A DNA stretch of 64,000 nt. It comes from an uncultured Candidatus Saccharibacteria bacterium. Its GTDB lineage: Bacteria > Patescibacteriota > Saccharimonadia > Saccharimonadales > 2-12-FULL-41-12. The stretch spans positions 26,216 to 90,215 of the forward strand of contig CAYUFM010000001.1 in the NCBI GenBank assembly GCA_964444225.1, in the 5' to 3' direction. Positions 1 through 64,000 of the stretch are shown here, piece by piece (position 1 is the first letter of the stretch; every line of letters begins with the position of its first letter). Below the pieces are notes generated by a model. It did no database searches. It was not told where the DNA came from and worked only from the letters and a program-made list of their open reading frames with translations. The position numbers and the translations under genes are program-made.

Positions 1-356
1 TGGTCCTGCTTGCCTTAAAAAACTTAATAACTTGAGTAGGGTACCTTAGATAATTCGGGTAATCCTCCGTTTTCATGCTTAACGCCTGGCACAGAGTGGC
101 TATAACTAAACCAAAGCAATCAAATGCGCCACCTTCTCCTACGGCATCGTACTCAAAATTTGAGCCTTCTAAACTTTTGGCAACTTTAATAAACTCTTCT
201 CTATTAATTTTCTTTCTCCTGTTTGAATTATTTTAGGCAAAACTAAAAAGCTTTTTTTGTATAAATTTACCGCACAAAACACACTTTTTGTATTTGCTTT
301 AGTCCGAACATTGTAACATGTTCGAGGCATCATAGATGTTGTGATAAAGTGTTAGG

Positions 357-830
357 ATGATTAGAAGAGTTACTACGCGAGCAGTTATTATAAAAAATGG
401 TATGATTTTCTGCGTAAAACAGCGCAATAGTGCCGGACAAACTGTAGACTATTGGTGTACGCCTGGTGGGGGTTTAGACATAAGAGAACCTCTAGTGACA
501 GGTCTGAAGCGTGAGATAATCGAAGAAACTGGCGTAAATCCAGAAATTGGAAATTTAGTTTTGATCCAACAGTTTGTAGACAGCAAGGGTCGTGAACAAA
601 TGGAATTTTTCTTTCATGTCACCAACGCTGACGATTTTGAAAACATAGATTTAAATAAAACAACTCACGGAAGTCACGAAATTGATGAATTTGGATTTGT
701 AGATCCAGCCACAACCTATATTTTACCGAAAATATTACGACAAATTGACCTGTCTAACATCGATAAAATTGAGCGTCCGATGATTATCAACCAAATCCCT
801 CTCAACGCAGAGAAAATTTCTACAGACTAA
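357..830 (+). CDS. NUDIX hydrolase
   Basis: Nudix box GGGLDIREPLVTGLKREIIEETGV (GX5EX7REUXEEXGU pattern) in the 157-aa ORF. Confidence 0.8.
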   Translation: MIRRVTTRAVIIKNGMIFCVKQRNSAGQTVDYWCTPGGGLDIREPLVTGLKREIIEETGVNPEIGNLVLIQQFVDSKGREQMEFFFHVTNADDFENIDLNKTTHGSHEIDEFGFVDPATTYILPKILRQIDLSNIDKIERPMIINQIPLNAEKISTD

Positions 831-892
831 GTTTTTTAATACACAGAAGAGATCTCTGGGGCACTTTTTATCTTTATCGAATACGAATTTAT

Positions 893-1132
893 TTATTTCA
901 ATTTTCTGAATTTATCGGCTTCGATTATACCAAATAATGCCAATCTATCCTCATATGCCTTGATAATCCCCAAGAGTTCATCTGGCGGAATAGGGGGGTC
1001 AATATCATCAAGAAACTGGCTACGAACATCTTGAACATAATGGTCTGGTGCTCGCATAAAAGTACTTAGCGGAAATGGAATATAACGAATTGTGCCAGTG
1101 CTAGATTTTCCAATCCTCTCAATTAAGCCCAT
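893..1132 (-). CDS. hypothetical protein (79 aa), distal gene of the hrcA-grpE operon
   Basis: ORF overlaps the grpE stop by 1 nt on the same strand. No recognisable motif. Confidence 0.35.
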   Translation of the reverse strand: MGLIERIGKSSTGTIRYIPFPLSTFMRAPDHYVQDVRSQFLDDIDPPIPPDELLGIIKAYEDRLALFGIIEADKFRKLK

Positions 1133-1605
1133 TATGTAGCCCTTTTGACTCTTACCATAGCGTGGCGAATTACTTCGTCGCCAAGGATATAGCCAGATTG
1201 TAATTCTTCACTAATAATTTCGTTATCCCCTTCGCCGTCTTCCATACTGACAGCCTCATGAAGTTGGGCGTCAAAAGGCTCACCTACCGTGTGGATTTTG
1301 ACTACGCCAAGATCTGCAAGAGCTTTCTCGAATTGTTTTACTACACCTGAAACGCCTTTAACATATTCATGGTTTTCTATATCTTTAGGCACGTGTTTTA
1401 AGGCTCGTTCCAAGTTATCTATACTAGGCAGTAGATCACGAACAACTCCAGCCTTCACCACATTACGCACAGATGCCATTTGCTCATCATGACGTCTGCG
1501 CACATTTATAACGTCGGCTCGCTCACGTTGCAAAGCTTCAGTTAATTCAGCGACTTCCTTTGCGAACTGTTCATTTATTTCTTTTTGGGTTAATTTCTTT
1601 GTCAT
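1132..1605 (-). CDS. grpE: nucleotide exchange factor GrpE
   Basis: GrpE-like coiled-coil N-terminus and C-terminal beta domain (DNLERALKH..., VGEPFDAQLHEAV). Sits immediately downstream of hrcA. Confidence 0.85.
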   Translation of the reverse strand: MTKKLTQKEINEQFAKEVAELTEALQRERADVINVRRRHDEQMASVRNVVKAGVVRDLLPSIDNLERALKHVPKDIENHEYVKGVSGVVKQFEKALADLGVVKIHTVGEPFDAQLHEAVSMEDGEGDNEIISEELQSGYILGDEVIRHAMVRVKRAT

Positions 1606-1608
1606 AGA

Positions 1609-1836
1609 TCAATCAATCTCATTTAATGCCCTGTAGAATCCTAGCTCTCCTAGCGCTCTATCTCTTACAAGCCTTGATTCTGCGTCGGTCATCCCTTCCT
1701 TAGTCTCAGCCAGAGTATCAAAGGTATCTGATAGAGCGCAAGTTACGTCTAGACTTCTGCTACTTAAAGCAAATAGAGCTGCCATGACGTGCTCTTTTTG
1801 TGCATCTATTGCAATTTGTTGTTGTTCACGATTCAT
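1609..1836 (-). CDS. hypothetical small protein (75 aa) between hrcA and grpE
   Basis: ORF in operon context, overlapping the hrcA end. No motif recognised. Confidence 0.3.
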   Translation of the reverse strand: MNREQQQIAIDAQKEHVMAALFALSSRSLDVTCALSDTFDTLAETKEGMTDAESRLVRDRALGELGFYRALNEID

Positions 1837-2533
1837 AAAGGGCTTTCTCCAAAGATTGGCCTGTGCGTTGCACCAGGTTCATGACCGGACCATAACTTTG
1901 ACGAGTTGGGCCAAGTACACCAACATAACTTTTGTCGCTATACGGGCTACGGAATTTACTGATGATTAGACTGCAACCACTATTGCGACCAATCGGATTC
2001 TCTGCGCCGATGTATACGCTGAGTGGCTCATTTGGCGCTGCTTCATTTAGCCAAGGCTCTAGGTTGTCTAGCAGTTTTGCTACTTCTTTAATATGTTCAC
2101 CACCTGCAAACTCTGGGTTTGCAAAAAGATTAGTAAGGCCAGACATATATAGCTGATTACCAATAGTTGCTAGGCCTAGGTTGTGAGTTAAATCTACTAG
2201 CGTATCCACGGCATTGCGGATAGTACGCTCCGGCATACCGCCTTCACTAACGCGGGCGGCAAGTGCGCGTTCTGACCTGCGGTCTATCTCTGGCTGAGCG
2301 ACTTCTGCAACTTGGTTAACATAAAATCTATAACCTTTGTCTGTAGGCATACGACCAGCACTGGTATGCGGTTGAGCAATAAAGCCTTGACGCTCTAGTT
2401 CGGCCATTTCTGCACGTATAGTAGCGCTAGAAACATTAAAAACTTTAGCCAAAAGCGAACTGCCGACCGGTACTGCTACCTCGGCGTATTGTTCTACGAT
2501 AGCTCTCAAAATAAGTGCTTGTCTCTGCGTCAT
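1826..2533 (-). CDS. hrcA: heat-inducible transcription repressor HrcA
   Basis: N-terminal wHTH (QRQALILRAIVEQY...SSATIRAEMAELERQGFI) and C-terminal GPTRQSYGPVMNLV. The likely true start is the internal Met (MTQRQ) at about 2533, which leaves the CIRCE element upstream in non-coding DNA. Confidence 0.85.
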   Translation of the reverse strand: MTQRQALILRAIVEQYAEVAVPVGSSLLAKVFNVSSATIRAEMAELERQGFIAQPHTSAGRMPTDKGYRFYVNQVAEVAQPEIDRRSERALAARVSEGGMPERTIRNAVDTLVDLTHNLGLATIGNQLYMSGLTNLFANPEFAGGEHIKEVAKLLDNLEPWLNEAAPNEPLSVYIGAENPIGRNSGCSLIISKFRSPYSDKSYVGVLGPTRQSYGPVMNLVQRTGQSLEKALYES

Positions 2534-2554
2534 ACTGACAGGCATTATATAATT

Positions 2555-2581
2555 TTGGCAGTCAAAGCACAAGACTGCTAA
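2555..2581 (-). promoter_or_regulatory. CIRCE-like HrcA operator (degenerate)
   Basis: Reads TTAGCAGTC-N9-GACTGCCAA on the coding strand, versus consensus TTAGCACTC-N9-GAGTGCTAA. It is a 9-N9-9 inverted repeat about 22 nt upstream of the hrcA start. Coordinates approximate. Confidence 0.6.
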
Positions 2582-2639
2582 AATACTGGACATTTTTGTT
2601 TTTTTAATGTATAATAGTATATAAATTAGGAGATAATAT

Positions 2640-2807
2640 ATGCCAAATAGCCCAGAAGGGTTACCTTATCCGAGAAATATAAGTTTGGAGCATCAACCAA
2701 CTATAGACCGTTCTGACGGTAATGAGTTTAGTAGATTTTCTTCAAATTTGATTAAAGGCGGTTTAATATTTACGGTTGCAGGCTATGTATTATATATAAA
2801 CTCGTGA
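2640..2807 (+). CDS. small hydrophobic protein (55 aa to the first stop). The frame stays open for a further 96 codons after an in-frame TGA.
   Basis: AGGAG sits 7 nt upstream of the ATG at 2640. TGA at 2805-2807 is followed in the same frame by a stop-free stretch to TAA at 3069-3071. See findings. Confidence 0.45.
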   Translation: MPNSPEGLPYPRNISLEHQPTIDRSDGNEFSRFSSNLIKGGLIFTVAGYVLYINS

Positions 2808-3067
2808 TTTACTACTGAATACTTTTTAGAAGCTACTCAGGAAATCTCTCAAAAAGAAAATTTAAATTCGGTTGACAACTTTAGAATAGCTGCAGGAAAC
2901 ACCATCACCACTATTTCTGGAATTATAGGTATTACGGGACACTTTGCAGCAACTATTGGAGCAGGTGTCTTAAGTACGGGAATGATAGCAAAAAGCATAT
3001 CTGCAGAAGCAAACTCTCCAGCACAAGAAATAATTGCTCGCCAAAATACCCCGTTTTCACCTATAAA

Positions 3068-3796
3068 TTAAGAGTTTTTAGCTAAGAAGGTTTCTAGGTC
3101 AGCTAACAGTTGTTTTGCAACACTTTTGGCATTTTCGTTTTTTTCTGCAGATTTACTACCGTGAGCAATCTCATCAACAATTTTTACAGTCAAATCTAAA
3201 TCTTTGTTAACTACGTATTCAAAATATGACTTGTTTAAGGCTTCCTTTAGCTCGTGACCTGCTGTTTCGAGGCGCTTTTGCAGTTCGGCAGGGTTCATAT
3301 GGTTATCCTCGTGACGCTTAGTTAGCCTCTCTTGCCAAGTATAAAAATCAGGTGGCAAAACAAAAATTGGAGTAACTCTTGCTGGGGCTACCTTTTCATA
3401 TTCTTCGACCCCTTGAACTTCAATGTCTGTAATCGCAATCTTGTCTTCGTCGTGCGCCATTTGTAGCTCTGCAACGCTAGTTCCATATATGTTTCCACTA
3501 AACATTTTTGCCTCAATGTATCCGCCGTTATCCAACATCTTACTAGCTGTAAGTTGGTCAATAAAATGATAATCTTGGCCGTCTATTTCCATTACTCCGT
3601 GATTTTCTCGGGGAAGTCTGGTGGTGTGAGAAACAATATGATGATAGTCGGTATTTTTTACTAGCTGTCTTAGTATTGTGTCTTTACCTGCAGCAGTAAC
3701 TCCTACTAAAAAAACAATGTAAGTATTTTGAACTAAACTTATTGCGTCTTTAGGGGCTTTGTATTTTTGAACTTTTTGCAGTAGATCTTCCGTCAT
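3068..3796 (-). CDS. guanylate kinase-like nucleoside monophosphate kinase (paralog 2)
   Basis: P-loop GVTAAGKDT, plus SHTTRLPRE...DGQDYHFID typical of the GMP-kinase fold. Confidence 0.7.
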   Translation of the reverse strand: MTEDLLQKVQKYKAPKDAISLVQNTYIVFLVGVTAAGKDTILRQLVKNTDYHHIVSHTTRLPRENHGVMEIDGQDYHFIDQLTASKMLDNGGYIEAKMFSGNIYGTSVAELQMAHDEDKIAITDIEVQGVEEYEKVAPARVTPIFVLPPDFYTWQERLTKRHEDNHMNPAELQKRLETAGHELKEALNKSYFEYVVNKDLDLTVKIVDEIAHGSKSAEKNENAKSVAKQLLADLETFLAKNS

Positions 3797-3813
3797 TAGA
3801 AAACTATAACACT

Positions 3814-4074
3814 TTAGTCTAACTTTTGATAAACCCTACCAGTTACTGCAAGCAAACTTAATCCTATGATTAACAGTATCCAGGGATGCTCAACAAACAA
3901 ATCTACGCGGTCAATTAGTTTCTCGAACCCATAAAATACAGAGACTAGTCCAAAGGTCGCGGACAGTGCAATCAGAATAGGAAACCGAGTTTGGACCCTT
4001 ACTCGCTCTTGAGCGATTTTTTCGATCATTTTTTCTTCTGCCTGAGTAAAAGGTATGAAATTTTTCTTTGCCAT
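3814..4074 (-). CDS. small membrane protein (86 aa)
   Basis: Two predicted transmembrane helices. Lies between the two kinase paralogs. Confidence 0.4.
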   Translation of the reverse strand: MAKKNFIPFTQAEEKMIEKIAQERVRVQTRFPILIALSATFGLVSVFYGFEKLIDRVDLFVEHPWILLIIGLSLLAVTGRVYQKLD

Positions 4075-4079
4075 AATGT

Positions 4080-4793
4080 TTATTCTAACTCTTTTAATAG
4101 TTGTTTTATAATTTCTCGTGCGTTGCTATCTTCTGAGGCATCCTTTACCCCGGATTCAAAATAGGCTAAAGCTAAGTTAGAAGCCCTAATTATGTCGTCA
4201 TTGATAACACAAAAATAACTTTCCTGAGCATCTGCGATTGATAGTTCTGTTTTAGCAGCCTGCATTCGCCTGTTCATTTCATCCTGATCCATTATCCGCT
4301 CATTTTGGATACGTTGTTTTAAAATATCTAAACTTGGCGGTACAACGAAAATAGTTTTCATATTTGAATTTAATTTACGCAGACCAATTTCTGTCTGGAC
4401 AACCAAGATTGCTAAGCCAATTTGCGCCTCATTTAGGCTTTGCACGTCAGCAAAATCTAGTGCAGACAACTGCTGGTTATGCACCAATGCCATCTGCAAA
4501 AATCTGCGATCTTCAAGACCTTGGTCAAAGAATTCTAAATCATGAAAATGATATTCAACTCCATCTTTTTCTCCATCGCGCATCGGGCGTGAAGTTGTAG
4601 ACAATATTTTTATAAATTTTTTATTTTCTACAAGTTTTTCTCGCAGGGTATCTTTACCAGCTCCAGTCGGACCTGCAATAACTCCAAAATTACTCCGTGC
4701 AAAATCATACACAACCTGACCATTGGGATGATAATTATCCGCTAGGATTTTATATTGCTCAGCTTCGCTACTAGTCAATAATCTCTGTTTCAC
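4080..4793 (-). CDS. guanylate kinase-like nucleoside monophosphate kinase (paralog 1)
   Basis: P-loop GPTGAGKDT; STTSRPMRDGE.DGVEYHFHD. Confidence 0.7.
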   Translation of the reverse strand: MKQRLLTSSEAEQYKILADNYHPNGQVVYDFARSNFGVIAGPTGAGKDTLREKLVENKKFIKILSTTSRPMRDGEKDGVEYHFHDLEFFDQGLEDRRFLQMALVHNQQLSALDFADVQSLNEAQIGLAILVVQTEIGLRKLNSNMKTIFVVPPSLDILKQRIQNERIMDQDEMNRRMQAAKTELSIADAQESYFCVINDDIIRASNLALAYFESGVKDASEDSNAREIIKQLLKELE

Positions 4794-4797
4794 AAAA

Positions 4798-6573
4798 TTA
4801 ATCCCTCTTTAAAAGTACCGTAAAGGCTTCGGCTGGGATATCGACATTTCCGAATCGCTTAGCCTTGGCTTTGCCCTTCTTTTGTTTTGCTAGAAGTTTT
4901 TTACGCCGACTCACGTCACCACCATACAGTTTAGCCGTCACGTCTTTGCGGTAGGCCTTTACGTCCTCACGGGCAATAAACCTTCCGCCAATCGCAGCCT
5001 GCAGTGCGACCTGAAAGTTTTGACGTGGGATTACCTCCTTTAACTTACCTACAATTTCCCTACCTAAACTCTCGGCTTCAGACTTATGCACCATAATACT
5101 TAACGCGTTAACTATTTCTCCAGCAACATAAAAATCCAAACGAACTAAGCTTTCTACTCGGTAATTATCTAATTCATAATTGAAACTTCCATAACCACTA
5201 GTTGCGCTCTTTAGTTGATCGTAGAAATCTGTTAGCAGGTTAGCTAGTGGAGCGTCAAAACTTATAAGCGCTAGTTGCTCATCAACAAAACTAATATTCT
5301 TTTGGACTCCGCGCTTAGATGAAATTAACTGAATTACGCCCCCCACATAATCTTTAGGAACTACAATCTCACCCTTAATCCACGGCTCGGCGATTTCTGC
5401 GACTTTACTCATTTCTGGCAAATCTGCTGCACTTTTGATGTCTATTTGTTCACCGTTTAGCATTTTTACCTGATAGTCAGTGCTAGGATTTGTAACGATA
5501 AGTTCTAGATCATACTCACGCTCTAGTCTCTCGCGAACAATATCCATATGCAACAGCCCCAAAAATCCGATCCGCACCCCAAAACCCAAAACTGGTGAAT
5601 TTTCTAGCTCATACTGCAAGGCTGAGTCACTAAGACTTAACTTTTCAATCGCATCTTTTAGCTCTTGATACTGCTCGTTACTTTCAGGGAAAAATCCAGC
5701 ATAGACAAATGGCTTCACATCTTTGTATCCAGGTAATGGTGACGTTGTAGAACCGTCCGATAAAGTTACCGTGTCACCTACCTTTGCTTCACGAGTAGTG
5801 CGTAAGTTGGTAACTATATATCCTATTTCGCCACTACTTAGAGTGGAGTCGGGCTTCATGCCTGGGCCTAAGTGTCCTACTTCTAAAGCTAGGCCTTGGG
5901 CTCCGGTGGCAAACATTTTTATGGTCTCGCCTTTTTTTATTTGTCCATCTACTATTCTGACGTACAAAATTACACCTCGATAATCGTCATAATAACTATC
6001 AAAAATTAAAGCTCGGGTTTGATCCTGATTTTGAGCTTTTGGTGGCGGGACCCTGTCTATGACTGCCTCTAGGACTTTTTTTACACCCTCTCCAGTTTTG
6101 GCACTAATGTGTAAAATTTCTGACTCATCGCATCCCAAAAGGCTAACAACTTCTTTAGAAACCTTCGGAACATCTGCTGCTGGCAGATCGATCTTGTTAA
6201 GCACCGGAATGATTTTTAAATCGGCTTCCATAGCTAAATAAACATTTGCTAATGTCTGAGCTTGAATTCCCTGAGAAGCATCCACCACCAAAATAGCACC
6301 TTCACAAGCCTCAAGACTGCGCGAAACCTCATAACTAAAGTCTACATGTCCCGGTGTATCAATAAGATTAAGTTGATAGCCTTTATAATTCATCCTAACC
6401 GGCGCAAGTTTAATAGTGATCCCTTTTTCGCGCTCTAGATCCATTTTGTCCAACAACTGCGCCTTCATATCACGCTTCTGCACAGTTCCAGTAATCTCAA
6501 GCAGGCGATCGGCTAGAGTGCTCTTGCCGTGATCAATATGAGCAATAATTGAGTAGTTACGAATTTTCTCCAT
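4798..6573 (-). CDS. lepA: elongation factor 4 (LepA)
   Basis: N-terminal GTPase NYSIIAHIDHGKSTLADRLL and DTPGHVDF. Length 591 aa. Confidence 0.95.
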   Translation of the reverse strand: MEKIRNYSIIAHIDHGKSTLADRLLEITGTVQKRDMKAQLLDKMDLEREKGITIKLAPVRMNYKGYQLNLIDTPGHVDFSYEVSRSLEACEGAILVVDASQGIQAQTLANVYLAMEADLKIIPVLNKIDLPAADVPKVSKEVVSLLGCDESEILHISAKTGEGVKKVLEAVIDRVPPPKAQNQDQTRALIFDSYYDDYRGVILYVRIVDGQIKKGETIKMFATGAQGLALEVGHLGPGMKPDSTLSSGEIGYIVTNLRTTREAKVGDTVTLSDGSTTSPLPGYKDVKPFVYAGFFPESNEQYQELKDAIEKLSLSDSALQYELENSPVLGFGVRIGFLGLLHMDIVRERLEREYDLELIVTNPSTDYQVKMLNGEQIDIKSAADLPEMSKVAEIAEPWIKGEIVVPKDYVGGVIQLISSKRGVQKNISFVDEQLALISFDAPLANLLTDFYDQLKSATSGYGSFNYELDNYRVESLVRLDFYVAGEIVNALSIMVHKSEAESLGREIVGKLKEVIPRQNFQVALQAAIGGRFIAREDVKAYRKDVTAKLYGGDVSRRKKLLAKQKKGKAKAKRFGNVDIPAEAFTVLLKRD

Positions 6574-6604
6574 TTAGCTACATTCTAACAGATGAGACGA
6601 GGTA

Positions 6605-8251
6605 TTAGAATTTTATTGGCTTTAATATAATATTTTTAATTTTATTAATAACGGGTTTTGCTTCTTCTAGCTCAAATACTACCGACATTGTTATGTAAAC
6701 TAGAAATGTAGGAATAACAATCGCTGCTAGCTTACCGCCCAAAACAAAGAAACCTTTGTCTGATACAGATAAAGGATAAATCGAGAGCATAATGTAGGCA
6801 GTTATAACTGCAAAGCCAGTAACCGACAATATTCTAAATATGCCACTCCAGAAATTGCGATTTATGAGTTTATTATCACGAATAACCATAACCATAAACA
6901 AAATCAGTACCTCGGCGGCAGCAACTATAGACTGCGCCATCGCAAGACCTGCAACATCATAAGCCTCGGGTCGAGACAAAAAGTAAGCCAAGATAATATT
7001 AAGTGCAATTGCAAAAATAGAAATGTATAGCGGTGTTCGACTATCCTTCTGCGCATAAAACCACCTAGAAACTAGAGCGTAAATTGTTCTAAATAAAATC
7101 GCCCCAGCAAAAAACCCAAAAATTAGAGCAATTTGTGGTGCGTCATTAGCAAAAATTAAACGAGCCAAATAACCACGCAAGAAATAACTAACAACCACAA
7201 TCGGCATAATTATCCAGATCATAGCTCGTAAAATCTGCAAGAATTCTTTTCTGAATAAATCTTGTCTACCTTGAGCCAACCTGTCAGTAAGTCTAGGAAA
7301 CGCTGCTGTTGATATAGTGGTGCCGATTAATAAGGTTGGTGCGCTCTGCAGTACGTAGGCGTTTTCATAATAACTTAGCTTTCCTTCACCGAGTCGTCGC
7401 GCCAGATTGGTTTCTACAACGGAGTTAATCGAGTCAATACCTTGATCAAGTGACCTAGTAGGAAGTTGTCTCATTATTTCTTTGAAGTCACGACTTCTCC
7501 AGTTGATTTTCGCCTGGTATTTGTACTTAAGTCCAACGAAGCCAAGGATCGAAATCAACAACTGTGCCAATGCACCAATCAACGCACCAACACCCAAACC
7601 AATTAGCCCAAGTTCGCCCGGACCGCCATCATTGCCAACCTCACTAAAGATAATCGCGCTGAAAAGAATGCTTCCGCTATACACAAGCGGAGCTATAGCA
7701 TAAAAGAAAAATCTACCGAACGTTTGCTGGACACTGGTAAAAATACCGGCCAATGTAAAAAGCAATGGATTAAATGCAATGAGTCGCATTATGGTTGTGG
7801 CGTTATGCATTTGTTCTGGACTAAGGTTAGGCGCAACAATATAGCGCAAAAGCGGGTCAGCAAAAACAAAGATCACAATACCAACCAGCAACATTACCAA
7901 CGCTAGCAAATTTAACAAACTGTTGGTTAGCTGGAAAACACCTTTTTTATCGCCACGATTTAAATGGTCTGCCAGGAAGGGCATAAAAGCCACACCTAAG
8001 GCACCGGCGGCCAATGTAAAGAAAAACAGATCGGGAATTTTAAATGCAGCAAAATATGCATCCGTACTATCTGGGCCGAGCGCCGAGAAGTTGGCGTTTA
8101 CCAACTTTGTGCGCAAAAACCCAATCAACTGGCCGAGTGCAGATGCGACTATTAAAAGGGTTGCTGCATTAGTTAGACTGATCCGTTTATTGGCGCGCGC
8201 AAAAACCCTCTTCGATTGCTTTTTTATACTAAAGTTCTGTTTTTTGGGCAT
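6605..8251 (-). CDS. murJ: lipid II flippase MurJ/MviN family
   Basis: 548-aa polytopic membrane protein with the MurJ-like pattern (FAAFKIPD..., multiple TM helices). Confidence 0.75.
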   Translation of the reverse strand: MPKKQNFSIKKQSKRVFARANKRISLTNAATLLIVASALGQLIGFLRTKLVNANFSALGPDSTDAYFAAFKIPDLFFFTLAAGALGVAFMPFLADHLNRGDKKGVFQLTNSLLNLLALVMLLVGIVIFVFADPLLRYIVAPNLSPEQMHNATTIMRLIAFNPLLFTLAGIFTSVQQTFGRFFFYAIAPLVYSGSILFSAIIFSEVGNDGGPGELGLIGLGVGALIGALAQLLISILGFVGLKYKYQAKINWRSRDFKEIMRQLPTRSLDQGIDSINSVVETNLARRLGEGKLSYYENAYVLQSAPTLLIGTTISTAAFPRLTDRLAQGRQDLFRKEFLQILRAMIWIIMPIVVVSYFLRGYLARLIFANDAPQIALIFGFFAGAILFRTIYALVSRWFYAQKDSRTPLYISIFAIALNIILAYFLSRPEAYDVAGLAMAQSIVAAAEVLILFMVMVIRDNKLINRNFWSGIFRILSVTGFAVITAYIMLSIYPLSVSDKGFFVLGGKLAAIVIPTFLVYITMSVVFELEEAKPVINKIKNIILKPIKF

Positions 8252-8308
8252 AATAACTGAACTCTATTATATGCCCCTAAGGTTATAAATGACAGATAAA
8301 ATTAGGTT

Positions 8309-10189
8309 TTATAAGCTTGCAGATTTTGGCAAATGCGTACCTTCTAAAAGTTTGATCACTTCTTCAGCTTCAACTGTCTCTTTTTCTAGTAGTTTATCCT
8401 TTAGTTTTTCTAGGTAGCTTAGGTTGGCTTTTATCACTTCTCGCGCTCTATTGGCAGCTTCCGTAACTAGAGCCTCAATTTCTTGGTCAATCACTTTCGC
8501 AGTGTCTTCAGAATATTGTTTTTCATGAGTCATACGTTCGAACATCATGCCAGACTCAACGTGAAACACCTGGTCGCGCAGCTTATCACCCATCCCCTGG
8601 CTGACTACCATGTCACGAGCAAGTTCCGCAGCTTTTTGCAGGTCAGAACCAGCGCCTGTTGTAACTTTATCTTTTCCGTAAATTACTTCCTCAGCAATAC
8701 GGCCACCCAACATCCGGCCAAGCACATCCTTATACTCTAAAATACTATGGTAGCTTTTATCCTCTGGCGGGATAAACCAAGTGACACCGCCAGTCCCGCC
8801 ACGTGGAATAATTGTAACTTTATGTACAAGGTCACTTTCTGGCAGTATATGTCCAACTAGTGCGTGGCCCGCTTCGTGGTAAGCGGTCAGTTCTTTCTCT
8901 TTATCGCTCATTATCGAGCTTTTGCGCTCTGGGCCAATCGCCACTTTTTCAAAGGCCGCCGTAACAATATCATTAGTGATGGTTTTTTGATTCTTGCGAG
9001 CTGCTAAAATAGCTGACTCGTTAGCAATGTTGGAAAGATCAGCTCCAGAACTACCGGCTGTCTTAGCAGCAAGAGCATCCAGGTCAACAGATTTCTCAAG
9101 TGGTTTCTTGGCAAAATGTACTTTCAAGATTGCCTTACGGTCTTCGCGGTCAGGCAAGCCAATGCTAACGCGACGGTCAAACCTACCGGGTCGTAGTAAA
9201 GCCGGATCTAGCACGTCAGCTCGGTTAGTTGCAGCTAGTACGATCACGTTCTCGCCTTGCTCGAAGCCGTCCATTTCAACCAAAATCTGGTTAAGAGTTT
9301 GCTCACGTTCATCGTGTCCACCACCCATACCACTACCACGCCTTCGTCCTACGGCGTCAATCTCGTCAATAAAGATTATGCACGGAGCATTCTTCTTGGC
9401 TTTTGCAAAAAGGTCACGCACCCGCGATGCACCAACACCAACAAACATTTCAACGAATTCTGATCCAGATATGCTAAAGAAAGGTGCGTTAGCCTCACCA
9501 GCCGTTGCACGGGCCAACATTGTTTTACCTGTTCCTGGAGGGCCAATAAGAAGCACACCTTTTGGAATGCGCGCACCAACATCCTCAAACTTTTTAGGAA
9601 ATTTCAAGAATTCAACAACTTCTTCAAGATCTTGTTTAGCTTCGTTACTTCCAGCAATATCTTTGAACGAAACTTTGTCTTTTTGATTACCATAAAGTCG
9701 CGCCCGACTCTTTCCGAAGCTCATAGCTTGATTCCCCTGCCCCTGCGCACTCTTCATCATATACAGCAAGACAGCAACGATAATAATTACCGGCAACACA
9801 GATACAAAAAGAATATTGATTAGGTTGCCATTATTACTTTCTTTAGCGTTAAGCACCTCTACTTTTGCGTCTTTATTAAGACCCTGTTCGTAGATACTAG
9901 CACTGGCTTCCTTACGAGTTTTTTCACTCGGCTTATCCTCGCCTTGCTTTGTAACTTTTATCTCCGCACCTTGAATCTCTAATTTTTTAATCTCACCACT
10001 GTTGGCACGTTTTACTACATCTGATAGTGCTACTGTCTTTAGGTTCTCGTTATTGCCAGTAGACGCAAAGATTACAAATCCGAAAAGCAGTAAAATTACT
10101 ACAAATCCAACATTCTTAATGCCTTTTTTACCAGGCTTACCCTTTTTAGCATCGGGTTTTTTATTCAATTTAAACTGTTTTTTATCCAT
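8309..10189 (-). CDS. ftsH: ATP-dependent zinc metalloprotease FtsH
   Basis: N-terminal TM, AAA Walker [12 protein letters not shown] region, zinc motif [10 protein letters not shown]. Confidence 0.95.
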
Positions 10190-10244
10190 AAAATACTACT
10201 ATTAACTCCCGAAATTATTAGGTCACTAAACCAATACTAAACCA

Positions 10245-11138
10245 TTATACAGACGATCTAGTCTGTATGCCAATCTGTTTAGTGGTAACCTCAAAATATC
10301 TATTTTTATCAATATCGGTTTTTGCTCCTGGCTTTAGAGTTTTGAGTTCATTTACTAATTTTTCGACTCGTTTTTTATCGTGCTTTGCGCCAAGTTCTTT
10401 GAGCCAAAAAACCATTAACTCGCAAGCAATTTTATGTGGTAAAGATACAAAAAAACTCCGGTCGAAGCATTGTTTTTGTTTATCATATCCATGACTAAAA
10501 ATACCTTCAATAAGCTGGTCCATCTCTAAGTTTCTAGCCGAGTTTGCAGACAACAAATCTTCTAGTTTTCCTTTTTGGCTGGGCGAAACTTCTTTTAAAA
10601 ATTTTCTGATTTTGTTACGAGTATATTTGGTTGATAAATTTGTCGGATCTTCACACCATACCAATTTTTTCTGTTTAGCGTATTTTAAAACTTCCGCCTT
10701 TCTATAGTCTAGTAGCGGACGAATGATTTTATCGGTAGTTCTGAGCGAAGTTAATCCAGATCTGGCTGTACCTCGTAACAAATTAAAAACCGCCGTTTCT
10801 AGTAGATCGTCTTTGTGATGAGCTGTAACTATCGCGTCAGCGCTATACTTTTTTACTGCTGATTCAAGAAATTTATAGCGCCGCGTCCGAGCCACTTCTT
10901 CGCTGGCGTCTGGACCTAAATTCTCTCTTTTATATTCAAATTGTAGCCCGTAATTTCTGGCTAGATCCTGTACGAACTTTCTGTCATTTACAGAATCTTC
11001 CCGAATACCATGGTCAAAGTGTGCCACTATGAATTCGCAATTACTCTGTTTATATAGCAAATCCAGCAGAACTACTGAGTCGACTCCGCCACTAACCGCC
11101 ACAACATATTTTCCTGGCTCAATATAAAACTTCATCAT
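10245..11138 (-). CDS. tilS: tRNA(Ile)-lysidine synthetase TilS
   Basis: PP-loop VAVSGGVDSVVLL (SGGxDS). Length 297 aa. Confidence 0.85.
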   Translation of the reverse strand: MMKFYIEPGKYVVAVSGGVDSVVLLDLLYKQSNCEFIVAHFDHGIREDSVNDRKFVQDLARNYGLQFEYKRENLGPDASEEVARTRRYKFLESAVKKYSADAIVTAHHKDDLLETAVFNLLRGTARSGLTSLRTTDKIIRPLLDYRKAEVLKYAKQKKLVWCEDPTNLSTKYTRNKIRKFLKEVSPSQKGKLEDLLSANSARNLEMDQLIEGIFSHGYDKQKQCFDRSFFVSLPHKIACELMVFWLKELGAKHDKKRVEKLVNELKTLKPGAKTDIDKNRYFEVTTKQIGIQTRSSV

Positions 11139-11152
11139 ATAATCTTAACAGT

Positions 11153-11710
11153 ATGAGTTTGGTTTTTTGCACCTCTAACGATATTAAGTTTGAATCTGCT
11201 CAATTTGCTTGTCAAGAATTTGGAGTAGAGCTCGAAAGAGCTTCTCATGAAGTTGATGAAGTTCAATCAGAAGATCCGCAATATATATTAAGCCAAAAGA
11301 TAATCGCAATGTACAAAAAAATCCAAAAACCTCTGGTTGTATCTGACGATTCCTGGAGTATTCCTGCACTAAACGGTTTCCCCGGCCCTTACATGAAATC
11401 TGTTAACCACTGGTTTTCTGGGCAAGATTGGGTGAATCTAATGTTGGGTCATAAAGATAAGCGAATTTTCTTGATTGCCAGATTGGCGTATATAGACAGT
11501 GACGAGGTGGTGACAACTTTTGAGGAGACGTATGAACGTAAATTTCTTGAAAAAGCATCGTCTCGACCAGGCGTACCTATTCTTCAGGCAACGAGTTTCC
11601 CTGATTCAGACATCCCTAATAATGAGAGGCAAGCAGATGACCCTAGAGGATACCATTCTCAGCGCAAAGTGTGGGCAGACTTCCTCAATTGGTATAAAAC
11701 TAACCAATGA
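11153..11710 (+). CDS. non-canonical purine NTP pyrophosphatase (Ham1/RdgB-like)
   Basis: LVFCTSNDIKF...VVSDDSWSIPALNGFPGPYMK matches the Ham1 family pattern (xxTxNxxK ... DDSGL.V.AL.G.PG.YS). Confidence 0.6.
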   Translation: MSLVFCTSNDIKFESAQFACQEFGVELERASHEVDEVQSEDPQYILSQKIIAMYKKIQKPLVVSDDSWSIPALNGFPGPYMKSVNHWFSGQDWVNLMLGHKDKRIFLIARLAYIDSDEVVTTFEETYERKFLEKASSRPGVPILQATSFPDSDIPNNERQADDPRGYHSQRKVWADFLNWYKTNQ

Positions 11711-12246
11711 AAAATTTATATTATATACGTCACGGTGAAACAGACTCCAATAAGTTTAGGATGTGGTCAGAGTTTGACACTCCACTCAATGCAACTGGTT
11801 ACGAGCAAGCAAAGTTGGCGGCAAAACAGCTAAAAGATTCTGGCATAAAATTTGACCTGATCGTCACTTCTACTCAGCCTCGAGCCTACGAAATGGCTGA
11901 TATTATTGCTGATACTGTCAATTACCCTAAAGAGTCTGTGCTGAGAGATCCAGATGCACACGAAAGACGATGTGGAGTACTGGAAGGTACAAAAAACCTA
12001 GAAGCCTCGGAAGAATACCGCAAAGACGAGAGAGCCATAGATAAATACGAAGGCGTGGAAAAATTAACAGACATGGAAGATCGGGTAAATAAATTTTATG
12101 AAAAACTAAAAAACTTACCCCAAGACACAATCTTGGTTGTAGGACACAGTGCATTCGGTCGTGCTTTGCGAAGAAAAATAAACAACGAGCCATACTCAGA
12201 CAATGAAGGAAGCCTTCAAAACGCCAAACTATACAAATTCATCTAG
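11707..12246 (+). CDS. histidine phosphatase family protein (phosphoglycerate-mutase-like)
   Basis: RHGET motif at the N-terminus (YYIRHGETDSN). Confidence 0.65.
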   Translation: MKNLYYIRHGETDSNKFRMWSEFDTPLNATGYEQAKLAAKQLKDSGIKFDLIVTSTQPRAYEMADIIADTVNYPKESVLRDPDAHERRCGVLEGTKNLEASEEYRKDERAIDKYEGVEKLTDMEDRVNKFYEKLKNLPQDTILVVGHSAFGRALRRKINNEPYSDNEGSLQNAKLYKFI

Positions 12247-12285
12247 CTAACAGATGTAAAATGTGATATATTTAGCACCTAGTAT

Positions 12286-12315
12286 GGCAGCGTAGCTCAG
12301 TTGGTTAGAGCGCAG
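12286..12315 (+). repeat. 30-nt orphan copy of the tRNA-Met 5' end (acceptor stem and D-arm)
   Basis: GGCAGCGTAGCTCAGTTGGTTAGAGCGCAG is identical to nt 1-30 of the intact tRNA 51 nt downstream, then diverges. No anticodon arm can be folded. Confidence 0.6.
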
Positions 12316-12336
12316 AAGATTAACATTTTGGTTGGG

Positions 12337-12413
12337 GGCAGCGTAGCTCAGTTGGTTAGAGCGCAGGACTCATAAGCCTGAGGTCACTGGTTCAAACCCA
12401 GTCGCTGCTACCA
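12337..12413 (+). tRNA. tRNA-Met (CAU), elongator type
   Basis: Cloverleaf GGCAGCG-TA-GCTC-AGTTGGTTA-GAGC-G-CAGGA-CTCATAA-GCCTG-AGGTC-ACTGG-TTCAAAC-CCAGT-CGCTGCT-A-CCA. Close to E. coli elongator tRNA-Met in the D-arm and T-arm. Confidence 0.85.
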
Positions 12414-12587
12414 ACCTAACTGTTAATCAGGACCCATAATCGAGGATGCGCACAGATGCTCGGCATCGAGCACACCGCAAGATTATATGCGCGAAGGCGC
12501 TATAAAGCCTGTGATTGAAGATTCGCTCGAGAAGTTTCTCTCGCTTAGACAAGCAAAGAAAACATAAATATCTAACAGATATTTATG

Positions 12588-12619
12588 GGTCACTGGTTCA
12601 AACCCAGTCGCTGCTACCA
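12588..12619 (+). repeat. 32-nt orphan copy of the tRNA-Met 3' end (variable loop, T-arm, acceptor 3' strand, CCA)
   Basis: GGTCACTGGTTCAAACCCAGTCGCTGCTACCA is identical to the 3' end of the intact tRNA 175 nt upstream. It is preceded by a perfect 10-bp hairpin (ATAAATATCT-AAC-AGATATTTAT). Confidence 0.6.
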
Positions 12620-12639
12620 AAAACGCATTAAATTAAAAT

Positions 12640-12671
12640 AACCCCAGGTCTAGAAACTGGGGTTATTTTTT
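12640..12671 (+). terminator. rho-independent terminator
   Basis: AACCCCAG-GTCTAGAAA-CTGGGGTT hairpin followed by ATTTTTT. Confidence 0.6.
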
Positions 12672-13148
12672 GCCAATTTTAAAGTTGGTTTAGTAAAGCA
12701 TCAATTTTCTTGATGTTTTGGTTCTCTGTTGAAGAGAACTCGTAAGCTAATGAAACCGCATTCATCGTTTGCTCACTTTCTGTTTTTTAAATGTTTTTGT
12801 TTTGCACGTATCTCATATCTAGCCGTTGTAAACAGGGTTTATTTAACTTAGATAGAAACTTTTATTACGATCGAGGCGTAACCGTAGTTACATCGAGCGA
12901 GCAATAACTGTTTATAGCCAGTTAAATATAACTTGGCACAATGGAAAGGTATGAGATACGTGCTATAGTCGACTAACATACTCTATTATACACGTTTTTT
13001 GTGTTTTGTCAATAAAATTGCCCTGGGGCAATCGGCTTTACACCGCTGACGATTTTAATAAATTGTATGTTTGTTTTAGTCTACGACTAACTTAAAGTAT
13101 AGGCATTTTGGTATTTTTTACAAGAACAAAATTATAAATTCACTTCTG

Positions 13149-13925
13149 CTAAAACGCAAAAAACAGCAAAGAAAATAATGGGACGATTACCTGCAACGCC
13201 AAGAATACAATCAAAACAATAAGTAGTGGGTGCATCCGCTTTTTTGGCGCTGACATGGCTACCTTTTCTTCAACTATATTGCCGTTAGCGTCTTTTTTTA
13301 CGATGTAGGTGGTAGCTGAAAATATTTGACTGTCAGTTTTTGGGTGTTTGTCCAAATATAGTTTATGTAAAATAACCACTAAAATTGTTAGAGTCGCGTC
13401 CACGATAGCCGCTGCAGATAGTCCTCTATAGTAAAAATCACTAAAGTCACCGTCAGTAAACCAAAGCGGTGGCAACAATAACACAACAACAAGAGCCATA
13501 AATAGGTAGTTTGCTAAAATTAGACCACTGGCAAGCTTACTGATGGACGCTGCTTTTGCTAAAACTTCTGCATGAAGAGTAGCAAAAATCGCTATAAAGT
13601 AGGTCCCGTAGAGTTTGGATACGACATCTCCTGGCATAATCTCCCATATACCAAAAACAGATGTGAAAAAACTCAAAACTAAGACTATAAAAACAATATT
13701 AGAGGAAAATTGAAGTTGGTCGGCCTCTCTTATTTTGTCTCTGCTCCCCAAAAACCCAAGAGTAGCTATAGCATGAGCTGCTACTACCAATAGAGTAAAT
13801 AAGGCTTTGGCTAACGTATCAGTAAAGCCTCCGGAAAGTACTGCAATAACAGCCATAGTCGCTGCTCCTACAAGTCCTACTATCATTACATTGATTGAAA
13901 GTTTCCTGATTTCGGCAAGTTTCAT
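13149..13925 (-). CDS. polytopic membrane protein, hypothetical
   Basis: 258 aa with at least 6 hydrophobic helices. Confidence 0.5.
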   Translation of the reverse strand: MKLAEIRKLSINVMIVGLVGAATMAVIAVLSGGFTDTLAKALFTLLVVAAHAIATLGFLGSRDKIREADQLQFSSNIVFIVLVLSFFTSVFGIWEIMPGDVVSKLYGTYFIAIFATLHAEVLAKAASISKLASGLILANYLFMALVVVLLLPPLWFTDGDFSDFYYRGLSAAAIVDATLTILVVILHKLYLDKHPKTDSQIFSATTYIVKKDANGNIVEEKVAMSAPKKRMHPLLIVLIVFLALQVIVPLFSLLFFAF

Positions 13926-14041
13926 ATTTTACCTTTCACTTAGTTTGTTTTCGGATCCGAATCTAGAGATTAAACAGTTAGTAAAAAGCCATCACTATCA
14001 TCTCTTGATCTAATTTTAAAACCTAGATGTTTTTTTGGAAA

Positions 14042-14620
14042 CTAAAAAGTATTGCATATCGGTATACGAGTTTTATTACTAATTTCATTAGCTGCACTAG
14101 AATCAATAATTTTATTAGATATACAAAGAGGTTCACCGGTACCTGCACCAAATGCGAACGATCGACTACCATCATCTTGAACTTTAAAAGCGGTAATTCT
14201 AGCGGGGATTGAAGGGTTGTTTGCGCAATTTATAATATAGGCCTGAAATCCGCTAATAGGCTGGGGAGTTATTGAAGAAATAATTAAACCGTCATTATTA
14301 GTGGTTTCACATTGTGGGCTAAAACTAGACTTATCTGGTAGCGTATACAGCTTTTCTTTTGCTATAAAATCATTAATTTTTTGATTAGCACTATCCAACG
14401 CTTGATTAGTAGTATTTAAAGAGTTCTTGGCAGTTTCTAATTGCCGATGTTGCCACGAATATATCAATGTGGAAATTATTAAAGTCAACAGAGCCATTAT
14501 TAGTGCAACGATCTTCCATAATGGGCTAGGTTTTAATTTGTTAACGCTATTTATTTGAGTATTATTTGACGAGAAATTATTTTGATATTCCATGGGTGCA
14601 TTATTGCACAATAAGGTCAA
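14042..14620 (-). CDS. membrane-anchored hypothetical protein with a Cys-containing extracytoplasmic domain
   Basis: Single N-terminal TM (IVALIMALLTLIISTLIY) and four Cys in the C-terminal half. Confidence 0.4.
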   Translation of the reverse strand: MTLLCNNAPMEYQNNFSSNNTQINSVNKLKPSPLWKIVALIMALLTLIISTLIYSWQHRQLETAKNSLNTTNQALDSANQKINDFIAKEKLYTLPDKSSFSPQCETTNNDGLIISSITPQPISGFQAYIINCANNPSIPARITAFKVQDDGSRSFAFGAGTGEPLCISNKIIDSSAANEISNKTRIPICNTF

Positions 14621-14723
14621 TGCATAAACATTTAGATTTACTAGTAATCATCGACCCAGATTACTAAAATAAAGACCCTGGACGGGTTGGGATTTTGTTT
14701 TTTAATGACCCATCCAGAGATGG

Positions 14724-15179
14724 ATGGTCTGTTCGGATTTATATTGCTATATTATCCATATGGACAATCTGGCAAAAAAATACCTTGCACTTTTTGTTAG
14801 TATCTTAAGCGGACTTCTTGCGGTTATTTTAATTTTTAGATTTTTAAAGCAACAACACGGCTTACTTCCACTACTAAACGATACTTGGTATGCTGGCGTT
14901 ATTCTTATTGGCTTAATTTTTATTTTTTCTTTTAGTCTTTATAAATTACTAAATAAGCCAACTAGTAAAAATAGCCACGATACCCATATGTTGATATTTA
15001 CGCTGGGTATTTTTCTTATAGTAACTTCTCTCCCAATTAGTATTTTGTTGCATTTTGTTGATTTTATTGGCCCCGGTGGATACCCAATTATATCTTTCGA
15101 TAGTTTAGGTCGGATACTAATGATTATTATGCCAGTTATAGGCATATTATTAGTCGTTAAGGTTAGGCCGGGTAGATAA
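14724..15179 (+). CDS. membrane protein, hypothetical
   Basis: 151 aa with four predicted TM helices. Confidence 0.45.
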   Translation: MVCSDLYCYIIHMDNLAKKYLALFVSILSGLLAVILIFRFLKQQHGLLPLLNDTWYAGVILIGLIFIFSFSLYKLLNKPTSKNSHDTHMLIFTLGIFLIVTSLPISILLHFVDFIGPGGYPIISFDSLGRILMIIMPVIGILLVVKVRPGR

Positions 15180-15387
15180 GGTTGTGCCATATTACCAAAA
15201 AGAAAACCCGTCACAAAGACGGAACCTCTTTTTGGTTGCGGGGGTAGGACTCGGTCACGTTCCGCAACCCCGTCACAACTTCTTTGCAAAGCCAGTCTGC
15301 AAGAGTTGACTCCCTTACAGACAGTCCCCAGCTGTCTTCACCTTCGACCTTTTTAGCGTCGTAGGCTATAAATCTTAGCTCAACACT

Positions 15388-15415
15388 AAAACAAAAGCCC
15401 GCCTTTTCGGCGGGC
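15388..15415 (-). terminator. rho-independent terminator downstream of tRNA-fMet
   Basis: On the minus strand: GCCCGCC-GAAAA-GGCGGGC followed by TTTTGTTTT. This makes the overlapping 68-aa ORF (15211..15417) unlikely to be real. Confidence 0.6.
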
Positions 15416-15421
15416 ACTTGT

Positions 15422-15496
15422 TTTGGTAGCGGGGGTAGGACTCGAACCTACGACCTTGTGGTTATGAGCCACACGAGCTGCCACTGCTCTACCCCG
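15422..15496 (-). tRNA. tRNA-Met (CAU), initiator (fMet)-like
   Basis: CGCGGGG-TA-GAGC-AGTGGCA-GCTC-G-TGTGG-CTCATAA-CCACA-AGGTC-GTAGG-TTCGAGT-CCTAC-CCCCGCT-A-CCA. Near-identical in layout to E. coli tRNA-fMet, including an unpaired 1:72 position (C1 opposite U72) and A73. Confidence 0.8.
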
Positions 15497-15514
15497 CGAT
15501 AAATTAACTTCACC

Positions 15515-15543
15515 AAATTGTATCAAACAGAGGTAGAAAAGTC
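15515..15543 (-). promoter_or_regulatory. sigma70-like promoter for tRNA-fMet
   Basis: Minus strand TTGACT-N17-TACAAT, ending about 18 nt before the mature tRNA 5' end. Confidence 0.5.
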
Positions 15544-15657
15544 AATATACCTTCAAAATTTGATTTAATCAATTAAGGTTAAGAAAACTTATTGCATAAT
15601 ATGAAATTAGGGCTTCGTCAATTTTTAGAGTATAATTATAGTTAAAGACGGAGTTAT

Positions 15658-15714
15658 ATGCCTAGAGATAAGGGTCGCAAAGAGACCAAAAAACCTAAGA
15701 AAGCGAAAGCCTAA
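15658..15714 (+). CDS. possible 18-aa lysine-rich peptide (MPRDKGRKETKKPKKAKA)
   Basis: Perfect TATAAT at 15631-15636 and GGAG 4 nt before the ATG. Too short to score; speculative. Confidence 0.2.
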   Translation: MPRDKGRKETKKPKKAKA

Positions 15715-15718
15715 TATC

Positions 15719-15967
15719 ATGGCTACAGTAAAAAAACGTATAAGCTTTTTTGATTCGGAAGAAGGTATAATGGTAAAAGAAGCCTTAGACACAATGGCTA
15801 ACGATAAAGCCTACAACACCTCAGACAGCTACAGCGCAAATATAGCTCAGAACCCTAATAATCTCATTACATTTACCGACAAGCACATGAACTACCTTAA
15901 TTCACACCCAAAAATAGACCCCAAGCAATACATTGCCAACCTCCGCTTGATGACTAAAATCAAATAA
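15719..15967 (+). CDS. hypothetical protein (82 aa)
   Basis: ORF only. Confidence 0.35.
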   Translation: MATVKKRISFFDSEEGIMVKEALDTMANDKAYNTSDSYSANIAQNPNNLITFTDKHMNYLNSHPKIDPKQYIANLRLMTKIK

Positions 15968-16039
15968 AACTTGATAAAAATCACAGTCAATGTGTGACTA
16001 GTCTCAACTTATGACGGCTTAAAATCTGCTTAAATATAG

Positions 16040-16576
16040 GTGGAGGTAAGGGTCATGTACAATCTGCCAACACCAAGATCCCGCCAGAGCAATCTGCGCA
16101 CAAGGACATTCGACTTCGGTTTTTCTGCACATATTACCCCTACCATGCATCAACAACGGATTATTAGTGAGCTGAAAAATTTAGGAGTCTCAAGAGCAGG
16201 ACTGTCTACAATGGAGAGTCATTATTTGCATAATATAATCCATGTCGACGAAACAGTAGGTGGGGTTGTGTATGGCGATCATGACGACGGTTTTGTCATG
16301 TTGGTCGCAACTAACCGACGGATTGTTTTTTTAGACGTAAAGCCTTTTTTTGTTAACGAAGACGAAATTAATTATGGCGTTGTCAGCGGGGTAAACTATA
16401 GCCACTTTGCACTCTGGACCAATGTTACACTTCATACTCGAATTAAGGATATTCATATTAGGACTTACAATAAAAAATGCTCTGAAGGGTTTGTTAAATA
16501 TATAGAAGAATATATAGAACTTAGGTCACTGGAACGTAACATAAGAAAAAATGAGACTATTCATAATTTTATTTAG
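16040..16576 (+). CDS. hypothetical protein, possible bacterial PH-like domain
   Basis: GFVMLVATNRRIVFLDVKPFF resembles bPH_2-type domains. Weak. Confidence 0.4.
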   Translation: MEVRVMYNLPTPRSRQSNLRTRTFDFGFSAHITPTMHQQRIISELKNLGVSRAGLSTMESHYLHNIIHVDETVGGVVYGDHDDGFVMLVATNRRIVFLDVKPFFVNEDEINYGVVSGVNYSHFALWTNVTLHTRIKDIHIRTYNKKCSEGFVKYIEEYIELRSLERNIRKNETIHNFI

Positions 16577-17335
16577 CTAGTTGGCGTCGCGACGATTCAG
16601 AAGATACAAAGTAAGTAGCCAAAATACAACGATATAGATACAGACTATTAAGGCTGACTTTCCGGGTGATAGAGGTTGTTGTATAAGTGTAGTTTGTCCT
16701 GTCTGAGCAAACATAACTTGGTTGAGCGCACTAAATGGTAGATATGCGGTGTTGTCCTTTAGCACCAAACCTAGCAGCCCTTCCATAGTGCCCGGGGCTA
16801 TAAAATATGTGGCTATAGTCCCTATTTGGTTGCGAATAATACCACCCATAATTAGCCCAAACATTGCAATTGCAGCCGATCCAAAGATAGCTCGCCAGAT
16901 GATTTGACCAAAATCTACTATTTGGTCAACCGGATTAGCGCCGGATAGCGACAACCCCCATTTAGAAAAAACAAGTGTGAAAAATACGATTAGAGCGCCC
17001 AAGACTACAGCAAAGACTGATACAACTATACTCTTAGTCATTAATACTCTAAAGCGGTTTTTTGCAGAAGTAAGAGTGTAGCTAATAGTGTTATAGCGAT
17101 ATTCATGGGTGAATAAAAGTAAGCTGACAATACCTGTGAAGAACAGTGTGTTATTCAGTATAAAAAATACTGAATCTTGCGTTCTGTATTGATTCCCGGC
17201 CTCGAAGGATCGAGTATTAATCCCAAAAACATAAAAACTCAAAAACACAGAAAGTAAGATAGCAATTATAGACAGAACATAAGTTGAGCGAACAGTTAAT
17301 AATTTCCTAAATTCAGCTCGCAAAGAATTTATCAT
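16577..17335 (-). CDS. ABC-2 type transporter permease
   Basis: 252 aa, six TM helices, translationally coupled to the upstream ATPase (4-nt overlap). Confidence 0.7.
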   Translation of the reverse strand: MINSLRAEFRKLLTVRSTYVLSIIAILLSVFLSFYVFGINTRSFEAGNQYRTQDSVFFILNNTLFFTGIVSLLLFTHEYRYNTISYTLTSAKNRFRVLMTKSIVVSVFAVVLGALIVFFTLVFSKWGLSLSGANPVDQIVDFGQIIWRAIFGSAAIAMFGLIMGGIIRNQIGTIATYFIAPGTMEGLLGLVLKDNTAYLPFSALNQVMFAQTGQTTLIQQPLSPGKSALIVCIYIVVFWLLTLYLLNRRDAN

Positions 17336-18249
17336 TTCTTGCCTTTCTTGGACGGTTTGGCCTGATATTCAACAGTACCTGAGGTAATCTCTAAGAAAAC
17401 ATCTTCTAGTGATGCTGTCCGATTTGTCAGCTCCAGCACAGGAACTTTTGCCTTAAACAAAATTTCACCCAAAGTGTCGCTATCAACACCATAAACTTCC
17501 ACGCCATTTTCGCTAGATTTTAACTCTAACTTAGCACTAGTAAGTGCGGTTTTTAAGAGTTTTTTTGCCGAGCTTCTCACATAAACAGACTGGTGGCCTT
17601 TGCCATCAATCAGACTCTTTACTGATGTGTCGGCTATCATCTTACCTTTACCGATGACAACTACATTATCCGCCATAAGTGAAAGTTCGCTTAATAAGTG
17701 ACTTGATATAAAAACGGCGTTACCCTTAGTGGCATAATCTTTAATAAATTCACGTAGCCATGCAATACCTTCTGGGTCTAGGCCATTAGCAGGCTCGTCC
17801 AAAAGCAAATATTTTGGCTTGCCCAAAATTGCCGCTGCAATACCAAGGCGCTGGCTCATTCCTAATGAGAATTTACCTGGTCTTTTCTTTGCAACATCTG
17901 TTAGGCCTACGATTTCTAAAACTTCATCAACTCTAGCGTCACTAATGCCACTTGCTGCGGCCAAAACTCGCAGATGATTGCGGGCTGTCCGCGTAGGATG
18001 AAAGGCCTTGGCTTCCAGCAAGATACCAACCGTCTTAGATGGAATATCATTTTCAAAAAGACCCCTATCTTCAAACGTTGTTTTGCCGGCACCTTGGTCT
18101 AGACCCAACATTAGGCGCATTGTGGTAGATTTACCGGACCCGTTTGGTCCCAAAAAGCCAGTAACCTTACCTGTCTCAACTTCAAAAGACAAATTATCAA
18201 CCGCAGTCTTTTTGCGGTATTTTTTGGTAAGATTTTTTGCCTGAATCAC
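17332..18249 (-). CDS. ABC transporter ATP-binding protein
   Basis: Walker A GPNGSGKST, signature LSGG-like (FSLGMSQRL), Walker B LLLDEP. Confidence 0.9.
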   Translation of the reverse strand: MIQAKNLTKKYRKKTAVDNLSFEVETGKVTGFLGPNGSGKSTTMRLMLGLDQGAGKTTFEDRGLFENDIPSKTVGILLEAKAFHPTRTARNHLRVLAAASGISDARVDEVLEIVGLTDVAKKRPGKFSLGMSQRLGIAAAILGKPKYLLLDEPANGLDPEGIAWLREFIKDYATKGNAVFISSHLLSELSLMADNVVVIGKGKMIADTSVKSLIDGKGHQSVYVRSSAKKLLKTALTSAKLELKSSENGVEVYGVDSDTLGEILFKAKVPVLELTNRTASLEDVFLEITSGTVEYQAKPSKKGKK

Positions 18250-18419
18250 TATAAATTATTATATACTAGAGTTACCTATTTAGGCATGAGTTTTCGTCGC
18301 GCGCGGACTCCATAGTCTATCAGGCTCTTAATACTCGGATAATCATACTACGGTCCCTGTGCATCCTTAATCATAAATTTCTCATCAAAAACTTAATTTA
18401 TTGTTAAGGATTTTCTCTT

Positions 18420-18701
18420 ATGGACCCAAATAAAATTGTAGACCAGCGCATTGAGGTAGTCGTTGGCTTTTGGCAAGGTCGACCGGCTAGCCAAATTTGC
18501 GCGCCACTAAAAATGCGCTGGAAAAATAAAGAAATAGTTTTCTCCGAGCTGGGGCTACGCCACCCCACCATGAAAGGCCAACGCATGGTGCATGTTTTTG
18601 ACATGAGCGACGGATATAATGACTACCGCCTAGAATTTGATGCCGAGGCGCTAACCTGGACTCTGGCCGCCATGATGAGCAAGGAGCAAACCTATGATTA
18701 A
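18420..18701 (+). CDS. hypothetical protein (93 aa), translationally coupled to the Y-family polymerase
   Basis: Stop TAA overlaps the ATG of the next gene by 8 nt. No S24 peptidase motifs, so it is not a canonical UmuD. Confidence 0.45.
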   Translation: MDPNKIVDQRIEVVVGFWQGRPASQICAPLKMRWKNKEIVFSELGLRHPTMKGQRMVHVFDMSDGYNDYRLEFDAEALTWTLAAMMSKEQTYD

Positions 18702-19938
18702 TACAGAGGAGCCACGTATTATGTTCATAGACCTCAACAGTGCCTTCGCTACGGCCGAGCAACAGGCTCATCCATCTCTGCGCGGTAGACCGATCGGCGT
18801 TACTAACCGTATTTCTAAATATTGTTGCGTGATTGCTTGTTCTTATGAGGCTAAGGCCTTTGGCATAAAAGTCGGCATGAACTTGCAAGAGGCACTAAAG
18901 ATTGCTCCGGATTTTGTGATGCTAGAAAGCGACCCGCCCAAATATCACTTCGTTTACCAAAAACTGGTCAAAATCATGAGTGATTATTCGCCAAATTTTC
19001 AGATGAAGTCAATAGACGAGGGTATCATCGACTTTCACGGTATGGATTATTTACTAAAAAACCGCACCATGTCAGACATCGGTTATGAGATTAAAAATCG
19101 CGTCAAAGAAGAAGTTGGCAACTACACAACCATCAATGTTGGCATTGCACCTAATCGGTTCCTCGCCAAACAGGCTGCAAACTGGCACAAGCCAAACGGT
19201 CTAGACGTCATAGATCATAACAATTTGCTTCAATACTACGAGGGTATAAAATTAACTGATCTAACCGGCATCGCCAAACGTTTTGAAGCTAGGCTCAAAG
19301 CTAGTAGTATTTTTACTCCTTCGCAGTTTTTTAATGCTTCGGCCGACACACTAAAACGTCACGTTTTTCATAGTGTCATTGGCGAAGATTGGTACAACCG
19401 CTTGCATGGCTGGGAGGTCGATCAACACCCGACTAATCGCGGCCAGGTCGGTCGGCAATTTGTGATGGATGTGCGCACCAGCGATGAAAAAATAATCCTG
19501 CCCCGCTTTCATTACCTGTGCGAAACTACCGGCAAAAAACTACGCCATATTGGCATGAATGCCCGCGGGATTATTGTTTGGGCTAACCTCCAAAACGGCG
19601 AACGCTGGCACGCTCGCACCACATTTACCTACTCTTTTTATACTGATAAACAAATCTACAGCCGGGCAAAAAAAATGTTCGACACTAGACCAAAGCACCT
19701 AATTATTGCGGCGACGGGCATTACTTGTTTTATGCTGGAGCCTTCTAACCGAGACCAACGTAGCTTGTTTGAAGAAATTAACAAAGAAGACCTACTAACC
19801 TTCGCCATAGATGAAATAAATGAACGATATGGTACTTTTATGATTTGTTCACTTAATTCTTTAGAGGGCAAAAAACGCGTCAAACAAAAAATCCCATTCG
19901 GTAGCGTCAATTATTTTGATATCCTCCTAAGGGGCTAG
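18694..19938 (+). CDS. Y-family DNA polymerase (DinB/UmuC-like)
   Basis: IMFIDLNSAFATAE (catalytic Asp), SIDEGIIDF (Asp-Glu pair), GIAPNRFLAKQAANWHKPNG, LTGIAKRFEARL. Aligns motif by motif with E. coli DinB. Confidence 0.8.
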   Translation: MINTEEPRIMFIDLNSAFATAEQQAHPSLRGRPIGVTNRISKYCCVIACSYEAKAFGIKVGMNLQEALKIAPDFVMLESDPPKYHFVYQKLVKIMSDYSPNFQMKSIDEGIIDFHGMDYLLKNRTMSDIGYEIKNRVKEEVGNYTTINVGIAPNRFLAKQAANWHKPNGLDVIDHNNLLQYYEGIKLTDLTGIAKRFEARLKASSIFTPSQFFNASADTLKRHVFHSVIGEDWYNRLHGWEVDQHPTNRGQVGRQFVMDVRTSDEKIILPRFHYLCETTGKKLRHIGMNARGIIVWANLQNGERWHARTTFTYSFYTDKQIYSRAKKMFDTRPKHLIIAATGITCFMLEPSNRDQRSLFEEINKEDLLTFAIDEINERYGTFMICSLNSLEGKKRVKQKIPFGSVNYFDILLRG

Positions 19939-20769
19939 AAAAAGAATCTTATTGCCCCATGGGTCATCAACTTCAATTTTTTGGTTTTTGTCTTGATATT
20001 TATACTCAAACTTTTGTAGCCTGTCAGATAAATTTGCAAGATCGCTACTCTCAGGCAAATGTATATCGAATTCTGCAAGTCCTAGAGCTGGGGTTCTTTT
20101 GCTGGCACCTTGGCTCATCCAGGTATTTGCTCCTATATGATGGTGATAGCCCCCAACAGACAGAAACAGTGCACTAGGCATATCAAACGTTATATCAAAC
20201 CCAAGTATGTCTACATAGAATTTACGTGCAGCAGGTATGTCGCCGACCCGCAAATGAACATGCCCTAGGTGTTTCTCGTCAACAACGCCATTTTTTAGGT
20301 ACTGAGTTATATAGTTCTCAGGGTCGATGTATAAAGTATCCATTGCGATGCGCCCATTGTGCCACTGCCAGTCTTTGCGTGGTCGGTCAAAGTATAGCTC
20401 CAGTCCGTTACCCTCCGGGTCATGAAAATAAAAAGCTTCACTAACCAAATGATCCCCTGTGCCTTCATACAGATGAGGTGCTCGCACAAGTATGTTTTTA
20501 ACTGCTTTTGCTAACTGCGACCGTGACCCATAAACAACCGCGTTGTGAAATAATCCTGCACTAGGCATATGTGCAAATTTTAGGTTAGGCTTCTTTGTTA
20601 ATTTAATTATGGGATTTTTATCAAAACCAAGGATTGTATGGTTGGTAGTTTTATCTAAAATTTCAAACCCCGCGGTATCAGCATAAAAATCTGTCATCTT
20701 AGTTAAATCATTAACAAACAGTTCGGAGGGCGCTAATTTTACATCCTTTGCAAGAATTGATTCTTTCAT
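19927..20769 (-). CDS. VOC family protein (glyoxalase / extradiol-dioxygenase-like, two-domain)
   Basis: HLGHVHLRVGDIPAARKFYVDILGFD and an N-terminal FYADTAGFEIL repeat of the VOC fold. The start is probably the internal Met at 20769 (MKESIL) or further downstream (MTDFYAD). Confidence 0.7.
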   Translation of the reverse strand: MKESILAKDVKLAPSELFVNDLTKMTDFYADTAGFEILDKTTNHTILGFDKNPIIKLTKKPNLKFAHMPSAGLFHNAVVYGSRSQLAKAVKNILVRAPHLYEGTGDHLVSEAFYFHDPEGNGLELYFDRPRKDWQWHNGRIAMDTLYIDPENYITQYLKNGVVDEKHLGHVHLRVGDIPAARKFYVDILGFDITFDMPSALFLSVGGYHHHIGANTWMSQGASKRTPALGLAEFDIHLPESSDLANLSDRLQKFEYKYQDKNQKIEVDDPWGNKILFLAP

Positions 20770-20770
20770 G

Positions 20771-20793
20771 GTCACTATACATTGTATAGTGAC
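20771..20793. promoter_or_regulatory. 23-bp perfect palindrome GTCACTATACA-T-TGTATAGTGAC (putative HxlR-type operator, copy 1)
   Basis: 11-1-11 inverted repeat abutting the VOC gene start. The same sequence recurs at 29310-29332. Confidence 0.5.
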
Positions 20794-20944
20794 TGTACAA
20801 AAAATCAAGTTTATATATAAAATCTTGCAACGAAAAGGCAGGCGAAACGTTTATGATAATTATCACAGTTTTTTGTTGATATGCTTCACAGCTATTTCTC
20901 ATGTTAATGGCTATAGTTAGAGTTGCACGAAGGGAGGTGCAGAT

Positions 20945-21115
20945 ATGAGAAAAAGTAATATAAAAGTGTTACTAAAACAAAGTATCATTAACACCGGTAA
21001 ATCTATCATGAGTTCAGAGACCTACGACCCGCTCTTCCAAAAATATGAGAAAAAGAACATATACAAAGCGCATAAAGTGCCCAAAATTAACATTCGCCAA
21101 CCCAAATATCACTAA
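20945..21115 (+). CDS. small basic protein (56 aa), hypothetical
   Basis: Strong SD AGGGAGGTG 5 nt before the ATG. Lys-rich (MRKSNIKVLLKQ...). Confidence 0.4.
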   Translation: MRKSNIKVLLKQSIINTGKSIMSSETYDPLFQKYEKKNIYKAHKVPKINIRQPKYH

Positions 21116-21127
21116 GGAGGATAGGCT

Positions 21128-21310
21128 ATGTTTTTAGAACTAAAAGTTTACCCTAACGGCAAACTAGTTCAAGACGATAAAATACATGAATCTCGCCAGA
21201 GTATTAAGGCCATACCAACAAAAACCAGGTTAGTCTTTAGCAAGCGCTCGTCACTAAAAAGACATGTGTTTAGCAATGCCCGCAACCATGGGTGGATTAA
21301 CGAGCCCTAA
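21128..21310 (+). CDS. small protein (60 aa), hypothetical
   Basis: Strong SD AAGGAGGA 6 nt before the ATG. Confidence 0.4.
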   Translation: MFLELKVYPNGKLVQDDKIHESRQSIKAIPTKTRLVFSKRSSLKRHVFSNARNHGWINEP

Positions 21311-22898
21311 GCCTAGATAGTAGTCTAGAAATCTCACTACGCCATTCATAGACAGCGTATATTAGTAGTGCTCCAACTATTAATCCAAAAACTACATAGT
21401 TGTTTTTGTTTTTAGTAGACGTGGGTACGTCTGTAACTTTTGCTGAAGCTACTTCACCAACAGCAGTAATTTTACGGCAACGGTTAGTTTCTGGGTTGCG
21501 CTCTTCCCCAGGATCACATGACGTTAATGCCGAAGCAGTATCTGCAAAGGCTCGACACCTGTTTGTTTCAGGATTTCGTTCTTGACCTGCTTTACATGGG
21601 ACCAAACTATCAGTCTGGGCAATTGACCTACACCTATTTGTTGTAGGGTTGCGCTCTTGTCCTGCCTCGCACGGTTTTAGTTCTGAATCTCCACCCGTAC
21701 TAGCAACTTCTTCCGTAAATAAAGAAATCATATTAGCTGAATCTGGAGTTGGCCTATTTGTAAATTGCCAAACATCATTTATTAGTGCCCAAGCCTCGTC
21801 GTCCTCGGGAGAATCGTAAACAGCCGTCTCACTTACAGCGTTGCCTGCTGGCGCAATTAAGCGAACTGAAGCCGAACTGTTAGGCAGGGTTAACTTACTC
21901 AACAAATCACTAAATGTCACATAACTAAACGGATCCAAAAGCCGATTTTCCAATACATAAATCTTTGAGTAGGCCGGTCCTAACTGCAATTTATACCCTT
22001 CTAGCTGTATAGCCTTAGGGTTAGGATTATAAATTTCAATATATTCTTTACCTGTGTCTGTGCTGGACACATTTGGCAAAAGTTCTGTGATGGTTAAAAT
22101 CGAACTTTCCAAAACCACGACCTTTTCTGTGCAGTTCTCACCGTCCAAACTTTCATAACCAGACGGAATTATTGCCTGCAAACCAGCTATGTTGTCACAG
22201 ACGTCTTGCGCGCATTCACCACCAACAAGAAAATAGTCGTCAGGAACAGTCGTCTGCACTCCATCAATATTGGCGCAGACATCAACCAACACTTCCTCTT
22301 CTACGATTCCACTGTTAGGAATTATAGACAAAATAACTGATGTAAAGTCCGTACTATTGTCATTGTTATCTTGCAAAAATTGCACATCGTTTATTTTCTT
22401 ACGCTCAAAGACAGAGCCAGAAGGATATGGTGCAACGGCCACGCCTTCAGGAGACGTCGCTGTGCCCCAACCTAATTTATCGATTTCTATTGCGTCTTTA
22501 TCGTGCAGTCTTATGTGTCCCCCACTAGCAGCCATACCAGAGGTAAAGATTGCATCAGGTATTAACCCAGGGGTTGCAGACACAAACTCCGAGCTCGCAA
22601 AAGTTGCATAGCTAAAGGCAGAGAGCATCAATCGTATATTGTCTGCCGGCGCCTCCAAGCACGCTAATTTTGTCTTGGTAGCATCAGATGCTGACGCGTA
22701 ATAAATACACCAGTCAGTAACATCGATTGGTTCTTCGCTATTGTTATAAATAGACACAAACTCTCTGCTAAGGGCACTACTTTCGCCGGTTTTTACGTGT
22801 CCTAGTACTGGTTTTTCACCAAGCGCAGAAGCAAGATTGCCGCAAATTATTACAGTCGCAACAAACAACGTAAGAAACCTTGTGACCCTCTGAAACAT
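21297..22898 (-). CDS. cell-surface protein with lamin-tail (LTD) domains, Cys-rich repeats and a C-terminal TM anchor
   Basis: Signal peptide; LTD signature TGKEYIEIYNPNPKAIQLEGYKL; three repeats of C.AGQERNP.TNRCR; C-terminal TM FGLIVGALLIYAVY. Confidence 0.6.
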   Translation of the reverse strand: MFQRVTRFLTLFVATVIICGNLASALGEKPVLGHVKTGESSALSREFVSIYNNSEEPIDVTDWCIYYASASDATKTKLACLEAPADNIRLMLSAFSYATFASSEFVSATPGLIPDAIFTSGMAASGGHIRLHDKDAIEIDKLGWGTATSPEGVAVAPYPSGSVFERKKINDVQFLQDNNDNSTDFTSVILSIIPNSGIVEEEVLVDVCANIDGVQTTVPDDYFLVGGECAQDVCDNIAGLQAIIPSGYESLDGENCTEKVVVLESSILTITELLPNVSSTDTGKEYIEIYNPNPKAIQLEGYKLQLGPAYSKIYVLENRLLDPFSYVTFSDLLSKLTLPNSSASVRLIAPAGNAVSETAVYDSPEDDEAWALINDVWQFTNRPTPDSANMISLFTEEVASTGGDSELKPCEAGQERNPTTNRCRSIAQTDSLVPCKAGQERNPETNRCRAFADTASALTSCDPGEERNPETNRCRKITAVGEVASAKVTDVPTSTKNKNNYVVFGLIVGALLIYAVYEWRSEISRLLSRLRAR

Positions 22899-22925
22899 AA
22901 AAAAAGTATAAAAATAAATTGTCTA

Positions 22926-24395
22926 CTAATCAATAATCATTTTGTCTTTTAGAAAATTATGTTTTGTTTTAAACTTTAGCATAATAAGCGTGGCCGTTAT
23001 GCCAATATAACTGATTACGAGAGTCGCAAAACTTATATCCATTTCGCCCGCAACACCAGGAAAAACCGAGATTTTATCGATGACAAAAGTACAATAATTT
23101 AGCAACCAAATTGCTGGGATAGATAAAACTCCAGCCAAAAACGGCAGAAACAAGCCAGCAAGTCCACTAAGAAAAACTGCACCCATAGCCATTGGAATAG
23201 CCGGCAAGACCAGTGCATTGGCAATCAAAGAATAAAATGAGAATGTACCAAAAGAATACAAAAGTATAGGTAGTGTCATTAGCTGAGCCGATAAAGTAGC
23301 TACCAATAATTCACGCAACCACGACGGCTTTTTATCTTTTCCCCAAAAATAATCATGAATTAACGGTGCGAGTATTAACACTCCCACAAAAGCCAGAAAC
23401 GATAAATACCAACCAAGGTCACCCCAAATATAGCTAGGTTTTATCATCAAAGTAATTCCGCCGGCTACAAGCAAAAGTACACCAGGATGAATTTTTCGTC
23501 CATAGTACCAAGCGAGCAGACTCAAGCCCGCAACCAATCCAGCACGTGACATAGACGGGCTAAATCCTGTGACCATAATAAATCCAGCTATCATTCCTCC
23601 AGCCACCAATGCACTAAGATATTTGGAGATCTTGGCAAAAATTTTACGCGCAAAGGCCACTAGAATCGTTAGGTTATAGCCACTAGCAACTACAATGTGT
23701 GATAAGCCTAAAAGTTTGATCTGATTCTGTAGATCTTCTGGTAAATCATTTTTTTGTCCCAGCAAGAAACCTAGACCAAGAGATCTTTGAGGCTCTTCAA
23801 TATTACCAACCGTAGCATTAGCAAAATTATCGCGCACCCGCAGTCCGAGGTCTTGCTGACTTTCTTTAGTGATTTCAACTACATCTGCATTAGACGCGCT
23901 AGCAAAAAAACTTCCAAAGCCTTTGTTGATACCGGTATTTATCTCCACTATGTCACTCCGCTGAATTTTTGCATCATCCCGTGTACTGACCCGAACCTCA
24001 CCGTTTAACAGCGTATTGCCGATAGATACTTTATCTAGCTTAAATCTAACCTCACCGCTTTTTCCATGCGAAATATCATCTACAACTTTTCCTTTTAGAG
24101 TTACGGTTTTACCAATATATGGACTAAAGCTATTTTTACTAAATTCATACGCGCTACTTCGCCAAATCCCGATACAAAAACCAGAGACTAAAATCACCAG
24201 CAAGAAAACTCGCCTGAATTTAAAAATACCCATAATCAACAAACCTAGCCCAATAGCCAGAAAAATATTGTCTTTAAAAATTGCTTCGATAGTATATAAA
24301 CTTGCAACTATTCCTAGGACCAGTCCTATAAAAAAGAAGATCACAAAATAGTAGATATGAACTTTTTCGCTTAGCCACTTTTTTGAGATTTTCAT
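22926..24395 (-). CDS. comEC: DNA internalization competence protein ComEC/Rec2 (no metallo-beta-lactamase domain)
   Basis: N-terminal OB/DUF4131-like region plus a polytopic competence domain (LGLSHIVVASGYNLTIL). The probable start is the internal Met (MKISKK) at about 24395, which is adjacent to the stop of the upstream nuclease gene. Confidence 0.75.
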   Translation of the reverse strand: MKISKKWLSEKVHIYYFVIFFFIGLVLGIVASLYTIEAIFKDNIFLAIGLGLLIMGIFKFRRVFLLVILVSGFCIGIWRSSAYEFSKNSFSPYIGKTVTLKGKVVDDISHGKSGEVRFKLDKVSIGNTLLNGEVRVSTRDDAKIQRSDIVEINTGINKGFGSFFASASNADVVEITKESQQDLGLRVRDNFANATVGNIEEPQRSLGLGFLLGQKNDLPEDLQNQIKLLGLSHIVVASGYNLTILVAFARKIFAKISKYLSALVAGGMIAGFIMVTGFSPSMSRAGLVAGLSLLAWYYGRKIHPGVLLLVAGGITLMIKPSYIWGDLGWYLSFLAFVGVLILAPLIHDYFWGKDKKPSWLRELLVATLSAQLMTLPILLYSFGTFSFYSLIANALVLPAIPMAMGAVFLSGLAGLFLPFLAGVLSIPAIWLLNYCTFVIDKISVFPGVAGEMDISFATLVISYIGITATLIMLKFKTKHNFLKDKMIID

Positions 24396-25120
24396 TCTGA
24401 TACTATTGGTAATTTTTGGTCTGGACAACTGCTTAGCACCCGCTTTATGGCGTCTTTTTCTGCACTCGTTACCCAAAGTTTATATTTAGCCTTAACAGCT
24501 ATTTGGCGCGCAACATATTGGCATCGGTAGCCTTTATTTGGCGGTAGCCAAGAGGCTGCATCGGAGTTGCTTTTGTCCTGGTTGGTCTGACCGTCAACAG
24601 CCAAGAGATTGAGTGCATCGTTAGCAAACAATTCTCTTTGAGCAGGAGTGAGTAGCTGAGCACCTTTTTGCCAAGCATCTGACAAAGCTACAATGTGGTC
24701 TATTTGCACGTCATCACTAGTACCATTGCCTCTTACAAAATTTATAACCTTGCTCGTGTATGGATCACTCAGTGTACCCGATAAAACCGTGCAGTCTGTA
24801 AATGAACGAGTTTTTACGTCCACCAAATCACGCTTTAAAATATAATTACGAGTATCACACCCCACTAATTCTGCCCAACCTTGCCCAAAATGCGAGCGCC
24901 TATAATCACTCTTTGGAGCCCTGCCCTTAACCTCCAGCCTACCCAAAACCTCGCTTGCAATCTCAGAACTAGCACCCAAAACATTACTATCGACAGAACT
25001 AGTACTACTAGTTTGACTTGGAGTAGGTGCGTTGTTTTTAGGGCCATCGATAAACGACATCAATAAGCCAATTAGGCTCAGTATAACTACTACAAAAAAC
25101 CTTCGGCCTCGCTCTGTCAT
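24392..25120 (-). CDS. membrane-anchored extracellular nuclease-like protein (DUF1524 / HNH-like)
   Basis: N-terminal TM, Ser/Thr linker, then IDHIVALSDAW...FANDALNLLAVDGQTNQDKSNSDAASWLPP, typical of DUF1524 excreted-nuclease domains. Confidence 0.55.
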   Translation of the reverse strand: MTERGRRFFVVVILSLIGLLMSFIDGPKNNAPTPSQTSSTSSVDSNVLGASSEIASEVLGRLEVKGRAPKSDYRRSHFGQGWAELVGCDTRNYILKRDLVDVKTRSFTDCTVLSGTLSDPYTSKVINFVRGNGTSDDVQIDHIVALSDAWQKGAQLLTPAQRELFANDALNLLAVDGQTNQDKSNSDAASWLPPNKGYRCQYVARQIAVKAKYKLWVTSAEKDAIKRVLSSCPDQKLPIVSE

Positions 25121-25199
25121 GATTTAATTCTATGTTATTTGACTAGCCATCTAAAATCTTTTCTCAGCTAAAATTAAGTTTCACAGATATAATAAGAAT

Positions 25200-25868
25200 G
25201 TGAGAATATTAATTATTGAAGATGACCACAAGATTGCTGCCGCGCTAAAACGTGGGTTACAGCAAGAAAATTTTGCCGTAGATATAGAGTACGACGGCAC
25301 TAGTGGCTATGGTGCTGCCTCTACTTTGGACTACGACCTTTTAGTGCTAGACAGAATGTTGCCAGAAATGTCAGGTGAGGAAATCTGCCAAAAACTACGT
25401 AAAGAAAATATTCATACCCCAATAATCATGCTTACAGCCAAAGGCGAAATCTCAGACAGAGTTAGCGGACTCAACGCGGGGGCAGATGATTACTTGGTAA
25501 AGCCATTTTCCTTTGAAGAATTGCTTGCTAGAATTCACGCCCTGCTACGACGTCCCAAAAACACAATTACAGATGAGTTGAAAGTCGGTAACCTAACACT
25601 TAACACGTTAAGCTTTTTTGTTAGCCGTGATGACTCCCCTATTCAATTAACTAGTAAGGAATTTGCACTGCTAGAATATCTAATGCGCAACCAAGGCCAA
25701 ATATTATCTAAAGAAAACATTATAGAACATGTCTGGAATTTTGATGCAGACATTTTGCCCAATAATGTTGAGGTCTACATGGGATATTTGCGTAACAAGA
25801 TTGACAAAGGCCACAAGCAAAAGTTGCTTCACACTATCCGCGGATTTGGCTACAAGGTACAGGCATGA
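25200..25868 (+). CDS. OmpR-family response regulator
   Basis: Receiver domain (ILIIEDD, phospho-acceptor Asp in LLVLD) plus winged-helix trans_reg_C. The start appears to be GTG. Confidence 0.9.
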   Translation: MRILIIEDDHKIAAALKRGLQQENFAVDIEYDGTSGYGAASTLDYDLLVLDRMLPEMSGEEICQKLRKENIHTPIIMLTAKGEISDRVSGLNAGADDYLVKPFSFEELLARIHALLRRPKNTITDELKVGNLTLNTLSFFVSRDDSPIQLTSKEFALLEYLMRNQGQILSKENIIEHVWNFDADILPNNVEVYMGYLRNKIDKGHKQKLLHTIRGFGYKVQA

Positions 25869-26866
25869 ATGCAAAACAATTATCACGCTTAAAAGTTAGT
25901 GGCACATACCTCAGCATAGTTATGTTGATGAGCATTATTTTTAGTTTTGCGATTTATCAAATCTCGGACCGAGAGTTATCTCAACAGCGCCGAGTTGAAA
26001 TTCCACACGGTATTCGTGGTTTTATCTCACTCAACGAATTCGATATTCTGCGCCAACAGCAACTAGAACAGTCTCGTGATAATTTAAGGCAAAAATTGAT
26101 TACTTTTAACCTGCTTACCTTGGCTGGTGGGGCGTTTTTAAGTTACTTTCTAGCACTCAGATCTCTAAAACCTATAGAAGACGCCTTGGAAAAACAAGAC
26201 CGCTTCACCAGTGATGCATCGCACGAGATACGAACACCACTAACAGTAATGCGAAGTGAAATTGAAGTTGCCTTACGTGATAAAAAATTCAATTTAACAG
26301 ATGCCAAGAACACCCTTAACAGCAACCTGGAAGAGATCACTAGGTTAGAGGCTCTGACTTCTGGACTATTACAGCTGGCTAAACAAGAAAATAACCCTAA
26401 TCTCAAGCAAACTTTAAAGGCTGGCCAGGTAATTAAGCAAGCGATAGAAAAAACTGGTGCTTTGGCCGACGCAAAGAATCTAAAAATAAAATTCGTAGAA
26501 GCGAAAGACACAGAAGTTTATGCGGAGCCCGGTAGCTTACTCCAACTTATGGTAATACTGCTAGATAACGCCATAAAATATAGCCCAAAAAAGGGCGAAG
26601 TTACGGTCACTACTAAAAATCTGAGAGCCTCTACAGAAATTCGTGTTAAGGACAATGGTCCAGGTATTAACCCTAAAGATCTGCCTCATATCTTTGATAG
26701 ATTCTATAGGTCTGATTCTGCACGCAGTAAATCGGCAGAACAAAACGGCTATGGGCTAGGTCTAGCAATCGCCAAGCAAATCGTTGCATCGCATAGTGGC
26801 GAAATAAATATAAAAAACCTACCAAAGTCTGGCACCCAGGCAACAATTGTATTACCTAAAAAATAA
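25865..26866 (+). CDS. sensor histidine kinase
   Basis: H-box SDASHEIRTPL, N/G boxes DNGPGI...GYGLGLAIAK. The 4-nt overlap with the response regulator gene indicates translational coupling. Confidence 0.85.
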   Translation: MNAKQLSRLKVSGTYLSIVMLMSIIFSFAIYQISDRELSQQRRVEIPHGIRGFISLNEFDILRQQQLEQSRDNLRQKLITFNLLTLAGGAFLSYFLALRSLKPIEDALEKQDRFTSDASHEIRTPLTVMRSEIEVALRDKKFNLTDAKNTLNSNLEEITRLEALTSGLLQLAKQENNPNLKQTLKAGQVIKQAIEKTGALADAKNLKIKFVEAKDTEVYAEPGSLLQLMVILLDNAIKYSPKKGEVTVTTKNLRASTEIRVKDNGPGINPKDLPHIFDRFYRSDSARSKSAEQNGYGLGLAIAKQIVASHSGEINIKNLPKSGTQATIVLPKK

Positions 26867-26895
26867 AACCCGCCTGGGTAAAAAGCGGGTTTTAT
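26866..26895. terminator. bidirectional rho-independent terminator
   Basis: AAACCCGC-loop-GCGGGTTT with A-run and T-run flanks, between convergent genes. Confidence 0.55.
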
Positions 26896-26940
26896 ATTCT
26901 TACGTATGCTGGAAGTTTTATAAATTAACTAAAGTTTATA

Positions 26941-27420
26941 CTAAAAGTTACCTCCATTCATCATGCCGTGTCCGCCCTTGTTATGTCCACCAAACATTAC
27001 AAACGTTTCATCGATACCATTGTCGCTGGCCCATTTTTTGACTTCTTCACGGTGAGCTTCCATTGCAGCACGTCTTTCTTCTGGAGTCTTGTCCTTTAGG
27101 CTATCACGAAAGCCTTCCTGACTTTTTACATATTCAAGAACCTTGGTTTTTTGCTCCTCAGTTAACTTGCCATCCGTAACAGCCTGGCTTAGGCGCTCTT
27201 CAAGCCTAGTTTGCATTTCGGCTTGGCGTTCTGTGTGACGAGCCTCATGCTCCTCGTCAATGACCTTCTGGACTTCGTCCTTATTAATATTGAACTTTGT
27301 AGCTAATTTATCGGCTAAATTAGCACTATCTGTTGCCGCAGAAGCGCTTAGTGCAAACACGCCTCCGCCTAACATAGTAGCCGTCAAAAGACCTGCTACA
27401 ATTAAGTTTTTTTGCTTCAT
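26941..27420 (-). CDS. secreted protein with LTxxQ-like motifs (possible Spy/CpxP-family periplasmic stress protein)
   Basis: Signal peptide, charged helical body with KLTEEQK and TPEERR repeats, Gly/Met-rich tail. Weak family call. Confidence 0.4.
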   Translation of the reverse strand: MKQKNLIVAGLLTATMLGGGVFALSASAATDSANLADKLATKFNINKDEVQKVIDEEHEARHTERQAEMQTRLEERLSQAVTDGKLTEEQKTKVLEYVKSQEGFRDSLKDKTPEERRAAMEAHREEVKKWASDNGIDETFVMFGGHNKGGHGMMNGGNF

Positions 27421-27502
27421 TCATTCCCTTTCTAGTTGCAATTATTGTCGCAACTACCCCTATACTAGACATTAAAACTAAGAATTTCCTGTGAATAGCT
27501 TA

Positions 27503-27934
27503 CTAGCGGGACAAAAAGTTAAGCCAACTATCCAGGTTTTTAGAAAACTGGGATCTTGGCTTTTCAGATTTTACTTTTGCAGTTGATTGATTTGGCATTT
27601 CTATAGTGCGGGCTAGCGCAACTTCTTTAGGCACAATATAAAGTTGCTCGCCTGGTAATGCACGGCCAAACTGCCGGCGAGCAGCTAGTTCCAAGAATTG
27701 GTTGGTTTCATAATATTTATTCTTGAGTTTGAGATTCTCATTCTCTAGACGTGCAATGTCGTTGCGCTGACGAGCCACAGAGATCTTCTTGGCAAGCTCA
27801 TAATTAGTTTGCGCAACCTTTACCCCACTCCAAGTAACCAACAGAACTACAACCCCAAAACCAATAAGCCCCAAGACGCGCACGTCTTGCAACATTTTCA
27901 ACTTTTCACTGTTTTTTTGTATTTTTGTTAGCAT
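27503..27934 (-). CDS. septum formation initiator (FtsB/DivIC-like)
   Basis: Single TM followed by a coiled coil (LENENLKLKNKYYE). Confidence 0.5.
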   Translation of the reverse strand: MLTKIQKNSEKLKMLQDVRVLGLIGFGVVVLLVTWSGVKVAQTNYELAKKISVARQRNDIARLENENLKLKNKYYETNQFLELAARRQFGRALPGEQLYIVPKEVALARTIEMPNQSTAKVKSEKPRSQFSKNLDSWLNFLSR

Positions 27935-28005
27935 AATCAGCTAAAAATATTATAACACTTTAAAATTTCAATGTTAATCTGTTATACTCTATCTGTTGAC
28001 TCCAC

Positions 28006-28081
28006 GGGGGTGTAGCTCAGTGGTTAGAGCAGTCGGCTCATAACCGATTGGTCCCTGGTTCAAGTCCAGGCACCCCCACCA
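28006..28081 (+). tRNA. tRNA (CAU), most similar to tRNA-Ile2 (lysidine-modified) and therefore the likely TilS substrate
   Basis: GGGGGTG-TA-GCTC-AGTGGTTA-GAGC-A-GTCGG-CTCATAA-CCGAT-TGGTC-CCTGG-TTCAAGT-CCAGG-CACCCCC-A-CCA. Near-identical to E. coli tRNA-Ile2 across the D-arm, variable loop and T-arm. Confidence 0.7.
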
Positions 28082-28148
28082 AAAATTAGTAAACAAATAT
28101 CCTTTTAAGCTATAGTTAGTATAAACATAAGCAAAAAAGGATTTTTTT

Positions 28149-28718
28149 ATGAAAAAAATTAATCAAAAAGGTTTTGGGGCAATTGAAGGCTTGCTAGCAG
28201 TTATTGCCGTATCGTTAGTTTTTGGTATTGGGTTTTATGTTGTGAACTCCAACAAAGATAATAAAAAGACTGAAACAACCAATTCAGTCCCTCAAAAATC
28301 TGATGAAAAACTAACCGAGCAACCAAAGATTGAATATATTGAACTTAAGGACCTAGGTGTAAAAATTGAAAAGAACAAAGTAACTGATAAATTTACATTT
28401 ACCCTAATTGCAACAGGCGTTAGTGTAACTTCAAATGAATTAAAAATGCTTGAAGATAAAAACTGCTCTGTTGAGGCAGGTGGAGTAGGCGCTGTTAATT
28501 CGTTAGTAAAAGTTACGGGGACATTTAACCAAGAGGCCAACCCCTTCTCCAGCCTTGTCAAACAATTCTCTAATTTTTTTATTATTAGCAATGGTACCGC
28601 CAATGGCTTTGCCTGCACAGCAGAGTCTGAAGCTTTAGTTAAAGAAGTAAGCGATAAAAGAACAAGTCTTGCATCTGAGCTACAACAAGAATTAAAGAAA
28701 ACTTCGATTATTGAGTAG
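28149..28718 (+). CDS. type IV pilin-like protein
   Basis: Class III signal peptide: KG|FGAIEGLLAVIAVSLVF, with Glu at +5 of the predicted mature N-terminus and a hydrophobic helix. Confidence 0.6.
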   Translation: MKKINQKGFGAIEGLLAVIAVSLVFGIGFYVVNSNKDNKKTETTNSVPQKSDEKLTEQPKIEYIELKDLGVKIEKNKVTDKFTFTLIATGVSVTSNELKMLEDKNCSVEAGGVGAVNSLVKVTGTFNQEANPFSSLVKQFSNFFIISNGTANGFACTAESEALVKEVSDKRTSLASELQQELKKTSIIE

Positions 28719-28719
28719 A

Positions 28720-29277
28720 TTATCTGGAGGTCTTGAGAGTTTGGGCCCACCAGAGTAGGGATTCTGATAGTTTTTCAGCGTTACCACGGACGTTTTCGGG
28801 CTTAACATTACCAGAATCGTCTAACGCGGCCCAGACATCAATCACATTGATAGCCACAGAAGGTAATGGCACCATATTTAGCTGAGCCGTTACCTGAACT
28901 AATTGTTCTATAGCCCTTGCACCGCCCAATGCGCCATAGCCTACAAAGGCAACTGGCTTTTTAGCCCACTCTGCATAGATGGTATCGATCGCATTTTTAA
29001 GCGCCGCGGTATAGCCATGGTTGTACTCGGCGGTTACAAAAATATAACCGTCGAATTCTGAAATCTTCGCAGACCATTTCTTGGTAATTTCGTTTTTATA
29101 ATCTCCCATAGCTGGAAGATTAGGTTCATTGAGTAGTGGCAAGTTCCACTCTTTAAGATCGATAATTTCATACTCTACATCTGTAGATTTAGGCATCTGA
29201 CCTACTGCCCATTTAGCAATACTATTGCCAACACGAACATCACGTACACTCCCAATAATTACTCCAATTTTAACCAT
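28720..29277 (-). CDS. NAD(P)H-dependent FMN reductase / quinone reductase family
   Basis: Flavodoxin-like fold: KIGVIIGSVR...YIFVTAEYNHGYTAALKNAID. Good SD (AGGAG). Confidence 0.8.
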   Translation of the reverse strand: MVKIGVIIGSVRDVRVGNSIAKWAVGQMPKSTDVEYEIIDLKEWNLPLLNEPNLPAMGDYKNEITKKWSAKISEFDGYIFVTAEYNHGYTAALKNAIDTIYAEWAKKPVAFVGYGALGGARAIEQLVQVTAQLNMVPLPSVAINVIDVWAALDDSGNVKPENVRGNAEKLSESLLWWAQTLKTSR

Positions 29278-29309
29278 TTTTATCTCCTTATGATTTAGTT
29301 ATTTTTGAT

Positions 29310-29332
29310 GTCACTATACAATGTATAGTGAC
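29310..29332. promoter_or_regulatory. 23-bp perfect palindrome GTCACTATACA-A-TGTATAGTGAC (putative HxlR-type operator, copy 2)
   Basis: Lies in the divergent intergenic region between the FMN reductase gene and the HxlR-family regulator gene, about 33 nt upstream of the reductase start. Confidence 0.55.
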
Positions 29333-29400
29333 TCTGAATATTAGTATACTAGCAGTCAGTATATAAAGTAAAGTGACTTTGTGATAAAATTGAAATAATT

Positions 29401-29739
29401 ATGAAAAGTACTACTGTAAATCCAATCGTAAACAAAGTAGAGGAAAAGCCTGGTTGCATCCAGGCGGCCCTAGCAATTTTAGGTGACAAATGGTCCCCCC
29501 TTTTACTAGGTAACCTCGTAGAAGAGAGCAAAACCTTCGGTGACTTAAGTGGCGCACTACCAGGCATCAGTCCACGAACACTTAGTGCTCGGCTAGACGG
29601 TCTAGAGGCTTGCGGTATTATTGCCAAAAAAATGTATTGCCAGCATCCCCCACGCTATAAATATGAACTTACAAAAAAAGGCAAAGACTTAAGAGACATC
29701 CTTACCCAGATGGCCACCTGGGGCCAAAAATACAGCTAA
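29401..29739 (+). CDS. HxlR-family (MarR/DUF24-type) transcriptional regulator with N-terminal Cys
   Basis: C..AL.ILGDKWSPLLLGNL...FGDL...ISPRTLSARLDGLEACGII...YELTKKG matches the HxlR winged-helix pattern. Cys at position 19 is analogous to the redox-sensing Cys of YodB-type regulators. Confidence 0.8.
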   Translation: MKSTTVNPIVNKVEEKPGCIQAALAILGDKWSPLLLGNLVEESKTFGDLSGALPGISPRTLSARLDGLEACGIIAKKMYCQHPPRYKYELTKKGKDLRDILTQMATWGQKYS

Positions 29740-30272
29740 TCCGCTTTTCTTCGTCGAGACTTTATGCGATCAAGTGATTCTAGGCATTGTTGACCTGGAT
29801 CTTGTCTCAATATTATCTCAAACTTTTTTCGCTCTTTGGAGTCTGCAAGATTATCAGGACCCACAAATTTTCCAAACCGCCCTCGCAAGGCGCACTCACC
29901 CGCAAAAGGACACACCCTGCAGGCTTTCTCAAAATTGGTTCGTGATATATCTAAGTTAAGTATGTGTCGCTCCTGCACACCAGCGACTCCTTTTACATAC
30001 CCATTCTCTACCGCATCTAATGCAGCATGAGATGCCTGTGCCCTAGCTATGCCTGCCCCTTTTTGACTCCTGTTAAAGAAGTGGAGAGACTCACTTAGGT
30101 GCCTATTCCTGTCTCTTAAAGACGCTTCTTGATCAATAGGAGGAAGATGATCGACAGGATCTTCCGTAGCAGTGTGTGGCCTGATTGGATTGCAATCACC
30201 GAATCCACCTACGATTAAAAGCATTTGGCCTTCTATGCCTGGGTTAGAGGCTGATCGTCGACTTGTTGTCAT
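29736..30272 (-). CDS. hypothetical Cys-containing protein (178 aa), co-transcribed with dus
   Basis: ORF 18 nt downstream of dus; C-terminal CRVCPFAGEC cluster. No confident family assignment. Confidence 0.4.
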   Translation of the reverse strand: MTTSRRSASNPGIEGQMLLIVGGFGDCNPIRPHTATEDPVDHLPPIDQEASLRDRNRHLSESLHFFNRSQKGAGIARAQASHAALDAVENGYVKGVAGVQERHILNLDISRTNFEKACRVCPFAGECALRGRFGKFVGPDNLADSKERKKFEIILRQDPGQQCLESLDRIKSRRRKAD

Positions 30273-30289
30273 GGATATATTATAGCATA

Positions 30290-31249
30290 CTAATTATGGT
30301 TTTGCAAGATATTCAGTGATTCTTCGACTGACTTGGCTTCCATTAGTTTGACTCGCAACTCCCCCGCCCCAGCGAAATTGTTAATGTATATTTTGCAAAA
30401 TTTTTTGATTGTATCAAAACTTCTCTCACGCCCTGGATAAGTTTGCTGAAAAAGCCGTAAATGCCTGATGTATAGCTGGATCTTTTCATCTGGAGAAAGT
30501 TCAGCCCATGGGCTTTTTGGTGCAAACACGTAAGGATCATGAAAGACACCACGCGCAATCATTATGCCGTCATAACAATATTTTTTTGCTAGCTCCTCCG
30601 CCTGGATTCGACTCAGAACATCACCGTTGCCAACTAGCAGAGTCTTGGGCGAAATTTCGTCTCTAAGAATCCTGATTTTTTCAGCAAATTCGCTCCAGCG
30701 AGCCGGAACTTTAGACATTTCCTTAACAGTACGGAAGTGTACAGTCAGCATATCCAAGTTTTGACTTAGTAAAAATTTAATCCACTCTTCATCGAACTCT
30801 TTAAGCCCTATCCGCGTTTTGACACTGATCGGCATTTTACCATCCAGACCTTCTTTTGTGGCCTGGATAATTTCACGGGCACCATCAGGGTATTTGATCA
30901 TTCCACCACCGGCGCCATTACGTACGACCTTCTTGTCTGGACAGCCAAAGTTAAGATCCACCCCAGCGAAGCCCATTTCTGCAAGCTCAGACGCCACTTT
31001 TTGAAAGTTATCAGGATTTTTGCCCCAAATTTGGGCAATAATCGGCCTTTCTGTATCTGCAAAAACAAACCTCCGCATTGCAGATTCGCGACCAGGCGAA
31101 CAAAGTGCTTCTACGTTAACAAACTCTGTAAAAAACAGGTCCGGAGGTACGCAACTAGCAACAATCTGCCGAAAAACAGTTTCGGTCACATCATCCATTG
31201 GTGCCAGCACCATAAATGGCTTAGGTAGATCTAGTAAAATATTTTTCAT
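30290..31249 (-). CDS. dus: tRNA-dihydrouridine synthase
   Basis: TIM-barrel Dus motifs: VLAPMDDVTE, DLNFGCP, catalytic region VKTRIG. Confidence 0.85.
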   Translation of the reverse strand: MKNILLDLPKPFMVLAPMDDVTETVFRQIVASCVPPDLFFTEFVNVEALCSPGRESAMRRFVFADTERPIIAQIWGKNPDNFQKVASELAEMGFAGVDLNFGCPDKKVVRNGAGGGMIKYPDGAREIIQATKEGLDGKMPISVKTRIGLKEFDEEWIKFLLSQNLDMLTVHFRTVKEMSKVPARWSEFAEKIRILRDEISPKTLLVGNGDVLSRIQAEELAKKYCYDGIMIARGVFHDPYVFAPKSPWAELSPDEKIQLYIRHLRLFQQTYPGRERSFDTIKKFCKIYINNFAGAGELRVKLMEAKSVEESLNILQNHN

Positions 31250-31394
31250 AATTTAATTGTGATTATAACTGAAAGTTTGTTTTTCTAGATCGTAAGAGTA
31301 CTGCGAGCGCAGGCCAATAATAGGTACTTGGCAAAGCGCTCTGTAGAGATAGAAAAACGAAGTTTCGGTTATAATCTTCCTTTCATAAATAAAA

Positions 31395-31431
31395 AGTGCC
31401 TGGAGCTCTATTGAAACCCCAGGCACTTTTT
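31395..31431. terminator. bidirectional rho-independent terminator
   Basis: AGTGCCTGG-loop-CCAGGCACT with A-run upstream and T-run downstream. Confidence 0.55.
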
Positions 31432-31446
31432 GAATTTCTGTTTGAA

Positions 31447-31647
31447 TTATTTGTCGCGCTTGACTGTCAAGAAACCATTGCGTGGGTTCTCGTTAACACT
31501 CATGCCTTTTGGTAGGTCAGTAGCTGTGTCTTTGCGATCGTCCTTACTAAAGTAATAAATTGTCTGCTCTTTGCCACCGCGCAAAACAACTGCCTTTGAG
31601 TTTAGGTAGTATTTTACACCCTTACTGTTTGTGTGATTGTATCCCAT
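31447..31647 (-). CDS. hypothetical protein (66 aa)
   Basis: ORF immediately followed by the terminator above. Confidence 0.35.
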   Translation of the reverse strand: MGYNHTNSKGVKYYLNSKAVVLRGGKEQTIYYFSKDDRKDTATDLPKGMSVNENPRNGFLTVKRDK

Positions 31648-31834
31648 AGCTCTTCGTCTCCCTCTGTTAGATTACTGATGGTATTCCTACGATACACCTC
31701 CGCGTTTTCTCTTGTCAACCCTTTAGTAAAGAAAACTGTAGTTTTTTGAGTAACCCAGAACCCCTTGCGCCATATTACGGTTATGTATTACACTTATGGC
31801 TAGTAGATATTTAATAAAAGGTGGAAACTCTATT

Positions 31835-32533
31835 ATGGATTTTATGAACCGCGGCTTTAGAAACGGCCAAAATACAACAAATAATATGGACCAACCAGCT
31901 CCTGTGCAGACTGTACACGCCAATAATAGCGACAAAAAATTTGGCCGTCGCAAGAACTCAAGTAACTCTAAGTTTAGCCTAAAGCAAGCTGGCGGGTTAA
32001 CCTTCCTTTTGGCTCTAGTCGTAATTGTTGCTGGTGTTGTCTTTGCAATGATCAACTTCAAAGGATCTAATCCAGAATCAAAATTAGTAGACACCTCTAA
32101 GTATCAGGCTGTTTTCCTAAATGGCGGACAAGTCTACTTCGGCAACATTAAAGATTTGAACTCAAAATACCTAAGACTAAACAACATTTATTACCTAAGA
32201 GTAAACCAGCAAGTTCAACCTGACGGTAATGCAGCACAAAATCCTAACGATGTTTCGTTAGTAAAATTGGGTTGCGAGCTTCATGGTCCAGAAGACGCAA
32301 TGGTTATAAATCGTGAACAAGTCGTATTTTGGGAAAACCTAAAGAATGATGGTCAAGTACTCAAGGCTATGGATGAATACAGAAAACAATTCCCTAACGG
32401 AGAAGATTGCACCAAGCAAAGTAGCACTAATTCTAGCTCAAACTCAGAATCTAGTTCAAACAACACTTCAACCAACTCGACTACACCTACTACAAACTCA
32501 ACCACTCCAACAACAACCAACACAACACGTTAG
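31835..32533 (+). CDS. membrane-anchored protein with Ser/Thr-rich C-terminal tail, hypothetical
   Basis: SD AAAGGTGGA before the internal ATG at about 31835. One TM (LTFLLALVVIVAGVVFAMI). Tail of STNSS/TTPTT repeats. Confidence 0.45.
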   Translation: MDFMNRGFRNGQNTTNNMDQPAPVQTVHANNSDKKFGRRKNSSNSKFSLKQAGGLTFLLALVVIVAGVVFAMINFKGSNPESKLVDTSKYQAVFLNGGQVYFGNIKDLNSKYLRLNNIYYLRVNQQVQPDGNAAQNPNDVSLVKLGCELHGPEDAMVINREQVVFWENLKNDGQVLKAMDEYRKQFPNGEDCTKQSSTNSSSNSESSSNNTSTNSTTPTTNSTTPTTTNTTR

Positions 32534-32550
32534 TCAGAAAGTAATAAAAA

Positions 32551-32575
32551 AGCGCTTATAAATAGCGCTTTTTTA
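32551..32575. terminator. bidirectional terminator hairpin
   Basis: AGCGCT-TATAAAT-AGCGCT followed by TTTTTT, between convergent genes. Confidence 0.45.
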
Positions 32576-33146
32576 TTTGGTTAATCGCAACTCCAACTAA
32601 TGAAACTGCGAGAAACCCAATTGATATTACTAGACTTATACCTGCTAGGTCTGGCGTCCAAGAGGGAGAAACAAAGTCAAACTTATACAAGTCATCAGCT
32701 ACTGCGCTCTCCTTGATAGCGTTTTGGGCAACGTAATTTTGAATACAGGCGACCCTCTCAGGATTAAATCCGCCATTAGGAAATTGAGCACCACAAATGC
32801 GTTCGCCCTCAGCACCAACACCCACATTAAATGATTTAACTCTTTCTGCTTCGGTTGCTTGCAGACGCTCATAGCGGTACTTGAGCTGTATAGGAGGTTT
32901 TATAGCAGAATTGCCACTACTGAGGTTGGTGTTCATGTGTGCATGAACATGACTGCGTAGTTTTTGGAGTGCCACCTCTACGTCGCCATTTTGCTCATCG
33001 GCTATACTGACTTCCGTGCGAAGTTTTGTCATGGTCGAATAATTACTACGGAGTGCTCCAACTGCAATAAATCCAAAAAGAACAGCCAAAAGAAAGGTCA
33101 TAAAGAGTTTATTTTTTACTAAATGTCCAGGGTTTATCTTTTCCAT
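32556..33146 (-). CDS. membrane protein, hypothetical
   Basis: N- and C-terminal TM helices. 196 aa. Confidence 0.45.
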   Translation of the reverse strand: MEKINPGHLVKNKLFMTFLLAVLFGFIAVGALRSNYSTMTKLRTEVSIADEQNGDVEVALQKLRSHVHAHMNTNLSSGNSAIKPPIQLKYRYERLQATEAERVKSFNVGVGAEGERICGAQFPNGGFNPERVACIQNYVAQNAIKESAVADDLYKFDFVSPSWTPDLAGISLVISIGFLAVSLVGVAINQIKKRYL

Positions 33147-34411
33147 AATCTAAACTTCTTTGAATCTAAAGCTGAATATCGTTCCAGCATCATGAGTAAT
33201 GAGCAGATTGCTCCTATGATAAATAATACTGCAAAAAAAGCTTTACCGCTTTGTAGAAAGTAGGCAATCAATGTAGAACACCCAAAAAAGATCATCCTCG
33301 ACATACTACTAAACACTTCCATTATGCTGATGTAGACAATCCTGTGCCCAGGGTAGCTGTCGGCAGCATCATACATGCCTTTAAAGGTAGACATGCGATA
33401 GCCCGGAGTTATAACTTCATTCGCCAAATTGATCCCGAGTGCAGGTACAAAACCGTTGGTGAAAACCCGGAATAGATGTAAAAATGCATTTGAAACTGCA
33501 GAAAATCGCAATAAATTACGTCCCTGCCTGCTGTCAATTAGTTTACCGTAGACTCTAGCTACTATTAATGAAATCACTATGGATATTGACATTATTCCAC
33601 CAAGTTTTAAGTAAGCATTATCCATAAATACAAAAACTCCGAGGAATAACGGCCAGATTATCATAGACACCGCAACTTCCACAGTAAAGAAGCTGTATGA
33701 GGTGATGTCTCTTTTAATCTTTCTCAGGCTAAAGTCGTGATAGCTAAGTTTTTGGTTAAGTCTAGTTGGCTCTTTGGTTAAGAATAGTGGTATAACGGCT
33801 AGTAACAATGCAATAATCGCCGCCACAAAAATATACTTTGGGTCTAGAATAAATGCCAATAACCCACCAATAATCGGACCTAGCACCGCGCCTAGGCGCT
33901 CACCCAAATATGCTAAACCCAGCTCACTCCCACCAGATTTTCGATGTTTTACCTTAGAAAAATCTATATGAAAAGCTGTAAAAAAACTTATATTAGCTAT
34001 GCCCAGTAACCCTGCAATAAACAAAAACAAAATAGAGTTAGCACTTAATATAACTAAGCCCCCCATGACTACTATCTGCAAAATATAACTGATCAAAATA
34101 GTATGTTTTGGGCCAATTTTTGCGACCATTTTGGCAGCCGGAATAGCATATAAATACTGCACACCAAAGGTAACAAAATAAAATAATAAAATCTGCCATA
34201 TCTTGTAGTCTAGATGGTACAGAAATATTGGAATAAAAATCCCAGACATACTCATAGCCAGACTGCGTAACATCATGCTGACATACAGCTCGCTAAGTTC
34301 ATTAAAAGTCATCCTCTTGAAAGGATGAGATTTTAGGCCAAAAGTATTTAAAATTGAGTCAAGATTCATTTTTGTTTTTATAAAAAGTATTATTAACTTA
34401 TTATACCCCAA
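33134..34411 (-). CDS. MFS-like polytopic transporter
   Basis: 425 aa with about 12 TM helices. Confidence 0.5.
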   Translation of the reverse strand: MGYNKLIILFIKTKMNLDSILNTFGLKSHPFKRMTFNELSELYVSMMLRSLAMSMSGIFIPIFLYHLDYKIWQILLFYFVTFGVQYLYAIPAAKMVAKIGPKHTILISYILQIVVMGGLVILSANSILFLFIAGLLGIANISFFTAFHIDFSKVKHRKSGGSELGLAYLGERLGAVLGPIIGGLLAFILDPKYIFVAAIIALLLAVIPLFLTKEPTRLNQKLSYHDFSLRKIKRDITSYSFFTVEVAVSMIIWPLFLGVFVFMDNAYLKLGGIMSISIVISLIVARVYGKLIDSRQGRNLLRFSAVSNAFLHLFRVFTNGFVPALGINLANEVITPGYRMSTFKGMYDAADSYPGHRIVYISIMEVFSSMSRMIFFGCSTLIAYFLQSGKAFFAVLFIIGAICSLLMMLERYSALDSKKFRLWKR

Positions 34412-34539
34412 TTGGTTTTGATTTTTTTGAATAACCCAGTTTAAATATCTGGCGCAAATATGTAAGCAGTCAAATCACGTCAATTGTTAAGCATTGTGAT
34501 TAATTAAAGCAGATTTAGAAGAAAACCTAATAATGCAGC

Positions 34540-35451
34540 CTACGAAACTGCAGTATGAACACCAAGATAGTTGCTCCGATAACTAACATCCATCATATTT
34601 ATACCCACTTTACCATTTTTATGGGCCCAGAGACCAATAGCAGCATTCCTAAGCTCATCATTGTATGTTCCGTCTAACCAAGACCAGGTTCGTTGGTCGA
34701 TTGGAGGTTGGTAGTCTTGCAGTAGGCTAGCTTGGAGACTTAGGTACTCTGGGATGGTGGTGTACTTCTCTCCTGCCCGTATGTATTGATCATGACTAAC
34801 GCCTAGGTTCTGAGGTGTATCCGTAGCTGAGATAAGCCTTAGAGTCCATAGATTTGTTGGGTGGCTAGCGTTTGAGATTGGGGCTTCAATGGTTGGGGTA
34901 GCGTCAGGTATCTGCATGCCTAGCTCTATCCAGTTGTTAGTTATTTCTGGTTTTATATATAGACCACCATCCCTAATCCTCTTGTCTTCTTCTTTGCCAC
35001 TGGCTGGAATTGGATTAACAATTGGGTCGTCTTCAAGCTTCTTGTAGAGTTCTTTCCAGTGATCTACGGTTAAACCATAGGGTGCTAGGACTAGTCTTGG
35101 CTCTAGACCTTCTGTCTTCATGTGTTGGTATTCATGACCTAGGTATACAAAGTCTATACCTGAGTTAACTATTGTATCAACATCAGGGGGAGTTATACCT
35201 ATCCGAGCGAATAATCGTTCTGTACTAGACAGGAAGTGCTCAAAGCTTTGTCTAGTTTCTGAGCCTGGGATCATGTCTAGAGATACAGACCCTGGAACTG
35301 GAGCTGGAGCTAGGGCATTGGCATCACTGCCCAGACTTTCGGCCTGGGCTAGTTTATCGGCAGATGATAATCCTAAGTTACCTAGTGTAGCTTTAACCAT
35401 ACCTGGAGTTAGCAGATCTGGGTTGGTTTTGCGGAGGGCTTCGAGGGACAT
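34540..35451 (-). CDS. hypothetical protein, paralog A (303 aa), distal gene of the vWA operon
   Basis: Start is 2 nt after the stop of the vWA gene. The first 164 codons are identical to the gene at 38718..39626. C-terminal 35 aa are unique. Confidence 0.6.
   Translation of the reverse strand: MSLEALRKTNPDLLTPGMVKATLGNLGLSSADKLAQAESLGSDANALAPAPVPGSVSLDMIPGSETRQSFEHFLSSTERLFARIGITPPDVDTIVNSGIDFVYLGHEYQHMKTEGLEPRLVLAPYGLTVDHWKELYKKLEDDPIVNPIPASGKEEDKRIRDGGLYIKPEITNNWIELGMQIPDATPTIEAPISNASHPTNLWTLRLISATDTPQNLGVSHDQYIRAGEKYTTIPEYLSLQASLLQDYQPPIDQRTWSWLDGTYNDELRNAAIGLWAHKNGKVGINMMDVSYRSNYLGVHTAVS
34960..35451 (-). repeat. inverted repeat arm A (492 bp, 1 mismatch to arm B)
   Basis: Reverse complement equals 38718..39209 except one synonymous C/T. 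Checked block by block across the whole arm. Confidence 0.9.
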
Positions 35452-35453
35452 GC

Positions 35454-37223
35454 CTATATGTACCTTCCAGTATAATTAGCTAAAACTTCTAACAGTGCCA
35501 CAGGCAGAACAGAGGGGTCAGACATTGTCCTCATATTTGGGGTAACTGACCTATAACCACCAATATTAAATTGGCCAACATAAGTATTTTTTGGGAATGA
35601 ATTAACAGTTGCTTGCGCCTGATAGTGATCATGAAAATCGCCGTCAGTAATTATCAAAATTATATTGTCTCGTCCAGAGTCGGCGGGACCGCCGCAACTT
35701 AAAAGGGCATCATTTACAAATGTTGCACTACTGGTAGGGTTCGATAAATTTGTAAATGTAGCCCCTTTCTCAGCAGGCGTAGGTTGATAACTAACAGCAG
35801 AAAGTTCTAAGGCATCAGAGCCAAAGGCTACAATATGCGTCCTAACATCTGGATTAGACACGCCAGTGTCTTTGGCGACTTGGGCTCGGGCCAGCTGGAG
35901 GCCTTCTAGCAGGCACAACGCTGTCGTTGCAGCTGACTGTGCTTTATTGCCGCTTCCCATCGACCCACTAACATCGACTAATAGATGAATATCTAGTCCA
36001 CTAAATGTCAGTTTTTCAGTTTTGTCAGACCTGGTAATCGATCGCCAAACTGCTTGTTGATCACCAGTTAATTTTTGCGTCACCAAACCCGTAACCGCAG
36101 TACTGTGTAAGATTGGTCCGTCATTAGTAGGTTTACGGCCATAAGTTAGTCGATGGTTTAAGAATGCTGGCTTTGTTAAAGTTTTTAACACTTCAGCAAT
36201 ACTTTTTATTATATGAGCGTGTTGCAAACTTGCTCTAGTGTAGGCCTCTGCATCGCCAGGTAGTAACCCCATTTCTTTGGCTATTTTTTCCGCCAGTTCG
36301 TTGAATTGTTCGCGCGACAAGCCATCTTCGGTTTTTTTGGTGTCTACCGTGTCAACCGGTTCTGTATCTTCAGTTTTTTCCGATGTATCTTTTTCGTCTT
36401 CTTTGCCATCAAAGATCTTCAATATTCTTTTACCTAATCCCTCTAATCTACCGGCTTCTGTTTTTGGCCCACCAGGTAGCTTATCTACTTGCCTAACTTC
36501 AATTTGTTCTTCGGTATACTCTTCAATTATTTCTTCAAGGCGCTCACCTTGCCCGGATTCTTTATCTTGTTCGACCAATTTATCGTACGCTGGTTTTATA
36601 TAACGATTAGCAATATTTCTACGATTGATTAGATCGGTTCTAGGATCAGTTAGAGTTTCTATAATATCAAATTTATCACCCGTTTTTGTAGTGTAGTTTT
36701 TGAGGTTGTCGATTATACCGTTAACTTCGGGGTGTAGCTCCAAGCTTTCACCTGTTACCTCACCGATTCTTATGCCCCACATTAACTGAGCAGATAAAGG
36801 CATCTCCGCAATTTTTTTAGCTTCTGGCATAACATCACCATATAGATCCATGACATCCTGCTTGATCCCAGGTAACCTGCATAATCGACTATCTATAACT
36901 ACATCATCAGCTAAGCAATAAAAAAAATGATCGGTTGGTGATCTTTTGGCCAACACATCTTCAGGACTTGCAATCATATCTATCGCATGACCAACTTCGT
37001 GTAATGACACCACAAGTGCTCTTTCCTCTGATACATCGCCTGTTGTTTTATCGGCAATTTGTTGGGGATCAATATTAATTCTTATTCCAGTCGGCTCGGC
37101 AATACAATATGAACCATTGTCACTAGATTCGGTTGTTGCTGTCATGCCACGCATCCCATAAACAGCCGATGCTAAAGTAGCTAGATCAGCTATTTCTTGA
37201 TGGGGCTGAGTATGTTCACTCAT
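35454..37223 (-). CDS. vWA-domain protein with N-terminal HExxH zincin-like metallopeptidase motif
   Basis: HEVGHAIDM in the N-terminal third. MIDAS DVSGSMGSGNK (DxSxS) in the C-terminal vWA. The likely start is MSEHTQ at 37223, not the ORF start at 37295. Confidence 0.75.
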   Translation of the reverse strand: MSEHTQPHQEIADLATLASAVYGMRGMTATTESSDNGSYCIAEPTGIRINIDPQQIADKTTGDVSEERALVVSLHEVGHAIDMIASPEDVLAKRSPTDHFFYCLADDVVIDSRLCRLPGIKQDVMDLYGDVMPEAKKIAEMPLSAQLMWGIRIGEVTGESLELHPEVNGIIDNLKNYTTKTGDKFDIIETLTDPRTDLINRRNIANRYIKPAYDKLVEQDKESGQGERLEEIIEEYTEEQIEVRQVDKLPGGPKTEAGRLEGLGKRILKIFDGKEDEKDTSEKTEDTEPVDTVDTKKTEDGLSREQFNELAEKIAKEMGLLPGDAEAYTRASLQHAHIIKSIAEVLKTLTKPAFLNHRLTYGRKPTNDGPILHSTAVTGLVTQKLTGDQQAVWRSITRSDKTEKLTFSGLDIHLLVDVSGSMGSGNKAQSAATTALCLLEGLQLARAQVAKDTGVSNPDVRTHIVAFGSDALELSAVSYQPTPAEKGATFTNLSNPTSSATFVNDALLSCGGPADSGRDNIILIITDGDFHDHYQAQATVNSFPKNTYVGQFNIGGYRSVTPNMRTMSDPSVLPVALLEVLANYTGRYI

Positions 37224-37227
37224 AATA

Positions 37228-37256
37228 TTGACAATATTAACATAAAATGCTACAAT
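37228..37256 (+). promoter_or_regulatory. sigma70 consensus promoter TTGACA-N17-TACAAT driving the AAA gene. The -35 is embedded in the palindrome AATATTGACAATATT.
   Basis: Perfect -35 and -10 with 17-nt spacing. The ATG at 37265 lies about 8 nt past the -10, so the mRNA could be leaderless. The 15-bp palindrome spans 37224-37238. Confidence 0.45.
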
Positions 37257-37264
37257 TGTAAAGT

Positions 37265-38716
37265 ATGAATAATCATAAAACCCCAGAACGGGCAACTTTT
37301 ATGTGTCCGGGCACAGATGAATGTCGAGCTTTATGTCAAGCCTTAGGCAGACAAGGTCTAGATGCCACTGATCTAGGAGTTGCCGGTAGTTGTGGTGTGC
37401 CGGAATTATTAGTATCCGACGGGCAAACAACACATGTCAATGGCTTAGAAGGTCAGCTTGCTGACAAACTTGCTTCTGGGCTAGCAAATCATCTAGCTCG
37501 TTATCATGAAGATCAGACAGAACGCGAAGCAATAGCCACAGTAAAGGTTGACTATAGGGCCGTTTTTGAAGCTAGAAACAATATGTTCAGCGCAATGTTG
37601 AGTGCCACCAAGGCAGGTCAGAGGTTTACGGCTGAAGAATTAGAATTTTATGAAAATCAAACCAAACAAGCAGAAGCACAATTAGCAAAAACTGCGGAAG
37701 GCCGAGATTCATTAGAAGTAGTATTAGGCCAGGCGTCATTTGATGCAGAAGTATTGGCAGAAACTGGCTTAGTTTTTGACCCACAAATGGTTAATAATAT
37801 TCAAAGAATTGTCACTAATACCGTAAACGGAAAACCAACTCTAGTAACCGGCAATAAAGGCATAGCCAAAACAGCCGCCTTTAAGTATGTCAGCCGACTA
37901 ATCGCCCCAGATAAAGCACCCTTGATAATTAGTGGGCACGGTGACATGATGACTCACGAGTTGATTGGCAGGACTGACCAAGACCCCGATAGTGATGAGC
38001 TAAAGTTAAAATTCAAAGATGGCAAGATAATTAAGGCCATGCGCGAAGGTAGGCCGGTTCTTTTAGACGAAGTAAACGTGGCCGATCAATCAGTTATGAT
38101 GCGTCTAAACGATATTATGCTTATGCGACCAGGCGATAAAATTGTCTTGCAAGAAAATGGAGATGAAGAAATCGAAATTCAGCCCGGTTTCTGTATATAT
38201 ATGACAGCAAATATCGGGCAAAGATACTCGGCACGTCAAGAGCTGGATACAGCTTTTAAAGACAGGGCAGATATAATTAAGTGTGATTACCCCGACACGT
38301 CCAGACAACCTTTAGGAGATAATATGCCAATAACTCTCAGACATGCATTTGCCATGGCTACAGATACAGACGGACGTCTTAGCCCGCACATTAATCCGGA
38401 TGAGCTGGTCAAGCTAGCTCGTTATGCACATGTATCCCAGCAGTTATACTCTCAACCATCCAAGAATGTAGCCGATGCACTCACCGGAATAAACTTTGCA
38501 GATAGAAGTGCCTTAACTTCCTATGTTGATGATGAGCCTGTTATGTCTGATTGTATAACTCCACGGTCAATGTTTGAGGCTATAGCCAATGCTAAACATG
38601 GCAACCGGCCAGGTGTAAGTTTAGTAAGCGAAATTGAACGCTTAGTTAGTGCACTCGACAATGAAGGCAGTTATAACGCAGATGTGCTGAATAAGGTGCT
38701 GATCAAGGTGCTTTAA
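37265..38716 (+). CDS. MoxR/CbbQ/NorQ-type AAA+ ATPase with a Cys-rich N-terminal extension
   Basis: Walker A GNKGIAKT, Walker B VLLDEVN, then SVMMRLNDIML, FCIYMTANIG, LDTAFKDRADIIKCDYP (AAA_5 pattern). About 190-aa N-terminal region with CPGTDEC...C...C. The start may be Met-13 (37301). Confidence 0.75.
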   Translation: MNNHKTPERATFMCPGTDECRALCQALGRQGLDATDLGVAGSCGVPELLVSDGQTTHVNGLEGQLADKLASGLANHLARYHEDQTEREAIATVKVDYRAVFEARNNMFSAMLSATKAGQRFTAEELEFYENQTKQAEAQLAKTAEGRDSLEVVLGQASFDAEVLAETGLVFDPQMVNNIQRIVTNTVNGKPTLVTGNKGIAKTAAFKYVSRLIAPDKAPLIISGHGDMMTHELIGRTDQDPDSDELKLKFKDGKIIKAMREGRPVLLDEVNVADQSVMMRLNDIMLMRPGDKIVLQENGDEEIEIQPGFCIYMTANIGQRYSARQELDTAFKDRADIIKCDYPDTSRQPLGDNMPITLRHAFAMATDTDGRLSPHINPDELVKLARYAHVSQQLYSQPSKNVADALTGINFADRSALTSYVDDEPVMSDCITPRSMFEAIANAKHGNRPGVSLVSEIERLVSALDNEGSYNADVLNKVLIKVL

Positions 38717-38717
38717 C

Positions 38718-39209
38718 ATGTCCCTCGAAGCCCTCCGCAAAACTAACCCAGATCTGCTAACTCCAGGTATGGTTAAAGCTACACTAGGTAACTTAGGATT
38801 ATCATCTGCCGATAAACTAGCCCAGGCCGAAAGTCTGGGCAGTGATGCCAATGCCCTAGCTCCAGCTCCAGTTCCAGGGTCTGTATCTCTAGACATGATC
38901 CCAGGCTCAGAAACTAGACAAAGCTTTGAGCACTTCCTGTCTAGTACAGAACGATTATTCGCTCGGATAGGTATAACTCCCCCTGATGTTGATACAATAG
39001 TTAACTCAGGTATAGACTTTGTATACCTAGGTCATGAATACCAACACATGAAGACAGAAGGTCTAGAGCCAAGACTAGTCCTAGCACCCTATGGTTTAAC
39101 CGTAGATCACTGGAAAGAACTCTACAAGAAGCTTGAAGACGACCCAATTGTTAATCCAATTCCAGCCAGTGGCAAAGAAGAAGACAAGAGGATTAGGGAT
39201 GGTGGTCTA
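38718..39209 (+). repeat. inverted repeat arm B (492 bp)
   Basis: See arm A. A further 300 bp or so continues at roughly 90% identity before the sequences diverge completely. Confidence 0.9.
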
Positions 39210-39626
39210 CACATTGACAATAGAGTGGCTATCAACTGGACAGAGCTAGCCATGCAGATACCTAAAGCCACCCTAGCCATTAAAAGCCCAATCTCAAACG
39301 CTAGCCACCCAACAAATCTATGGACTCTAAGGCTTATCCCAGCTACGGATAGGCCTCAGATCCTAGGCACTAGTCATAATCAATACGCACCAGTAATAGT
39401 ACAACACACCACCATCCCAGAGTACCTAAGTCTCCAAGCTAGCCTACTGCAAGACTGCCAAGCACTAGTAGACCCACATACCTGGTCCTGGCTAGACGGA
39501 ACATACAATGGAGGTACGACTGCCCCAGGTGGTGGCTGGAGCTCTGCTGGAGGGTGGGTGAATGTAGGCTGGTGTAAGACCGATGATAAGCACGATGAGC
39601 TTGGTACTCGTCCTCCGAGATGGTGA
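38718..39626 (+). CDS. hypothetical protein, paralog B (302 aa), distal gene of the AAA operon
   Basis: ATG lies 1 nt after the AAA gene stop. N-terminal 164 aa identical to paralog A. Gly/Trp-rich unique C-terminus. Confidence 0.6.
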   Translation: MSLEALRKTNPDLLTPGMVKATLGNLGLSSADKLAQAESLGSDANALAPAPVPGSVSLDMIPGSETRQSFEHFLSSTERLFARIGITPPDVDTIVNSGIDFVYLGHEYQHMKTEGLEPRLVLAPYGLTVDHWKELYKKLEDDPIVNPIPASGKEEDKRIRDGGLHIDNRVAINWTELAMQIPKATLAIKSPISNASHPTNLWTLRLIPATDRPQILGTSHNQYAPVIVQHTTIPEYLSLQASLLQDCQALVDPHTWSWLDGTYNGGTTAPGGGWSSAGGWVNVGWCKTDDKHDELGTRPPRW

Positions 39627-39692
39627 GTTGATATTTAAACTTTTACTTATTTTGAGCTTTTAACTTTACTCTTTTAATTTTAAACTGGACGT

Positions 39693-40976
39693 ATGCATGT
39701 TTATTTTATTGGTATTGGCGGAACCGCTATTGGACCTTTAGCACTAATCGCCCACCAAATGGGTTATCGGACGTCCGGGTCTGACAAGCAAGATTCTAAT
39801 TATATTCATTATCTTGCAAAGCAAGGCATAACATCTGTGAGCATCAGTAATGATGATAAAAATATCCAAAAAGCCCACGACGAAAATCCAATAGACTGGG
39901 TTGTTTATTCTTCTGCTGTACCAATAGAAAATCCAGACCACCCAGAAATTGTTTTTGCCAAGAAAAACAACATCAGACACAGCAAACGTGACGAACTTTT
40001 AAACAAAATATTGGAAGATTCCGGAAAAAAGTTAATTGCTATAGCCGGCACCCATGGCAAGACTACTACAACAGCAATGACTATATGGCTTATGAAAGAG
40101 CTTGGACTGCCGGTTAGCTACTCGGTTGGCGCCAAGATTCCTTTTGGCGACATGGGTCACTATGATGAACAGTCAGAGTATTTTGTTTACGAGTGTGACG
40201 AATTTGACTATAACTTCTTGGCCTTCCATCCTCACATAAGCCTAATCACTGGAATAGATTATGATCACCACGATATTTTCCCGACACGCGAACACTACGT
40301 TGATGCATTTAAAAAATTTATGAGTCAGTCTGCTCGTAATGTTATATGGGGATCTGACATAACTAAAAATGACCTAAAGATAGATGATAATGACATAATA
40401 CTAGACGATAAAGATATTTTACTTAACGAGTTAAGTATTGTGGGAGAGGTTAATCGGCGTAATGCACTCCAGGTAATGCACGGACTTTCTTCGCTAATTG
40501 GCCGACCTGTGAGCGATTTTATCGATATTTTAGAGCACTTCCCTGGGCTGAGTAGACGGTTCGAAAAACTAACTGGAAATTTATACACCGACTACGCTCA
40601 CACTCCACCGAAAATTGCCGGATGTCTTCAGTTGGCGCAAGAAGTTTCTAGCAATGTTGTGGTGGTGTACGAGCCTCTTACAAACAGGCGTCAGCACTTT
40701 ATTAAAGAAGAATATAAGGATTTATTTAAAGGGATCAAGAGACTTTACTGGGTACCAAGCTACCTCGCCCGTGAGGATCCTAAGCAAGCCTTGTTAAGTC
40801 CAGAGCAATTGATACAAGAACTAGCTAACAAAGAAATTGCCGAACCGGCCGAACTAGATGACAGTCTAAAAAAATCTATAGAAAAACACTTGAAAGATGG
40901 TGATTTGGTGGTTTGCATGTCCGGTGGCGGTGGAAATTCACTGGACGAATGGCTCCGCAAAAACTTTAATAATTAA
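39693..40976 (+). CDS. murC: UDP-N-acetylmuramate--L-alanine ligase
   Basis: YFIGIGGTAIGPLA (N-terminal Rossmann), ATP site IAIAGTHGKTTTTAM, Mur ligase middle and C-terminal domains. Confidence 0.8.
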   Translation: MHVYFIGIGGTAIGPLALIAHQMGYRTSGSDKQDSNYIHYLAKQGITSVSISNDDKNIQKAHDENPIDWVVYSSAVPIENPDHPEIVFAKKNNIRHSKRDELLNKILEDSGKKLIAIAGTHGKTTTTAMTIWLMKELGLPVSYSVGAKIPFGDMGHYDEQSEYFVYECDEFDYNFLAFHPHISLITGIDYDHHDIFPTREHYVDAFKKFMSQSARNVIWGSDITKNDLKIDDNDIILDDKDILLNELSIVGEVNRRNALQVMHGLSSLIGRPVSDFIDILEHFPGLSRRFEKLTGNLYTDYAHTPPKIAGCLQLAQEVSSNVVVVYEPLTNRRQHFIKEEYKDLFKGIKRLYWVPSYLAREDPKQALLSPEQLIQELANKEIAEPAELDDSLKKSIEKHLKDGDLVVCMSGGGGNSLDEWLRKNFNN

Positions 40977-41323
40977 CGGTTATCGCCTTCAGATTTGATG
41001 ACATCTCTTTTTTCTCGGTCGGCTAGTTTATCTAAATTATTTTGTGCAACAGATTCCAGATCAGACCCGAGGTAACTACTGAGGCTAGCAATATACCACA
41101 GGACATCACCAAGTTCCTTAAGAATTTCTACACGTTCATTCTCGCTCATTATTCCATCATTGTTGCGGATTATTTTTTTAATTTTCTCAGCAAATTCACC
41201 AGACTCACCAACTAGACCTAATACTTTGGCTAAAAATGCCATTTCTGTAACGGGGACCACTGCTTCTTGGCGCAGAAAGCTATCTGTAGCTAAAGCTTGT
41301 TTTTGATAATCGTTCAATTCCAC
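40973..41323 (-). CDS. MazG-like nucleotide pyrophosphohydrolase (small all-alpha NTP-PPase)
   Basis: GESGEFAE...ELGDVLWYIASLSSYLGSDLE matches the MazG EExxE/D motifs. Confidence 0.6.
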   Translation of the reverse strand: MELNDYQKQALATDSFLRQEAVVPVTEMAFLAKVLGLVGESGEFAEKIKKIIRNNDGIMSENERVEILKELGDVLWYIASLSSYLGSDLESVAQNNLDKLADREKRDVIKSEGDNR

Positions 41324-41372
41324 AGATTTCTCCTTTACTGCTAATACTTAAACACCCTATACTACTATTGTA

Positions 41373-42278
41373 ATGGATGAAGTAATCTTTTTTTCACTAA
41401 ACGAAAAACTCAATGATTTTTGGGATAAATTTGCATCCTGGATGAATGATCATGGATACCAAATAATCTTGGTTTTACTCCTTGCATATATTGTTAAAAA
41501 ATTTAGCACTCAAATAATCATGAAAGTTCTGGAGAAAAGTGTCAGACTTGACCTATACCCTACTAAGTCTGACCGCTCTAAGCGACTTAAAACACTAGGA
41601 AGCATGATAGGTGCAATTGCTAGAGTAGCAGTAACCGTAATCGCAGGCATTATGATAATCTCAGAACTTGGACTTAACACAACACCAGTCATAGCCAGTG
41701 CCGGAGTGCTGGGACTTGCCCTTGGGTTTGGCGCCCAAAGCTTAATCAAAGACCTTACTAGTGGACTATTTATCATCACAGAGAATCAATATAGAGTCGG
41801 TGACTACGTTGAAATTAACAACCAAATCAGAGGTATTGTTACGGCTATAACTATCCGGACAACTGTGTTAAGAAATCTGGATGGAACCTTGTATCACATT
41901 CCGAATGGCACTATCATATTTACCGCAAACAAAACCATGAGCTATGGTGGAATTGCCGATGAGCTAGTTCTGCCTACCGATGTCGATATCCAGAAATTAT
42001 CAGTAATTATCGACCGAGTCAGCAACGATCTTATGAACAATCCAGAAATAGCCAAAAAGATAAAAGAACCACCAAAATTAAATCAAGTATTAGGCCTGGA
42101 TAAGGATGGGGTTCGGGTTAATATTGTCGGACGTACTGGTAGCGATAACGCATTTGAGATTAAGGACTTGTTTTACAGAGGCTTAATAAAGGAACTAAGC
42201 AAAGCCAAAATTAAAATTTCTGGCGTTCCGCCAGTCCAGCCATCACCGGCAGTAGCAAAAGACCAGAAAAAAATTTGA
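41373..42278 (+). CDS. mechanosensitive ion channel MscS family
   Basis: TM3-like GFGAQSLIKDLTSGLFII followed by a beta domain (YRVGDYVEINNQIRGIVTAITIRTTVLRNLDGTLYHIPNG). Confidence 0.8.
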   Translation: MDEVIFFSLNEKLNDFWDKFASWMNDHGYQIILVLLLAYIVKKFSTQIIMKVLEKSVRLDLYPTKSDRSKRLKTLGSMIGAIARVAVTVIAGIMIISELGLNTTPVIASAGVLGLALGFGAQSLIKDLTSGLFIITENQYRVGDYVEINNQIRGIVTAITIRTTVLRNLDGTLYHIPNGTIIFTANKTMSYGGIADELVLPTDVDIQKLSVIIDRVSNDLMNNPEIAKKIKEPPKLNQVLGLDKDGVRVNIVGRTGSDNAFEIKDLFYRGLIKELSKAKIKISGVPPVQPSPAVAKDQKKI

Positions 42279-42282
42279 ATAC

Positions 42283-42633
42283 TTAAGAAATCTGAGCGTA
42301 GACCACGAGCCCAACAAGAACTAAACAGACAAATATAGCTGTTCCGATAGCCACTCCTGGACCAGCGGGTGCTTTGGGTTGATCTTTCTGGACGATTTTG
42401 TCATCTTTTTTCTGTTTCTTTTTTGGTTTATCATCTGGCTTGATGCCATCGCTAACAGGTGTTGATTGATCATTGGGAACTTCTTGAGCTTTTATAACGT
42501 CTACTACGGCTGGAGTGGTCGACTCTGGCAAAGGTGCCTGTGAAACAATTTCTGATTTCGGAGCCTCAGTAGGTTTCTCTACAACTCTAGCCTCAGGCTC
42601 AGGGGGCGGCCGTTTAATAATATCGTTTTGCAT
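42283..42633 (-). CDS. Pro/Lys-rich protein with a C-terminal TM anchor, hypothetical
   Basis: Low-complexity N-terminal region and C-terminal helix AIGTAIFVCLVLVGLVVY. Confidence 0.4.
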   Translation of the reverse strand: MQNDIIKRPPPEPEARVVEKPTEAPKSEIVSQAPLPESTTPAVVDVIKAQEVPNDQSTPVSDGIKPDDKPKKKQKKDDKIVQKDQPKAPAGPGVAIGTAIFVCLVLVGLVVYAQIS

Positions 42634-42639
42634 CTTATC

Positions 42640-42900
42640 CCAATTTTACCATAAGCACATTAAGTACCGACACCAAATCTACTTTAAATATTAATATGAA
42701 AAGAAAGCGAATTTATTTTAACCTGCCACAGGTTTCACGGACTCCTCGCTTGAATTGGTTTCAGTGCGACCAGGAAGCACGAAGCAAGTCGTACATCAGG
42801 TACGGCGAAGCGAGTACTGGACAGGGCAAGCTGAAAATAATCAATAAGCTAGCGGTGTTTCATGCTCCGCATGAAAGCAGGCTAGCTGGCGAGGGGTGCG
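42640..42900. ncRNA. candidate structured RNA (unassigned) in a GC-rich intergenic island
   Basis: About 265 nt, visibly GC-richer than the flanks. Nested hairpins, for example GCTAGC-GGTG-TTTCATGC-TCC-GCATGAAA-GCAGG-CTAGC and CGTAC-ATCAG-GTACG. The overlapping 81-aa ORF shows no protein-like features. Confidence 0.3.
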
Positions 42901-42903
42901 TGA

Positions 42904-45138
42904 CTAAAAGTAGTACCAGCGGTCAATCCCTACCGTATTAGTAACATCTCGTATCTTCTTTGGTGAGCCACTACCAAGGCTTACGACGTAATCTGCTACT
43001 TCTGTACCGTCGGCTATTCTGTATACCAAGTGAGTGTCATCAAGCCAATAGATTGGGTTTTTAATACCGTTTTCTGTAATCAACACATCGTCTGTCTTCT
43101 TCTCAATATTATAGCCAAGCAGTACAGACTTGCCGTCTCTTTCATCAACCCATAGGCTTTGCTGAGCATTAGGACTATTTACATAGATCCTGGACTTCAG
43201 AACAGATGGCGCGCCACCAACTTTTTTAACTTCATCATTAACTAGATTTACTTCGTACCAATCTTGTCCAACCGACACACTAAATTTATCATATGCAGTT
43301 CTAAACATATTCCAGACTTCTTTGTCGTAAACAGTTTTCTTATTGCTACCATCTGCATTAATCTTATATAGTCCAACTTTTCCGTTAACTCTGTAGACGG
43401 CTGGACTGTAATAAATTACACCTTTGACAGAGACTACATCATTGAAGTAATTAGTACTAGCAAGTTCTTTTTCGGTGCCTTTTTCGACGTCATAACTCAT
43501 AATTTTGTGGCGATTTACATTGGCTTCACTGGCGCCTTCAGTTATTTTGACGTATACAAGGTGGTCGCCAGACCAGTCAACGAGCTGAATTCTTTCAGAA
43601 GTAGCGACCTTCACAACTTCATTGGTATCCATGTAAATTAAATTAAGCGTTGTCAGCAAAAATCCATCTTTGTTACGAGCATTCTCTCTAGTAGAAGCAA
43701 AGGCTACAACCGGCTTGTTTGGATGGGCTGCTAAACTTAAAGACTCTTCCTTCTCTATGCCGGTTGCGGATAATATCACCTTTTCGTTTTTGCCATCTAT
43801 ATCCGCCTTATATAGATCAAATTTACCGTTTTGCTTAGACACAAAAACATGAGGCTTAGCCGGCACTAACGCTATGTTAACCTTTTCTTTTGTATCAACA
43901 TTTACCTTAATTTTTTCTTCACGATAATTTTTTGCATTTACTGTTACCTCAATTTCGTCTTCTTGAACCGCAGGAACAGTTAACACCGCCTCACCGCTTG
44001 CGTTAAAGTTTGCACTAGAGTCACCAAAGTTAACCTCAGCCTCAGTGATTGGTTTTTCGGACACATAGTCTTTTGCTACAAAAGTTATCTGAGTGCCGGT
44101 AGGGACTAGACGCTGTTCTCCTAGAGGATTGCTACCCCAGCCCAGTGTTATAGTTTTCTTAATCTCTGCAAAGGCTGTTTTTTTAATAACAATTTCTTGC
44201 TTACCTAGTTTTACTTTTTCTAATACAGCCACACCATTAGAATCGGTCTTGGACGTCTTGCCGTTTACTATAAGTTCAACATTCTTTAAGGGTAGGTTTG
44301 TTTTGTCGTCTATGGCTTTTATTGAAGCAGAGACTCTGACTCCAGCTGTGTTAAGTACAAAATATCTAGAGCTTGGTAAGACGGCAGCGGCAGCAATAAT
44401 CAAAAGTAGCCCAAAAATGGTCAACATCCTGTATAGAGGATTAGAAAACCAAGCCTTAAAGAAACTACCACGAGGTTTTTTAGGGCTTTTTGCTTTAACG
44501 ACCTTTGCAACAACTGGCTCTGATTTTTCTATCTTGCTGTCTTCTACTTCAAGGAGTTTATCTGCATCCTCTGCGACAATCTCCTCAATTGCCTGACCTA
44601 GGCGAGCATCATCCATCGGAGTATTTTCTGCTAATTCTCCGATTGATTTTGTTTTATCAAGTTCTGCATCTTCAAAGTCAGGGGCTGCGATCACATCTGG
44701 ATCCGTCGTAAGATCTATTAGTTCTGAGTCAAGTGGGCTCTCTCCGCCCGATTCTTCTTCAGGGGTTTTTATTTCTTCTTCTGAGCCTTCGGCGACTTCC
44801 TCGACTTCTTCGGGCTCATTCTCTTCACTAACATTCAATTCTTCAACTTCCTCTACGGCTTCTTCCTCTGGATCATCGAAATGTCTTATATCAATTTTTT
44901 TACTATCAGACGTCCCAGACTTTACTACATCAGCCGGCAACTCTTCTGTTGGTAAGAGAGGCGCTGTTGATACAGGGCCATCTTTTATGATGTCTGGGTG
45001 AGAATCTTCTGTCTCTCCTACTATCTCCGATTCATCCACCTCCATGTATTCAGCGACTTTTTTCTGAACTTCAGGATCAACAACTTGACCTAAAAAGGTA
45101 AGCTCTTCACTATTATCAGATTTTTTTGATTTTGCCAT
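42904..45138 (-). CDS. membrane-anchored protein with acidic cytoplasmic N-terminus and extracytoplasmic TolB-like beta-propeller repeats
   Basis: About 200-aa Asp/Glu-rich N-terminus, one TM (LTIFGLLLIIAAAAVL), Ig-like/carboxypeptidase-regulatory-like segment, then PD40-like repeats (KQNGKFDLYKADIDGKNEKVI, LYKINADGSNKKTVY). Confidence 0.5.
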   Translation of the reverse strand: MAKSKKSDNSEELTFLGQVVDPEVQKKVAEYMEVDESEIVGETEDSHPDIIKDGPVSTAPLLPTEELPADVVKSGTSDSKKIDIRHFDDPEEEAVEEVEELNVSEENEPEEVEEVAEGSEEEIKTPEEESGGESPLDSELIDLTTDPDVIAAPDFEDAELDKTKSIGELAENTPMDDARLGQAIEEIVAEDADKLLEVEDSKIEKSEPVVAKVVKAKSPKKPRGSFFKAWFSNPLYRMLTIFGLLLIIAAAAVLPSSRYFVLNTAGVRVSASIKAIDDKTNLPLKNVELIVNGKTSKTDSNGVAVLEKVKLGKQEIVIKKTAFAEIKKTITLGWGSNPLGEQRLVPTGTQITFVAKDYVSEKPITEAEVNFGDSSANFNASGEAVLTVPAVQEDEIEVTVNAKNYREEKIKVNVDTKEKVNIALVPAKPHVFVSKQNGKFDLYKADIDGKNEKVILSATGIEKEESLSLAAHPNKPVVAFASTRENARNKDGFLLTTLNLIYMDTNEVVKVATSERIQLVDWSGDHLVYVKITEGASEANVNRHKIMSYDVEKGTEKELASTNYFNDVVSVKGVIYYSPAVYRVNGKVGLYKINADGSNKKTVYDKEVWNMFRTAYDKFSVSVGQDWYEVNLVNDEVKKVGGAPSVLKSRIYVNSPNAQQSLWVDERDGKSVLLGYNIEKKTDDVLITENGIKNPIYWLDDTHLVYRIADGTEVADYVVSLGSGSPKKIRDVTNTVGIDRWYYF

Positions 45139-45357
45139 TGTTTTTATTATAAATGCTTCTAGGTAAAGAATACCAGAAAATGCTAGTGTTTTCTAGAGAG
45201 AAAGGCGGTTTATGTCTTGAGAACGTAGGATTGCTTCTTTTACGCTAGTTTTTGTGGAACCAGCCTTTCGTGCAGATTGCTTTGCTAGTGTATTTATTGA
45301 GCTCAGAACTAAAGTCAATTCTTCTTAAAAAGTCGGTTTATCGGATATAATTATGAT

Positions 45358-47085
45358 ATGAGGAAGGCAAGCAAGTTTGGGTTGATAATTATTCTGGTTT
45401 TACTAAGCTTTTTTTACCTTAGAAGTCCCAGTACACCGCCCACTCCCCCAACTACTTATAAGCCTCTGGCCCTACAAAGCATCACAACCTCAAAAATCGA
45501 GACAAATAAAGACCAGGCTTTATTAAAATCTTCAGAAAAAATTACAGAAACCAATCAATTAAGTTCAATTTCAGGCAAACAACCAAAAACCGAAATTGTT
45601 ACTAATGGCACAACTTACCCAAATCGCATATATAGCCCTATGCTAGCGCCAAACGATCCTTCCTACAACCAGTGGTGGGTTGCCCCTAATGATATGACCA
45701 GCGTTTGGGATGTACCTGCCGGGACTTACCAAACTAAAATTGCAGTTATCGACACAGGTTTTGCGCTAAATCATCAGGAGTTTGCTGGTCGCTGGGCTAC
45801 TAACAGTGGCGAGACAGGATTGGCTGTTGGTGAAGAACCAAGTGATCTTAACTGTACTGACCAAGGTCTGCCTCTGGACAGATCTTGCAATAATATTGAT
45901 GATAACTTTGACCAAATTCTAGATAATGAAACTGGCCCAACAACAGAACAAAATCCTTCTGATCGCAACTGTACTGACCAAGGTCTGCCTCTGGACAGAT
46001 CTTGCAATAATATTGATGACGATGGCAATAACTACAAGGATGACGTTACTGGTTGGGATTTTGCTAATTTCGACTCTAGTGTACAAGCCGGGCAAATAAA
46101 CCCCACAGGTAGCGGCACAACACACGGCACAATGGTTGCAGGGATTTTGGGCGCTACAGGCAATAATGGCGTAGGTATTGCAGGCGTTAATTGGCATACA
46201 AAAATCTTGCCAATCCAAGCGCTAGACGACGACAGTTATGGTGACAGTTTTACTGTTGGACAAGCAGTTTACTACGCAGTAGACCAAGGCGCAGATATTA
46301 TTAGCATTAGCCTGGGAACAAGCACAAATGACCCATACATGCGAGCTGCCATACTCTACGCCCTAGACCACGGAACGATCGTCGTTGCATCTACGGGCAA
46401 TAGTGGCTGTGACTGCATATCGTACCCGGCAAACTACCCAGAAGTTGTAGCTGTAGGTGCAGTAAATTCTACTGGTAGCCCTGCGAGTTTTAGCAATTTT
46501 GGGTCACAACTAGATGTCTTGGCCCCTGGTCAGACTATGGCTTCGCCTACCTATACATCAGGCAACCAGGTAAGTGCTTACGCGAGCAATATTGCAGGCA
46601 CTTCATTTTCTACGCCCTTCTTTAGCGGAGTCTTAGGACTAGCTAAAATGTCACAACCAACCGCATCTTGGGAAGAATTAATTGGCGCAATGATGGAGAA
46701 TTCTGACCGTCAGACACTAACATTAACTTCACCACGAACAAACACTCTAGGTTTTGGAGTGACTAGAGTCAATACAATGCTAGACCGCTTGCGTCTTACA
46801 AATTCCGCAATTCAAAGAACCCAATTTAGCGGAACAATACTTGGTTCTAAACTGACCTATCAGTGTGAGGGCGTCACTATACCGGCCACCAGATTATATG
46901 AATTAACAAAATATGGACTTTATAACTACACGACAAACCCACGCGAACTTTCAAAAGCCATACAAAATGGCTGGACTTCAAAAGAAATTGCCTATACCTG
47001 CATTGGACTAGCAAGCGATAATGTTTCTGTTATTAGAAATCTAAGTCTAACTTCAGAGCTTCATAACTTGACCCAAAAGAACTAA
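45358..47085 (+). CDS. subtilisin-like serine protease (peptidase S8)
   Basis: Catalytic triad motifs AVIDTGF (Asp), HGTMVAGILGA (His), GTSFSTPFFSGVLGLA (Ser). Signal/anchor at the N-terminus. Confidence 0.8.
   Translation: MRKASKFGLIIILVLLSFFYLRSPSTPPTPPTTYKPLALQSITTSKIETNKDQALLKSSEKITETNQLSSISGKQPKTEIVTNGTTYPNRIYSPMLAPNDPSYNQWWVAPNDMTSVWDVPAGTYQTKIAVIDTGFALNHQEFAGRWATNSGETGLAVGEEPSDLNCTDQGLPLDRSCNNIDDNFDQILDNETGPTTEQNPSDRNCTDQGLPLDRSCNNIDDDGNNYKDDVTGWDFANFDSSVQAGQINPTGSGTTHGTMVAGILGATGNNGVGIAGVNWHTKILPIQALDDDSYGDSFTVGQAVYYAVDQGADIISISLGTSTNDPYMRAAILYALDHGTIVVASTGNSGCDCISYPANYPEVVAVGAVNSTGSPASFSNFGSQLDVLAPGQTMASPTYTSGNQVSAYASNIAGTSFSTPFFSGVLGLAKMSQPTASWEELIGAMMENSDRQTLTLTSPRTNTLGFGVTRVNTMLDRLRLTNSAIQRTQFSGTILGSKLTYQCEGVTIPATRLYELTKYGLYNYTTNPRELSKAIQNGWTSKEIAYTCIGLASDNVSVIRNLSLTSELHNLTQKN
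45850..46019 (+). repeat. tandem direct repeat inside the S8 protease gene (two exact 53-bp copies, 117-bp period)
   Basis: AACTGTACTGACCAAGGTCTGCCTCTGGACAGATCTTGCAATAATATTGATGA occurs at 45850 and 45967. It encodes NCTDQGLPLDRSCNNIDD twice, between the Asp and His catalytic motifs. Confidence 0.85.
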
Positions 47086-47094
47086 TATATGCAC

Positions 47095-48009
47095 CTAGCC
47101 TAAAAGCTCTGACAAAACCTTACTTATGCCGATTACCCCAACCATCTTTTGATCATCACCTCGCACAATATATAGTTGCTGTTTTGATTTTATAAATAAC
47201 TCTAGAGCTACTTGTAGTGAATCGACTTCGGTGAGTTCATGGACTTCTTGACTTATAGCCCATGCAACTTTCCCGCTGGTACGTTTTTCTATGAGTTCAT
47301 CCAGGTCTAGAATGCCAATGATATTAGATTTCTTGTCTTTATAGACTGGGAAGTGGCGTTGACCAGTTTTATGTAGTTCATCGATCAAAATTGTGCCGAT
47401 TGTTTCTTCGCTACTAACCAATCTGACATCTTTTTTAGCAAGCATATAGTCGGCAACTTTTTTATCGCTAAATCCTAAAGCCCGGACTGCCAGCTGGAGC
47501 TTCTCATTAGAGATACGGTTAAATTTCATACCTTTTTGATCATTAATAAGCTGAATTAAGTCATCTAATTCATATAGTTTGTGGTCTTGTTTGTCGGTAA
47601 AATACTTAGAAATAAACCTGGAAACGGACCTTAAATAAGGCTTAGTTTTGGTTATAAGTTTGAAAAAAGGCTTAGATAAGGTTTTAGCCAACCGATTTTT
47701 AAACGGCAAATATTTAGTACCAAGAAGATATAGAATTACTAAAACTGCGCTTATTAAAGTAGCTAGCCAGGGGCTAAAATTAGCATTTGCTATATATACA
47801 GCTCCAAAAAACGCAGTAAAGCCAAAAATCTTTAAATAAAACTGTGCTACTGGCAGATCTTTTGAAATGGCCCAGTTGAGGCTATCTTGCGGTTTACTTG
47901 TTTTTGAACGACGTTTCAGCTCTATCTCAGGTACAGCACCATAATACCTAGATAGTATGGCAAAAATAAGTCCTACTAAAAAAAGCAGAAGAAGAATACC
48001 AATATCCAT
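47095..48009 (-). CDS. membrane protein with C-terminal CBS domain pair
   Basis: N-terminal TM helices. C-terminal IIGILDLDE...VGVIGISKVL CBS-like repeats. Confidence 0.5.
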   Translation of the reverse strand: MDIGILLLLFLVGLIFAILSRYYGAVPEIELKRRSKTSKPQDSLNWAISKDLPVAQFYLKIFGFTAFFGAVYIANANFSPWLATLISAVLVILYLLGTKYLPFKNRLAKTLSKPFFKLITKTKPYLRSVSRFISKYFTDKQDHKLYELDDLIQLINDQKGMKFNRISNEKLQLAVRALGFSDKKVADYMLAKKDVRLVSSEETIGTILIDELHKTGQRHFPVYKDKKSNIIGILDLDELIEKRTSGKVAWAISQEVHELTEVDSLQVALELFIKSKQQLYIVRGDDQKMVGVIGISKVLSELLG

Positions 48010-48068
48010 AACTACATTATAGTGCTTTTTTGTTATTATAGATGTAGTTAATACTTGGAAGGAAAATA

Positions 48069-48710
48069 GTGAGCAAACAATTTATAGCAATTTTGATAGT
48101 TATTATAGGTGGATTATTCGCAATATTAGCATTTACAGGCAAAGATAAGTCAAATAACCAATCTAGTAGTACCTCAAGTTCTCAGCCTACCTCTCACAAA
48201 GCTGGCAAAGCTGATAGTAAAGTTGTATTGCAAGAGTTTGGCGATTTCCAATGTCCAGCTTGCAAAGCCTACTCCACTATTATTCAACAACTGAAAAACG
48301 AGTATGGTGACAGAGTTGCTTTTCAATTTAGCCACTTTCCACTCACTCAAATACATACCAATGCTTTTATAAGTAGTCGTGCCGCAGAAGCTGCTGGAAA
48401 ACAAGGTAAATTTTTTGAAATGCATGATTTGTTATATGAGCAACAAGACTCATGGTCCCAGGTCGCTGATCCAACTTCTATCTTTGTAAGTTTTGCGACT
48501 CAGCTCGGTTTAAACGCCGAACAATTCAAAACCGATATGGTAGCTAGCGCCACAACCGAGGCAATCAATGCCGACCGTAAAGTGGCTCAAGATTTAGGGT
48601 CGTCAGGCACACCAACTTTTGTACTAAACGGTAAGAAAATGGATAAAAGTCCAACAAGCATAGAAGAATTCAAGAAGATATTAGATGAAGCTTTAGCTGC
48701 AAATCAATAA
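48069..48710 (+). CDS. DsbA-like thiol:disulfide oxidoreductase (membrane-anchored)
   Basis: Thioredoxin fold with CPAC active site (FGDFQCPACKAY). N-terminal TM. Confidence 0.75.
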   Translation: MSKQFIAILIVIIGGLFAILAFTGKDKSNNQSSSTSSSQPTSHKAGKADSKVVLQEFGDFQCPACKAYSTIIQQLKNEYGDRVAFQFSHFPLTQIHTNAFISSRAAEAAGKQGKFFEMHDLLYEQQDSWSQVADPTSIFVSFATQLGLNAEQFKTDMVASATTEAINADRKVAQDLGSSGTPTFVLNGKKMDKSPTSIEEFKKILDEALAANQ

Positions 48711-49084
48711 TATAAATACTCTTGCCACTTTGGCTTTTTTACGTGAACCTTAACTACTGCCCGGGCGCTGGACATGTACTTTACTTTTACTGACATGGAT
48801 TCTCACTCTCCCAAAAACACAAATATGCCCTTTTTGTGAGGACTCTACTGTATTCAATTTTTAATATTTTTATGTTTTGTTAACTCAAGGTTTGCAGTCT
48901 CTGGTTGCGCGCCTTATTAGTACTAAAGATAATACACCTACAAGCATAAGCATGTCAACACGGCATCCGCACCGGATTGAAGCTTTTGGGTTTCTCAATC
49001 GCAAGAATACTGCGAATGCCTGCTTGATATATTTTTTCGGCAAAGTGCCCGGAGAGGGAGAAACTCAAAAGTTTCAAAGTAAGG

Positions 49085-49543
49085 TCAGATTTTTTTATGA
49101 AGGAAATTATTGATACTGCTAATTCCAGATTTACGACGTTCGTGCTCTTGCTTAATGCGTTTGTGTAGTTTTTGCATTACATCACTGTGCTCTTGTTTAG
49201 CATGGATTGCTTGGAATTCTTTGTCCAGTTCGGCTAGTTCTTCGTCGCTCAATACTTCGAGGTCTATAAAAGCATTTCTGGCTTGGGTCGAACGGATTAA
49301 CTCATCCAGCTTTAATTGCATAGCTTTGCCATCACGATTTTGCGTATTTTGGATCAAGAAAACCATTAAAAAAGTAATAATAGTTGTGCTGGTGTTAATA
49401 ACTAATTGCCACGTATCAGAAAAATCAAAGTAAGGCCCAGTTGATAGCCAAAGCACAACTATTAAAAGCGCCAGTAAAAAAGCGTTTGCCGAGCCTGCAA
49501 CAACCGAAACTTTGGCAGCAAATTTTCTAAAAATTTCTTTCAT
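49085..49543 (-). CDS. small membrane protein, low-affinity iron permease-like family
   Basis: WQLVINTSTTIITFLMVFLIQNTQNRDGKAMQLKLDELI matches the conserved core of the PF04120-type proteins. From memory only. Confidence 0.45.
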   Translation of the reverse strand: MKEIFRKFAAKVSVVAGSANAFLLALLIVVLWLSTGPYFDFSDTWQLVINTSTTIITFLMVFLIQNTQNRDGKAMQLKLDELIRSTQARNAFIDLEVLSDEELAELDKEFQAIHAKQEHSDVMQKLHKRIKQEHERRKSGISSINNFLHKKI

Positions 49544-49578
49544 TATGTTGAGAGTATAACAAAAAACCTTTTATCTTT

Positions 49579-51288
49579 ATGCTTTTATCATTATGCTATC
49601 TATATATGGAATCGGTATTTACTGAACTGAGCCTGGTGATAATTATTACTGTGGCTGTTTCTATCATCATGAAGATCATCAAACAACCTTTGATATTGGG
49701 TTATATTCTAGCCGGGCTTTTGGTTGGACCACCCGGGCTAGACTTGATACATTCGACCGAACTATTTGACTCTTTCTCTGAGATTGGTATAGCCCTACTG
49801 CTCTTTATTATCGGAATGGGCATGCATATCGGCGAGTATAAAAAACTAGGCAAGATAGTATTGCTGGCAGCAATAAACTCACTGCTGTTTATTACTATGC
49901 TCGGGTTCTCTACGGCAACACTCTTTGGCTACACCAAGACAGAGGCATTTATTATTGGTTTGGCCTTATTCTTTAGTAGCACAATTATTATTGTTAAAAT
50001 TTTATCCGATAAGAAAGAGCAAAATCGCCTCCACGGCCAAATAGCTATAGGTATAATTCTAGTTGAAGACTTGATCGCAACGCTTGCTCTTTTGTTTGTG
50101 GTGGCTGGCAAGGGCGGTGGACTCGATGGAGCCGAGTTAGTTTTCTTAGGTGCCAAGGCAATCTTCTTATTACTGTTCTTGATGCTATGTAGCAAACTAT
50201 TCTTGCCAAAAGTTGTTAAATACATGGCCAGCAATCAAGAACTTTTGTTTCTGTCGGCCATTGCGTGGGGATTTGGCATCGCAACATTGTTCGAAAAAGC
50301 TGGTTTCTCAATAGAAATCGGCGCTCTTTTTGCTGGCGTTGCCCTAGCCAACTCACCATTTGTCCAGGAAATATCAGCTCGGTTGCGTCCTCTTAGAGAT
50401 TTCTTTATAGTAATTTTCTTTATCGCTCTGGGTGAGCAATTAGACGTATCAAGTCTGAGTGATGCAATTGCTCCGGCTCTTGCATTGTCTGCAATCGTAA
50501 TTATTGGCAAGCCGTTCATCATAACTTTTACTTCAGGACTAATGGGCTACACTAAGCGCATTAGCTTTAAGGCCGGCATTAACCTCTCGCAAATTAGTGA
50601 GTTTTCTATAATTTTAGTGGTGCTTGCAGCCACAGAAGGCATTATTCGCCCAGAGATCAGTTCGGTCATTACTATAGTCGCTATCATAACCATCGCTGCA
50701 TCAACATACCTAATGCAGTATGACGACAAATTATTCATGTACTTTGACCGCATAAAACTCAGAATGTTTGAAAAAGATGTTATCTACAAAGAAAAACGTT
50801 CTCCAAATTCTTACCAGAATATATTACTTGGCTATCACCATGGTGGTCATGAGTTTATTAAAACATTTAAAGAAATGGGCAAAAAATTCTTGGTGGTAGA
50901 TTATGACCCAGAAGTTATAGAAATTTTACAAAACCAAAAAATAGATTACCTTTATGGTGATGCCACCGACATCGAGCTATTACAAGAAGCCGGAATAGAA
51001 AAAAGTAAGATGGTTGTCTCTACGATCAATGACCATAATGCCAATGTTTTTATCGCAAATCTTATTAATCAGATAAATCCCGATGCATTGCTGATAGCTC
51101 ATGCCAACAACATTAATGAAGCCACGGAGCTTTATGACCTTGGAGCAGCTTACGTGATGATACCGCACCACGTTGGTACCGAGCGCATGAGTGCTCTAAT
51201 TAAGCGTACTGGCGCCAATAAGGAAGAGTTTGCTAAGCACCGTGCTAAACATATAGCATCTTTAGAATCTCACCTCAGAGATAGTTAA
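49579..51288 (+). CDS. monovalent cation:proton antiporter (CPA2, KefB-like) with C-terminal RCK/TrkA-N domain
   Basis: About 12 TM helices followed by a Rossmann-type RCK domain (ILLGYHHGGHEFIKTF...VVDYDPEVIEIL...YGDATDIELLQEAG). Confidence 0.8.
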   Translation: MLLSLCYLYMESVFTELSLVIIITVAVSIIMKIIKQPLILGYILAGLLVGPPGLDLIHSTELFDSFSEIGIALLLFIIGMGMHIGEYKKLGKIVLLAAINSLLFITMLGFSTATLFGYTKTEAFIIGLALFFSSTIIIVKILSDKKEQNRLHGQIAIGIILVEDLIATLALLFVVAGKGGGLDGAELVFLGAKAIFLLLFLMLCSKLFLPKVVKYMASNQELLFLSAIAWGFGIATLFEKAGFSIEIGALFAGVALANSPFVQEISARLRPLRDFFIVIFFIALGEQLDVSSLSDAIAPALALSAIVIIGKPFIITFTSGLMGYTKRISFKAGINLSQISEFSIILVVLAATEGIIRPEISSVITIVAIITIAASTYLMQYDDKLFMYFDRIKLRMFEKDVIYKEKRSPNSYQNILLGYHHGGHEFIKTFKEMGKKFLVVDYDPEVIEILQNQKIDYLYGDATDIELLQEAGIEKSKMVVSTINDHNANVFIANLINQINPDALLIAHANNINEATELYDLGAAYVMIPHHVGTERMSALIKRTGANKEEFAKHRAKHIASLESHLRDS

Positions 51289-51389
51289 TGACCATTTGTT
51301 AATAACGAAAAACAGATCAATAAGTCATAAACCTTTAATTTTTTAGTGAACAAATGGACTCTAGCTATTTCTCAAGACGCACAGATAAA

Positions 51390-52511
51390 TTAACAGCGTT
51401 TTTTAGAGCAACCGCAACTACCGGAAATAGTGGTTTTTGTTACCTTGGTCTTTACATTCTTTGTTCCGCACTCCGGACATGATTTTGAAATAAATTCACA
51501 ATCTTCACTGTCTGTTTTTTTGTCAAAATCACCATAGCCAAGTGCTCTCATCTCTTCTTCGCTGCTTGTTATAGTTACCCCGCAACCACTGTAGGTTCTG
51601 CCCCGTTCTTTGGCTAATCTGCCATAAAATTCCATTTCGGCAGCCGGTGAGATAAATACTAGTTTATTTTCTATAGCAACGATTGCTTGTTGTGGGTATT
51701 TAGATTTTTCTTCAAACCTTGCCTCAATCGTAGCCGCCAAATTTCTTTTGGCACCAGCATCTTTGGATGTTTCTAAGTATTCATTGATTAAGTCAGTTTG
51801 CTTACACGCAAAATCATAGGTATTACGATAGTCTGTTGGATTACGTCCAGCGTACCACTCACCACCAAATTTTTGCATTAATTTATTATCATAAACAGTT
51901 GTTAAAGTATCGGTAAGTTTTGCGTGAAATTTTTCATCAATATCCACACTAATTCTCTGACCTAATAACTCACCGCGCATAGGTGAAACTCCAAAGAATT
52001 CATAAATCGACTCTAGGCCATCTCGGTCGCTTCGATCAAGACTTTGCGAGATCATACTGATGGTACCGTTCAAAGACCGAGTTATTACCCTGAGCATAGT
52101 TTGTTGACGGGTGGTGTTGTACCCGCCAATATCGCTTTTGCCCTGCTTTAGTTCTTCAGGAAAATCAGAGACAACCACCATAGTGTTAGGAGCCTCTGGA
52201 TCTTTGACCATTTCTATCATTTCGAGATACTCGTCCATCTCAATACGTCGCCTACGCAATTCAAAATTAAGTTCTGGTTGATCTAGGACTGTTTGCTCGG
52301 CACTTCTGACTGCTTTTCTAAAAATATCGCCAAGAGGTCGACCGTCCCTTCGAGAAACCAGGTCTTCACCATCATAAATATACTCAAATGGTGTGCGCAT
52401 ATTACCGTCCAAGACTTCTGCAAGCCATGTTGTAGTATCATCAAACTCTGCAGTTTCGTGATTTATGCCTCTTGGATAAAATTCTTTTTTTTCAGCGAGT
52501 GCTAGGCTCAT
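51390..52511 (-). CDS. hypothetical protein with C-terminal Cys4-plus zinc-ribbon-like tail
   Basis: C-terminus CPECGTKNVKTKVTKTTISGSCGCSKKRC. No family recognised. Confidence 0.45.
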   Translation of the reverse strand: MSLALAEKKEFYPRGINHETAEFDDTTTWLAEVLDGNMRTPFEYIYDGEDLVSRRDGRPLGDIFRKAVRSAEQTVLDQPELNFELRRRRIEMDEYLEMIEMVKDPEAPNTMVVVSDFPEELKQGKSDIGGYNTTRQQTMLRVITRSLNGTISMISQSLDRSDRDGLESIYEFFGVSPMRGELLGQRISVDIDEKFHAKLTDTLTTVYDNKLMQKFGGEWYAGRNPTDYRNTYDFACKQTDLINEYLETSKDAGAKRNLAATIEARFEEKSKYPQQAIVAIENKLVFISPAAEMEFYGRLAKERGRTYSGCGVTITSSEEEMRALGYGDFDKKTDSEDCEFISKSCPECGTKNVKTKVTKTTISGSCGCSKKRC

Positions 52512-52603
52512 AAAAATACCCTTCTCATCTCGAGCAAGGGCATATGCTTCTTTGCTCGGAAGACTTTATAGCTGTATCGGACTTTAACCGTTGCGGCACA
52601 GTT

Positions 52604-52618
52604 CCTGAGTTACTCAGG
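52604..52618. promoter_or_regulatory. 15-bp palindrome CCTGAGT-T-ACTCAGG upstream of the 373-aa gene
   Basis: Perfect 7-1-7 inverted repeat, about 95 nt upstream of the start at 52511. There is a second hairpin (CGAGCAA...TTGCTCG) nearby. Confidence 0.3.
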
Positions 52619-52725
52619 ATTCCAGCGTTTTTATTTATTAATGTAGATCAAGTTTAGCACACCACCCATAGTGTGTAAGCCGTAAAAAATACACCACATA
52701 TCGCCTATGAGGCAAAATGTAGTGC

Positions 52726-53529
52726 CTAAACAACAGCAACTAGAACTATTATTCCTAAGATGATTCGATAGTATGCAAAGTTTTTAAAATCATGACCAGC
52801 CACATATTTAAGAAGCCATTTTATAGCAAAAAGCGCAGTAATAAAGGCCACAATCGTACCAATCAATAATGCTACGCCACCCCCCGCAACGGTATCAAAA
52901 TCATTACGACCATTAATCAGCTGATAACTTCCCGCCAAAATAATAACAGGGATGCTGAGGTAAAAAGAAAAGGCCGTTGCAGTCACTCTATCTATGCCTG
53001 ATAGTAATCCGCCCATTATTGTGGCTCCAGACCTGGACACGCCGGGAATTAGTGCGAATATTTGATAAAAACCTACCAAAATTGCTTGTTTTTTAGTAAT
53101 TTTCTCTAGCCTAGCCTCAGCACTAGACTTAACAGCTTTATGAAAAGTTTCTATTAACCAAATAGCAATTCCGCCTAAAATCAAAGTTATGGCAACTGTC
53201 ATCGCTACTGCATAATCCGTAAGGTAATCTTTTAGCAAAAATCCTATGAGAAGTGCTGGCATGGTTGCCAAAACCCAGATCATTATAAACTTCACAGAAT
53301 CCGAATCTCGCCTAAAAAACCCAGCAATTTTAGCAATCAAATCTTGGCGATAATACCAAATCACCGCTGCAATCGCTCCCATTTGCACAACCACAGTAAA
53401 TATCTCAGCAGTATCTTTATAATTCATCACATCAGCTGAAACTATCAAGTGCCCCGTGCTAGAGATTGGAAGAAATTCGGTCAAACCCTCTATTACACCT
53501 AAAATAATTGCTTGTAGTATTTCCATCAT
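52726..53529 (-). CDS. uppP: undecaprenyl-diphosphatase
   Basis: BacA/UppP motifs ILGVIEGLTEFLPISSTGHLIV and PGVSRSGATI. Confidence 0.9.
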   Translation of the reverse strand: MMEILQAIILGVIEGLTEFLPISSTGHLIVSADVMNYKDTAEIFTVVVQMGAIAAVIWYYRQDLIAKIAGFFRRDSDSVKFIMIWVLATMPALLIGFLLKDYLTDYAVAMTVAITLILGGIAIWLIETFHKAVKSSAEARLEKITKKQAILVGFYQIFALIPGVSRSGATIMGGLLSGIDRVTATAFSFYLSIPVIILAGSYQLINGRNDFDTVAGGGVALLIGTIVAFITALFAIKWLLKYVAGHDFKNFAYYRIILGIIVLVAVV

Positions 53530-53544
53530 TAACTAGTATAGATG

Positions 53545-54021
53545 CTAAATCCGCTTTTTAATATCACCGAGCCTAACATTAAAGGCCGAAGAGGCACTAG
53601 AAAGTCCTAAAATGTTCAAAGACTCGATTAAAGTTTTTAGATTATTTAATTGAATTTGGGATACTTCTGTTGATTGCTCAATCTGTTTAAACTGATAGTC
53701 AATTTTATCGGTCAGCCACTTCTCTTCGACTGGTTTAATCTCATTTGTCTGAAGTTTTGGAGCAACTGGGGTTACGTCGCCAACTATCTCAAGCGACCTT
53801 GCCGACCTACCATTTTTGCGTAAATGTCCACGAATAATAAGATTATTGATGTGCACGGCAACAGTAGCAACAGATGTATAGTTGCAGCCCACCATTATTT
53901 CACGGTAGCTCGGGCCATAGCCATGCTCGACGATAAAAGTCTGTAAATACTCCAGCAACATCTGCTGTTTTTTTGTCGGTCTTAGGGACTTATTTTCGGC
54001 TTCGCTTTTCGTATCTTCCAT
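53545..54021 (-). CDS. LexA-N-terminal-domain-like winged-helix DNA-binding protein lacking an S24 peptidase domain
   Basis: KQQMLLEYLQTFIVEHGYGPSYREIMVGCNYTSVATVAVHINNLIIRGHL aligns with the LexA DNA-binding domain. The C-terminal 70 aa have no Ser/Lys peptidase motifs. Confidence 0.5.
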   Translation of the reverse strand: MEDTKSEAENKSLRPTKKQQMLLEYLQTFIVEHGYGPSYREIMVGCNYTSVATVAVHINNLIIRGHLRKNGRSARSLEIVGDVTPVAPKLQTNEIKPVEEKWLTDKIDYQFKQIEQSTEVSQIQLNNLKTLIESLNILGLSSASSAFNVRLGDIKKRI

Positions 54022-54056
54022 TTTCTACCTACAATGTACTAAATACTATTTGCGTT

Positions 54057-54503
54057 TTATGCATGATGTCGAGTTTTGCGCCTTTTTCGATGTTGCTCCA
54101 TACCCTTAAATACATATTGCTTGTACCAGAAATAATTCCATACCGTAAAGAAGCCCGATGCAATGAACTGCCCAAATTCTACCCTAATACCATTTTTTTC
54201 CAAGGCGTAGAGAATGAGGTAATTGAGCAAGAATGCATTAAGCGCTGTATAAATTACATAGCGCTTAGCGGCAATTCCGAGCTTCGCAGGTTGCTTGGTT
54301 TTGAACACCCAATAACGTTCTAATATGAAGTTCAGGCTAATACCTGCAGCGTTTCCAATAAAGTTAGCCCAAAAAAGCCCAATATGATTGTCTAGAAGAA
54401 TGATCAGTATATAACCGCTCCAAAACCAAACTCCACCAGCTACAAAATATTCGATGATTCGTTTTGCTTCTAATTTCTTCCGTTTATTTTTGCGCGAAGC
54501 CAT
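54057..54503 (-). CDS. GtrA-family membrane protein
   Basis: 148 aa from the internal Met. Four TM helices with the GtrA-like pattern (YFVAGGVWFWSGYIL...NFILERYWVF). Confidence 0.6.
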   Translation of the reverse strand: MASRKNKRKKLEAKRIIEYFVAGGVWFWSGYILIILLDNHIGLFWANFIGNAAGISLNFILERYWVFKTKQPAKLGIAAKRYVIYTALNAFLLNYLILYALEKNGIRVEFGQFIASGFFTVWNYFWYKQYVFKGMEQHRKRRKTRHHA

Positions 54504-54764
54504 ACAATTAATTCTTTCTTTTGTGAAAATTATATTTATGAGTAAAATTTGGATTTCTTTGTGGGGAAGCATATCTGAAGATATGTTGACGAGCAAAAAA
54601 TGCAAAGCTTGCCATAAATATAGTTTGTAACAAGAAAGTTATTATTTGAATAGTTTCTATTTTCATTATTTTTTTGATTTTTTGAACGTTATGCGAACAT
54701 TATAGCATTAACATTGTATAAATAACACAAAAACACTTTAAAAATGGTATAATTAGCACCAATA

Positions 54765-56186
54765 ATGAAACGTAACTTTACTGTTTTTTATTCGTTAGTC
54801 TTGGTTTTGGGCGACTTTTTAGCGCTAGTTGTCGCGTTTACTACTGCTTATATTCTCCGTGTTAAGTACGACACTCGTCCACTTATTGAGCAAATCCCAG
54901 CCGAAACTTACCTATACGCTTTTATTACAGTTTTGCCACTATGGGTGTTGGTACACGGCTTTATTGGTTTGTATAGAAAAGAAATTTACGAAAACCGCTT
55001 TCGCGAGCTTGGCCGATTAATACTTGGCTCTGCTTTAGGTATGTTAGTAATAGTTGGCTACGACTTCGTAATTGACGACAACCTATTCCCGGCGCGCTTA
55101 GTTGCAGTTTATGGACTGGTGCTTAGTTTTATATTCTTGGTTTTATTCCGTGGTATTGCTAGGTTATTTAGAGCAATGGCTTTTTCTATTGGTTACGGCA
55201 TAGACAGAGTTTTAATTGTTGGTAGTGGCGAGGCTAGCGAGAGTATTATTGCAGAGATCAAAGACACTAAAAAAAGTGGCTACCAGATTGTAGGCTTGGT
55301 TACCAAAAAAGATTCAAAAGTTTATAAAACTTATCCAGACTTTAGCTCAGCTATAAAAGGCGTTGGGCGGCTTGATACTATAATCCAAACAGTCTTATAT
55401 AAAGCCCCTGAAAAAAACGAAAAGATTATGCATTATGCACAAACACATCATATTTCATACAACTTCACGCCGGGAAATAACGAACTTTTTGTTGGTAACC
55501 TAGAAGTTCAACTTTTCCGTGGCACACCAGTTGTTACAGTGCACCAGACGCCTTTAGTTGGCGAGGGCAAGGTAGTTAAGCGAACTTTTGACATAATCGT
55601 CAGCCTAGCTCTTATTGTTCTTCTTAGTCCAGTAATTTTGTTAGTCTCTATACTTCAAAAAATATTTTCACCCAGCTCTAGTGCAATGTTTAAGCAAACT
55701 AGACTTACCCAGTTTGACCGTGAATTTACAGCCTATAAATTCCGTACTATGAACCCAAAGCTCAGCGGAAAAAGTGCCGAGGAAGACTTTAAAAAAATGG
55801 GCCGAGAAGACCTAATCAAGACTTTCCGCGATGGCAACGACCACCTTGTTAATGATCCGCGTATTACAACTTTTGGCAGGTTTCTTAGACTTACTAGTAT
55901 CGATGAATTGCCCCAACTTTTTAATGTGCTAAAAGGCGATATCAGCCTAGTTGGTCCACGAGCATTAATTCCATCAGAGCTAAAAAACTACAGTCAAAAA
56001 CATAACATTCTTAGCATCAAATCCGGTCTGACCGGCCTAGCGCAAGTTTCTGGGCGCAAAAACATTAGCTTCGAGGAGCGACGAGCGCTAGACCTATACT
56101 ACGTACAAAACTGGAGTTTCTGGTTAGATATTACGATTTTACTTAAGACCCTGCGAGCAGTTATCAATGGCATCGGTGCAAAATAA
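54765..56186 (+). CDS. polyprenyl-phosphate sugar-1-phosphate transferase (WbaP/bacterial sugar transferase family)
   Basis: N-terminal TM block plus the C-terminal Bac_transf domain (KRTFDIIVSLALIVLLSPV...LPQLFNVLKGDISLVGPRA). Confidence 0.85.
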   Translation: MKRNFTVFYSLVLVLGDFLALVVAFTTAYILRVKYDTRPLIEQIPAETYLYAFITVLPLWVLVHGFIGLYRKEIYENRFRELGRLILGSALGMLVIVGYDFVIDDNLFPARLVAVYGLVLSFIFLVLFRGIARLFRAMAFSIGYGIDRVLIVGSGEASESIIAEIKDTKKSGYQIVGLVTKKDSKVYKTYPDFSSAIKGVGRLDTIIQTVLYKAPEKNEKIMHYAQTHHISYNFTPGNNELFVGNLEVQLFRGTPVVTVHQTPLVGEGKVVKRTFDIIVSLALIVLLSPVILLVSILQKIFSPSSSAMFKQTRLTQFDREFTAYKFRTMNPKLSGKSAEEDFKKMGREDLIKTFRDGNDHLVNDPRITTFGRFLRLTSIDELPQLFNVLKGDISLVGPRALIPSELKNYSQKHNILSIKSGLTGLAQVSGRKNISFEERRALDLYYVQNWSFWLDITILLKTLRAVINGIGAK

Positions 56187-57297
56187 GAACAAGCCAAAGG
56201 TTGCATTAGTACACGACTGGATTTATGGTGGTGGAGCTGAAAAAGTTGTAGAACAACTCCACAAAATTTACCCAGAAGCACCGATTTATACTTCGTACTG
56301 CACAGATGAATGGCGTCACCGATTAGATAATGTAGTGGTCACTGGCTACCTACAGCATTGGCCATTTAGTAAACTTCGCAAATTCCTACCCCTGCTTCGT
56401 CAATGGTGGTTTGCACGACTAGATCTTAGTGGTTATGACCTAATTATAAGCACTACAGGTAATGGCGAAGCCAAGTTTGTGCAGACACCAAAAGGCGCTA
56501 CTCATATCTGTTATTGCCATACTCCTCCCCATTTTTATTGGCGTAAGTATAAAGACTATTTGGCAAATCCAGGATTTGGAAAATTAAATTTTTTGGCTCG
56601 TGCTGGCTTGGTGGTCTTAGTTAAGCCACTACGCGAGCGCGACTACAGGGCTGCTCAAAAAGTCGACTATTTTATCGGCAATTCCAGCCATATTGTAAAT
56701 GATATTAAAACTTTTTATGGTCGTGATGCAGTAGCAATCTTCCCACCAATAGCTACCAGTAGATTTAACAAAATTGAACACTCTCCCGCTAAAGAACTTC
56801 GATTCATCGCCTGGGCTCGACATGTGCCCGACAAGAAGTTAGACCTAGCGGTGCAAGCCTGCAATAATCTGGGCTTAAATTTAGTCATAGTGGGCCAAGG
56901 CCCAGAAACCTCACGATTAAAAAGCCTTGCAGGACCGGCAACCACATTTGACAGTAACATCACAGATGCCCAGCTGGACCAATACATCGCCGAGTCAGAC
57001 GCATTAATATTTCCTAGCTTAGAAGATTTTGGAATTGTTCCAGTAGAAGCTATGGCGTCTGGCTTACCTGTTATCGCATACAAGGCTGGTGGAGCGCTAG
57101 ACTATGTAGTAGAGGGCAAGACCGGGATGTTTTTTGACAAACAAACTGTAAACAGCCTAGAGCAAGTACTTAAAAAGTTTGACCCTAAAAAATATGACCC
57201 TAAAACTATCAAAAAACACGCGGCTAAATTTTCTAACGAACAATTCTCTAGGAACTTTGTTTCTTTCGTTTCTTCGTTGCCAAAAGCAAAAAAGTAA
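56167..57297 (+). CDS. glycosyltransferase family 4
   Basis: GT-B fold with the EX7E region (EDFGIVPVEAMASGLPVIAYKAGGALDYV). Confidence 0.85.
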   Translation: MASVQNKNKPKVALVHDWIYGGGAEKVVEQLHKIYPEAPIYTSYCTDEWRHRLDNVVVTGYLQHWPFSKLRKFLPLLRQWWFARLDLSGYDLIISTTGNGEAKFVQTPKGATHICYCHTPPHFYWRKYKDYLANPGFGKLNFLARAGLVVLVKPLRERDYRAAQKVDYFIGNSSHIVNDIKTFYGRDAVAIFPPIATSRFNKIEHSPAKELRFIAWARHVPDKKLDLAVQACNNLGLNLVIVGQGPETSRLKSLAGPATTFDSNITDAQLDQYIAESDALIFPSLEDFGIVPVEAMASGLPVIAYKAGGALDYVVEGKTGMFFDKQTVNSLEQVLKKFDPKKYDPKTIKKHAAKFSNEQFSRNFVSFVSSLPKAKK

Positions 57298-60097
57298 CCA
57301 GCAGAGTAAAAGCTAAAATGCCAACTAGTAGATAGTATTTATAAACATTTGAATTGCTCGTAACTGGTTCTGTAGGCTTATCATTTATGTTGTCTTGTGG
57401 GACTGTTACCTGTCGAGCATCGTTATTAACAGCCACTGTTTCACTCAAGACTTGAGGGGTTGTTTCTGGGTCTGGTTCATTTATCTGAATATTACGAACA
57501 GTATTTACCGCCACAACAGCTGGCACTTGGCTACTGTTAGCTGACTGCAAAGGCTGTGGCCCTGGCGCAACCATTTCTTCGTTCCCCGCCACAGTCTCAC
57601 CATTCCCATCAATATCTTTCGGCGGCTCAGTAGGGCTGATCACCGGAACATCAATAATAACTTCTTCTTCAGGCTCTGGTAACGGATCTACGACACCGTC
57701 ACAAGCATCATCGATACCGTCTTGGTCTGTATCGGTTCCAATTGGCGTTACATAAACGCAGCCCTCGTCTTTGTCTAGTACTCCATCCCCATCAAAATCT
57801 GTCTCGCTCACACCAACAAAAAAATAATCGTAGACATCTACGCTCTGCCCAGTTTGAGACGTCCCATAAAAATGAATACTATGGTACCCCGGCTCGACAG
57901 TAGTTGGGATAGTCAACTCCAGACTAAGGTTACCGCTTCCATCTGTTGTAAAACTTCCTAAAGAGACAGGTGTTGAGTGTAGCTCTACTTTAACTAAACT
58001 GTTTGGCGTAAAATTGGATTCGTTCAAATTTACTAAAATCTTTTCGTTTCTCTTCTCTATTTCATCTAAGATAGCCGTCCAATAGATGGGATTAGCTAGT
58101 GATCTATTGGTTTTCTCTACCTGCCAAAACGGCTGGTCAAAACTAGGAAATGGAAATCCAGCCTCTGGCTGTTCGATTGGCATTGGCTTTCCTAAACTAT
58201 CTGTTTGAGAAATTATTTGGTTAGCAAAGATTATATGCGCGGATTGTTTGGGGTGGAGTGACTCTTTAGAAACTAGTCTAAAACCATCCCCATCAAAAAA
58301 ATCAGATAGTCCTTCTCCTACACCATGGACAAAAACTTCATCAGACGGTTTTTCACAAAGCCTGTACCCGCTCAAGCTTTCTTCGATATCTACATAAACC
58401 ACACCCGCTCTTTTAGCTGCTGTCTCTATGCCATCATTCAGAAGCTCTGTTAATTTATTAGCAAAATCTGCTTCAGAATTATTAAACTGTACATTTACAG
58501 CACAGTTGCCATTGTCTCCAATAATTTTTGGATAGCCAATCACATATATGCGATTATTATTGACCTTCAACTTCCGGTACGTATCCGCTAGTTTAGGTAT
58601 CAAATTATTGATTTCTATCAGTAGCTCTGCCCTATCCTCAAAAGTGTTAAAACAAGTACCATCACTAATATCTAGTAATATGCAGGACTTTATTTTGTCA
58701 GAAAATCCGATATCATTTCCGCCAATGGATATGGTGATTACTTCTGGGGCTTTTTCATTTATGAAAGTTTGCTGTGTTATTAGACCAGGATAAAAATTAT
58801 CAACTATTTCAATTACTCCAGCTAATGATCTATCCCTGTAGGCTGTACCATCGCCATACTGACCCTCATATTGTTCTAGCTTTTTACCCGCTAATAAAAC
58901 ATCTTCAGTTGTTGCTCCCGAACAAGCTACAGAATCGTAACTTTCTGAATTTACAGACGGTCCAACCAAATACTGATAAGCAGACCTTGATACGTGACAC
59001 ATATTTTCTGGCATATCTGTATATGGTTTGTAGTTATAAGCTCCTTCGCCAGATGCAAAAGAATCTCCCATGCCAAGATAATGCATCTCGTATAGCGGAG
59101 CATCGCCTATGGTAATTCGATACTGCCTATTAACAACACTGCTCCCGACAAGCTTATCTGCAAAATATGTCAAAGCTTTATCTGACGTAAATCTAATTCG
59201 TAACATTGCCCCGCCGAAGTCATCTGTTTTTGCCAGCCGTTCATCATTTAATTGTCTGGATTTACAATTTTTTAGATGACTATTTGCGCCTACACCATCA
59301 ATACAATCTTCTAAATCATAGATGATTTGTGAGTTTAGTCTTGAGAATATAGCATATCGTCCATCGCTAGAGATCGCAGTTTTGTATCCCGGGTCAGTGC
59401 CGTTGCCATAAAAAAACTTTATGCCGAAAGGCTTAATTGTTCCGTCTTTCAAATTCAATCTTACGTGTCCATAATTTTGAGCATCGAAAACCGCCCAGTC
59501 ACCATCAGCCGAGAACGCAAGGGTGCTACTCATCATTATTAATTTTTGTCCAAGAGCATTATTTATTGGCACCGCATTACCAGAATTAGTAACAGTGTGA
59601 GTAATAGTGAGGTCAAGATTCTTTTTGCTATCAATTAATAACGAGCTCATCATTTTTAGGTAAACTCCTCCACTTGTAGGCGAGGTACTGTCAGCTATCA
59701 AAAAATTCTTAGAATTATTACTGGCTATAAGCGCATCTTTTGGAGACGTAAATTTTAGTAGACCCGCCTGATTACTACCATTAAGTTGTAAATACCCACC
59801 TCCATAAACGCCAATATTTGTATCATTGGCGCAAACAGTAGTTTTCTGGGCAGGAATCAATGAAAAGAATAACGATTCTTTAATAATCATTTCTCTCATA
59901 AAACAATCCATATTAAGACCTTGGTGTGTGGTAGGTAATTGTGCTGCGCTTATATTATCTTTGAGTTTCTCGAATCTTAAATCAGCCGAAGTAACCCAGT
60001 TATTGTCTTCTGCAAGTACGTTAGGCGTTAAGTTGTTTCCAATAGTAAATAAACCAACTATCATCACAACAATAATTGCATTTATACTTTTGAACAA
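57248..60097 (-). CDS. large surface-anchored protein with SGNH/GDSL hydrolase domain, Ca-binding Asp-rich repeats and C-terminal TM
   Basis: Signal peptide; GDSx motif YLGMGDSFASGEG; thrombospondin-type-3-like DFDGDGVLDKDE...DTDQDGIDDACDG; C-terminal TM anchor plus KKRKK. Confidence 0.6.
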   Translation of the reverse strand: MFKSINAIIVVMIVGLFTIGNNLTPNVLAEDNNWVTSADLRFEKLKDNISAAQLPTTHQGLNMDCFMREMIIKESLFFSLIPAQKTTVCANDTNIGVYGGGYLQLNGSNQAGLLKFTSPKDALIASNNSKNFLIADSTSPTSGGVYLKMMSSLLIDSKKNLDLTITHTVTNSGNAVPINNALGQKLIMMSSTLAFSADGDWAVFDAQNYGHVRLNLKDGTIKPFGIKFFYGNGTDPGYKTAISSDGRYAIFSRLNSQIIYDLEDCIDGVGANSHLKNCKSRQLNDERLAKTDDFGGAMLRIRFTSDKALTYFADKLVGSSVVNRQYRITIGDAPLYEMHYLGMGDSFASGEGAYNYKPYTDMPENMCHVSRSAYQYLVGPSVNSESYDSVACSGATTEDVLLAGKKLEQYEGQYGDGTAYRDRSLAGVIEIVDNFYPGLITQQTFINEKAPEVITISIGGNDIGFSDKIKSCILLDISDGTCFNTFEDRAELLIEINNLIPKLADTYRKLKVNNNRIYVIGYPKIIGDNGNCAVNVQFNNSEADFANKLTELLNDGIETAAKRAGVVYVDIEESLSGYRLCEKPSDEVFVHGVGEGLSDFFDGDGFRLVSKESLHPKQSAHIIFANQIISQTDSLGKPMPIEQPEAGFPFPSFDQPFWQVEKTNRSLANPIYWTAILDEIEKRNEKILVNLNESNFTPNSLVKVELHSTPVSLGSFTTDGSGNLSLELTIPTTVEPGYHSIHFYGTSQTGQSVDVYDYFFVGVSETDFDGDGVLDKDEGCVYVTPIGTDTDQDGIDDACDGVVDPLPEPEEEVIIDVPVISPTEPPKDIDGNGETVAGNEEMVAPGPQPLQSANSSQVPAVVAVNTVRNIQINEPDPETTPQVLSETVAVNNDARQVTVPQDNINDKPTEPVTSNSNVYKYYLLVGILAFTLLVTFLLLATKKRKKQSS

Positions 60098-60149
60098 AAC
60101 CTATTAACTCCTGTAATTTCAGGGGTAATTATACCATTTAGCAATAACT

Positions 60150-60767
60150 TTATCTAACCGGAAAATGCTCAGCTTTTGCTTTTCCTATCAAATAGCAATC
60201 AAAATTGATGCTTAAACTTTTTGATAAAGACTTATACCCTATTGATGACGAGCATCTTAAGTCTTTTTCTTCTGTTGTTTCAAGAATATAGGTTCTGATA
60301 TAATCTTCGTCATTGTATGCTTCATTTTCTTCGAAAATCGTATCATTTCTTTTTGAAGAATTACCATTTTCGAATTTCACATTTTGATTTTTTTCAACCA
60401 GTTCTTTGAGTCGGTTTGCATCACTGACGCTCTGGTTTGCGATATTTATTGTCTCAGACACATAACAAGACCTGTCGCCTTTTTCAAATTTTTGATTTGA
60501 GTACTTACAATATTCTTCACTTTGTCTATCAGATGGCGGAAATTCTGCAGCAACCCTATCTCCTAGTTCTTTAATCTGTTTTTGTTTGGTGGTGAACTGA
60601 CGTTTTTCTAGATAAATCGTGGTATATTTGTAGCCAAAAAACAGCAAAATAGCCACAATTACCATTAAAAACAACGGGTGTAGTCCAAGATACCTTTTTA
60701 CCGTAAAAGTCTTCCCGAAAAGATATAACTTCTCAGACTTTATTTTTTTATTCCCAGGTTTAACCAT
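60150..60767 (-). CDS. membrane-anchored hypothetical protein
   Basis: One N-terminal TM. 205 aa. Confidence 0.4.
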   Translation of the reverse strand: MVKPGNKKIKSEKLYLFGKTFTVKRYLGLHPLFLMVIVAILLFFGYKYTTIYLEKRQFTTKQKQIKELGDRVAAEFPPSDRQSEEYCKYSNQKFEKGDRSCYVSETINIANQSVSDANRLKELVEKNQNVKFENGNSSKRNDTIFEENEAYNDEDYIRTYILETTEEKDLRCSSSIGYKSLSKSLSINFDCYLIGKAKAEHFPVR

Positions 60768-60787
60768 AACTAATATTGTATCGCAAC

Positions 60788-61258
60788 TTAGAGGAATTTT
60801 GTGTAATCAAAATCTGATGCGTCTGGATCTACGATTTTATTCATCAAGCCATCTCTTTCCGGAACCATATGTAGGTGCAGATGGGTAGGTTTTTTAATAT
60901 TAGAATGCGGATCAAACCCATCTTCTCTTTCTCTCCAAAAATAAAAGAACATATATATTAGATCCTCAAGTAGTGGGTTTATCTTTTCTTTGTAGGTTTT
61001 CTCTGCATAATTTTTCAGTTCGCTTAGTTCTTCAAATTCCTCCAATTTAAGCTCTTCTATCTTCTCGATGTGGCTCTTAGGAATAAACATTGTGTGCCAC
61101 TTCCAATAAGGAGCTAAGTTTGCAATCCAGACCCAACTTTTTGTTTCTTTTAAGACTATCTGCCTACTATTGTAGTCACAAAATTGACAAGTAGTATCAG
61201 GATTTTCCTTAAGATAATCTAAGTACTGCTTCCTGTTCATTATTTTGAGATTACTCAT
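60788..61258 (-). CDS. HIT-family protein (nucleotidyl transferase/hydrolase)
   Basis: Histidine triad HLHLHMVP near the C-terminus. CQFC near the N-terminus. Confidence 0.55.
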   Translation of the reverse strand: MSNLKIMNRKQYLDYLKENPDTTCQFCDYNSRQIVLKETKSWVWIANLAPYWKWHTMFIPKSHIEKIEELKLEEFEELSELKNYAEKTYKEKINPLLEDLIYMFFYFWREREDGFDPHSNIKKPTHLHLHMVPERDGLMNKIVDPDASDFDYTKFL

Positions 61259-61337
61259 AATATTTATTACTTACTGTTAGTAATTTTATGACTAGTGTTA
61301 TTTCTTTACAAGACTCTATGTCTTTTAAGAAAATTGC

Positions 61338-62678
61338 TTAAGTTCTGATTAAATCTAGAAGTTCTTGAGTTTTTGCGTCTACTAACTCCCTGGAGGTCGC
61401 CTCAACAGTCAGGCGCACTAGTGGCTCGTTGTCAGATGGACGCACTACAAAGTGCCAGTCTGGATAACGGATTGCCACCCCAGAAATTTCATTTAGCTCA
61501 CCATCACTATATTTTGCCCTTACTGCATCGAGTGTCTTTTGAGAATCAGTCACTTGTGAATTTATCTCACCAGAAAGGAAATATTTACCCTCTAGCTCAG
61601 ATATTTTGTCAGACAGTTTACCACCCAAACTGGACACATAAGAAAGTAAGGTTAATCCTGATAAGACACCGGAATCGGCAAACCAAAAATCTTTAAAGTA
61701 ATAGTGTCCAGACACTTCACCGCCAAAAGGAATATTACGAGCTTGCATTTCGCGCTTTATATACACGTGACCTGGTTTCCAAATAAACGGAACTCCACCG
61801 CTTTCTGTAACCATATCTGGCACAGCATCAGACGCACGCACATCATACAAAATAGTGGCACCTGGACTTCTTTTGAGCTCCTCTACACCTAAAAGCGCAG
61901 TGATCCAGTCACCGGGCACAGAAACCCCTCTGTCATCCACCAATAAGCACCTATCGCCGTCTGGGTCAAAGATAAGCCCCATATCAGCGCTTGCTTCTTT
62001 AACTTTTGCGCGCAACATTTCCTGGTTTTCTGGCTGGACAATGTCGTTACCGTGGTTGGGAAAGTTACCATCAGGCTCAAAACAAAGCTCGATCATTTCT
62101 ATCGGTAATTTCTGCGCTAATTTTTTCCAGACAGGCCCCATGGCGCCGTTGCTGGTATCTATTACAACTTTGAGTGGTTTGATTTTACTGGCCGGAACTA
62201 GGGTTAGCATGTGGTCAATAAAATTATCCGTTACAGACTCTCTTGTAACTGCGCCTACCCTTTCACTGTCTTCATAAGTTTTATCAATTATTTGTGGCAT
62301 AAATTCTTTGGCCATAACAAAATATGGCATTTCTTTTACCATTTTGAAGCCATTATATTCTTTGGGATTATGAGAGGCCGTTACCATGATCCCGGGCAAA
62401 CTTTTGCTACCACACGCATAGTAAAATTCATCTGTACTCACCTGACCAATATCTATAACATTGACACCCGATTTGGTAAGACCTTCAATCACAGCAGATG
62501 CAAACTCCAGGCCAGTCAACCGAACGTCTCGCCCAACTACAGCTGTTTCGCACTTAAGTTCGTGAGCAAATGCCCTGGCTACTTGCTGAGCAGCCCCTAC
62601 ATCTATTTGATCCGGCACAACCCCCCGAATGTCATAAGCCTTAAAAACTCCTGGGTCAATATGAAACTCTAAGCTCAT
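61338..62678 (-). CDS. phosphomannomutase/phosphoglucomutase
   Basis: Active-site loop TASHNPKEYNG, metal site FDPDGDRC, sugar site GGEVSGHYYF. Confidence 0.85.
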   Translation of the reverse strand: MSLEFHIDPGVFKAYDIRGVVPDQIDVGAAQQVARAFAHELKCETAVVGRDVRLTGLEFASAVIEGLTKSGVNVIDIGQVSTDEFYYACGSKSLPGIMVTASHNPKEYNGFKMVKEMPYFVMAKEFMPQIIDKTYEDSERVGAVTRESVTDNFIDHMLTLVPASKIKPLKVVIDTSNGAMGPVWKKLAQKLPIEMIELCFEPDGNFPNHGNDIVQPENQEMLRAKVKEASADMGLIFDPDGDRCLLVDDRGVSVPGDWITALLGVEELKRSPGATILYDVRASDAVPDMVTESGGVPFIWKPGHVYIKREMQARNIPFGGEVSGHYYFKDFWFADSGVLSGLTLLSYVSSLGGKLSDKISELEGKYFLSGEINSQVTDSQKTLDAVRAKYSDGELNEISGVAIRYPDWHFVVRPSDNEPLVRLTVEATSRELVDAKTQELLDLIRT

Positions 62679-62680
62679 TA

Positions 62681-63133
62681 CTACTCCTCGTGACCGTTGG
62701 CCTGATTAATTCTAGTGGATGAATCTCGCTTTTCTACCTCGTGACTACCAACTCCAAAAACTATCTCTATATTATGCTTTTTGCATACTTCTAGTTCCGG
62801 CTCGGGCATCGCAACGGTACTAGACCTATCCCCGCCTTTTGCAAAAATTAGTTCATCATTAGGATATTTTTTGCCAAGCATATCTAAGGTTTCTGTCTGA
62901 TAAGTATTTTTTGTATCCAGGGCTAAGATAGCTTCATCCACACCCTTAAGGGCTTTTATTAGACGAAGTCTATTCTGCTCATCAAGGATAATTTTACCCT
63001 TCTTCATTATCTGTTGCTTGTCATTATTAACTGAGATAATCAATTTATCTCCTAACTCGGCTGCGGCCTCAATTAAATCTAAATGACCGCCGTGTAATGG
63101 ATTGAAATAGCCACTAGTAATAACAATCTTCAT
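62681..63133 (-). CDS. cytidylyltransferase-like nucleotidyltransferase (TagD/HldE-C-like)
   Basis: HxGH motif TSGYFNPLHGGHLDLI. 150-aa Rossmann-like fold. Confidence 0.65.
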   Translation of the reverse strand: MKIVITSGYFNPLHGGHLDLIEAAAELGDKLIISVNNDKQQIMKKGKIILDEQNRLRLIKALKGVDEAILALDTKNTYQTETLDMLGKKYPNDELIFAKGGDRSSTVAMPEPELEVCKKHNIEIVFGVGSHEVEKRDSSTRINQANGHEE

Positions 63134-63230
63134 AAGCTCTTAATATTATACCAATACCGGTTGTTGTAAATTTATAATTGTGCCAAACTGCTTTAGTTTA
63201 TTGAAAAAAATAGAGTTATAATTTTTATCT

Positions 63231-64000
63231 ATGCAAGCTCTTGAAACAAAAAATAGCGCGCCGCACATTGCGCTAATTGGCGGAGGATCGGGTAGCTTTA
63301 CTATCCTGCAAGAGCTTAGACACTTCACGCCCAACATTTCTGCAATCGTTAACATGTCTGACGACGGCGGGTCAACTGGCAGGTTAAGGGACGAACACGG
63401 TGTTTTGCCTCCTGGCGACATCAGGCAATGCCTTGTAGCCTTGAGCAAATCAGATATAGCTAGGGATATTTTTGATGTAAGATTTAGCGAAGGCGAACTT
63501 GCGGGCCACTCGCTGGGCAATATGATTTTAGCCGGCCTAGAGATGAAGTATGGCGATTTTGAGCAAGCTGTTCGTACAGCCAGCACAATGTTAGATGTTG
63601 TAGGCGAAGTAATCCCTGTGACTACCACAAAACATGACCTGTTAATGCACGATGGCAGCGAAGTTATCCGGGGCGAATCAGAAATAGGCCATCGAAAAAT
63701 TAATTCTACTAGTGCCAAAGTTTCGCATGACCCACCCGCTAATCTAAACCCAAGGGCAAAAAACGCCATACAATCAGCCGATATCGTTGCTATTGCCCCA
63801 GGTAATCTTTATGGATCACTTTTACCCGCTTTGGCTGTAAGTGGGTTGTCTCAGGCTTTACAAGAATCTAAATCCAGAAAAGTTATGATAGCCAACCTAG
63901 TAACTAAACCCGGACAGACCGACGGCTGGCATGTTGTTGATTACCTCAAAAAAATTGAAGAATACGTAGGAGCTAATACCGTCGATACAGTTTTGTACAA
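63231..64000 (+). CDS. yvcK: gluconeogenesis factor YvcK/CofD-like (UPF0052), 3'-truncated by the window edge
   Basis: IALIGGGSGSFTILQEL...AIVNMSDDGGSTGRLRDEHGVLPPGDIRQCLVAL matches the UPF0052 N-terminus. It is preferred over the antisense 207-aa ORF (63146..63769), which has no features. Confidence 0.7.
   Translation, partial: MQALETKNSAPHIALIGGGSGSFTILQELRHFTPNISAIVNMSDDGGSTGRLRDEHGVLPPGDIRQCLVALSKSDIARDIFDVRFSEGELAGHSLGNMILAGLEMKYGDFEQAVRTASTMLDVVGEVIPVTTTKHDLLMHDGSEVIRGESEIGHRKINSTSAKVSHDPPANLNPRAKNAIQSADIVAIAPGNLYGSLLPALAVSGLSQALQESKSRKVMIANLVTKPGQTDGWHVVDYLKKIEEYVGANTVDTVLY

Follow-up and report, generated by a model that had tools for sequence, protein, structure and literature searches.

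The locus described here is best read as a single elongator tRNA-Met gene that was broken by small mobile or foreign segments and whose function is kept by a replacement copy, a reading to which we assign a probability of about one half. It is found in a stretch of 64,000 nucleotides from an uncultured Candidatus Saccharibacteria bacterium, referred to below as the window. Three tRNA genes with a CAT anticodon were detected in the window by ARAGORN and Rfam, at 12337-12413 (plus strand), 15424-15498 (minus strand) and 28006-28081 (plus strand). The first of these (Rfam 68.2 bits), presumed to be the working copy, is probably of the elongator type, by analogy with E. coli metT as against ileX. 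Its upstream neighbours encode FtsH, TilS, a Ham1-like protein and a histidine phosphatase, a chromosomal setting. Homologues that their sources annotate as Candidatus Saccharibacteria are in keeping with a Saccharibacteria-like organism.

The two ends of this tRNA are each present a second time. The 30-mer GGCAGCGTAGCTCAGTTGGTTAGAGCGCAG, corresponding to tRNA nucleotides 1-30, occurred in two exact copies, at 12337-12366 within the gene and as an orphan 5′ piece at 12286-12315 on the same (plus) strand, where none was expected from 100 shuffles. The 32-mer GGTCACTGGTTCAAACCCAGTCGCTGCTACCA, corresponding to nucleotides 46-77, was likewise found in two exact copies, at 12382-12413 and as an orphan 3′ piece at 12588-12619 (plus strand), and here the match runs one base beyond CCA, to 12620. 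Chance would yield neither of the two repeats. The identity of the repeats thus begins at tRNA nucleotide 1 and stops at CCA plus one base, and their flanks are unrelated. Start-to-start spacing was 51 nt for the 5′ repeat, exactly as the original prediction had given it, and 206 nt for the 3′ repeat; the DNA between the repeats measured 21 nt on the 5′ side and 174 nt from the tRNA end to the 3′ copy, where the original prediction had put about 175 nt. The exactness of the downstream copy was borne out. The spacer had also been called relatively GC-rich, which is true to a slight degree, its GC fraction of 0.43 lying barely above the window mean of 0.40. Neither orphan fragment was called as a tRNA by ARAGORN or Rfam, in agreement with the earlier statement that the fragments form no tRNA, and the sole tRNA hint among them was a sub-threshold Rfam match of 17.3 bits at 12552-12616. 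No ORF longer than 45 aa was present in 12247-12620.

A repeat length of about 30 nt is in the range of the k-mers used by short-read assemblers, and partial tRNA copies might in principle be spurious products of assembly. This is exceedingly improbable, given that the unique sequences of 21 nt and 174 nt between the repeats must derive from real reads, and that assemblies from three other samples break off precisely at the edges of the repeats, which is what would be seen with both continuations present. Two Logan contigs of the same organism from two other samples (L001 and L002, with an identical phosphatase gene) terminate at precisely 12315, where the 30-nt repeat is complete, and two contigs approaching from the other side (L003 and L005) stop after 30 nt of the 3′ repeat. 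These break points suggest a branch of the assembly graph at the ∼30-nt repeat. The possibility of assembly error had been raised together with the original prediction; what was found is that independent assemblies from other samples break at the same repeats.

The orthologous locus was compared in relatives, all of them distant (histidine phosphatase 33-51% identical). A scan of GTDB genomes with the neighbouring phosphatase gave one distant Elusimicrobia match. The closest loci retrieved, L007 and L008, with a phosphatase identity of 49-50%, have the same gene order and carry a plain tRNA-Met at the same place, right after a promoter-like AACAGATGTAAAATGTGnTATATTTA. The region 12247-12285 of the window (plus strand), with the sequence AACAGATGTAAAATGTGATATATTTA and an extended −10-like TGnTATATT, is conserved in both loci, where it is 88-92% identical by blastn and located directly upstream of the plain gene; we infer from its sequence that it holds the tRNA-Met promoter, placed at about 12267-12272. 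In the window the orphan 5′ piece fills the tRNA position of the relatives and the intact gene is shifted by 51 nt. Because it sits where L007 and L008 have the plain gene, behind the conserved putative promoter, the orphan 5′ piece is, judged by sequence, the original 5′-end of the gene. The 5′ fragment, for which the original prediction had no explanation, is accounted for in this way and by its 3-nt overlap with the tRNA pieces downstream. A further locus, L009, was tried as an empty-site control and discarded; its tRNA is identical to that of the L061 locus described below, but the flanks are unrelated.

Between the orphan 5′ piece and the spacer lies a unit of 112 bp (12316-12427) composed of AAG, ATTAACATTTTGGT, TGGG, the intact tRNA and ACCTAACTGTTAAT. 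Its 21-nt leader (12316-12336, plus strand), which has no counterpart in L007 and L008, contains the left inverted repeat ATTAACATTTTGGT at 12319-12332, and its 14-nt trailer (12414-12427, plus strand), the end of the unit, is itself the right inverted repeat ACCTAACTGTTAAT. The two repeats match in 12 of 14 positions (shuffle p ∼3e-4), a score reached by 2 of the 9126 window positions sampled. The tRNA-Met inside the unit is identical to the long orphan pieces, and the unit is bracketed by CAG, where the piece of nucleotides 1-30 overlaps a piece of nucleotides 28-38, the latter marginal when taken alone. No second copy of the unit was found in the 64-kb window. Leader and trailer pair in a similar way at normal tRNA genes of L075 and L030, and the inverted repeat may therefore belong to the pre-tRNA and not mark the ends of a transposon. 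In L008 a related palindrome, GTTAAT-gca-ATTAAC, is located just 3′ of the tRNA-Met. A one-sided arrangement was encountered in L038, where nucleotides 1-19 of the locus' own tRNA-Met occupy the ancestral position and are followed by an inverted D-arm piece and then, between this piece and the intact gene, by a new promoter.

These features bear on whether any foreign DNA was involved. A purely local rearrangement, by tandem duplication or template switching at the palindromic tRNA arms with subsequent deletion, would fit the exactness of the repeats; the halves of the L008 palindrome resemble the leader and trailer of the window and are compatible with a circularly permuted local unit, and the inverted D-arm piece in L038 is typical of template switching. 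Such a history is nevertheless decidedly unlikely, for it requires three tandem copies and two matched deletions, the trailer expected after the orphan 3′ piece is missing, and a conserved motif common to tRNA-Glu loci of other genomes (see below) is left unexplained. Incoming DNA bearing a tRNA is favoured over local duplication because the repeats end at nucleotide 1 and at CCA and have unrelated flanks. The simple explanations offered at the outset were a decayed integrated element or remnants of tandem duplication. That the tRNA gene bears scars of integrated or duplicated DNA is supported in general terms by the plain gene of L007 and L008 and by repeats that stop at the very ends of the mature tRNA; simple tandem duplication is disfavoured by the unrelated flanks.

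The spacer of 174 nt is not anonymous DNA, as it contains tRNA-derived pieces and a hairpin motif common to other loci. Following the trailer, a degenerate piece of tRNA nucleotides 28-38, CAGGACCCATA, is found at 12428-12438 (plus strand) with 10 of 11 positions identical, and its CAG (nucleotides 28-30) is the overlap with the 5′ piece. The local alignment score of 20 against a 95% null of 19 is marginal alone, and the piece is positionally homologous to the exact piece CAGGACTCATA in L061. The hairpin motif follows at 12435-12495 (plus strand), inserted at the position of the anticodon loop of the displaced copy. A second degenerate piece, nucleotides 36-44, ATAAAGCCTG, with one extra A, is located at 12502-12511 (plus strand); with a score of 16 against a 95% null of 19 it is not significant alone, and its counterpart is the exact piece of nucleotides 36-55 in L061. 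It shares ATA (nucleotides 36-38) with the piece before the motif, although the ATA may belong to the motif. The original prediction had argued from the lack of an anticodon-stem strand, which is incorrect, as these two stretches, 12428-12438 and 12502-12511, supply a degenerate anticodon-arm sequence in the spacer. The remainder (12512-12587, plus strand) is recognised by sequence and fold as a third insert of about 75 nt that ends in a perfect hairpin at 12563-12587, CATAAATATCT-aac-AGATATTTATG, with a stem of 11 bp, where 10 bp had been reported, and a 3-nt loop. Perfect hairpins with 3-nt loops are present at the same position in L061 and L024.

The orphan pieces of nucleotides 1-30, 28-38, 36-44 and 46-77 follow one another as in the tRNA and together make up its length a single time, with overlaps of CAG and ATA at their junctions; overlaps of 3 nt could be chance or microhomology. 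The weight given to the inner pieces derives from this order and from their exact counterparts in L061. In that locus the tRNA-Met is followed by a 19-nt spacer, an exact piece of nucleotides 28-38, a 57-nt insert and an exact piece of nucleotides 36-55, and beyond these by two perfect hairpins and a degenerate piece of nucleotides 57-77. The two spacers of the window show no similarity (score 19; null mean 15.4, null maximum 23), a tblastx comparison of the spacers with the window and the relatives gave nothing, and the small spacer ORFs had no Pfam or PHROG match. On the 3′ side of the orphan 3′ piece, a 13-bp hairpin (12635-12669) flanked by runs of A and T is terminator-like in both directions; it is common to a conserved minus-strand non-coding region and is kept in L008.

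The hairpin motif is about 60 nt long and has the consensus ..ACGCGCAGG-variable stem-CCGAGCAYGTGACGA..TATAT. Scored with a covariance model that was built including the window sequence (R1), the motif in the window obtained 52.8 bits. With a model built without the window sequence (R2), 12435-12495 ranked first among both strands of the window (128 kb), with 18 bits and E ∼5e-4, and this top match was on the tRNA strand. By alignment, 12428-12495 was homologous to the corresponding region of L061. The upper stem covaries, being GATGC/GCATC in the window against GGAAT/ATTCC, GGTGC/GCACC and GGAGC/GCTCC. The survey covered 80 JGI contigs encoding phosphatase homologues. Further copies were sought by fuzzy search and covariance model, and the motif was identified in L023, L024, L032, L061 and L072, of which L023 and L024 are almost identical where the two overlap. 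Every copy was in or beside fragments of tRNA-Met or tRNA-Glu. In L061 (7240-7300) the motif lies between the exact tRNA-Met pieces of nucleotides 28-38 and 36-55, the same architecture as in the window; in L072 (2017-2073) it is downstream of the tRNA-Met; in L032 (3824-3883) it precedes a tRNA-Glu 3′ piece; in L023/L024 two copies in tandem precede a tRNA-Glu-like 3′-end; and in L024 (2467-2526) a copy precedes a perfect hairpin and a 19-nt tRNA-Glu 3′-end. The L061 insert and the L032 spacer share ACGCGCAGGAATnTATTCCGAGCAyGTGACGA. All copies have the same left boundary, and none has terminal inverted repeats or an ORF.

In the 64-kb window R2 gave no second copy of the motif, and a permissive Rfam scan of 12200-13160 and 15150-15660 returned the tRNAs and chance-level matches only. 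A loose motif pattern gave 107 matches in IMG/VR; of the 80 returned loci that were searched, none was confirmed by the covariance model, and the IMG/VR, phage and plasmid collections yielded no autonomous element with the motif. The spacer had only chance matches to phages and plasmids by blastn, exact patterns for the 3′ piece and both spacer junctions gave nothing in IMG/VR, and the exact 3′ piece gave nothing in JGI metagenomes. No report on the hairpin motif was found in the literature searched.

Another reading takes the motif and the tRNA-derived 3′-end as one small RNA that has to match its cognate tRNA, acting as a decoy or mimic of the tRNA 3′-end or as a guide by which an RNA-guided enzyme would reach tRNA genes. 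In its favour, the stem covaries, the window and L061, two distant genomes whose tRNAs differ, each have orphan pieces identical to their own cognate tRNA, and in L023 a promoter-like TATAAAT precedes a possible acceptor/T-arm minihelix with the motifs predicted in its T loop. Against a functional RNA, the modules vary in length and in the part of the tRNA that comes after the motif, closure of the T-stem is not conserved (e.g. L024 2467-2526), no protein partner is linked, and in several cases a terminator closes the intact tRNA ahead of the module; we regard it as very unlikely. A scaffold-plus-guide variant of the TnpB/IS605 type has a low probability, as there was no consistent adjacent motif before the matches in intact tRNAs and no such gene. 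It was also considered that stops of reverse transcription at m1A58 and m7G46 set the starts of the fragments, and this was rejected since the start points differ between cases.

A second case was found in the same window, at the intact tRNA-Met(CAT) of initiator type at 15424-15498 (minus strand), called by ARAGORN and Rfam. Downstream of this gene an insert of 167 nt (15254-15420, minus strand) holds a terminator, a tRNA piece and some 85 nt of structured sequence; its fold is strong (z = −4.4). The piece, AAGGTCGAAGGT at 15340-15351, corresponds to tRNA nucleotides 42-53 with 11 of 12 positions identical and is marginal, scoring 19 against a 95% null of 20. Then follow an orphan 3′ piece of the initiator tRNA (15230-15253, minus strand), 23/24 identical, and a terminator of its own (15207-15223). 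The motif model had no match in the initiator-tRNA spacer. A suggestion that the initiator fragment keeps an ancestral A72 was withdrawn, as T72 is the common state in relatives, and the 12-mer similarities between the third tRNA and positions 36729 and 19078 lie within coding sequence and were dismissed as chance. A clear MITE-like insertion is also located in the window, at 12804-12963, which indicates that small non-autonomous elements are active in this genome.

The genes of tRNAs are classic landing sites of mobile DNA, and orphan pieces are routinely read as scars of integrases. The literature searched interprets orphan tRNA pieces as by-products of integration or of CRISPR (PMC9897764; tycheposon preprint), and the usual attL/attR signature consists of an intact tRNA gene plus an orphan copy of its 3′ part that runs up to CCA (PMC9897764; tycheposon preprint). 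Two or three independent integrations by tyrosine integrases, at the anticodon loop, the T arm and the 5′ side, could have been reduced later by deletion to 14-174 nt, each element having brought the part of the tRNA that it displaced and the motif being the attP arm of one family. The initiator tRNA and L032 have the simple form of this arrangement, a tRNA (tRNA-Glu in L032), a terminator, about 150-190 nt of spacer and a 3′ piece (19 nt in L032) with its own terminator, and the motif is always just upstream of an orphan 3′ piece, where an attP arm would end. Serial integration, however, predicts nested pieces running to CCA, whereas the pieces here tile the tRNA once; and stacking predicts the youngest piece nearest the gene, whereas the most degenerate pieces are nearest and the exact one is farthest. 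The motif is moreover flanked on both sides by tRNA sequence and has one and the same left boundary in every copy, random deletion would not easily leave remainders of 14-21 nt time after time, and no integrase or other ORF was present at any locus. We therefore consider this history unlikely. The search for an integrase suggested by the original prediction found no recombinase near the locus or in window ORFs longer than 150 aa, from which the HxxR-type tyrosine-recombinase motif was absent; no recombinase or transposase was found near any instance, and neither Pfam nor PHROG revealed such a gene among the small ORFs and adjacent genes.

Compared with the attL/attR scars of prophages, ICEs, genomic islands and tycheposons, the locus is alike in the intact tRNA accompanied by a direct orphan 3′ piece up to CCA, in the restoration of the gene by incoming DNA and in the unscarred site of related genomes, here distant relatives. 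It differs in having no integrase and no element on the kilobase scale, with inserts of 14-174 nt, and in the additional 5′ piece and the single tiling by pieces that do not each run to the 3′-end. The closest likeness is to the tRNA-dependent lysogeny of actinobacteriophages, in which a split host tRNA is complemented by a tRNA borne by the insert (Guerrero-Bustamante and Hatfull 2024, PMC10865867). On our reading, here too the insertion would have divided the resident tRNA without restoring it at the junction, the tRNA of the insert would have taken over, and the core would be short (here CAG). In the phages, however, an entire prophage is inserted, with its integrase and a tRNA that differs in sequence, whereas the present insert measures 112 bp, carries an identical tRNA and has no genes. 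Having neither an integrase nor an element body, the locus lacks the defining features of both integrative elements and tRNA-dependent lysogeny.

MITEs resemble the inserts in their small size, the lack of an ORF, the defined boundaries of the motif and, more doubtfully, the inverted repeats round the 112-bp unit, which may be a pre-tRNA feature, and the short repeats at junctions, which at 3 nt are hard to tell from microhomology, but the hairpin motif has no terminal inverted repeats and targets tRNA loops. To our knowledge, tRNA cargo, landing in a homologous tRNA gene and targeting of tRNA loops are not described properties of MITEs. The multiple-intron and split tRNAs of archaea also have insertions at the anticodon-loop and at T-loop or variable-region positions; in contrast to these, the present case is bacterial, a complete working gene stands between the first 27 nt and the remainder, and the inner pieces are degenerate. 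Bulge-helix-bulge splicing machinery is not known from bacteria.

The history preferred here, a tRNA-Met gene broken by small segments and replaced by an incoming copy, is read from the anatomy of the locus and may be depicted as follows. The 112-bp unit would have been inserted first, splitting the resident gene at nucleotides 30/31 with the CAG overlap and taking over its function; that the 5′ piece abuts the downstream pieces with an overlap of 3 nt suggests that a single insertion split the gene, and not two unrelated events. The replacement tRNA is probably transcribed from the old promoter through the 51-nt leader and trimmed by RNase P. Thereafter the displaced 3′ part would have been interrupted twice more, by the hairpin motif at the anticodon-loop position and by the ∼75-nt insert, the dead remainder presumably tolerating elements directed at tRNA loops whose insertion into a functional gene would kill the cell. 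The orphan pieces of 30 nt and 32 nt may have stayed identical to the live copy through recency, gene conversion or both, while the short inner pieces (9-11 nt) would have been free to decay. As the inserts encode no protein, they would be non-autonomous elements or relics, on which enzymes act in trans. Recombination between the direct repeats might resolve such a structure stepwise, giving the form with the 3′ side only (L061), the form with the 5′ side only (L038) and plain genes. A more specific proposal, that Saccharibacteria-like bacteria carry a so far undescribed class of small ORF-less elements which target tRNA stem-loops and are moved in trans, or else that the motif with the matching tRNA 3′-end is a functional RNA, such as a guide or decoy, whose identity to the cognate tRNA is maintained, is tentative and unlikely; the elements of such a class may comprise a replacement-tRNA unit with inverted repeats and a ∼60-nt hairpin that lands in anticodon and T loops.

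Pieces of this kind have a practical consequence, as they confuse tRNA annotation and break short-read assemblies. On the preferred reading, an essential single-copy tRNA gene would have been kept alive by a 112-bp insert carrying its replacement, and the dead remainder would have collected miniature insertions, one of them from a conserved and unannotated hairpin family of bacteria with reduced genomes. The hairpin element beside tRNA fragments appears not to have been described previously. If the elements are active, they would give tiny genomes a novel means of withstanding, and keeping a record of, attacks on tRNA genes, and would point to a new recombinase, or an RNA-guided activity, in Patescibacteria.

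A non-coding region on the minus strand of the window (12661-12803 and 12966-13012) was conserved in the related contig L008 (counterpart at 8815-8990), with 89.5% identity over 143 nt. Adjacent to it, the neighbouring proteins of the window and L008 were only about 50% identical, and the non-coding region is thus far better kept. Its putative minus-strand promoter is a perfect match to the sigma-70 type (TTGACA, 16 nt, TATAAT; 13012-12985), and the hairpin at 12635-12669, a 13-bp stem with A and T runs, forms its end. An Rfam search gave no match for this region in either the window genome or L008. These two conserved stretches probably represent a small RNA gene that annotation has missed.

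Just downstream of this promoter, the conserved region is split in the window by an insertion of approximately 160 nt (12804-12963) which has no counterpart in L008. The insertion carries terminal inverted repeats of 26 nt (85%; GCACGTATCTCATA...TATGAGATACGTGC) and folds into a long hairpin, and is MITE-like on account of these two features.

All three CAT-anticodon tRNAs of the window are located inside 18 kb, beside tilS (tilS and the tRNAs at 10245-11138, 12337-12413, 15424-15498 and 28006-28081), and are read as the elongator Met, the initiator and an Ile2-like tRNA expected to need lysidine. The second and third are about 12 kb apart, with ordinary genes between them (ABC transporter, DinB, ComEC and a two-component system). 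In the comparison contig L007, three CAT-anticodon tRNAs were found inside 2.2 kb. The initiator-type tRNA-Met on the minus strand is followed downstream by an orphan 3′ piece, a separate partial copy of the tRNA (15230-15498 in all), which is identical in 23 of 24 positions and lies past a structured insert of 167 nt. One terminator follows the intact gene and another the orphan piece, and at position 72 the intact gene has T and the orphan piece A.

Elsewhere in the window, an AdoCbl-II (cobalamin) riboswitch was detected at 52565-52641 on the minus strand (43.2 bits, above the Rfam gathering threshold). A 60-nt direct repeat (45843-45902 and 45960-46019) is 97% identical with a copy spacing of 117 nt. 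The perfect 24-nt palindrome GTCACTATACAwTGTATAGTGACT occurs three times (20771-20794, 29310-29333 and 29355-29378) and resembles an operator site.

Among the related contigs, L023 contained at 3655-3860 a tandem locus of the hairpin motif, the conserved element of about 60 nt that recurs beside tRNA-Met or tRNA-Glu fragments. It is near-identical across the region shared with L024, which ends at 5752. A promoter-like TATAAAT comes first, then GGCCTCCG-GAGGAGTTCA, the two motif copies in tandem and finally ACTCTCCTCGGAGTCACCA. Pairing of the two ends, as acceptor stem and T stem, could produce a minihelix whose T loop takes in an insert of approximately 130 nt. No intact tRNA-Glu was found nearby.

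Directly upstream of tRNA-Met, a conserved block (TTTTGAGAGGAGGAACATAGGC...GTCGAAGCTTTTGGC...GCCAAAACGAGAyTTAGCC...TTCCGACGA) was present in L038 (5430-5545), L061 (7055-7136), L072 (1795-1871) and partly in L032 (3560-3580). The block had no match in the Rfam scan at gathering threshold in any of the four, and may represent a leader or promoter region, or else a small RNA. At ordinary tRNA genes in L075 (3255-3375) and L030 (3330-3435), the 5′ leader is complementary to the 3′ trailer over about 14 nt, in L075 pairing TCCAGCCCATCTTT with AAATATGCGCTGGA. This complementarity suggests that a precursor helix may join the tRNA flanks in this bacterial group.

Follow-up and report, generated by a model that had tools for sequence, protein, structure and literature searches.

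Does a 23-bp palindrome that occurs at two places 8.5 kb apart in the DNA of a Saccharibacterium serve as the operator of the HxlR-family regulator encoded beside one of its copies, and to what would such a regulator respond? The window, by which we mean the whole stretch of 64,000 nucleotides (64 kb) that was analyzed, contained the following features.

19927 to 20769, minus strand: two-domain VOC (glyoxalase/extradiol-dioxygenase-like) gene, 280 aa (PF00903, 65 bits)
20771 to 20793, no strand assigned: putative operator O-voc, perfect 11-1-11 palindrome GTCACTATACATTGTATAGTGAC, VOC start codon 1 nt beyond
20781 to 20808, minus strand: inferred VOC promoter, -35 TTGATT at 20808-20803, 16-nt spacer, -10 TACAAT at 20786-20781
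28720 to 29277, minus strand: NAD(P)H-dependent FMN reductase (FMN_red) gene, 185 aa (PF03358, 123.9 bits, cut-off 24)
29310 to 29332, no strand assigned: putative operator O1, perfect palindrome GTCACTATACAATGTATAGTGAC, FMN_red ATG 32 nt downstream
29355 to 29377, no strand assigned: putative operator O2, GTCAGTATATAAAGTAAAGTGAC, 45 bp from O1, HxlR ATG 23 nt downstream
29382 to 29390, plus strand: inferred extended -10 of the HxlR gene, TGATAAAAT, 10 nt before the ATG, no Shine-Dalgarno (SD) sequence
29401 to 29739, plus strand: HxlR/DUF24-family winged-helix regulator gene, 112 aa (PF01638 over residues 26-111, 82.5 bits, cut-off 20.8)

The palindrome and its neighboring genes

Direct reading of the window gave exactly two copies of GTCACTATACA-N-TGTATAGTGAC, at 20771-20793 and 29310-29332, which were alike at 22 of the 22 specified positions and differed in the centre base alone, as the original prediction had stated. 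A pattern search of the 64 kb that allowed up to three mismatches returned these two palindromes only, and 100 dinucleotide-preserving shuffles returned none. The chance expectation for the exact palindrome in the window is zero, and the claim that the match is not fortuitous was thus upheld. The flanks of the two copies showed no similarity to each other, which excludes a segmental duplication. Both exact palindromes scored 35.4 bits each with a weight matrix derived from orthologous sites (consensus GTnACTWTACWWWGTAWAGTnAC), and the same scan found a third, degenerate copy at 29355-29377 with 24.5 bits, compared to 16.4 bits for the best of 20 shuffles. No further site of at least 8 bits was found in the 64-kb window beyond these three. 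Hence, the intergenic region between the reductase and the regulator holds two sites, of which the one at 29310-29332 had been predicted and the one at 29355-29377 had been overlooked.

Pfam assigned the three genes to the families that had been proposed for them. The N-termini of ten VOC orthologues agreed in alignment with the ATG at 20769 as the start codon, and a TTG at 20808 was rejected as the start since the orthologue N-termini coincide with the ATG. O-voc ends 1 nt before this ATG, so the palindrome abuts the start of the gene as predicted. The VOC gene has no SD sequence. Its inferred -10 is the centre of O-voc, which gives a predicted 5' UTR of about 4-5 nt. The consensus-scan match of this promoter by itself was no better than those in shuffles, and consensus promoter predictions in the window were not enriched over shuffles. 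Three VOC orthologues carry a perfect TATAAT in the direction of the gene at the operator centre, and a leaderless-type -10 was present near the start codon in 25 of the 57 genes of the window. For the HxlR gene, TGnTAnnnT was kept at the extended -10 position in most of 25 stacked orthologous upstream regions. The FMN_red gene has an SD sequence, AAGGAG, at 29284-29289.

The closest solved relatives of the reductase were Lot6p (1t0i, E 4.7e-23), PA1204 and the azoreductase YhdA, and AzoR was also matched. Judged from the FMN_red domain and the similarity to these characterized enzymes, the reductase would belong to the quinone/azo-reductase class. In the AlphaFold model of the VOC protein (pLDDT 77), the predicted fold was most similar to two-domain extradiol dioxygenases, with AphC, DHBD and HPCD as the best PDB neighbors at E of about 1e-13, a TM of just 0.36 and 18% identity. 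The protein scored below the cut-offs of the curated NCBIfam models (30 versus 320 bits for TIGR03211, and 47 versus 321 bits for HpaD). Its invariant His and Glu residues are H75, H107, E124, H170, H172 and H209-211, and the glutamate of the canonical DPxGxxxE is found in the N-terminal half instead of the C-terminal half. The VOC orthologues carry the JGI name 'catechol 2,3-dioxygenase'.

Conservation of the palindrome beside HxlR genes

We compared 80 HxlR-orthologue loci from distinct species, counting sites of at least 17 bits directly 5' of the HxlR gene. Sites were present in 43 of the 44 loci with regulators at least about 48% identical, in three of the 36 more distant loci, and in none of the shuffles. 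The divergent partner of the HxlR gene was FMN_red in 36 loci and an AzoR-like Flavodoxin_2 in two. Related divergons usually had two copies of the motif at fixed distances, namely 22 bp (10 loci) or 41-50 bp (24 loci). The position of O1 was conserved among the orthologous divergons, where 16-46 nt separate the operator, which is 5' of the SD sequence, from the reductase ATG, and in most of the loci a second site ended about 22 nt 5' of the HxlR ATG. Conserved palindromes between a regulator and its divergent target are the autoregulated divergon pattern of MarR-type regulators.

The site at the VOC gene was conserved as well. In four VOC orthologues of at least 64% identity (including 76, 69 and 66%; loci L082, L085 and L141 are among those with this geometry), the operator ends 1 nt before the ATG, and in an orthologue of 54% identity a degenerate copy takes this position. 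More distant VOC orthologues follow a paralogous HxlR gene in one operon, with related palindromes upstream, and in one locus (L142) such an HxlR-VOC operon lies opposite an FMN_red gene. These HxlR-VOC and FMN_red/HxlR-VOC arrangements are independent neighborhood evidence that links HxlR-type regulators with this VOC family and with FMN reductases, in agreement with the original prediction. A uracil-DNA glycosylase gene has this operator in front of it in seven related species. Beyond these relatives, 241 million metagenome records contained only 49 exact matches to the motif, about 23 of which adjoin HxlR genes. High-GC HxlR genes have DoxX, pirin, MFS and LUD genes as operator-flanked partners. 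Altogether, the operator accompanies HxlR genes at over 60 independent loci of several phyla, whatever the partner gene. The predicted link between palindrome and regulator is thus strongly supported by comparative genomics.

The same comparison bears on what kind of element the palindrome is. Perfect 11-bp arms might in principle fold into a hairpin or cruciform, but the loop would be 1 nt, the complementarity of the half-sites at variable positions equaled the value predicted by the column frequencies, with no selection for base pairing, and no T-tract, terminator call or Rfam match was found at the palindromes. Half-sites without covariation point to a protein-binding site instead of a hairpin. 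A dispersed repeat, which the original prediction had named as evidence that would speak against it, does not agree with three copies in 64 kb and 49 exact copies in the metagenome records. We therefore consider it extremely improbable that the palindrome is an RNA or DNA hairpin, a terminator, an attenuator, or a mobile or dispersed repeat. It is also very unlikely that another transcription factor binds the palindrome or that it is a mere bidirectional promoter element, with the proximity to HxlR incidental. Each half does contain -10-like hexamers (TATACA, TATAGT, TACAAT; TAnnnT), and leaderless-type -10 elements are very common in the window. However, the conservation reaches the outer GTnAC and ACT/AGT, past any -10 consensus, the motif is dyad-symmetric and occurs in phased pairs, it follows HxlR genes across phyla, and it is absent from the approximately 25 other leaderless-type promoters of the window.

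The regulator and the proposed circuit

Sixteen solved HxlR-family structures matched the regulator at E < 1e-3. Its assignment to the HxlR family held, whereas membership in the YodB/CatR subgroup was not established, the best NCBIfam match being RrpB (NF047364) with 60.2 bits. Compared to the cut-off of 175 bits, this score places the regulator outside the RrpB equivalog. The attention drawn to Cys19 by the original prediction was justified, as this residue was invariant in 35 orthologues and, in the alignment with B. subtilis HypR, falls on the redox-sensing Cys14. At the position of HypR Cys49 the regulator has a residue other than Cys, and a C-terminal Cys is absent. No more than about two thirds of the 35 orthologues have Cys80, and Cys71 was not conserved. 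Since there is no conserved second Cys, the regulator family looks like a one-Cys type. An N-terminal Cys is frequent in the HxlR family and serves formaldehyde sensing in HxlR itself, and therefore the conservation of Cys19 does not identify the signal.

Taken together, those parts of the original prediction that could be checked were borne out, and the palindromes are probably operators of the adjacent HxlR/DUF24 regulator, a likely repressor that controls three genes and is released via modification of Cys19. A dimer of the regulator would occupy each 23-bp dyad. O1 and O2, in the 123-bp divergent region, would control the genes of the FMN reductase and of the regulator itself, and O-voc, 8.5 kb away, would control the dioxygenase-like VOC gene. 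The putative VOC -10 would lie inside O-voc, O2 would cover the -35 and spacer of the HxlR promoter, and O1 would coincide with the reductase promoter or follow it closely on the downstream side. Since the operators overlap the inferred core promoters, repression is the most likely mode of action. Modification of Cys19, by S-alkylation with quinones or other electrophiles or by oxidation to sulfenate or disulfide, would cause the regulator to leave the DNA and the three genes to be induced. The sites with their conservation beside HxlR genes, the invariant Cys19 and the gene families were observed; in this scheme we infer the binding by the regulator, the repression mode, the thiol switch, the inducer and the transcription start sites. 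The inducer is presumed to be an oxidant or electrophile such as a quinone or diamide.

Family membership does not give the sign of regulation, because HypR and RrpA are activators. With the same wiring, the HxlR protein might activate some or all of its targets when oxidized, in the manner of HypR at hypO and RrpA at mdaB. HypR is the best PDB match of the regulator and activates a flavin-oxidoreductase gene while it represses its own (PMC3351151), and O2, centered near -29, precedes the extended -10 proposed for the HxlR gene. However, the activating site of HypR is at -53 to -95, whereas the operator at the VOC gene abuts the ATG, with the sole plausible -10 inside it, and the reductase operators of the orthologues are 16-46 nt away from the ATG. 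Sites at these positions would occlude RNA polymerase, not recruit it. Activation is thus distinctly unlikely. A somewhat better case, though still a doubtful one, can be made for a real regulon with a different signal, such as hypochlorite or disulfide stress, reactive nitrogen species, aldehydes or a non-covalent ligand. HypR senses diamide and NaOCl, RrpA and RrpB sense H2O2, quinones and flavins, and the operator before the uracil-DNA glycosylase gene hints at a DNA-damaging oxidant or a deaminating stress. Against this, the partner genes seen in different phyla form the classic set for quinones and electrophiles (FMN_red, AzoR-like, VOC dioxygenase-like, DoxX, pirin and TrxB-like). The formaldehyde cross-link of HxlR uses a Lys two residues after the sensing Cys, whereas Cys19 is followed by Ile-Gln, with no Lys two residues on, which argues against formaldehyde.

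Comparison with known thiol-based regulators

The proposed repressor circuit resembles several known ones. QsrR has the operator GTATA-N5-TATAC, an arrangement that differs from the motif described here. YodB (5hs7) and QsrR (4hqm) share the Pfam HxlR fold with the regulator and were significant PDB matches, although the similarity is distant (E 1e-10 to 1e-8). By alignment offsets, YodB Cys6 is the counterpart of Cys19, so the N-terminal Cys is conserved, whereas YodB Cys101/108 have no C-terminal equivalent. The likeness would extend to palindromic operators at the target promoters and to a quinone/azo reductase and a ring-cleavage-dioxygenase-like VOC protein in one regulon; the QsrR/YodB regulons include quinone reductases and ring-cleavage dioxygenases (PMC6798810). 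Their reductase is AzoR1, whereas here it is of the FMN_red/Lot6p/YhdA type (AzoR-like Flavodoxin_2 in two related species), and the host here belongs to the CPR bacteria and has leaderless-type promoters. CatR (YvaP) of B. subtilis is a DUF24 repressor of the operon encoding the DoxX-like CatD and the catechol-2,3-dioxygenase CatE. The motif described here likewise flanks divergent HxlR and DoxX genes in high-GC contigs, but the VOC protein falls below the cut-offs of the curated catechol-2,3-dioxygenase models, and no DoxX gene was noticed beside the sites of the window. Both CatR and CatE are mentioned in PMC6798810.

RrpB of C. jejuni is a single-Cys (Cys8) HxlR-like repressor of the divergent NADPH-flavin reductase gene nfrA, binds 5' of its own gene, and has a proposed cysteine redox switch (PMC8765430). 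The divergent arrangement of regulator and flavin reductase genes is the same in the window, whereas the inverted repeat of RrpB, TTATAA-N17-TTATAA, is unlike the motif here (PMC8765430), and no VOC target of RrpB is known. HypR (YybR, 4a5m), the closest solved structure to the regulator (E 5e-16), is a two-Cys activator with a Cys14-Cys49' disulfide that activates hypO and controls itself (PMC3351151). It shares with the proposed circuit the control of a flavin oxidoreductase and the autoregulation, but its box, GTATCAAAATTGATAC, located at -53 to -95 of the target (PMC3351151), is unlike the operator motif here.

The proposed circuit repeats the YodB/QsrR/CatR/RrpB paradigm in a little-studied ultra-small bacterium, without changing it. 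How Saccharibacteria and other CPR bacteria regulate their transcription has hardly been studied, and a full-text literature search returned no papers that combine HxlR and Saccharibacteria. The locus offers a concrete and testable candidate pair of regulator and operator, with a 23-bp motif conserved in more than 40 species, three putative targets and a candidate sensing Cys, and may provide a stress-reporter handle for cultivable Saccharibacteria. It also defines an operator motif for one HxlR subfamily that reaches high-GC bacteria with DoxX, pirin and MFS genes. A wider reading, which we regard as speculative and rather unlikely, is that in reduced episymbiont genomes with few regulators the HxlR protein may act as a conserved master sensor for oxidants or electrophiles, possibly host-derived. 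The small regulon appears to have been rewired between lineages, and the VOC gene seems to have shifted from an operon with a second HxlR gene (HxlR2-VOC) to control in trans by an HxlR1 operator that doubles as a leaderless-type -10. If this reading is true, the operator before the uracil-DNA glycosylase gene would tie thiol-based stress sensing directly to base-excision repair.

Palindromic sites and neighboring genes in the window

The original prediction placed one 23-bp palindrome in front of two detoxification genes. Both copies were confirmed by direct reading of the sequence. A search allowing up to three mismatches returned only these two copies in the 64 kb and none in 100 dinucleotide-preserving shuffles. 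The identity of the two copies stops at the palindrome edges and the flanks are unrelated, which rules out a segmental duplication as their origin. A weight matrix was then built from the palindromes of related HxlR loci (consensus GTnACTWTACWWWGTAWAGTnAC), and exactly three sites were found with it in the window. The two perfect palindromes scored 35.4 bits each. The third site, which is degenerate and had been missed by the original prediction, scored 24.5 bits, compared with 16.4 bits for the best shuffle, and therefore the divergent region between the reductase and regulator genes holds two operators 45 bp apart. The initial observation is confirmed and extended.

Sites and adjoining genes in the window
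19927-20769, minus strand: two-domain VOC protein gene (PF00903)
20771-20793: perfect palindrome at the VOC gene, GTCACTATACATTGTATAGTGAC
28720-29277, minus strand: NADPH-dependent FMN reductase gene (PF03358)
29310-29332: perfect palindrome in the divergent region, GTCACTATACAATGTATAGTGAC
29355-29377: degenerate site in the divergent region, GTCAGTATATAAAGTAAAGTGAC
29401-29739, plus strand: HxlR-family regulator gene (PF01638)

For all three genes, the Pfam assignments agreed with the families named originally. The VOC gene starts at ATG 20769; ten orthologues start at the same place, one of them with a canonical Shine-Dalgarno (SD) sequence, and the N-terminal alignment of the orthologues ruled out TTG 20808 as the start. 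Hence, the palindrome ends 1 nt before the start codon. The nearest solved relatives of the reductase are yeast Lot6p, P. aeruginosa PA1204 and the B. subtilis azoreductase YhdA. No close solved relative of the VOC protein was found by sequence. Its AlphaFold model (pLDDT 77) was most like two-domain extradiol dioxygenases (E ~1e-13), but since the TM score was low (0.36), the identity was 18% and the protein failed the curated catechol-dioxygenase models, we call it only dioxygenase-like.

Two adjacent reading frames, orf189 (28149-28718) and orf178 (29736-30272, minus strand, 178 aa), were ruled out as members of the module, having no Pfam match and being conserved in no related locus. The latter is convergent with the HxlR gene with a 4-nt overlap, carries a CxxCxxxxxC motif (CRVCPFAGEC) and starts 6 nt after a perfect TATAAT; it could encode a small redox or metal protein confined to the lineage, or be no gene at all. 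Convergent with the VOC gene is the gene of a Y-family DNA polymerase (IMS/ImuB-DinB-like, 414 aa; 18420-19938, plus strand), which has a small 93-aa ORF in front of it and whose 3' end shares 12 nt with the VOC gene. The pair keeps its synteny with the VOC gene in four related loci (L082, L083, L085 and L141). Elsewhere in the window, an AdoCbl-II (cobalamin) riboswitch match (52565-52641, minus strand; 43 bits, above the gathering score) sits upstream of a 373-aa ORF (51390-52511, minus strand).

Conservation of the sites in related loci

The homologues place the source organism in Candidatus Saccharibacteria (CPR). Eighty loci encoding relatives of the regulator in different species were fetched and scanned, and in almost every Saccharibacteria locus the HxlR gene has related palindromes immediately in front of it. 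Sites of at least 17 bits were present upstream of HxlR in 43 of the 44 loci with a regulator about 48% or more identical, and in only 3 of 36 more distant loci. Most loci had two sites, with a start-to-start spacing of 22 bp (10 loci) or 41-50 bp (24 loci). The divergent partner was FMN_red in 36 loci and an AzoR-like Flavodoxin_2 in two. Shuffled versions of the related loci contained no sites.

VOC orthologues are widespread in Saccharibacteria, and the upstream regions of several were inspected. The motif ends 1 nt before the ATG, as in the window, in orthologues that are 76% (L082-84), 69% (L085) and 66% (L141) identical, all of which adjoin the same Y-family polymerase gene, and in a 54% orthologue the copy at this position is degenerate. 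Orthologues at 55-58% (L086, L142 and L143) are without the motif and lie directly downstream of, or overlap, a paralogue of the regulator (HxlR2) that is 27% identical to it and keeps the N-terminal Cys (L086:3650-4849, L142:2027-3849 and L143:1961-3849). This HxlR2-VOC operon is divergent from FMN_red in L142 and from an F420_oxidored-like gene in L143. The HxlR2 loci have their own palindromes, related but distinct, that of L086 being a perfect 32-bp palindrome of CTATACTTTATATAG units. The triad of regulator, reductase and VOC protein therefore recurs in varied physical arrangements. This recurrence is independent comparative evidence that the two genes 8.5 kb apart in the window belong to one HxlR-controlled module. 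The proposed wiring of the regulator through the palindrome to the reductase and VOC genes thus has strong comparative support from the conserved sites and the recurring triad.

The operator was also found 26-52 nt upstream of the start of ung (uracil-DNA glycosylase, PF03167) in seven related Saccharibacteria species:

ung operators: L007:2363, L009:4570, L012:3689, L014:6965, L015:9581, L019:11909, L020:2992

A conserved TTTTGTATACT promoter, with no SD sequence, closely follows the operator. In two other species (L016 and L021), ung is nearby without the operator, and none turned up within the 64 kb of the window. It is unusual for a DNA-repair gene to belong to an HxlR-type regulon, and the ung operator was the least expected by-product of the analysis.

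Nature and spread of the palindrome

A palindrome in front of genes could be a hairpin or riboswitch, a dispersed repeat, or a binding site. Complementarity of mirrored positions did not exceed the expectation from column frequencies: positions 3/21 were complementary in 0.30 of sites (0.27 expected) and positions 7/17 in 0.49 (0.48 expected). The half-sites are therefore conserved for sequence and not for base pairing, and with neither covariation nor an Rfam match at the sites, a hairpin or riboswitch was ruled out. Such a pattern is the signature expected of a dimeric DNA-binding protein, not of a hairpin. Many copies at unrelated loci, which according to the original prediction would point to a dispersed repeat, were searched for in the window, the related loci and metagenomes and were not found. 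Besides the three sites in 64 kb, the related loci contained 91 over 1.2 Mb, every one of them at an HxlR or ung promoter, and a degenerate 23-mer scan of 241 million metagenome records gave only 49 stretches, so that a dispersed repeat was also ruled out. A binding site for a dimeric protein is the reading retained.

About 23 of the 49 metagenome stretches adjoin an HxlR-family gene, whose partners include FMN_red, DoxX (on high-GC contigs), a LUD-domain protein or an MFS transporter; others adjoin pirin-like or TrxB-like genes. The remaining matches, within ORFs or in uninformative contexts, are consistent with chance. Over the high-GC metagenome contigs L094, L109, L123, L134 and L136, together with L104, L053/L112 and L107 (listed jointly for all contexts), the operator separates HxlR from divergent DoxX genes where the GC content is 61-68%; it also accompanies a pirin gene and is present where HxlR is divergent from a LUD-domain gene or from an MFS transporter gene (Limnocylindria). 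This HxlR subfamily thus appears to have kept its operator specificity across phyla. Exact consensus matches inside the 5' part of the ruvC coding sequence (L100:979-1001 and L138:800-822) are probably a coding coincidence.

The regulator and promoter geometry

The regulator belongs to the HxlR family, and its recognition helix reads GISPRTLSxRL. Its Cys19, noted originally, is invariant in the orthologues and corresponds in the alignment to Cys14, the sensing residue of HypR, whose structure is the closest solved one; significant PDB matches also included YodB, QsrR and HxlR. No second conserved Cys was found in the regulator family, and therefore the family looks like the one-Cys type, as in QsrR and RrpB. 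Several thiol-based MarR/DUF24 circuits share this design. Quinone reductases, nitroreductases and ring-cleavage dioxygenases all belong to the QsrR and YodB regulons (PMC6798810). In C. jejuni, the single-Cys regulator RrpB represses nfrA, the flavin-reductase gene divergent from its own (PMC8765430). The regulator of the window falls outside the RrpB equivalog (60 vs 175 bits). HypR activates a flavin oxidoreductase from a distal box (PMC3351151), and the sequence of that box differs from the operator of the window. We infer the repressor mode, the thiol switch and the inducer, and sequence comparison supports the interpretation as an HxlR-type stress regulon. This would be a known circuit type, seen in a lineage whose regulation is essentially unstudied.

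The promoter geometry favors repression. A conserved extended -10 element, TGnTAnnnT (TGATAAAAT at 29382-29390 in the window), lies 3-10 nt beyond the HxlR-proximal site, and the HxlR ATG comes 8-10 nt after this element with no SD sequence. The only plausible -10 element of the VOC gene is the operator center, 11 nt before the ATG, which reads TACAAT in the window and is a perfect TATAAT in three orthologues. TATAGT in the operator half was considered unlikely, as it lies 4 nt before the ATG compared with the 5-11 nt typical in the window. The reductase gene has an SD sequence, and the operator is 16-46 nt from its ATG in the orthologues. Consensus promoter scans were not enriched over shuffles, and the transcription start sites at the VOC, HxlR and reductase genes are putative. 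Among the 57 long ORFs of the window, 15 have an SD-like motif and another 25 have no SD and a TAnnnT hexamer 5-11 nt before the start. The hexamers are often a perfect TATAAT, and 30273-30290, 47010-47025 and 62134-62150 are examples of the gene starts concerned. The prevailing type of gene start in the source Saccharibacterium may therefore be the leaderless or near-leaderless mRNA.

Follow-up and report, generated by a model that had tools for sequence, protein, structure and literature searches.

A candidate DNA-uptake operon in a Saccharibacterium joins genes for a membrane-anchored nuclease, ComEC and a lamin-tail-domain surface protein

EndA of pneumococcus and NucA of Bacillus have transformation phenotypes. 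Among His-Me-finger enzymes, EndA falls into the Endonuclease_NS group and carries a DRGH motif (PMC5714182). In Southlakia epibionticum, deletion of comEC (SEML1_0777) abolishes natural transformation, while growth does not require the gene (Wang et al. 2023, PMC10633639), and Tn-seq found comEC, dprA, yebC and the DUF1524 gene of this organism to be non-essential. Its ComEC (about 485 aa) combines DUF4131 and Competence domains with no C-terminal beta-lactamase-fold (MBL) nuclease domain. CPR bacteria essentially lack MBL-fused ComEC (PMC6744442), and a ComEC without this domain is ordinary: 14 of the 51 species known to be competent have the DUF4131 plus Competence profile (PMC6299819). Several folds of extracellular nuclease occur fused to lamin-tail domains (LTDs), including EEP (ExeM of Shewanella) and, in haloarchaea, MBL and thermonuclease. 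Xds of V. cholerae is another LTD-bearing extracellular nuclease. The LTD alternates in the DNase I family with a ComEA-type HhH2 DNA-binding module (PMC4486849), is largely dispensable for DNA degradation by ExeM, and has been proposed to act in membrane targeting (PMC6085458).

Here we analysed a 64,000-nucleotide window of DNA from a Saccharibacterium (Saccharimonadales), a reduced-genome CPR bacterium, in which a preliminary description had proposed a DNA-uptake operon of three tightly packed minus-strand genes (Table 1). These run from 25120 to 21297 in the order nuclease, ComEC, LTD protein, and all structural claims made for them (domains, motif, repeats, transmembrane helices and junctions) were confirmed. 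The packing is indeed tight: the nuclease stop and the ComEC start share a 4-nt ATGA overlap, by which, as read from the sequence, the nuclease gene is translationally coupled to comEC, and 27 nt separate the ComEC stop from the ATG of the LTD gene. A terminator-like hairpin that may end the operon counts for little, because the regional number of such sites is not above shuffled expectation. Strong family E-values, together with a gene order kept in relatives, appear to rule out chance as the source of the trio.

Table 1 Features of the locus, with positions in the window
Feature	Position	Strand	Basis
Nuclease, signal-anchored, extracytoplasmic, His-Me-finger, DUF1524/GmrSD_C, 242 aa	24392..25120	-	PF07510
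Nuclease: R-rich N-terminal segment and TM helix (signal anchor), residues 2-22	25055..25117	-	AlphaFold2 (AF2) helix 2-22
Nuclease: S/T-rich disordered linker, about residues 30-52	24965..25033	-	Sequence NNAPTPSQTSSTSSVDSNVLGASS
Nuclease: His-Me finger catalytic core, D141-H142 ... N171 ... N180-K183	24581..24700	-	Alignment, 53 homologues
ComEC/Rec2 DNA channel without MBL domain, 489 aa	22926..24395	-	PF03772, PF13567, TIGR00360
ComEC: DUF4131 (OB-fold), residues 46-153	23937..24260	-	PF13567, E=1e-9, 38.7 bits (cutoff 31.6)
ComEC: Competence (transmembrane channel) domain, residues 211-474	22974..23765	-	PF03772, E=7e-38
LTD protein, type-I membrane-anchored surface protein with two LTDs, 533 aa	21297..22898	-	PF00932
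LTD protein: LTD 1, about residues 30-190	22329..22811	-	All-beta, pLDDT >90 (AF2)
LTD protein: two small Cys modules (VDxCxNIxGxQxxxPxGY), residues 198-260	22119..22307	-	Family consensus
LTD protein: LTD 2 with EYIEIYNP motif, residues 266-382	21753..22103	-	Best Pfam LTD stretch, residues 268-357
LTD protein: three C-x3-[QE]-E-R-N-P-x-T-N-R-C hairpin repeats (TNFR-like), residues 410-476	21471..21671	-	Regular expression
LTD protein: C-terminal TM anchor, then basic cytoplasmic tail	21342..21404	-	AF2 helix 500-518; tail mean charge +3.5
Terminator-like hairpin, possible operon end	21145..21165	-	Pattern scan; ~130 nt past LTD stop
OmpR-type response regulator and HisKA kinase, divergent, possible regulators	25200..26866	+	ORF translations
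ORF with prepilin-type N-terminus (KG|FGAIE and hydrophobic helix), possible pilin	28149..28718	+	Motif

The start assigned to ComEC (ATG, MKISKK) agrees with an NCBI protein of identical length. Its Competence match spans positions 2-268 of the 270 in the profile, its TIGR00360 score of 68 bits clears the cutoff of 36.5, and it matches a solved ComEC (30bt_A, E=1.8e-16) over the transmembrane domain only. The absence of the MBL domain, as first described, was borne out: Pfam gave no Lactamase_B match in this protein, which aligns to residues 221-467 of the solved protein (801 aa) and stops roughly 40 aa further on, too early to hold the C-terminal domain. No MBL domain is encoded elsewhere in the window, and in the complete annotated genome of S. 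epibionticum RNase J is the sole MBL protein. The ComEC of S. epibionticum is of the same family and the same domain content; family membership is thus established here, and the function of the window protein would follow by analogy with experiments in that relative.

The most conserved protein of the trio is the nuclease (55-85% identity to its top 120 homologues). Its PF07510 match (E=1.1e-22) covers profile positions 1-136 of 138, and its AF2 model (pLDDT 87) shows a beta-beta-alpha layout (strands 138-142 and 172-176, helix 177-182). Across 53 homologues H142, N167, N180, K183, D187 and W191 are invariant, as are four cysteines (C88, C110, C200 and C232), and D141 and N171 are conserved in at least 90%; the catalytic D141-H142, N171 and N180 are therefore invariant or nearly so. 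The N-terminal transmembrane segment and S/T linker of the original account also stood. The family consensus opens M-x-E-R-x-R-R followed by a hydrophobic run, and residues 32-50 are disordered (pLDDT <50). By the positive-inside rule we infer an N-in, C-out topology, and the R-rich N-terminus, transmembrane helix and four invariant cysteines point to an outward-facing enzyme, predicted to share its side of the membrane with the OB and MBL domains of ComEC. That topology bears on whether the protein is instead a GmrSD-type (type IV) restriction enzyme or another anti-phage defence nuclease, which we consider highly improbable. GmrSD_C is its only Pfam domain and the GmrSD enzyme BrxU is among its weak structural matches (rank 32), but the protein has no DUF262/ParB-like N-terminal domain, its anchor and cysteines place the catalytic domain outside the cytoplasm, away from replicating phage DNA, and no PADLOC defence model matches any protein of the trio. 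The architecture of the protein effectively refutes such a defence role.

The third protein has PF00932 matches in two stretches (E=1.1e-15) and, in its AF2 model (pLDDT 83.9), matches the lamin A/B Ig-fold in Foldseek (TM-score 0.66-0.69 relative to the target). The two LTDs, EYIEIYNP motif, Cys repeats and C-terminal anchor reported earlier were all recovered. A Sec signal peptide (residues 1-25, ...ASA|LG) precedes LTD 1, in which C64 and C80 are invariant; the two small Cys modules, with near-invariant cysteines, match no Pfam family; and E285, E288 and N291 are invariant in LTD 2. All three regions are consistently strongly acidic across the family (mean net charge -8.5, -11.3 and -9.2, respectively). 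The repeats CEAGQERNPTTNRC, CKAGQERNPETNRC and CDPGEERNPETNRC lie at residues 410, 435 and 461; four copies are found in 50 of 60 homologues, PF25314 (TNFR_nem) matches them weakly (E=0.023 in the window protein, 1e-6 in homologues), and DPAM labels the S. epibionticum orthologue 'TNF receptor-like'. The protein contains no catalytic domain. In ExeM, haloarchaeal Hvo_1477, ComA-like MBL+LTD proteins and LTD-fused DNase I, secreted or anchored LTD Ig-folds likewise accompany the handling of extracellular DNA, but there the LTD is fused to the catalytic domain, whereas here the nuclease is a separate protein encoded two genes upstream.

To assess conservation, we compared gene order among relatives. 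In 55 of 59, a homologue of the LTD gene is found downstream of comEC. Full flanks were available for 57 species-level relatives, 53 of which have the LTD gene after comEC in one of two exclusive layouts: nuclease-ComEC-LTD (18) or ComEC-YebC-LTD-ruvCAB (35). The triad, which the preliminary description proposed to look for in relatives, is therefore present in 18 of the 57, with the YebC arrangement in its place in 35. The nuclease gene adjoins comEC in 26 of 73 relatives (36%). Nuclease-ComEC-LTD order is kept at 77, 54, 49 and 47% ComEC identity and in a 3-LTD variant, and gene order is conserved down to about 41% identity. A rough ComEC tree places the nuclease layout at the base as a paraphyletic group, suggesting long retention. 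In the YebC layout, the LTD gene sits within comEC-yebC-[LTD]-ruvC-ruvA-ruvB, with recA-recX nearby, a neighbourhood of DNA uptake and recombination genes; where comEC and yebC are apart, the LTD gene goes with yebC (for example, loci L081, L076 and L052). S. epibionticum also has the LTD gene as the downstream neighbour of comEC, but with yebC between them and ruvC after, and with its nuclease gene (SEML1_0519, not flagged as a core family) unlinked; the window locus instead has a coupled DUF1524 nuclease gene before comEC and the LTD gene directly after.

V. cholerae Dns limits DNA uptake and antagonises transformation, and Vvn-type enzymes are disulfide-stabilised. The top Foldseek matches of the window nuclease are periplasmic or extracellular endonuclease I (Vvn, V. 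cholerae; probability 0.96-0.99), with modest E-values (~0.015) and low TM-scores (0.3-0.4). These closest solved folds (endonuclease I, Dns, Vvn) share its extracytoplasmic location but are soluble bulk DNA degraders, which we count against an uptake role, and Pfam gave no PF04231 (endonuclease I) match in the window protein. The matches favour a general surface DNase whose adjacency to comEC is a lineage-specific accident, an enzyme that would feed a cell unable to make nucleotides by degrading environmental or host DNA to them, or would serve housekeeping, eDNA clearance or the limiting of uptake; so do the 36% adjacency, the unlinked gene in S. epibionticum, and the inability of CPR bacteria to synthesize nucleotides, for which DNA scavenging has long been proposed (PMC6744442). 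We nevertheless regard this explanation as somewhat unlikely. The ATGA coupling and the persistence of nuclease-ComEC order in deep, paraphyletic lineages argue against it, the nuclease is predicted to be tethered to the membrane rather than released, and S. epibionticum grows in co-culture without needing its DUF1524 gene, which is therefore no major nutritional route there.

The acidic ectodomain of the LTD protein bears on a second alternative, that it is an envelope or host-contact protein (an adhesin, scaffold or cation-binding stalk) for epibiotic growth that lies outside DNA uptake and merely keeps an ancient gene order. We consider this a realistic possibility. The S. epibionticum orthologue SEML1_0775 belongs to a core, Patescibacteria-enriched family and is class II essential by Tn-seq, whereas comEC, yebC and dprA are not essential, so that it may chiefly serve a function that does not depend on ComEC; Ig-fold and Cys-repeat architecture without a catalytic domain, and the membrane targeting proposed for LTDs (PMC6085458), point the same way. 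However, polarity on ruvC, 5 nt away, and on a transglycosylase gene also just downstream could account for this essentiality. The position downstream of comEC in two layouts, one amid ruvCAB and recA, and the recurrence of LTDs in extracellular enzymes that handle DNA and belong to several unrelated folds also speak for a link to DNA. Like ComEA, the LTD protein is single-pass, membrane-anchored, extracytoplasmic and encoded next to comEC, and no ComEA is annotated in the lineage (no ComEA Pfam domain is listed in the tables of the complete annotated S. epibionticum genome), making it a possible analogue; unlike ComEA, it has no HhH or SLBB domain, its anchor is C-terminal and its ectodomain acidic. 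A DNA receptor is expected to carry positive charge, and the predicted acidity is unlike that of a simple DNA-binding receptor. Given this acidity and the essentiality of SEML1_0775 in an organism where comEC is non-essential, a ComEA-like role is one option only.

Two further loci in the window may be connected with the trio. The response regulator and kinase genes diverge from the nuclease gene here and in loci L003, L006, L008 and L020, and possibly regulate the trio; their domain content was taken from ORF translations and from Pfam matches of the L003 orthologues (Response_reg and Trans_reg_C; HisKA and HATPase_c). The pilin-like gene of the preliminary description does have a prepilin-type N-terminus, the sole match to this motif among the window ORFs, but no Pfam or NCBIfam match, so it stays a mere lead of uncertain membership. 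No comEA or pilus-machinery gene was found within the window.

Collectively, these results give about an even chance that the trio is an operon for the cytoplasmic-membrane stage of DNA uptake in natural transformation, with the nuclease and LTD protein as partners of ComEC. ComEC, with its extracytoplasmic OB-fold and multi-pass channel, would carry single-stranded DNA inward; as it lacks the MBL domain and the relative lists no ComEA, other proteins must bind and cut DNA or remove the non-transported strand. The membrane-tethered, probably disulfide-stabilised nuclease beside ComEC could cut incoming duplex, degrade the non-transported strand, or both, a job analogous to that of EndA in pneumococcus, or of NucA or the ComEC MBL domain in Bacillus. 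All of these would place an outward-facing, membrane-held nuclease beside ComEC, although EndA belongs to another His-Me group and the window enzyme matches PF07510 only. That the nuclease supplies the activity missing from ComEC, as had been proposed, is reasonable given its predicted membrane side and its coupling to comEC, but adjacency in 26 of 73 relatives and the unlinked gene in transformable S. epibionticum weigh against it. More tentatively, the LTD protein, with its basic TNFR-like stalk, might be a surface scaffold or receptor presenting DNA, or the nuclease, to ComEC; it might instead have a surface or host-contact function that merely shares the operon, and may act partly or wholly outside DNA uptake. 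The initial suggestion of a nucleotide-scavenging or transformation apparatus is supported in part: transformation accords with the ComEC operon and with comEC-dependent transformation in a relative, whereas nucleotide scavenging through ComEC is contradicted by the non-essentiality of comEC, dprA and the DUF1524 gene in S. epibionticum.

That CPR bacteria have ComEC without an MBL domain, and that S. epibionticum needs comEC for transformation, was already known; the literature searched yielded no account of its conserved partners, the nuclease and the LTD protein. Judging from gene order, the LTD protein appears to be constantly associated with comEC throughout the class, and together with the nuclease it may replace DNA-uptake parts that are absent from this lineage.

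The three minus-strand genes follow one another head to tail and are packed as tightly as the preliminary description had it: an ATGA overlap joins the nuclease stop to the comEC start, and 27 nt separate the comEC stop from the ATG of the gene encoding the lamin-tail-domain (LTD) protein. The mechanically called comEC ORF starts at an upstream TTG inside the nuclease gene; we used the ATG start (MKISKK) instead, which is confirmed by an NCBI protein whose length is likewise exactly 489 aa. A scan for promoters and terminators returned site counts no higher than in shuffled sequence, and the operon boundaries therefore rest on spacing and synteny only. The divergent response regulator and histidine kinase may regulate the operon. 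A divergent OmpR-type response regulator and HisKA kinase were also observed next to the nuclease gene in the loci of the closest relatives (L003, L006, L008 and L020).

Coordinates of the operon and of other features in the window
Feature	Position	Strand	Remark
Nuclease, gene 1	24392..25120	-	242 aa
ComEC, gene 2	22926..24395	-	489 aa from ATG (MKISKK)
LTD protein, gene 3	21297..22898	-	533 aa
Small Cys modules of LTD protein, two copies	22119..22307		residues 198-260
Terminator-like hairpin	21165..21145	-	~130 nt past LTD gene
Response regulator/histidine kinase pair	25200..26866	+	divergent from nuclease gene
Type IV pilin-like ORF	28149..28718		
Guanylate-kinase-like genes (both PF00625)	3068..3796, 4080..4793	-	
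ORF between guanylate-kinase-like genes	3814..4074		86 aa
TilS-like PP-loop gene	10245..11138		
tRNA genes, anticodon CAT	12337..12413, 15424..15498, 28006..28081		
Large inverted repeat	34540..39626		498 nt at 99% and 282 nt at 85%
Arms of inverted repeat	34659..35452, 38717..39510		
VWA-domain gene	35454..37295	-	
AAA_5/MoxR-like gene	37265..38716	+	
Putative B12-regulated ORF	51390..52511	-	373 aa
AdoCbl-II (B12) riboswitch	52565..52641	-	43.2 bits, gathering score 36.5
GDSL-lipase-domain surface protein	57248..60097	-	949 aa, C-terminal TM

The central protein is, as first proposed, a ComEC lacking the beta-lactamase-fold domain. It matched PF03772 (Competence; 130.9 bits, cutoff 23, E=7e-38), TIGR00360 (68.4 bits, cutoff 36.5) and PF13567 (DUF4131, the N-terminal OB-fold region; 38.7 bits, cutoff 31.6, E=1e-9), fell below the cutoff of the full-length equivalog TIGR00361 (51.5 bits, cutoff 190) and had no Lactamase_B match. 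The solved ComEC structure was matched (E=1.8e-16) over its residues 221-467, and our protein ends ~40 aa beyond the channel domain. Because the alignment stops at residue 467 of an 801-aa ComEC and the protein then ends, the metallo-beta-lactamase (MBL) domain is truly absent. This C-terminal domain is not universal among ComEC/Rec2 proteins. MBL-fused ComEC is essentially absent from the CPR (PMC6744442), and of 51 species known to be competent, 14 have a DUF4131+Competence profile (PMC6299819). In the transformable saccharibacterial relative Southlakia epibionticum, comEC is needed for natural transformation (Wang et al. 2023, PMC10633639). The identity of the protein is thus secure and its predicted function is secure by orthology, the requirement for transformation having been demonstrated in S. 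epibionticum.

To look beyond the operon, Pfam was run, with concatenated queries, on nearly all window ORFs of 80 aa or more, leaving out 19927..20808, 25200..25868, 25865..26866 and 63146..63769 (likely spurious). The scanned ORFs contained no Lactamase_B, HHH_3/SLBB, DprA, ComF, pilus ATPase, PilC or N_methyl domain, so that neither a hidden MBL nor a ComEA was found elsewhere in the window, and pilus assembly genes were likewise absent among them. In the published annotation tables of S. epibionticum (PMC10633639), RNase J is the only MBL protein and no ComEA Pfam domain is listed. The nearby ORF described earlier as type IV pilin-like does carry a prepilin motif (KG/FGAIE) followed by a hydrophobic stretch, but it matched neither PF07963 nor TIGR02532, leaving it a possible pilin only.

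The protein encoded upstream of ComEC is a DUF1524 nuclease with an N-terminal membrane helix and an S/T-rich linker, as had been read from the sequence. Its sole Pfam match was PF07510 (GmrSD_C/DUF1524; 80.8 bits, cutoff 23, E=1.1e-22), over nearly the full profile. The H...N...N catalytic signature is intact by both PF07510 and an alignment of 53 homologues, in which H142, N167, N180, K183, D187, W191 and four Cys are invariant and D141 and N171 are conserved in at least 90%. In an AF2 model (pLDDT 87), a helix (residues 2-22) and a disordered linker (32-50) precede a compact alpha/beta domain whose core is beta-beta-alpha. From the R-rich N terminus before the helix, the invariant Cys pairs and the positive-inside rule, we infer an N-in, C-out signal anchor. 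A reading as a GmrSD type IV restriction or defence protein was excluded by this architecture and by the absence of a PADLOC match: the N-terminal DUF262 (ParB-like NTPase) domain is absent from the protein, which is a single-domain one with a TM anchor and the four invariant Cys. Because single-sequence and profile searches against the PDB gave no meaningful match, folds were compared by searching the PDB with the AF2 model in Foldseek. Endonuclease I (Vvn, Vibrio cholerae; periplasmic/extracellular) ranked first (probability 0.96-0.99, E-value ~0.015, TM-scores 0.3-0.4), followed by Cas9 HNH domains and BrxU. The likeness to endonuclease I (PF04231; Vvn/Dns) lies at the fold level only, with neither a Pfam nor a PDB sequence match. 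Similarity to EndA-type nucleases (Endonuclease_NS) is functional and topological only, as PF01223 and PF13930 were not matched at Pfam E<=0.01 and the motif is QIDH rather than DRGH.

To assess the conservation of the operon, we scanned the contigs of genomes with a ComEC alignment, which yielded 80 species-level loci, nearly all titled Saccharibacteria or Saccharimonadales, and assigned gene layouts from HMM searches of their ORFs. Two mutually exclusive layouts emerged. Among 57 fully flanked loci, 35 had ComEC-YebC-LTD and 18 had nuclease-ComEC-LTD; in a further three (ComEC-YebC) and one (nuclease-ComEC), the LTD gene was not found. The triad was present at ComEC identities of 77, 54, 49 and 47% in independent contig look-ups, and also with a 3-LTD, 845-aa variant of the LTD protein. 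The nuclease layout occupies a basal, paraphyletic position in a rough NJ tree of ComEC, with the YebC layout nested at two or more points; the triad thus seems to be old and to have been retained. The LTD protein is the more constant partner: in 55 of 59 loci its gene is located within the flank (<=6 kb) downstream of comEC and in the same orientation, compared with 26 of 73 that have the nuclease directly upstream. Where comEC and yebC are separated, the LTD gene accompanies yebC. In the YebC layout, ruvC-ruvA-ruvB follow the LTD gene, which in many Saccharibacteria is inserted after yebC and before ruvC in a comEC-yebC-[LTD]-ruvC-ruvA-ruvB cluster (L073, 7476..12257; L087, 3570..13008). In one locus, L087, recA-recX lie slightly beyond, 3 kb past the cluster.

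These data bear on the proposal that the nuclease supplies the activity missing from ComEC. A candidate EndA/NucA-like role in DNA processing is supported by its predicted compartment, its intactness, its conservation, which is the highest among the three operon proteins, and its translational coupling to comEC within a layout that is old and has been retained. Against such a role, the linkage is missing in two-thirds of the sampled relatives, and the nearest folds are those of bulk DNases. Whether genomes with the YebC layout carry the nuclease elsewhere was checked in S. epibionticum only, through the published tables (PMC10633639), where a DUF1524 'HNH endonuclease' (SEML1_0519) is encoded away from comEC.

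The LTD protein has the two LTDs, three Cys repeats and C-terminal TM originally described. PF00932 was matched in two stretches (58.3 bits, cutoff 34.3), and Foldseek aligned the AF2 model (pLDDT 83.9) to the tail domains of lamins A, B1 and B2 (probability 1.00, TM 0.61-0.69). The order is signal peptide, LTD1, the pair of small Cys modules, LTD2 with its EYIEIYNP motif, Cys hairpins, TM helix and basic tail, with all-beta LTDs and small Cys modules in the model. The small modules (VDxCxNIxGxQxxxPxGY) are conserved across the LTD family and have no Pfam model; the three hairpins (C-x3-[QE]ERNPxTNRC) weakly resemble TNFR_nem. No catalytic domain was found, and beyond the LTDs only weak, noise-level TNFR_nem and ANATO matches appeared at E<=1. 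LTDs are found repeatedly in extracellular enzymes that act on DNA, such as ExeM and haloarchaeal MBL or thermonuclease fusions, and in members of the DNase I family the LTD and a ComEA-type HhH2 module alternate. In LTD nucleases of the ExeM/NucH/Xds type, however, the LTD is fused to an EEP, MBL, thermonuclease or DNase I domain, none of which is present here. A relative's locus (L086, 7429..10278) encodes, directly after the LTD gene, a protein with the same length and domain content as the GDSL-lipase-domain protein of the window.

Several observations argue against a simple ComEA-like role for the LTD protein. The HhH domain of ComEA (PF12836), with or without SLBB, was matched neither by this protein nor by any scanned window ORF. 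A per-domain charge analysis showed the LTDs and Cys modules to be acidic throughout (mean net charge -8.5 to -11.3), the membrane-proximal Cys-repeat stalk being the only basic part of the ectodomain (+3.3), which weakens the case for the LTDs as an electrostatic DNA binder. The LTD gene tracks yebC rather than comEC where those two genes are apart and, unlike comEC, its S. epibionticum orthologue is fitness-essential. This last difference indicates that the LTD protein has a role independent of ComEC, provided that the Tn-seq phenotype is not polar. The orthologue, SEML1_0775, belongs to a core, Patescibacteria-enriched family, and ruvC starts 5 nt past its gene (PMC10633639 supplementary tables). 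In the same tables, Tn-seq calls at T0/T1/T2 are NE/NE/NE for ComEC (SEML1_0777), YebC (SEML1_0776) and the DUF1524 protein SEML1_0519, and NE/GD/ES for RuvC (SEML1_0774) and a transglycosylase domain protein (SEML1_0773).

DNA uptake has been proposed as a nucleotide supply of Patescibacteria, and the preliminary description left the choice between scavenging and transformation open. In S. epibionticum, comEC, comF and dprA make no contribution to fitness (PMC10633639). As to what the ComEC route is for, the Tn-seq data speak for transformation rather than for nucleotide scavenging.

Several other features of the window were observed. The arms of a large inverted repeat correspond to the 5' portions of two paralogous ~300-aa ORFs without a Pfam match, each sitting after one gene of a divergent VWA-domain and AAA_5/MoxR-like pair; the repeat may mark a 3.3-kb segment capable of inversion, or else reflect a recent duplication. 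An AdoCbl-II riboswitch lies just upstream of an ORF with a Cys-rich C terminus and no Pfam family, putatively a B12-regulated gene in a reduced genome. The window also contains a TilS-like gene, two guanylate-kinase-like genes and three CAT-anticodon tRNA genes, presumably initiator, elongator and tRNA-Ile2.

Collectively, what had been observed in the sequence was confirmed and its interpretation partly supported: the locus represents a variant, specific to this lineage, of the known Com uptake system and includes a pair of conserved accessory candidates undescribed in the literature searched. Our literature search found no paper linking DUF1524 with ComEC or the lamin tail domain with Patescibacteria. 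The only step demonstrated is that of ComEC, in S. epibionticum, and the nuclease and LTD protein remain candidates. It seems unlikely, though worth stating, that Saccharibacteria, and perhaps other CPR, have a re-tooled competence machine in which the membrane-tethered DUF1524 His-Me nuclease would substitute for EndA or the MBL domain of ComEC, the LTD protein would take the place of ComEA in handling DNA outside the cytoplasm alongside ComEC, and the fitness-essentiality of the LTD protein would mean that the same surface module also serves in taking material from the host cell. Should the roles of the two candidates not be borne out, the locus would amount to comEC between the genes of a surface DNase and a surface protein.

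At present, Patescibacteria can be manipulated genetically through natural competence alone. Given that their ComEC has no nuclease domain and that no ComEA is annotated in a transformable Saccharibacterium, the question is which proteins bind and process the incoming DNA; the gene neighbourhood names two candidates, SEML1_0519 and SEML1_0775, in the existing S. epibionticum genetic system. If borne out, the roles of these candidates would give extracytoplasmic DUF1524 proteins a physiological role and bacterial lamin-tail domains their first defined one, and could make better transformation protocols possible for bacteria of uncultured lineages.
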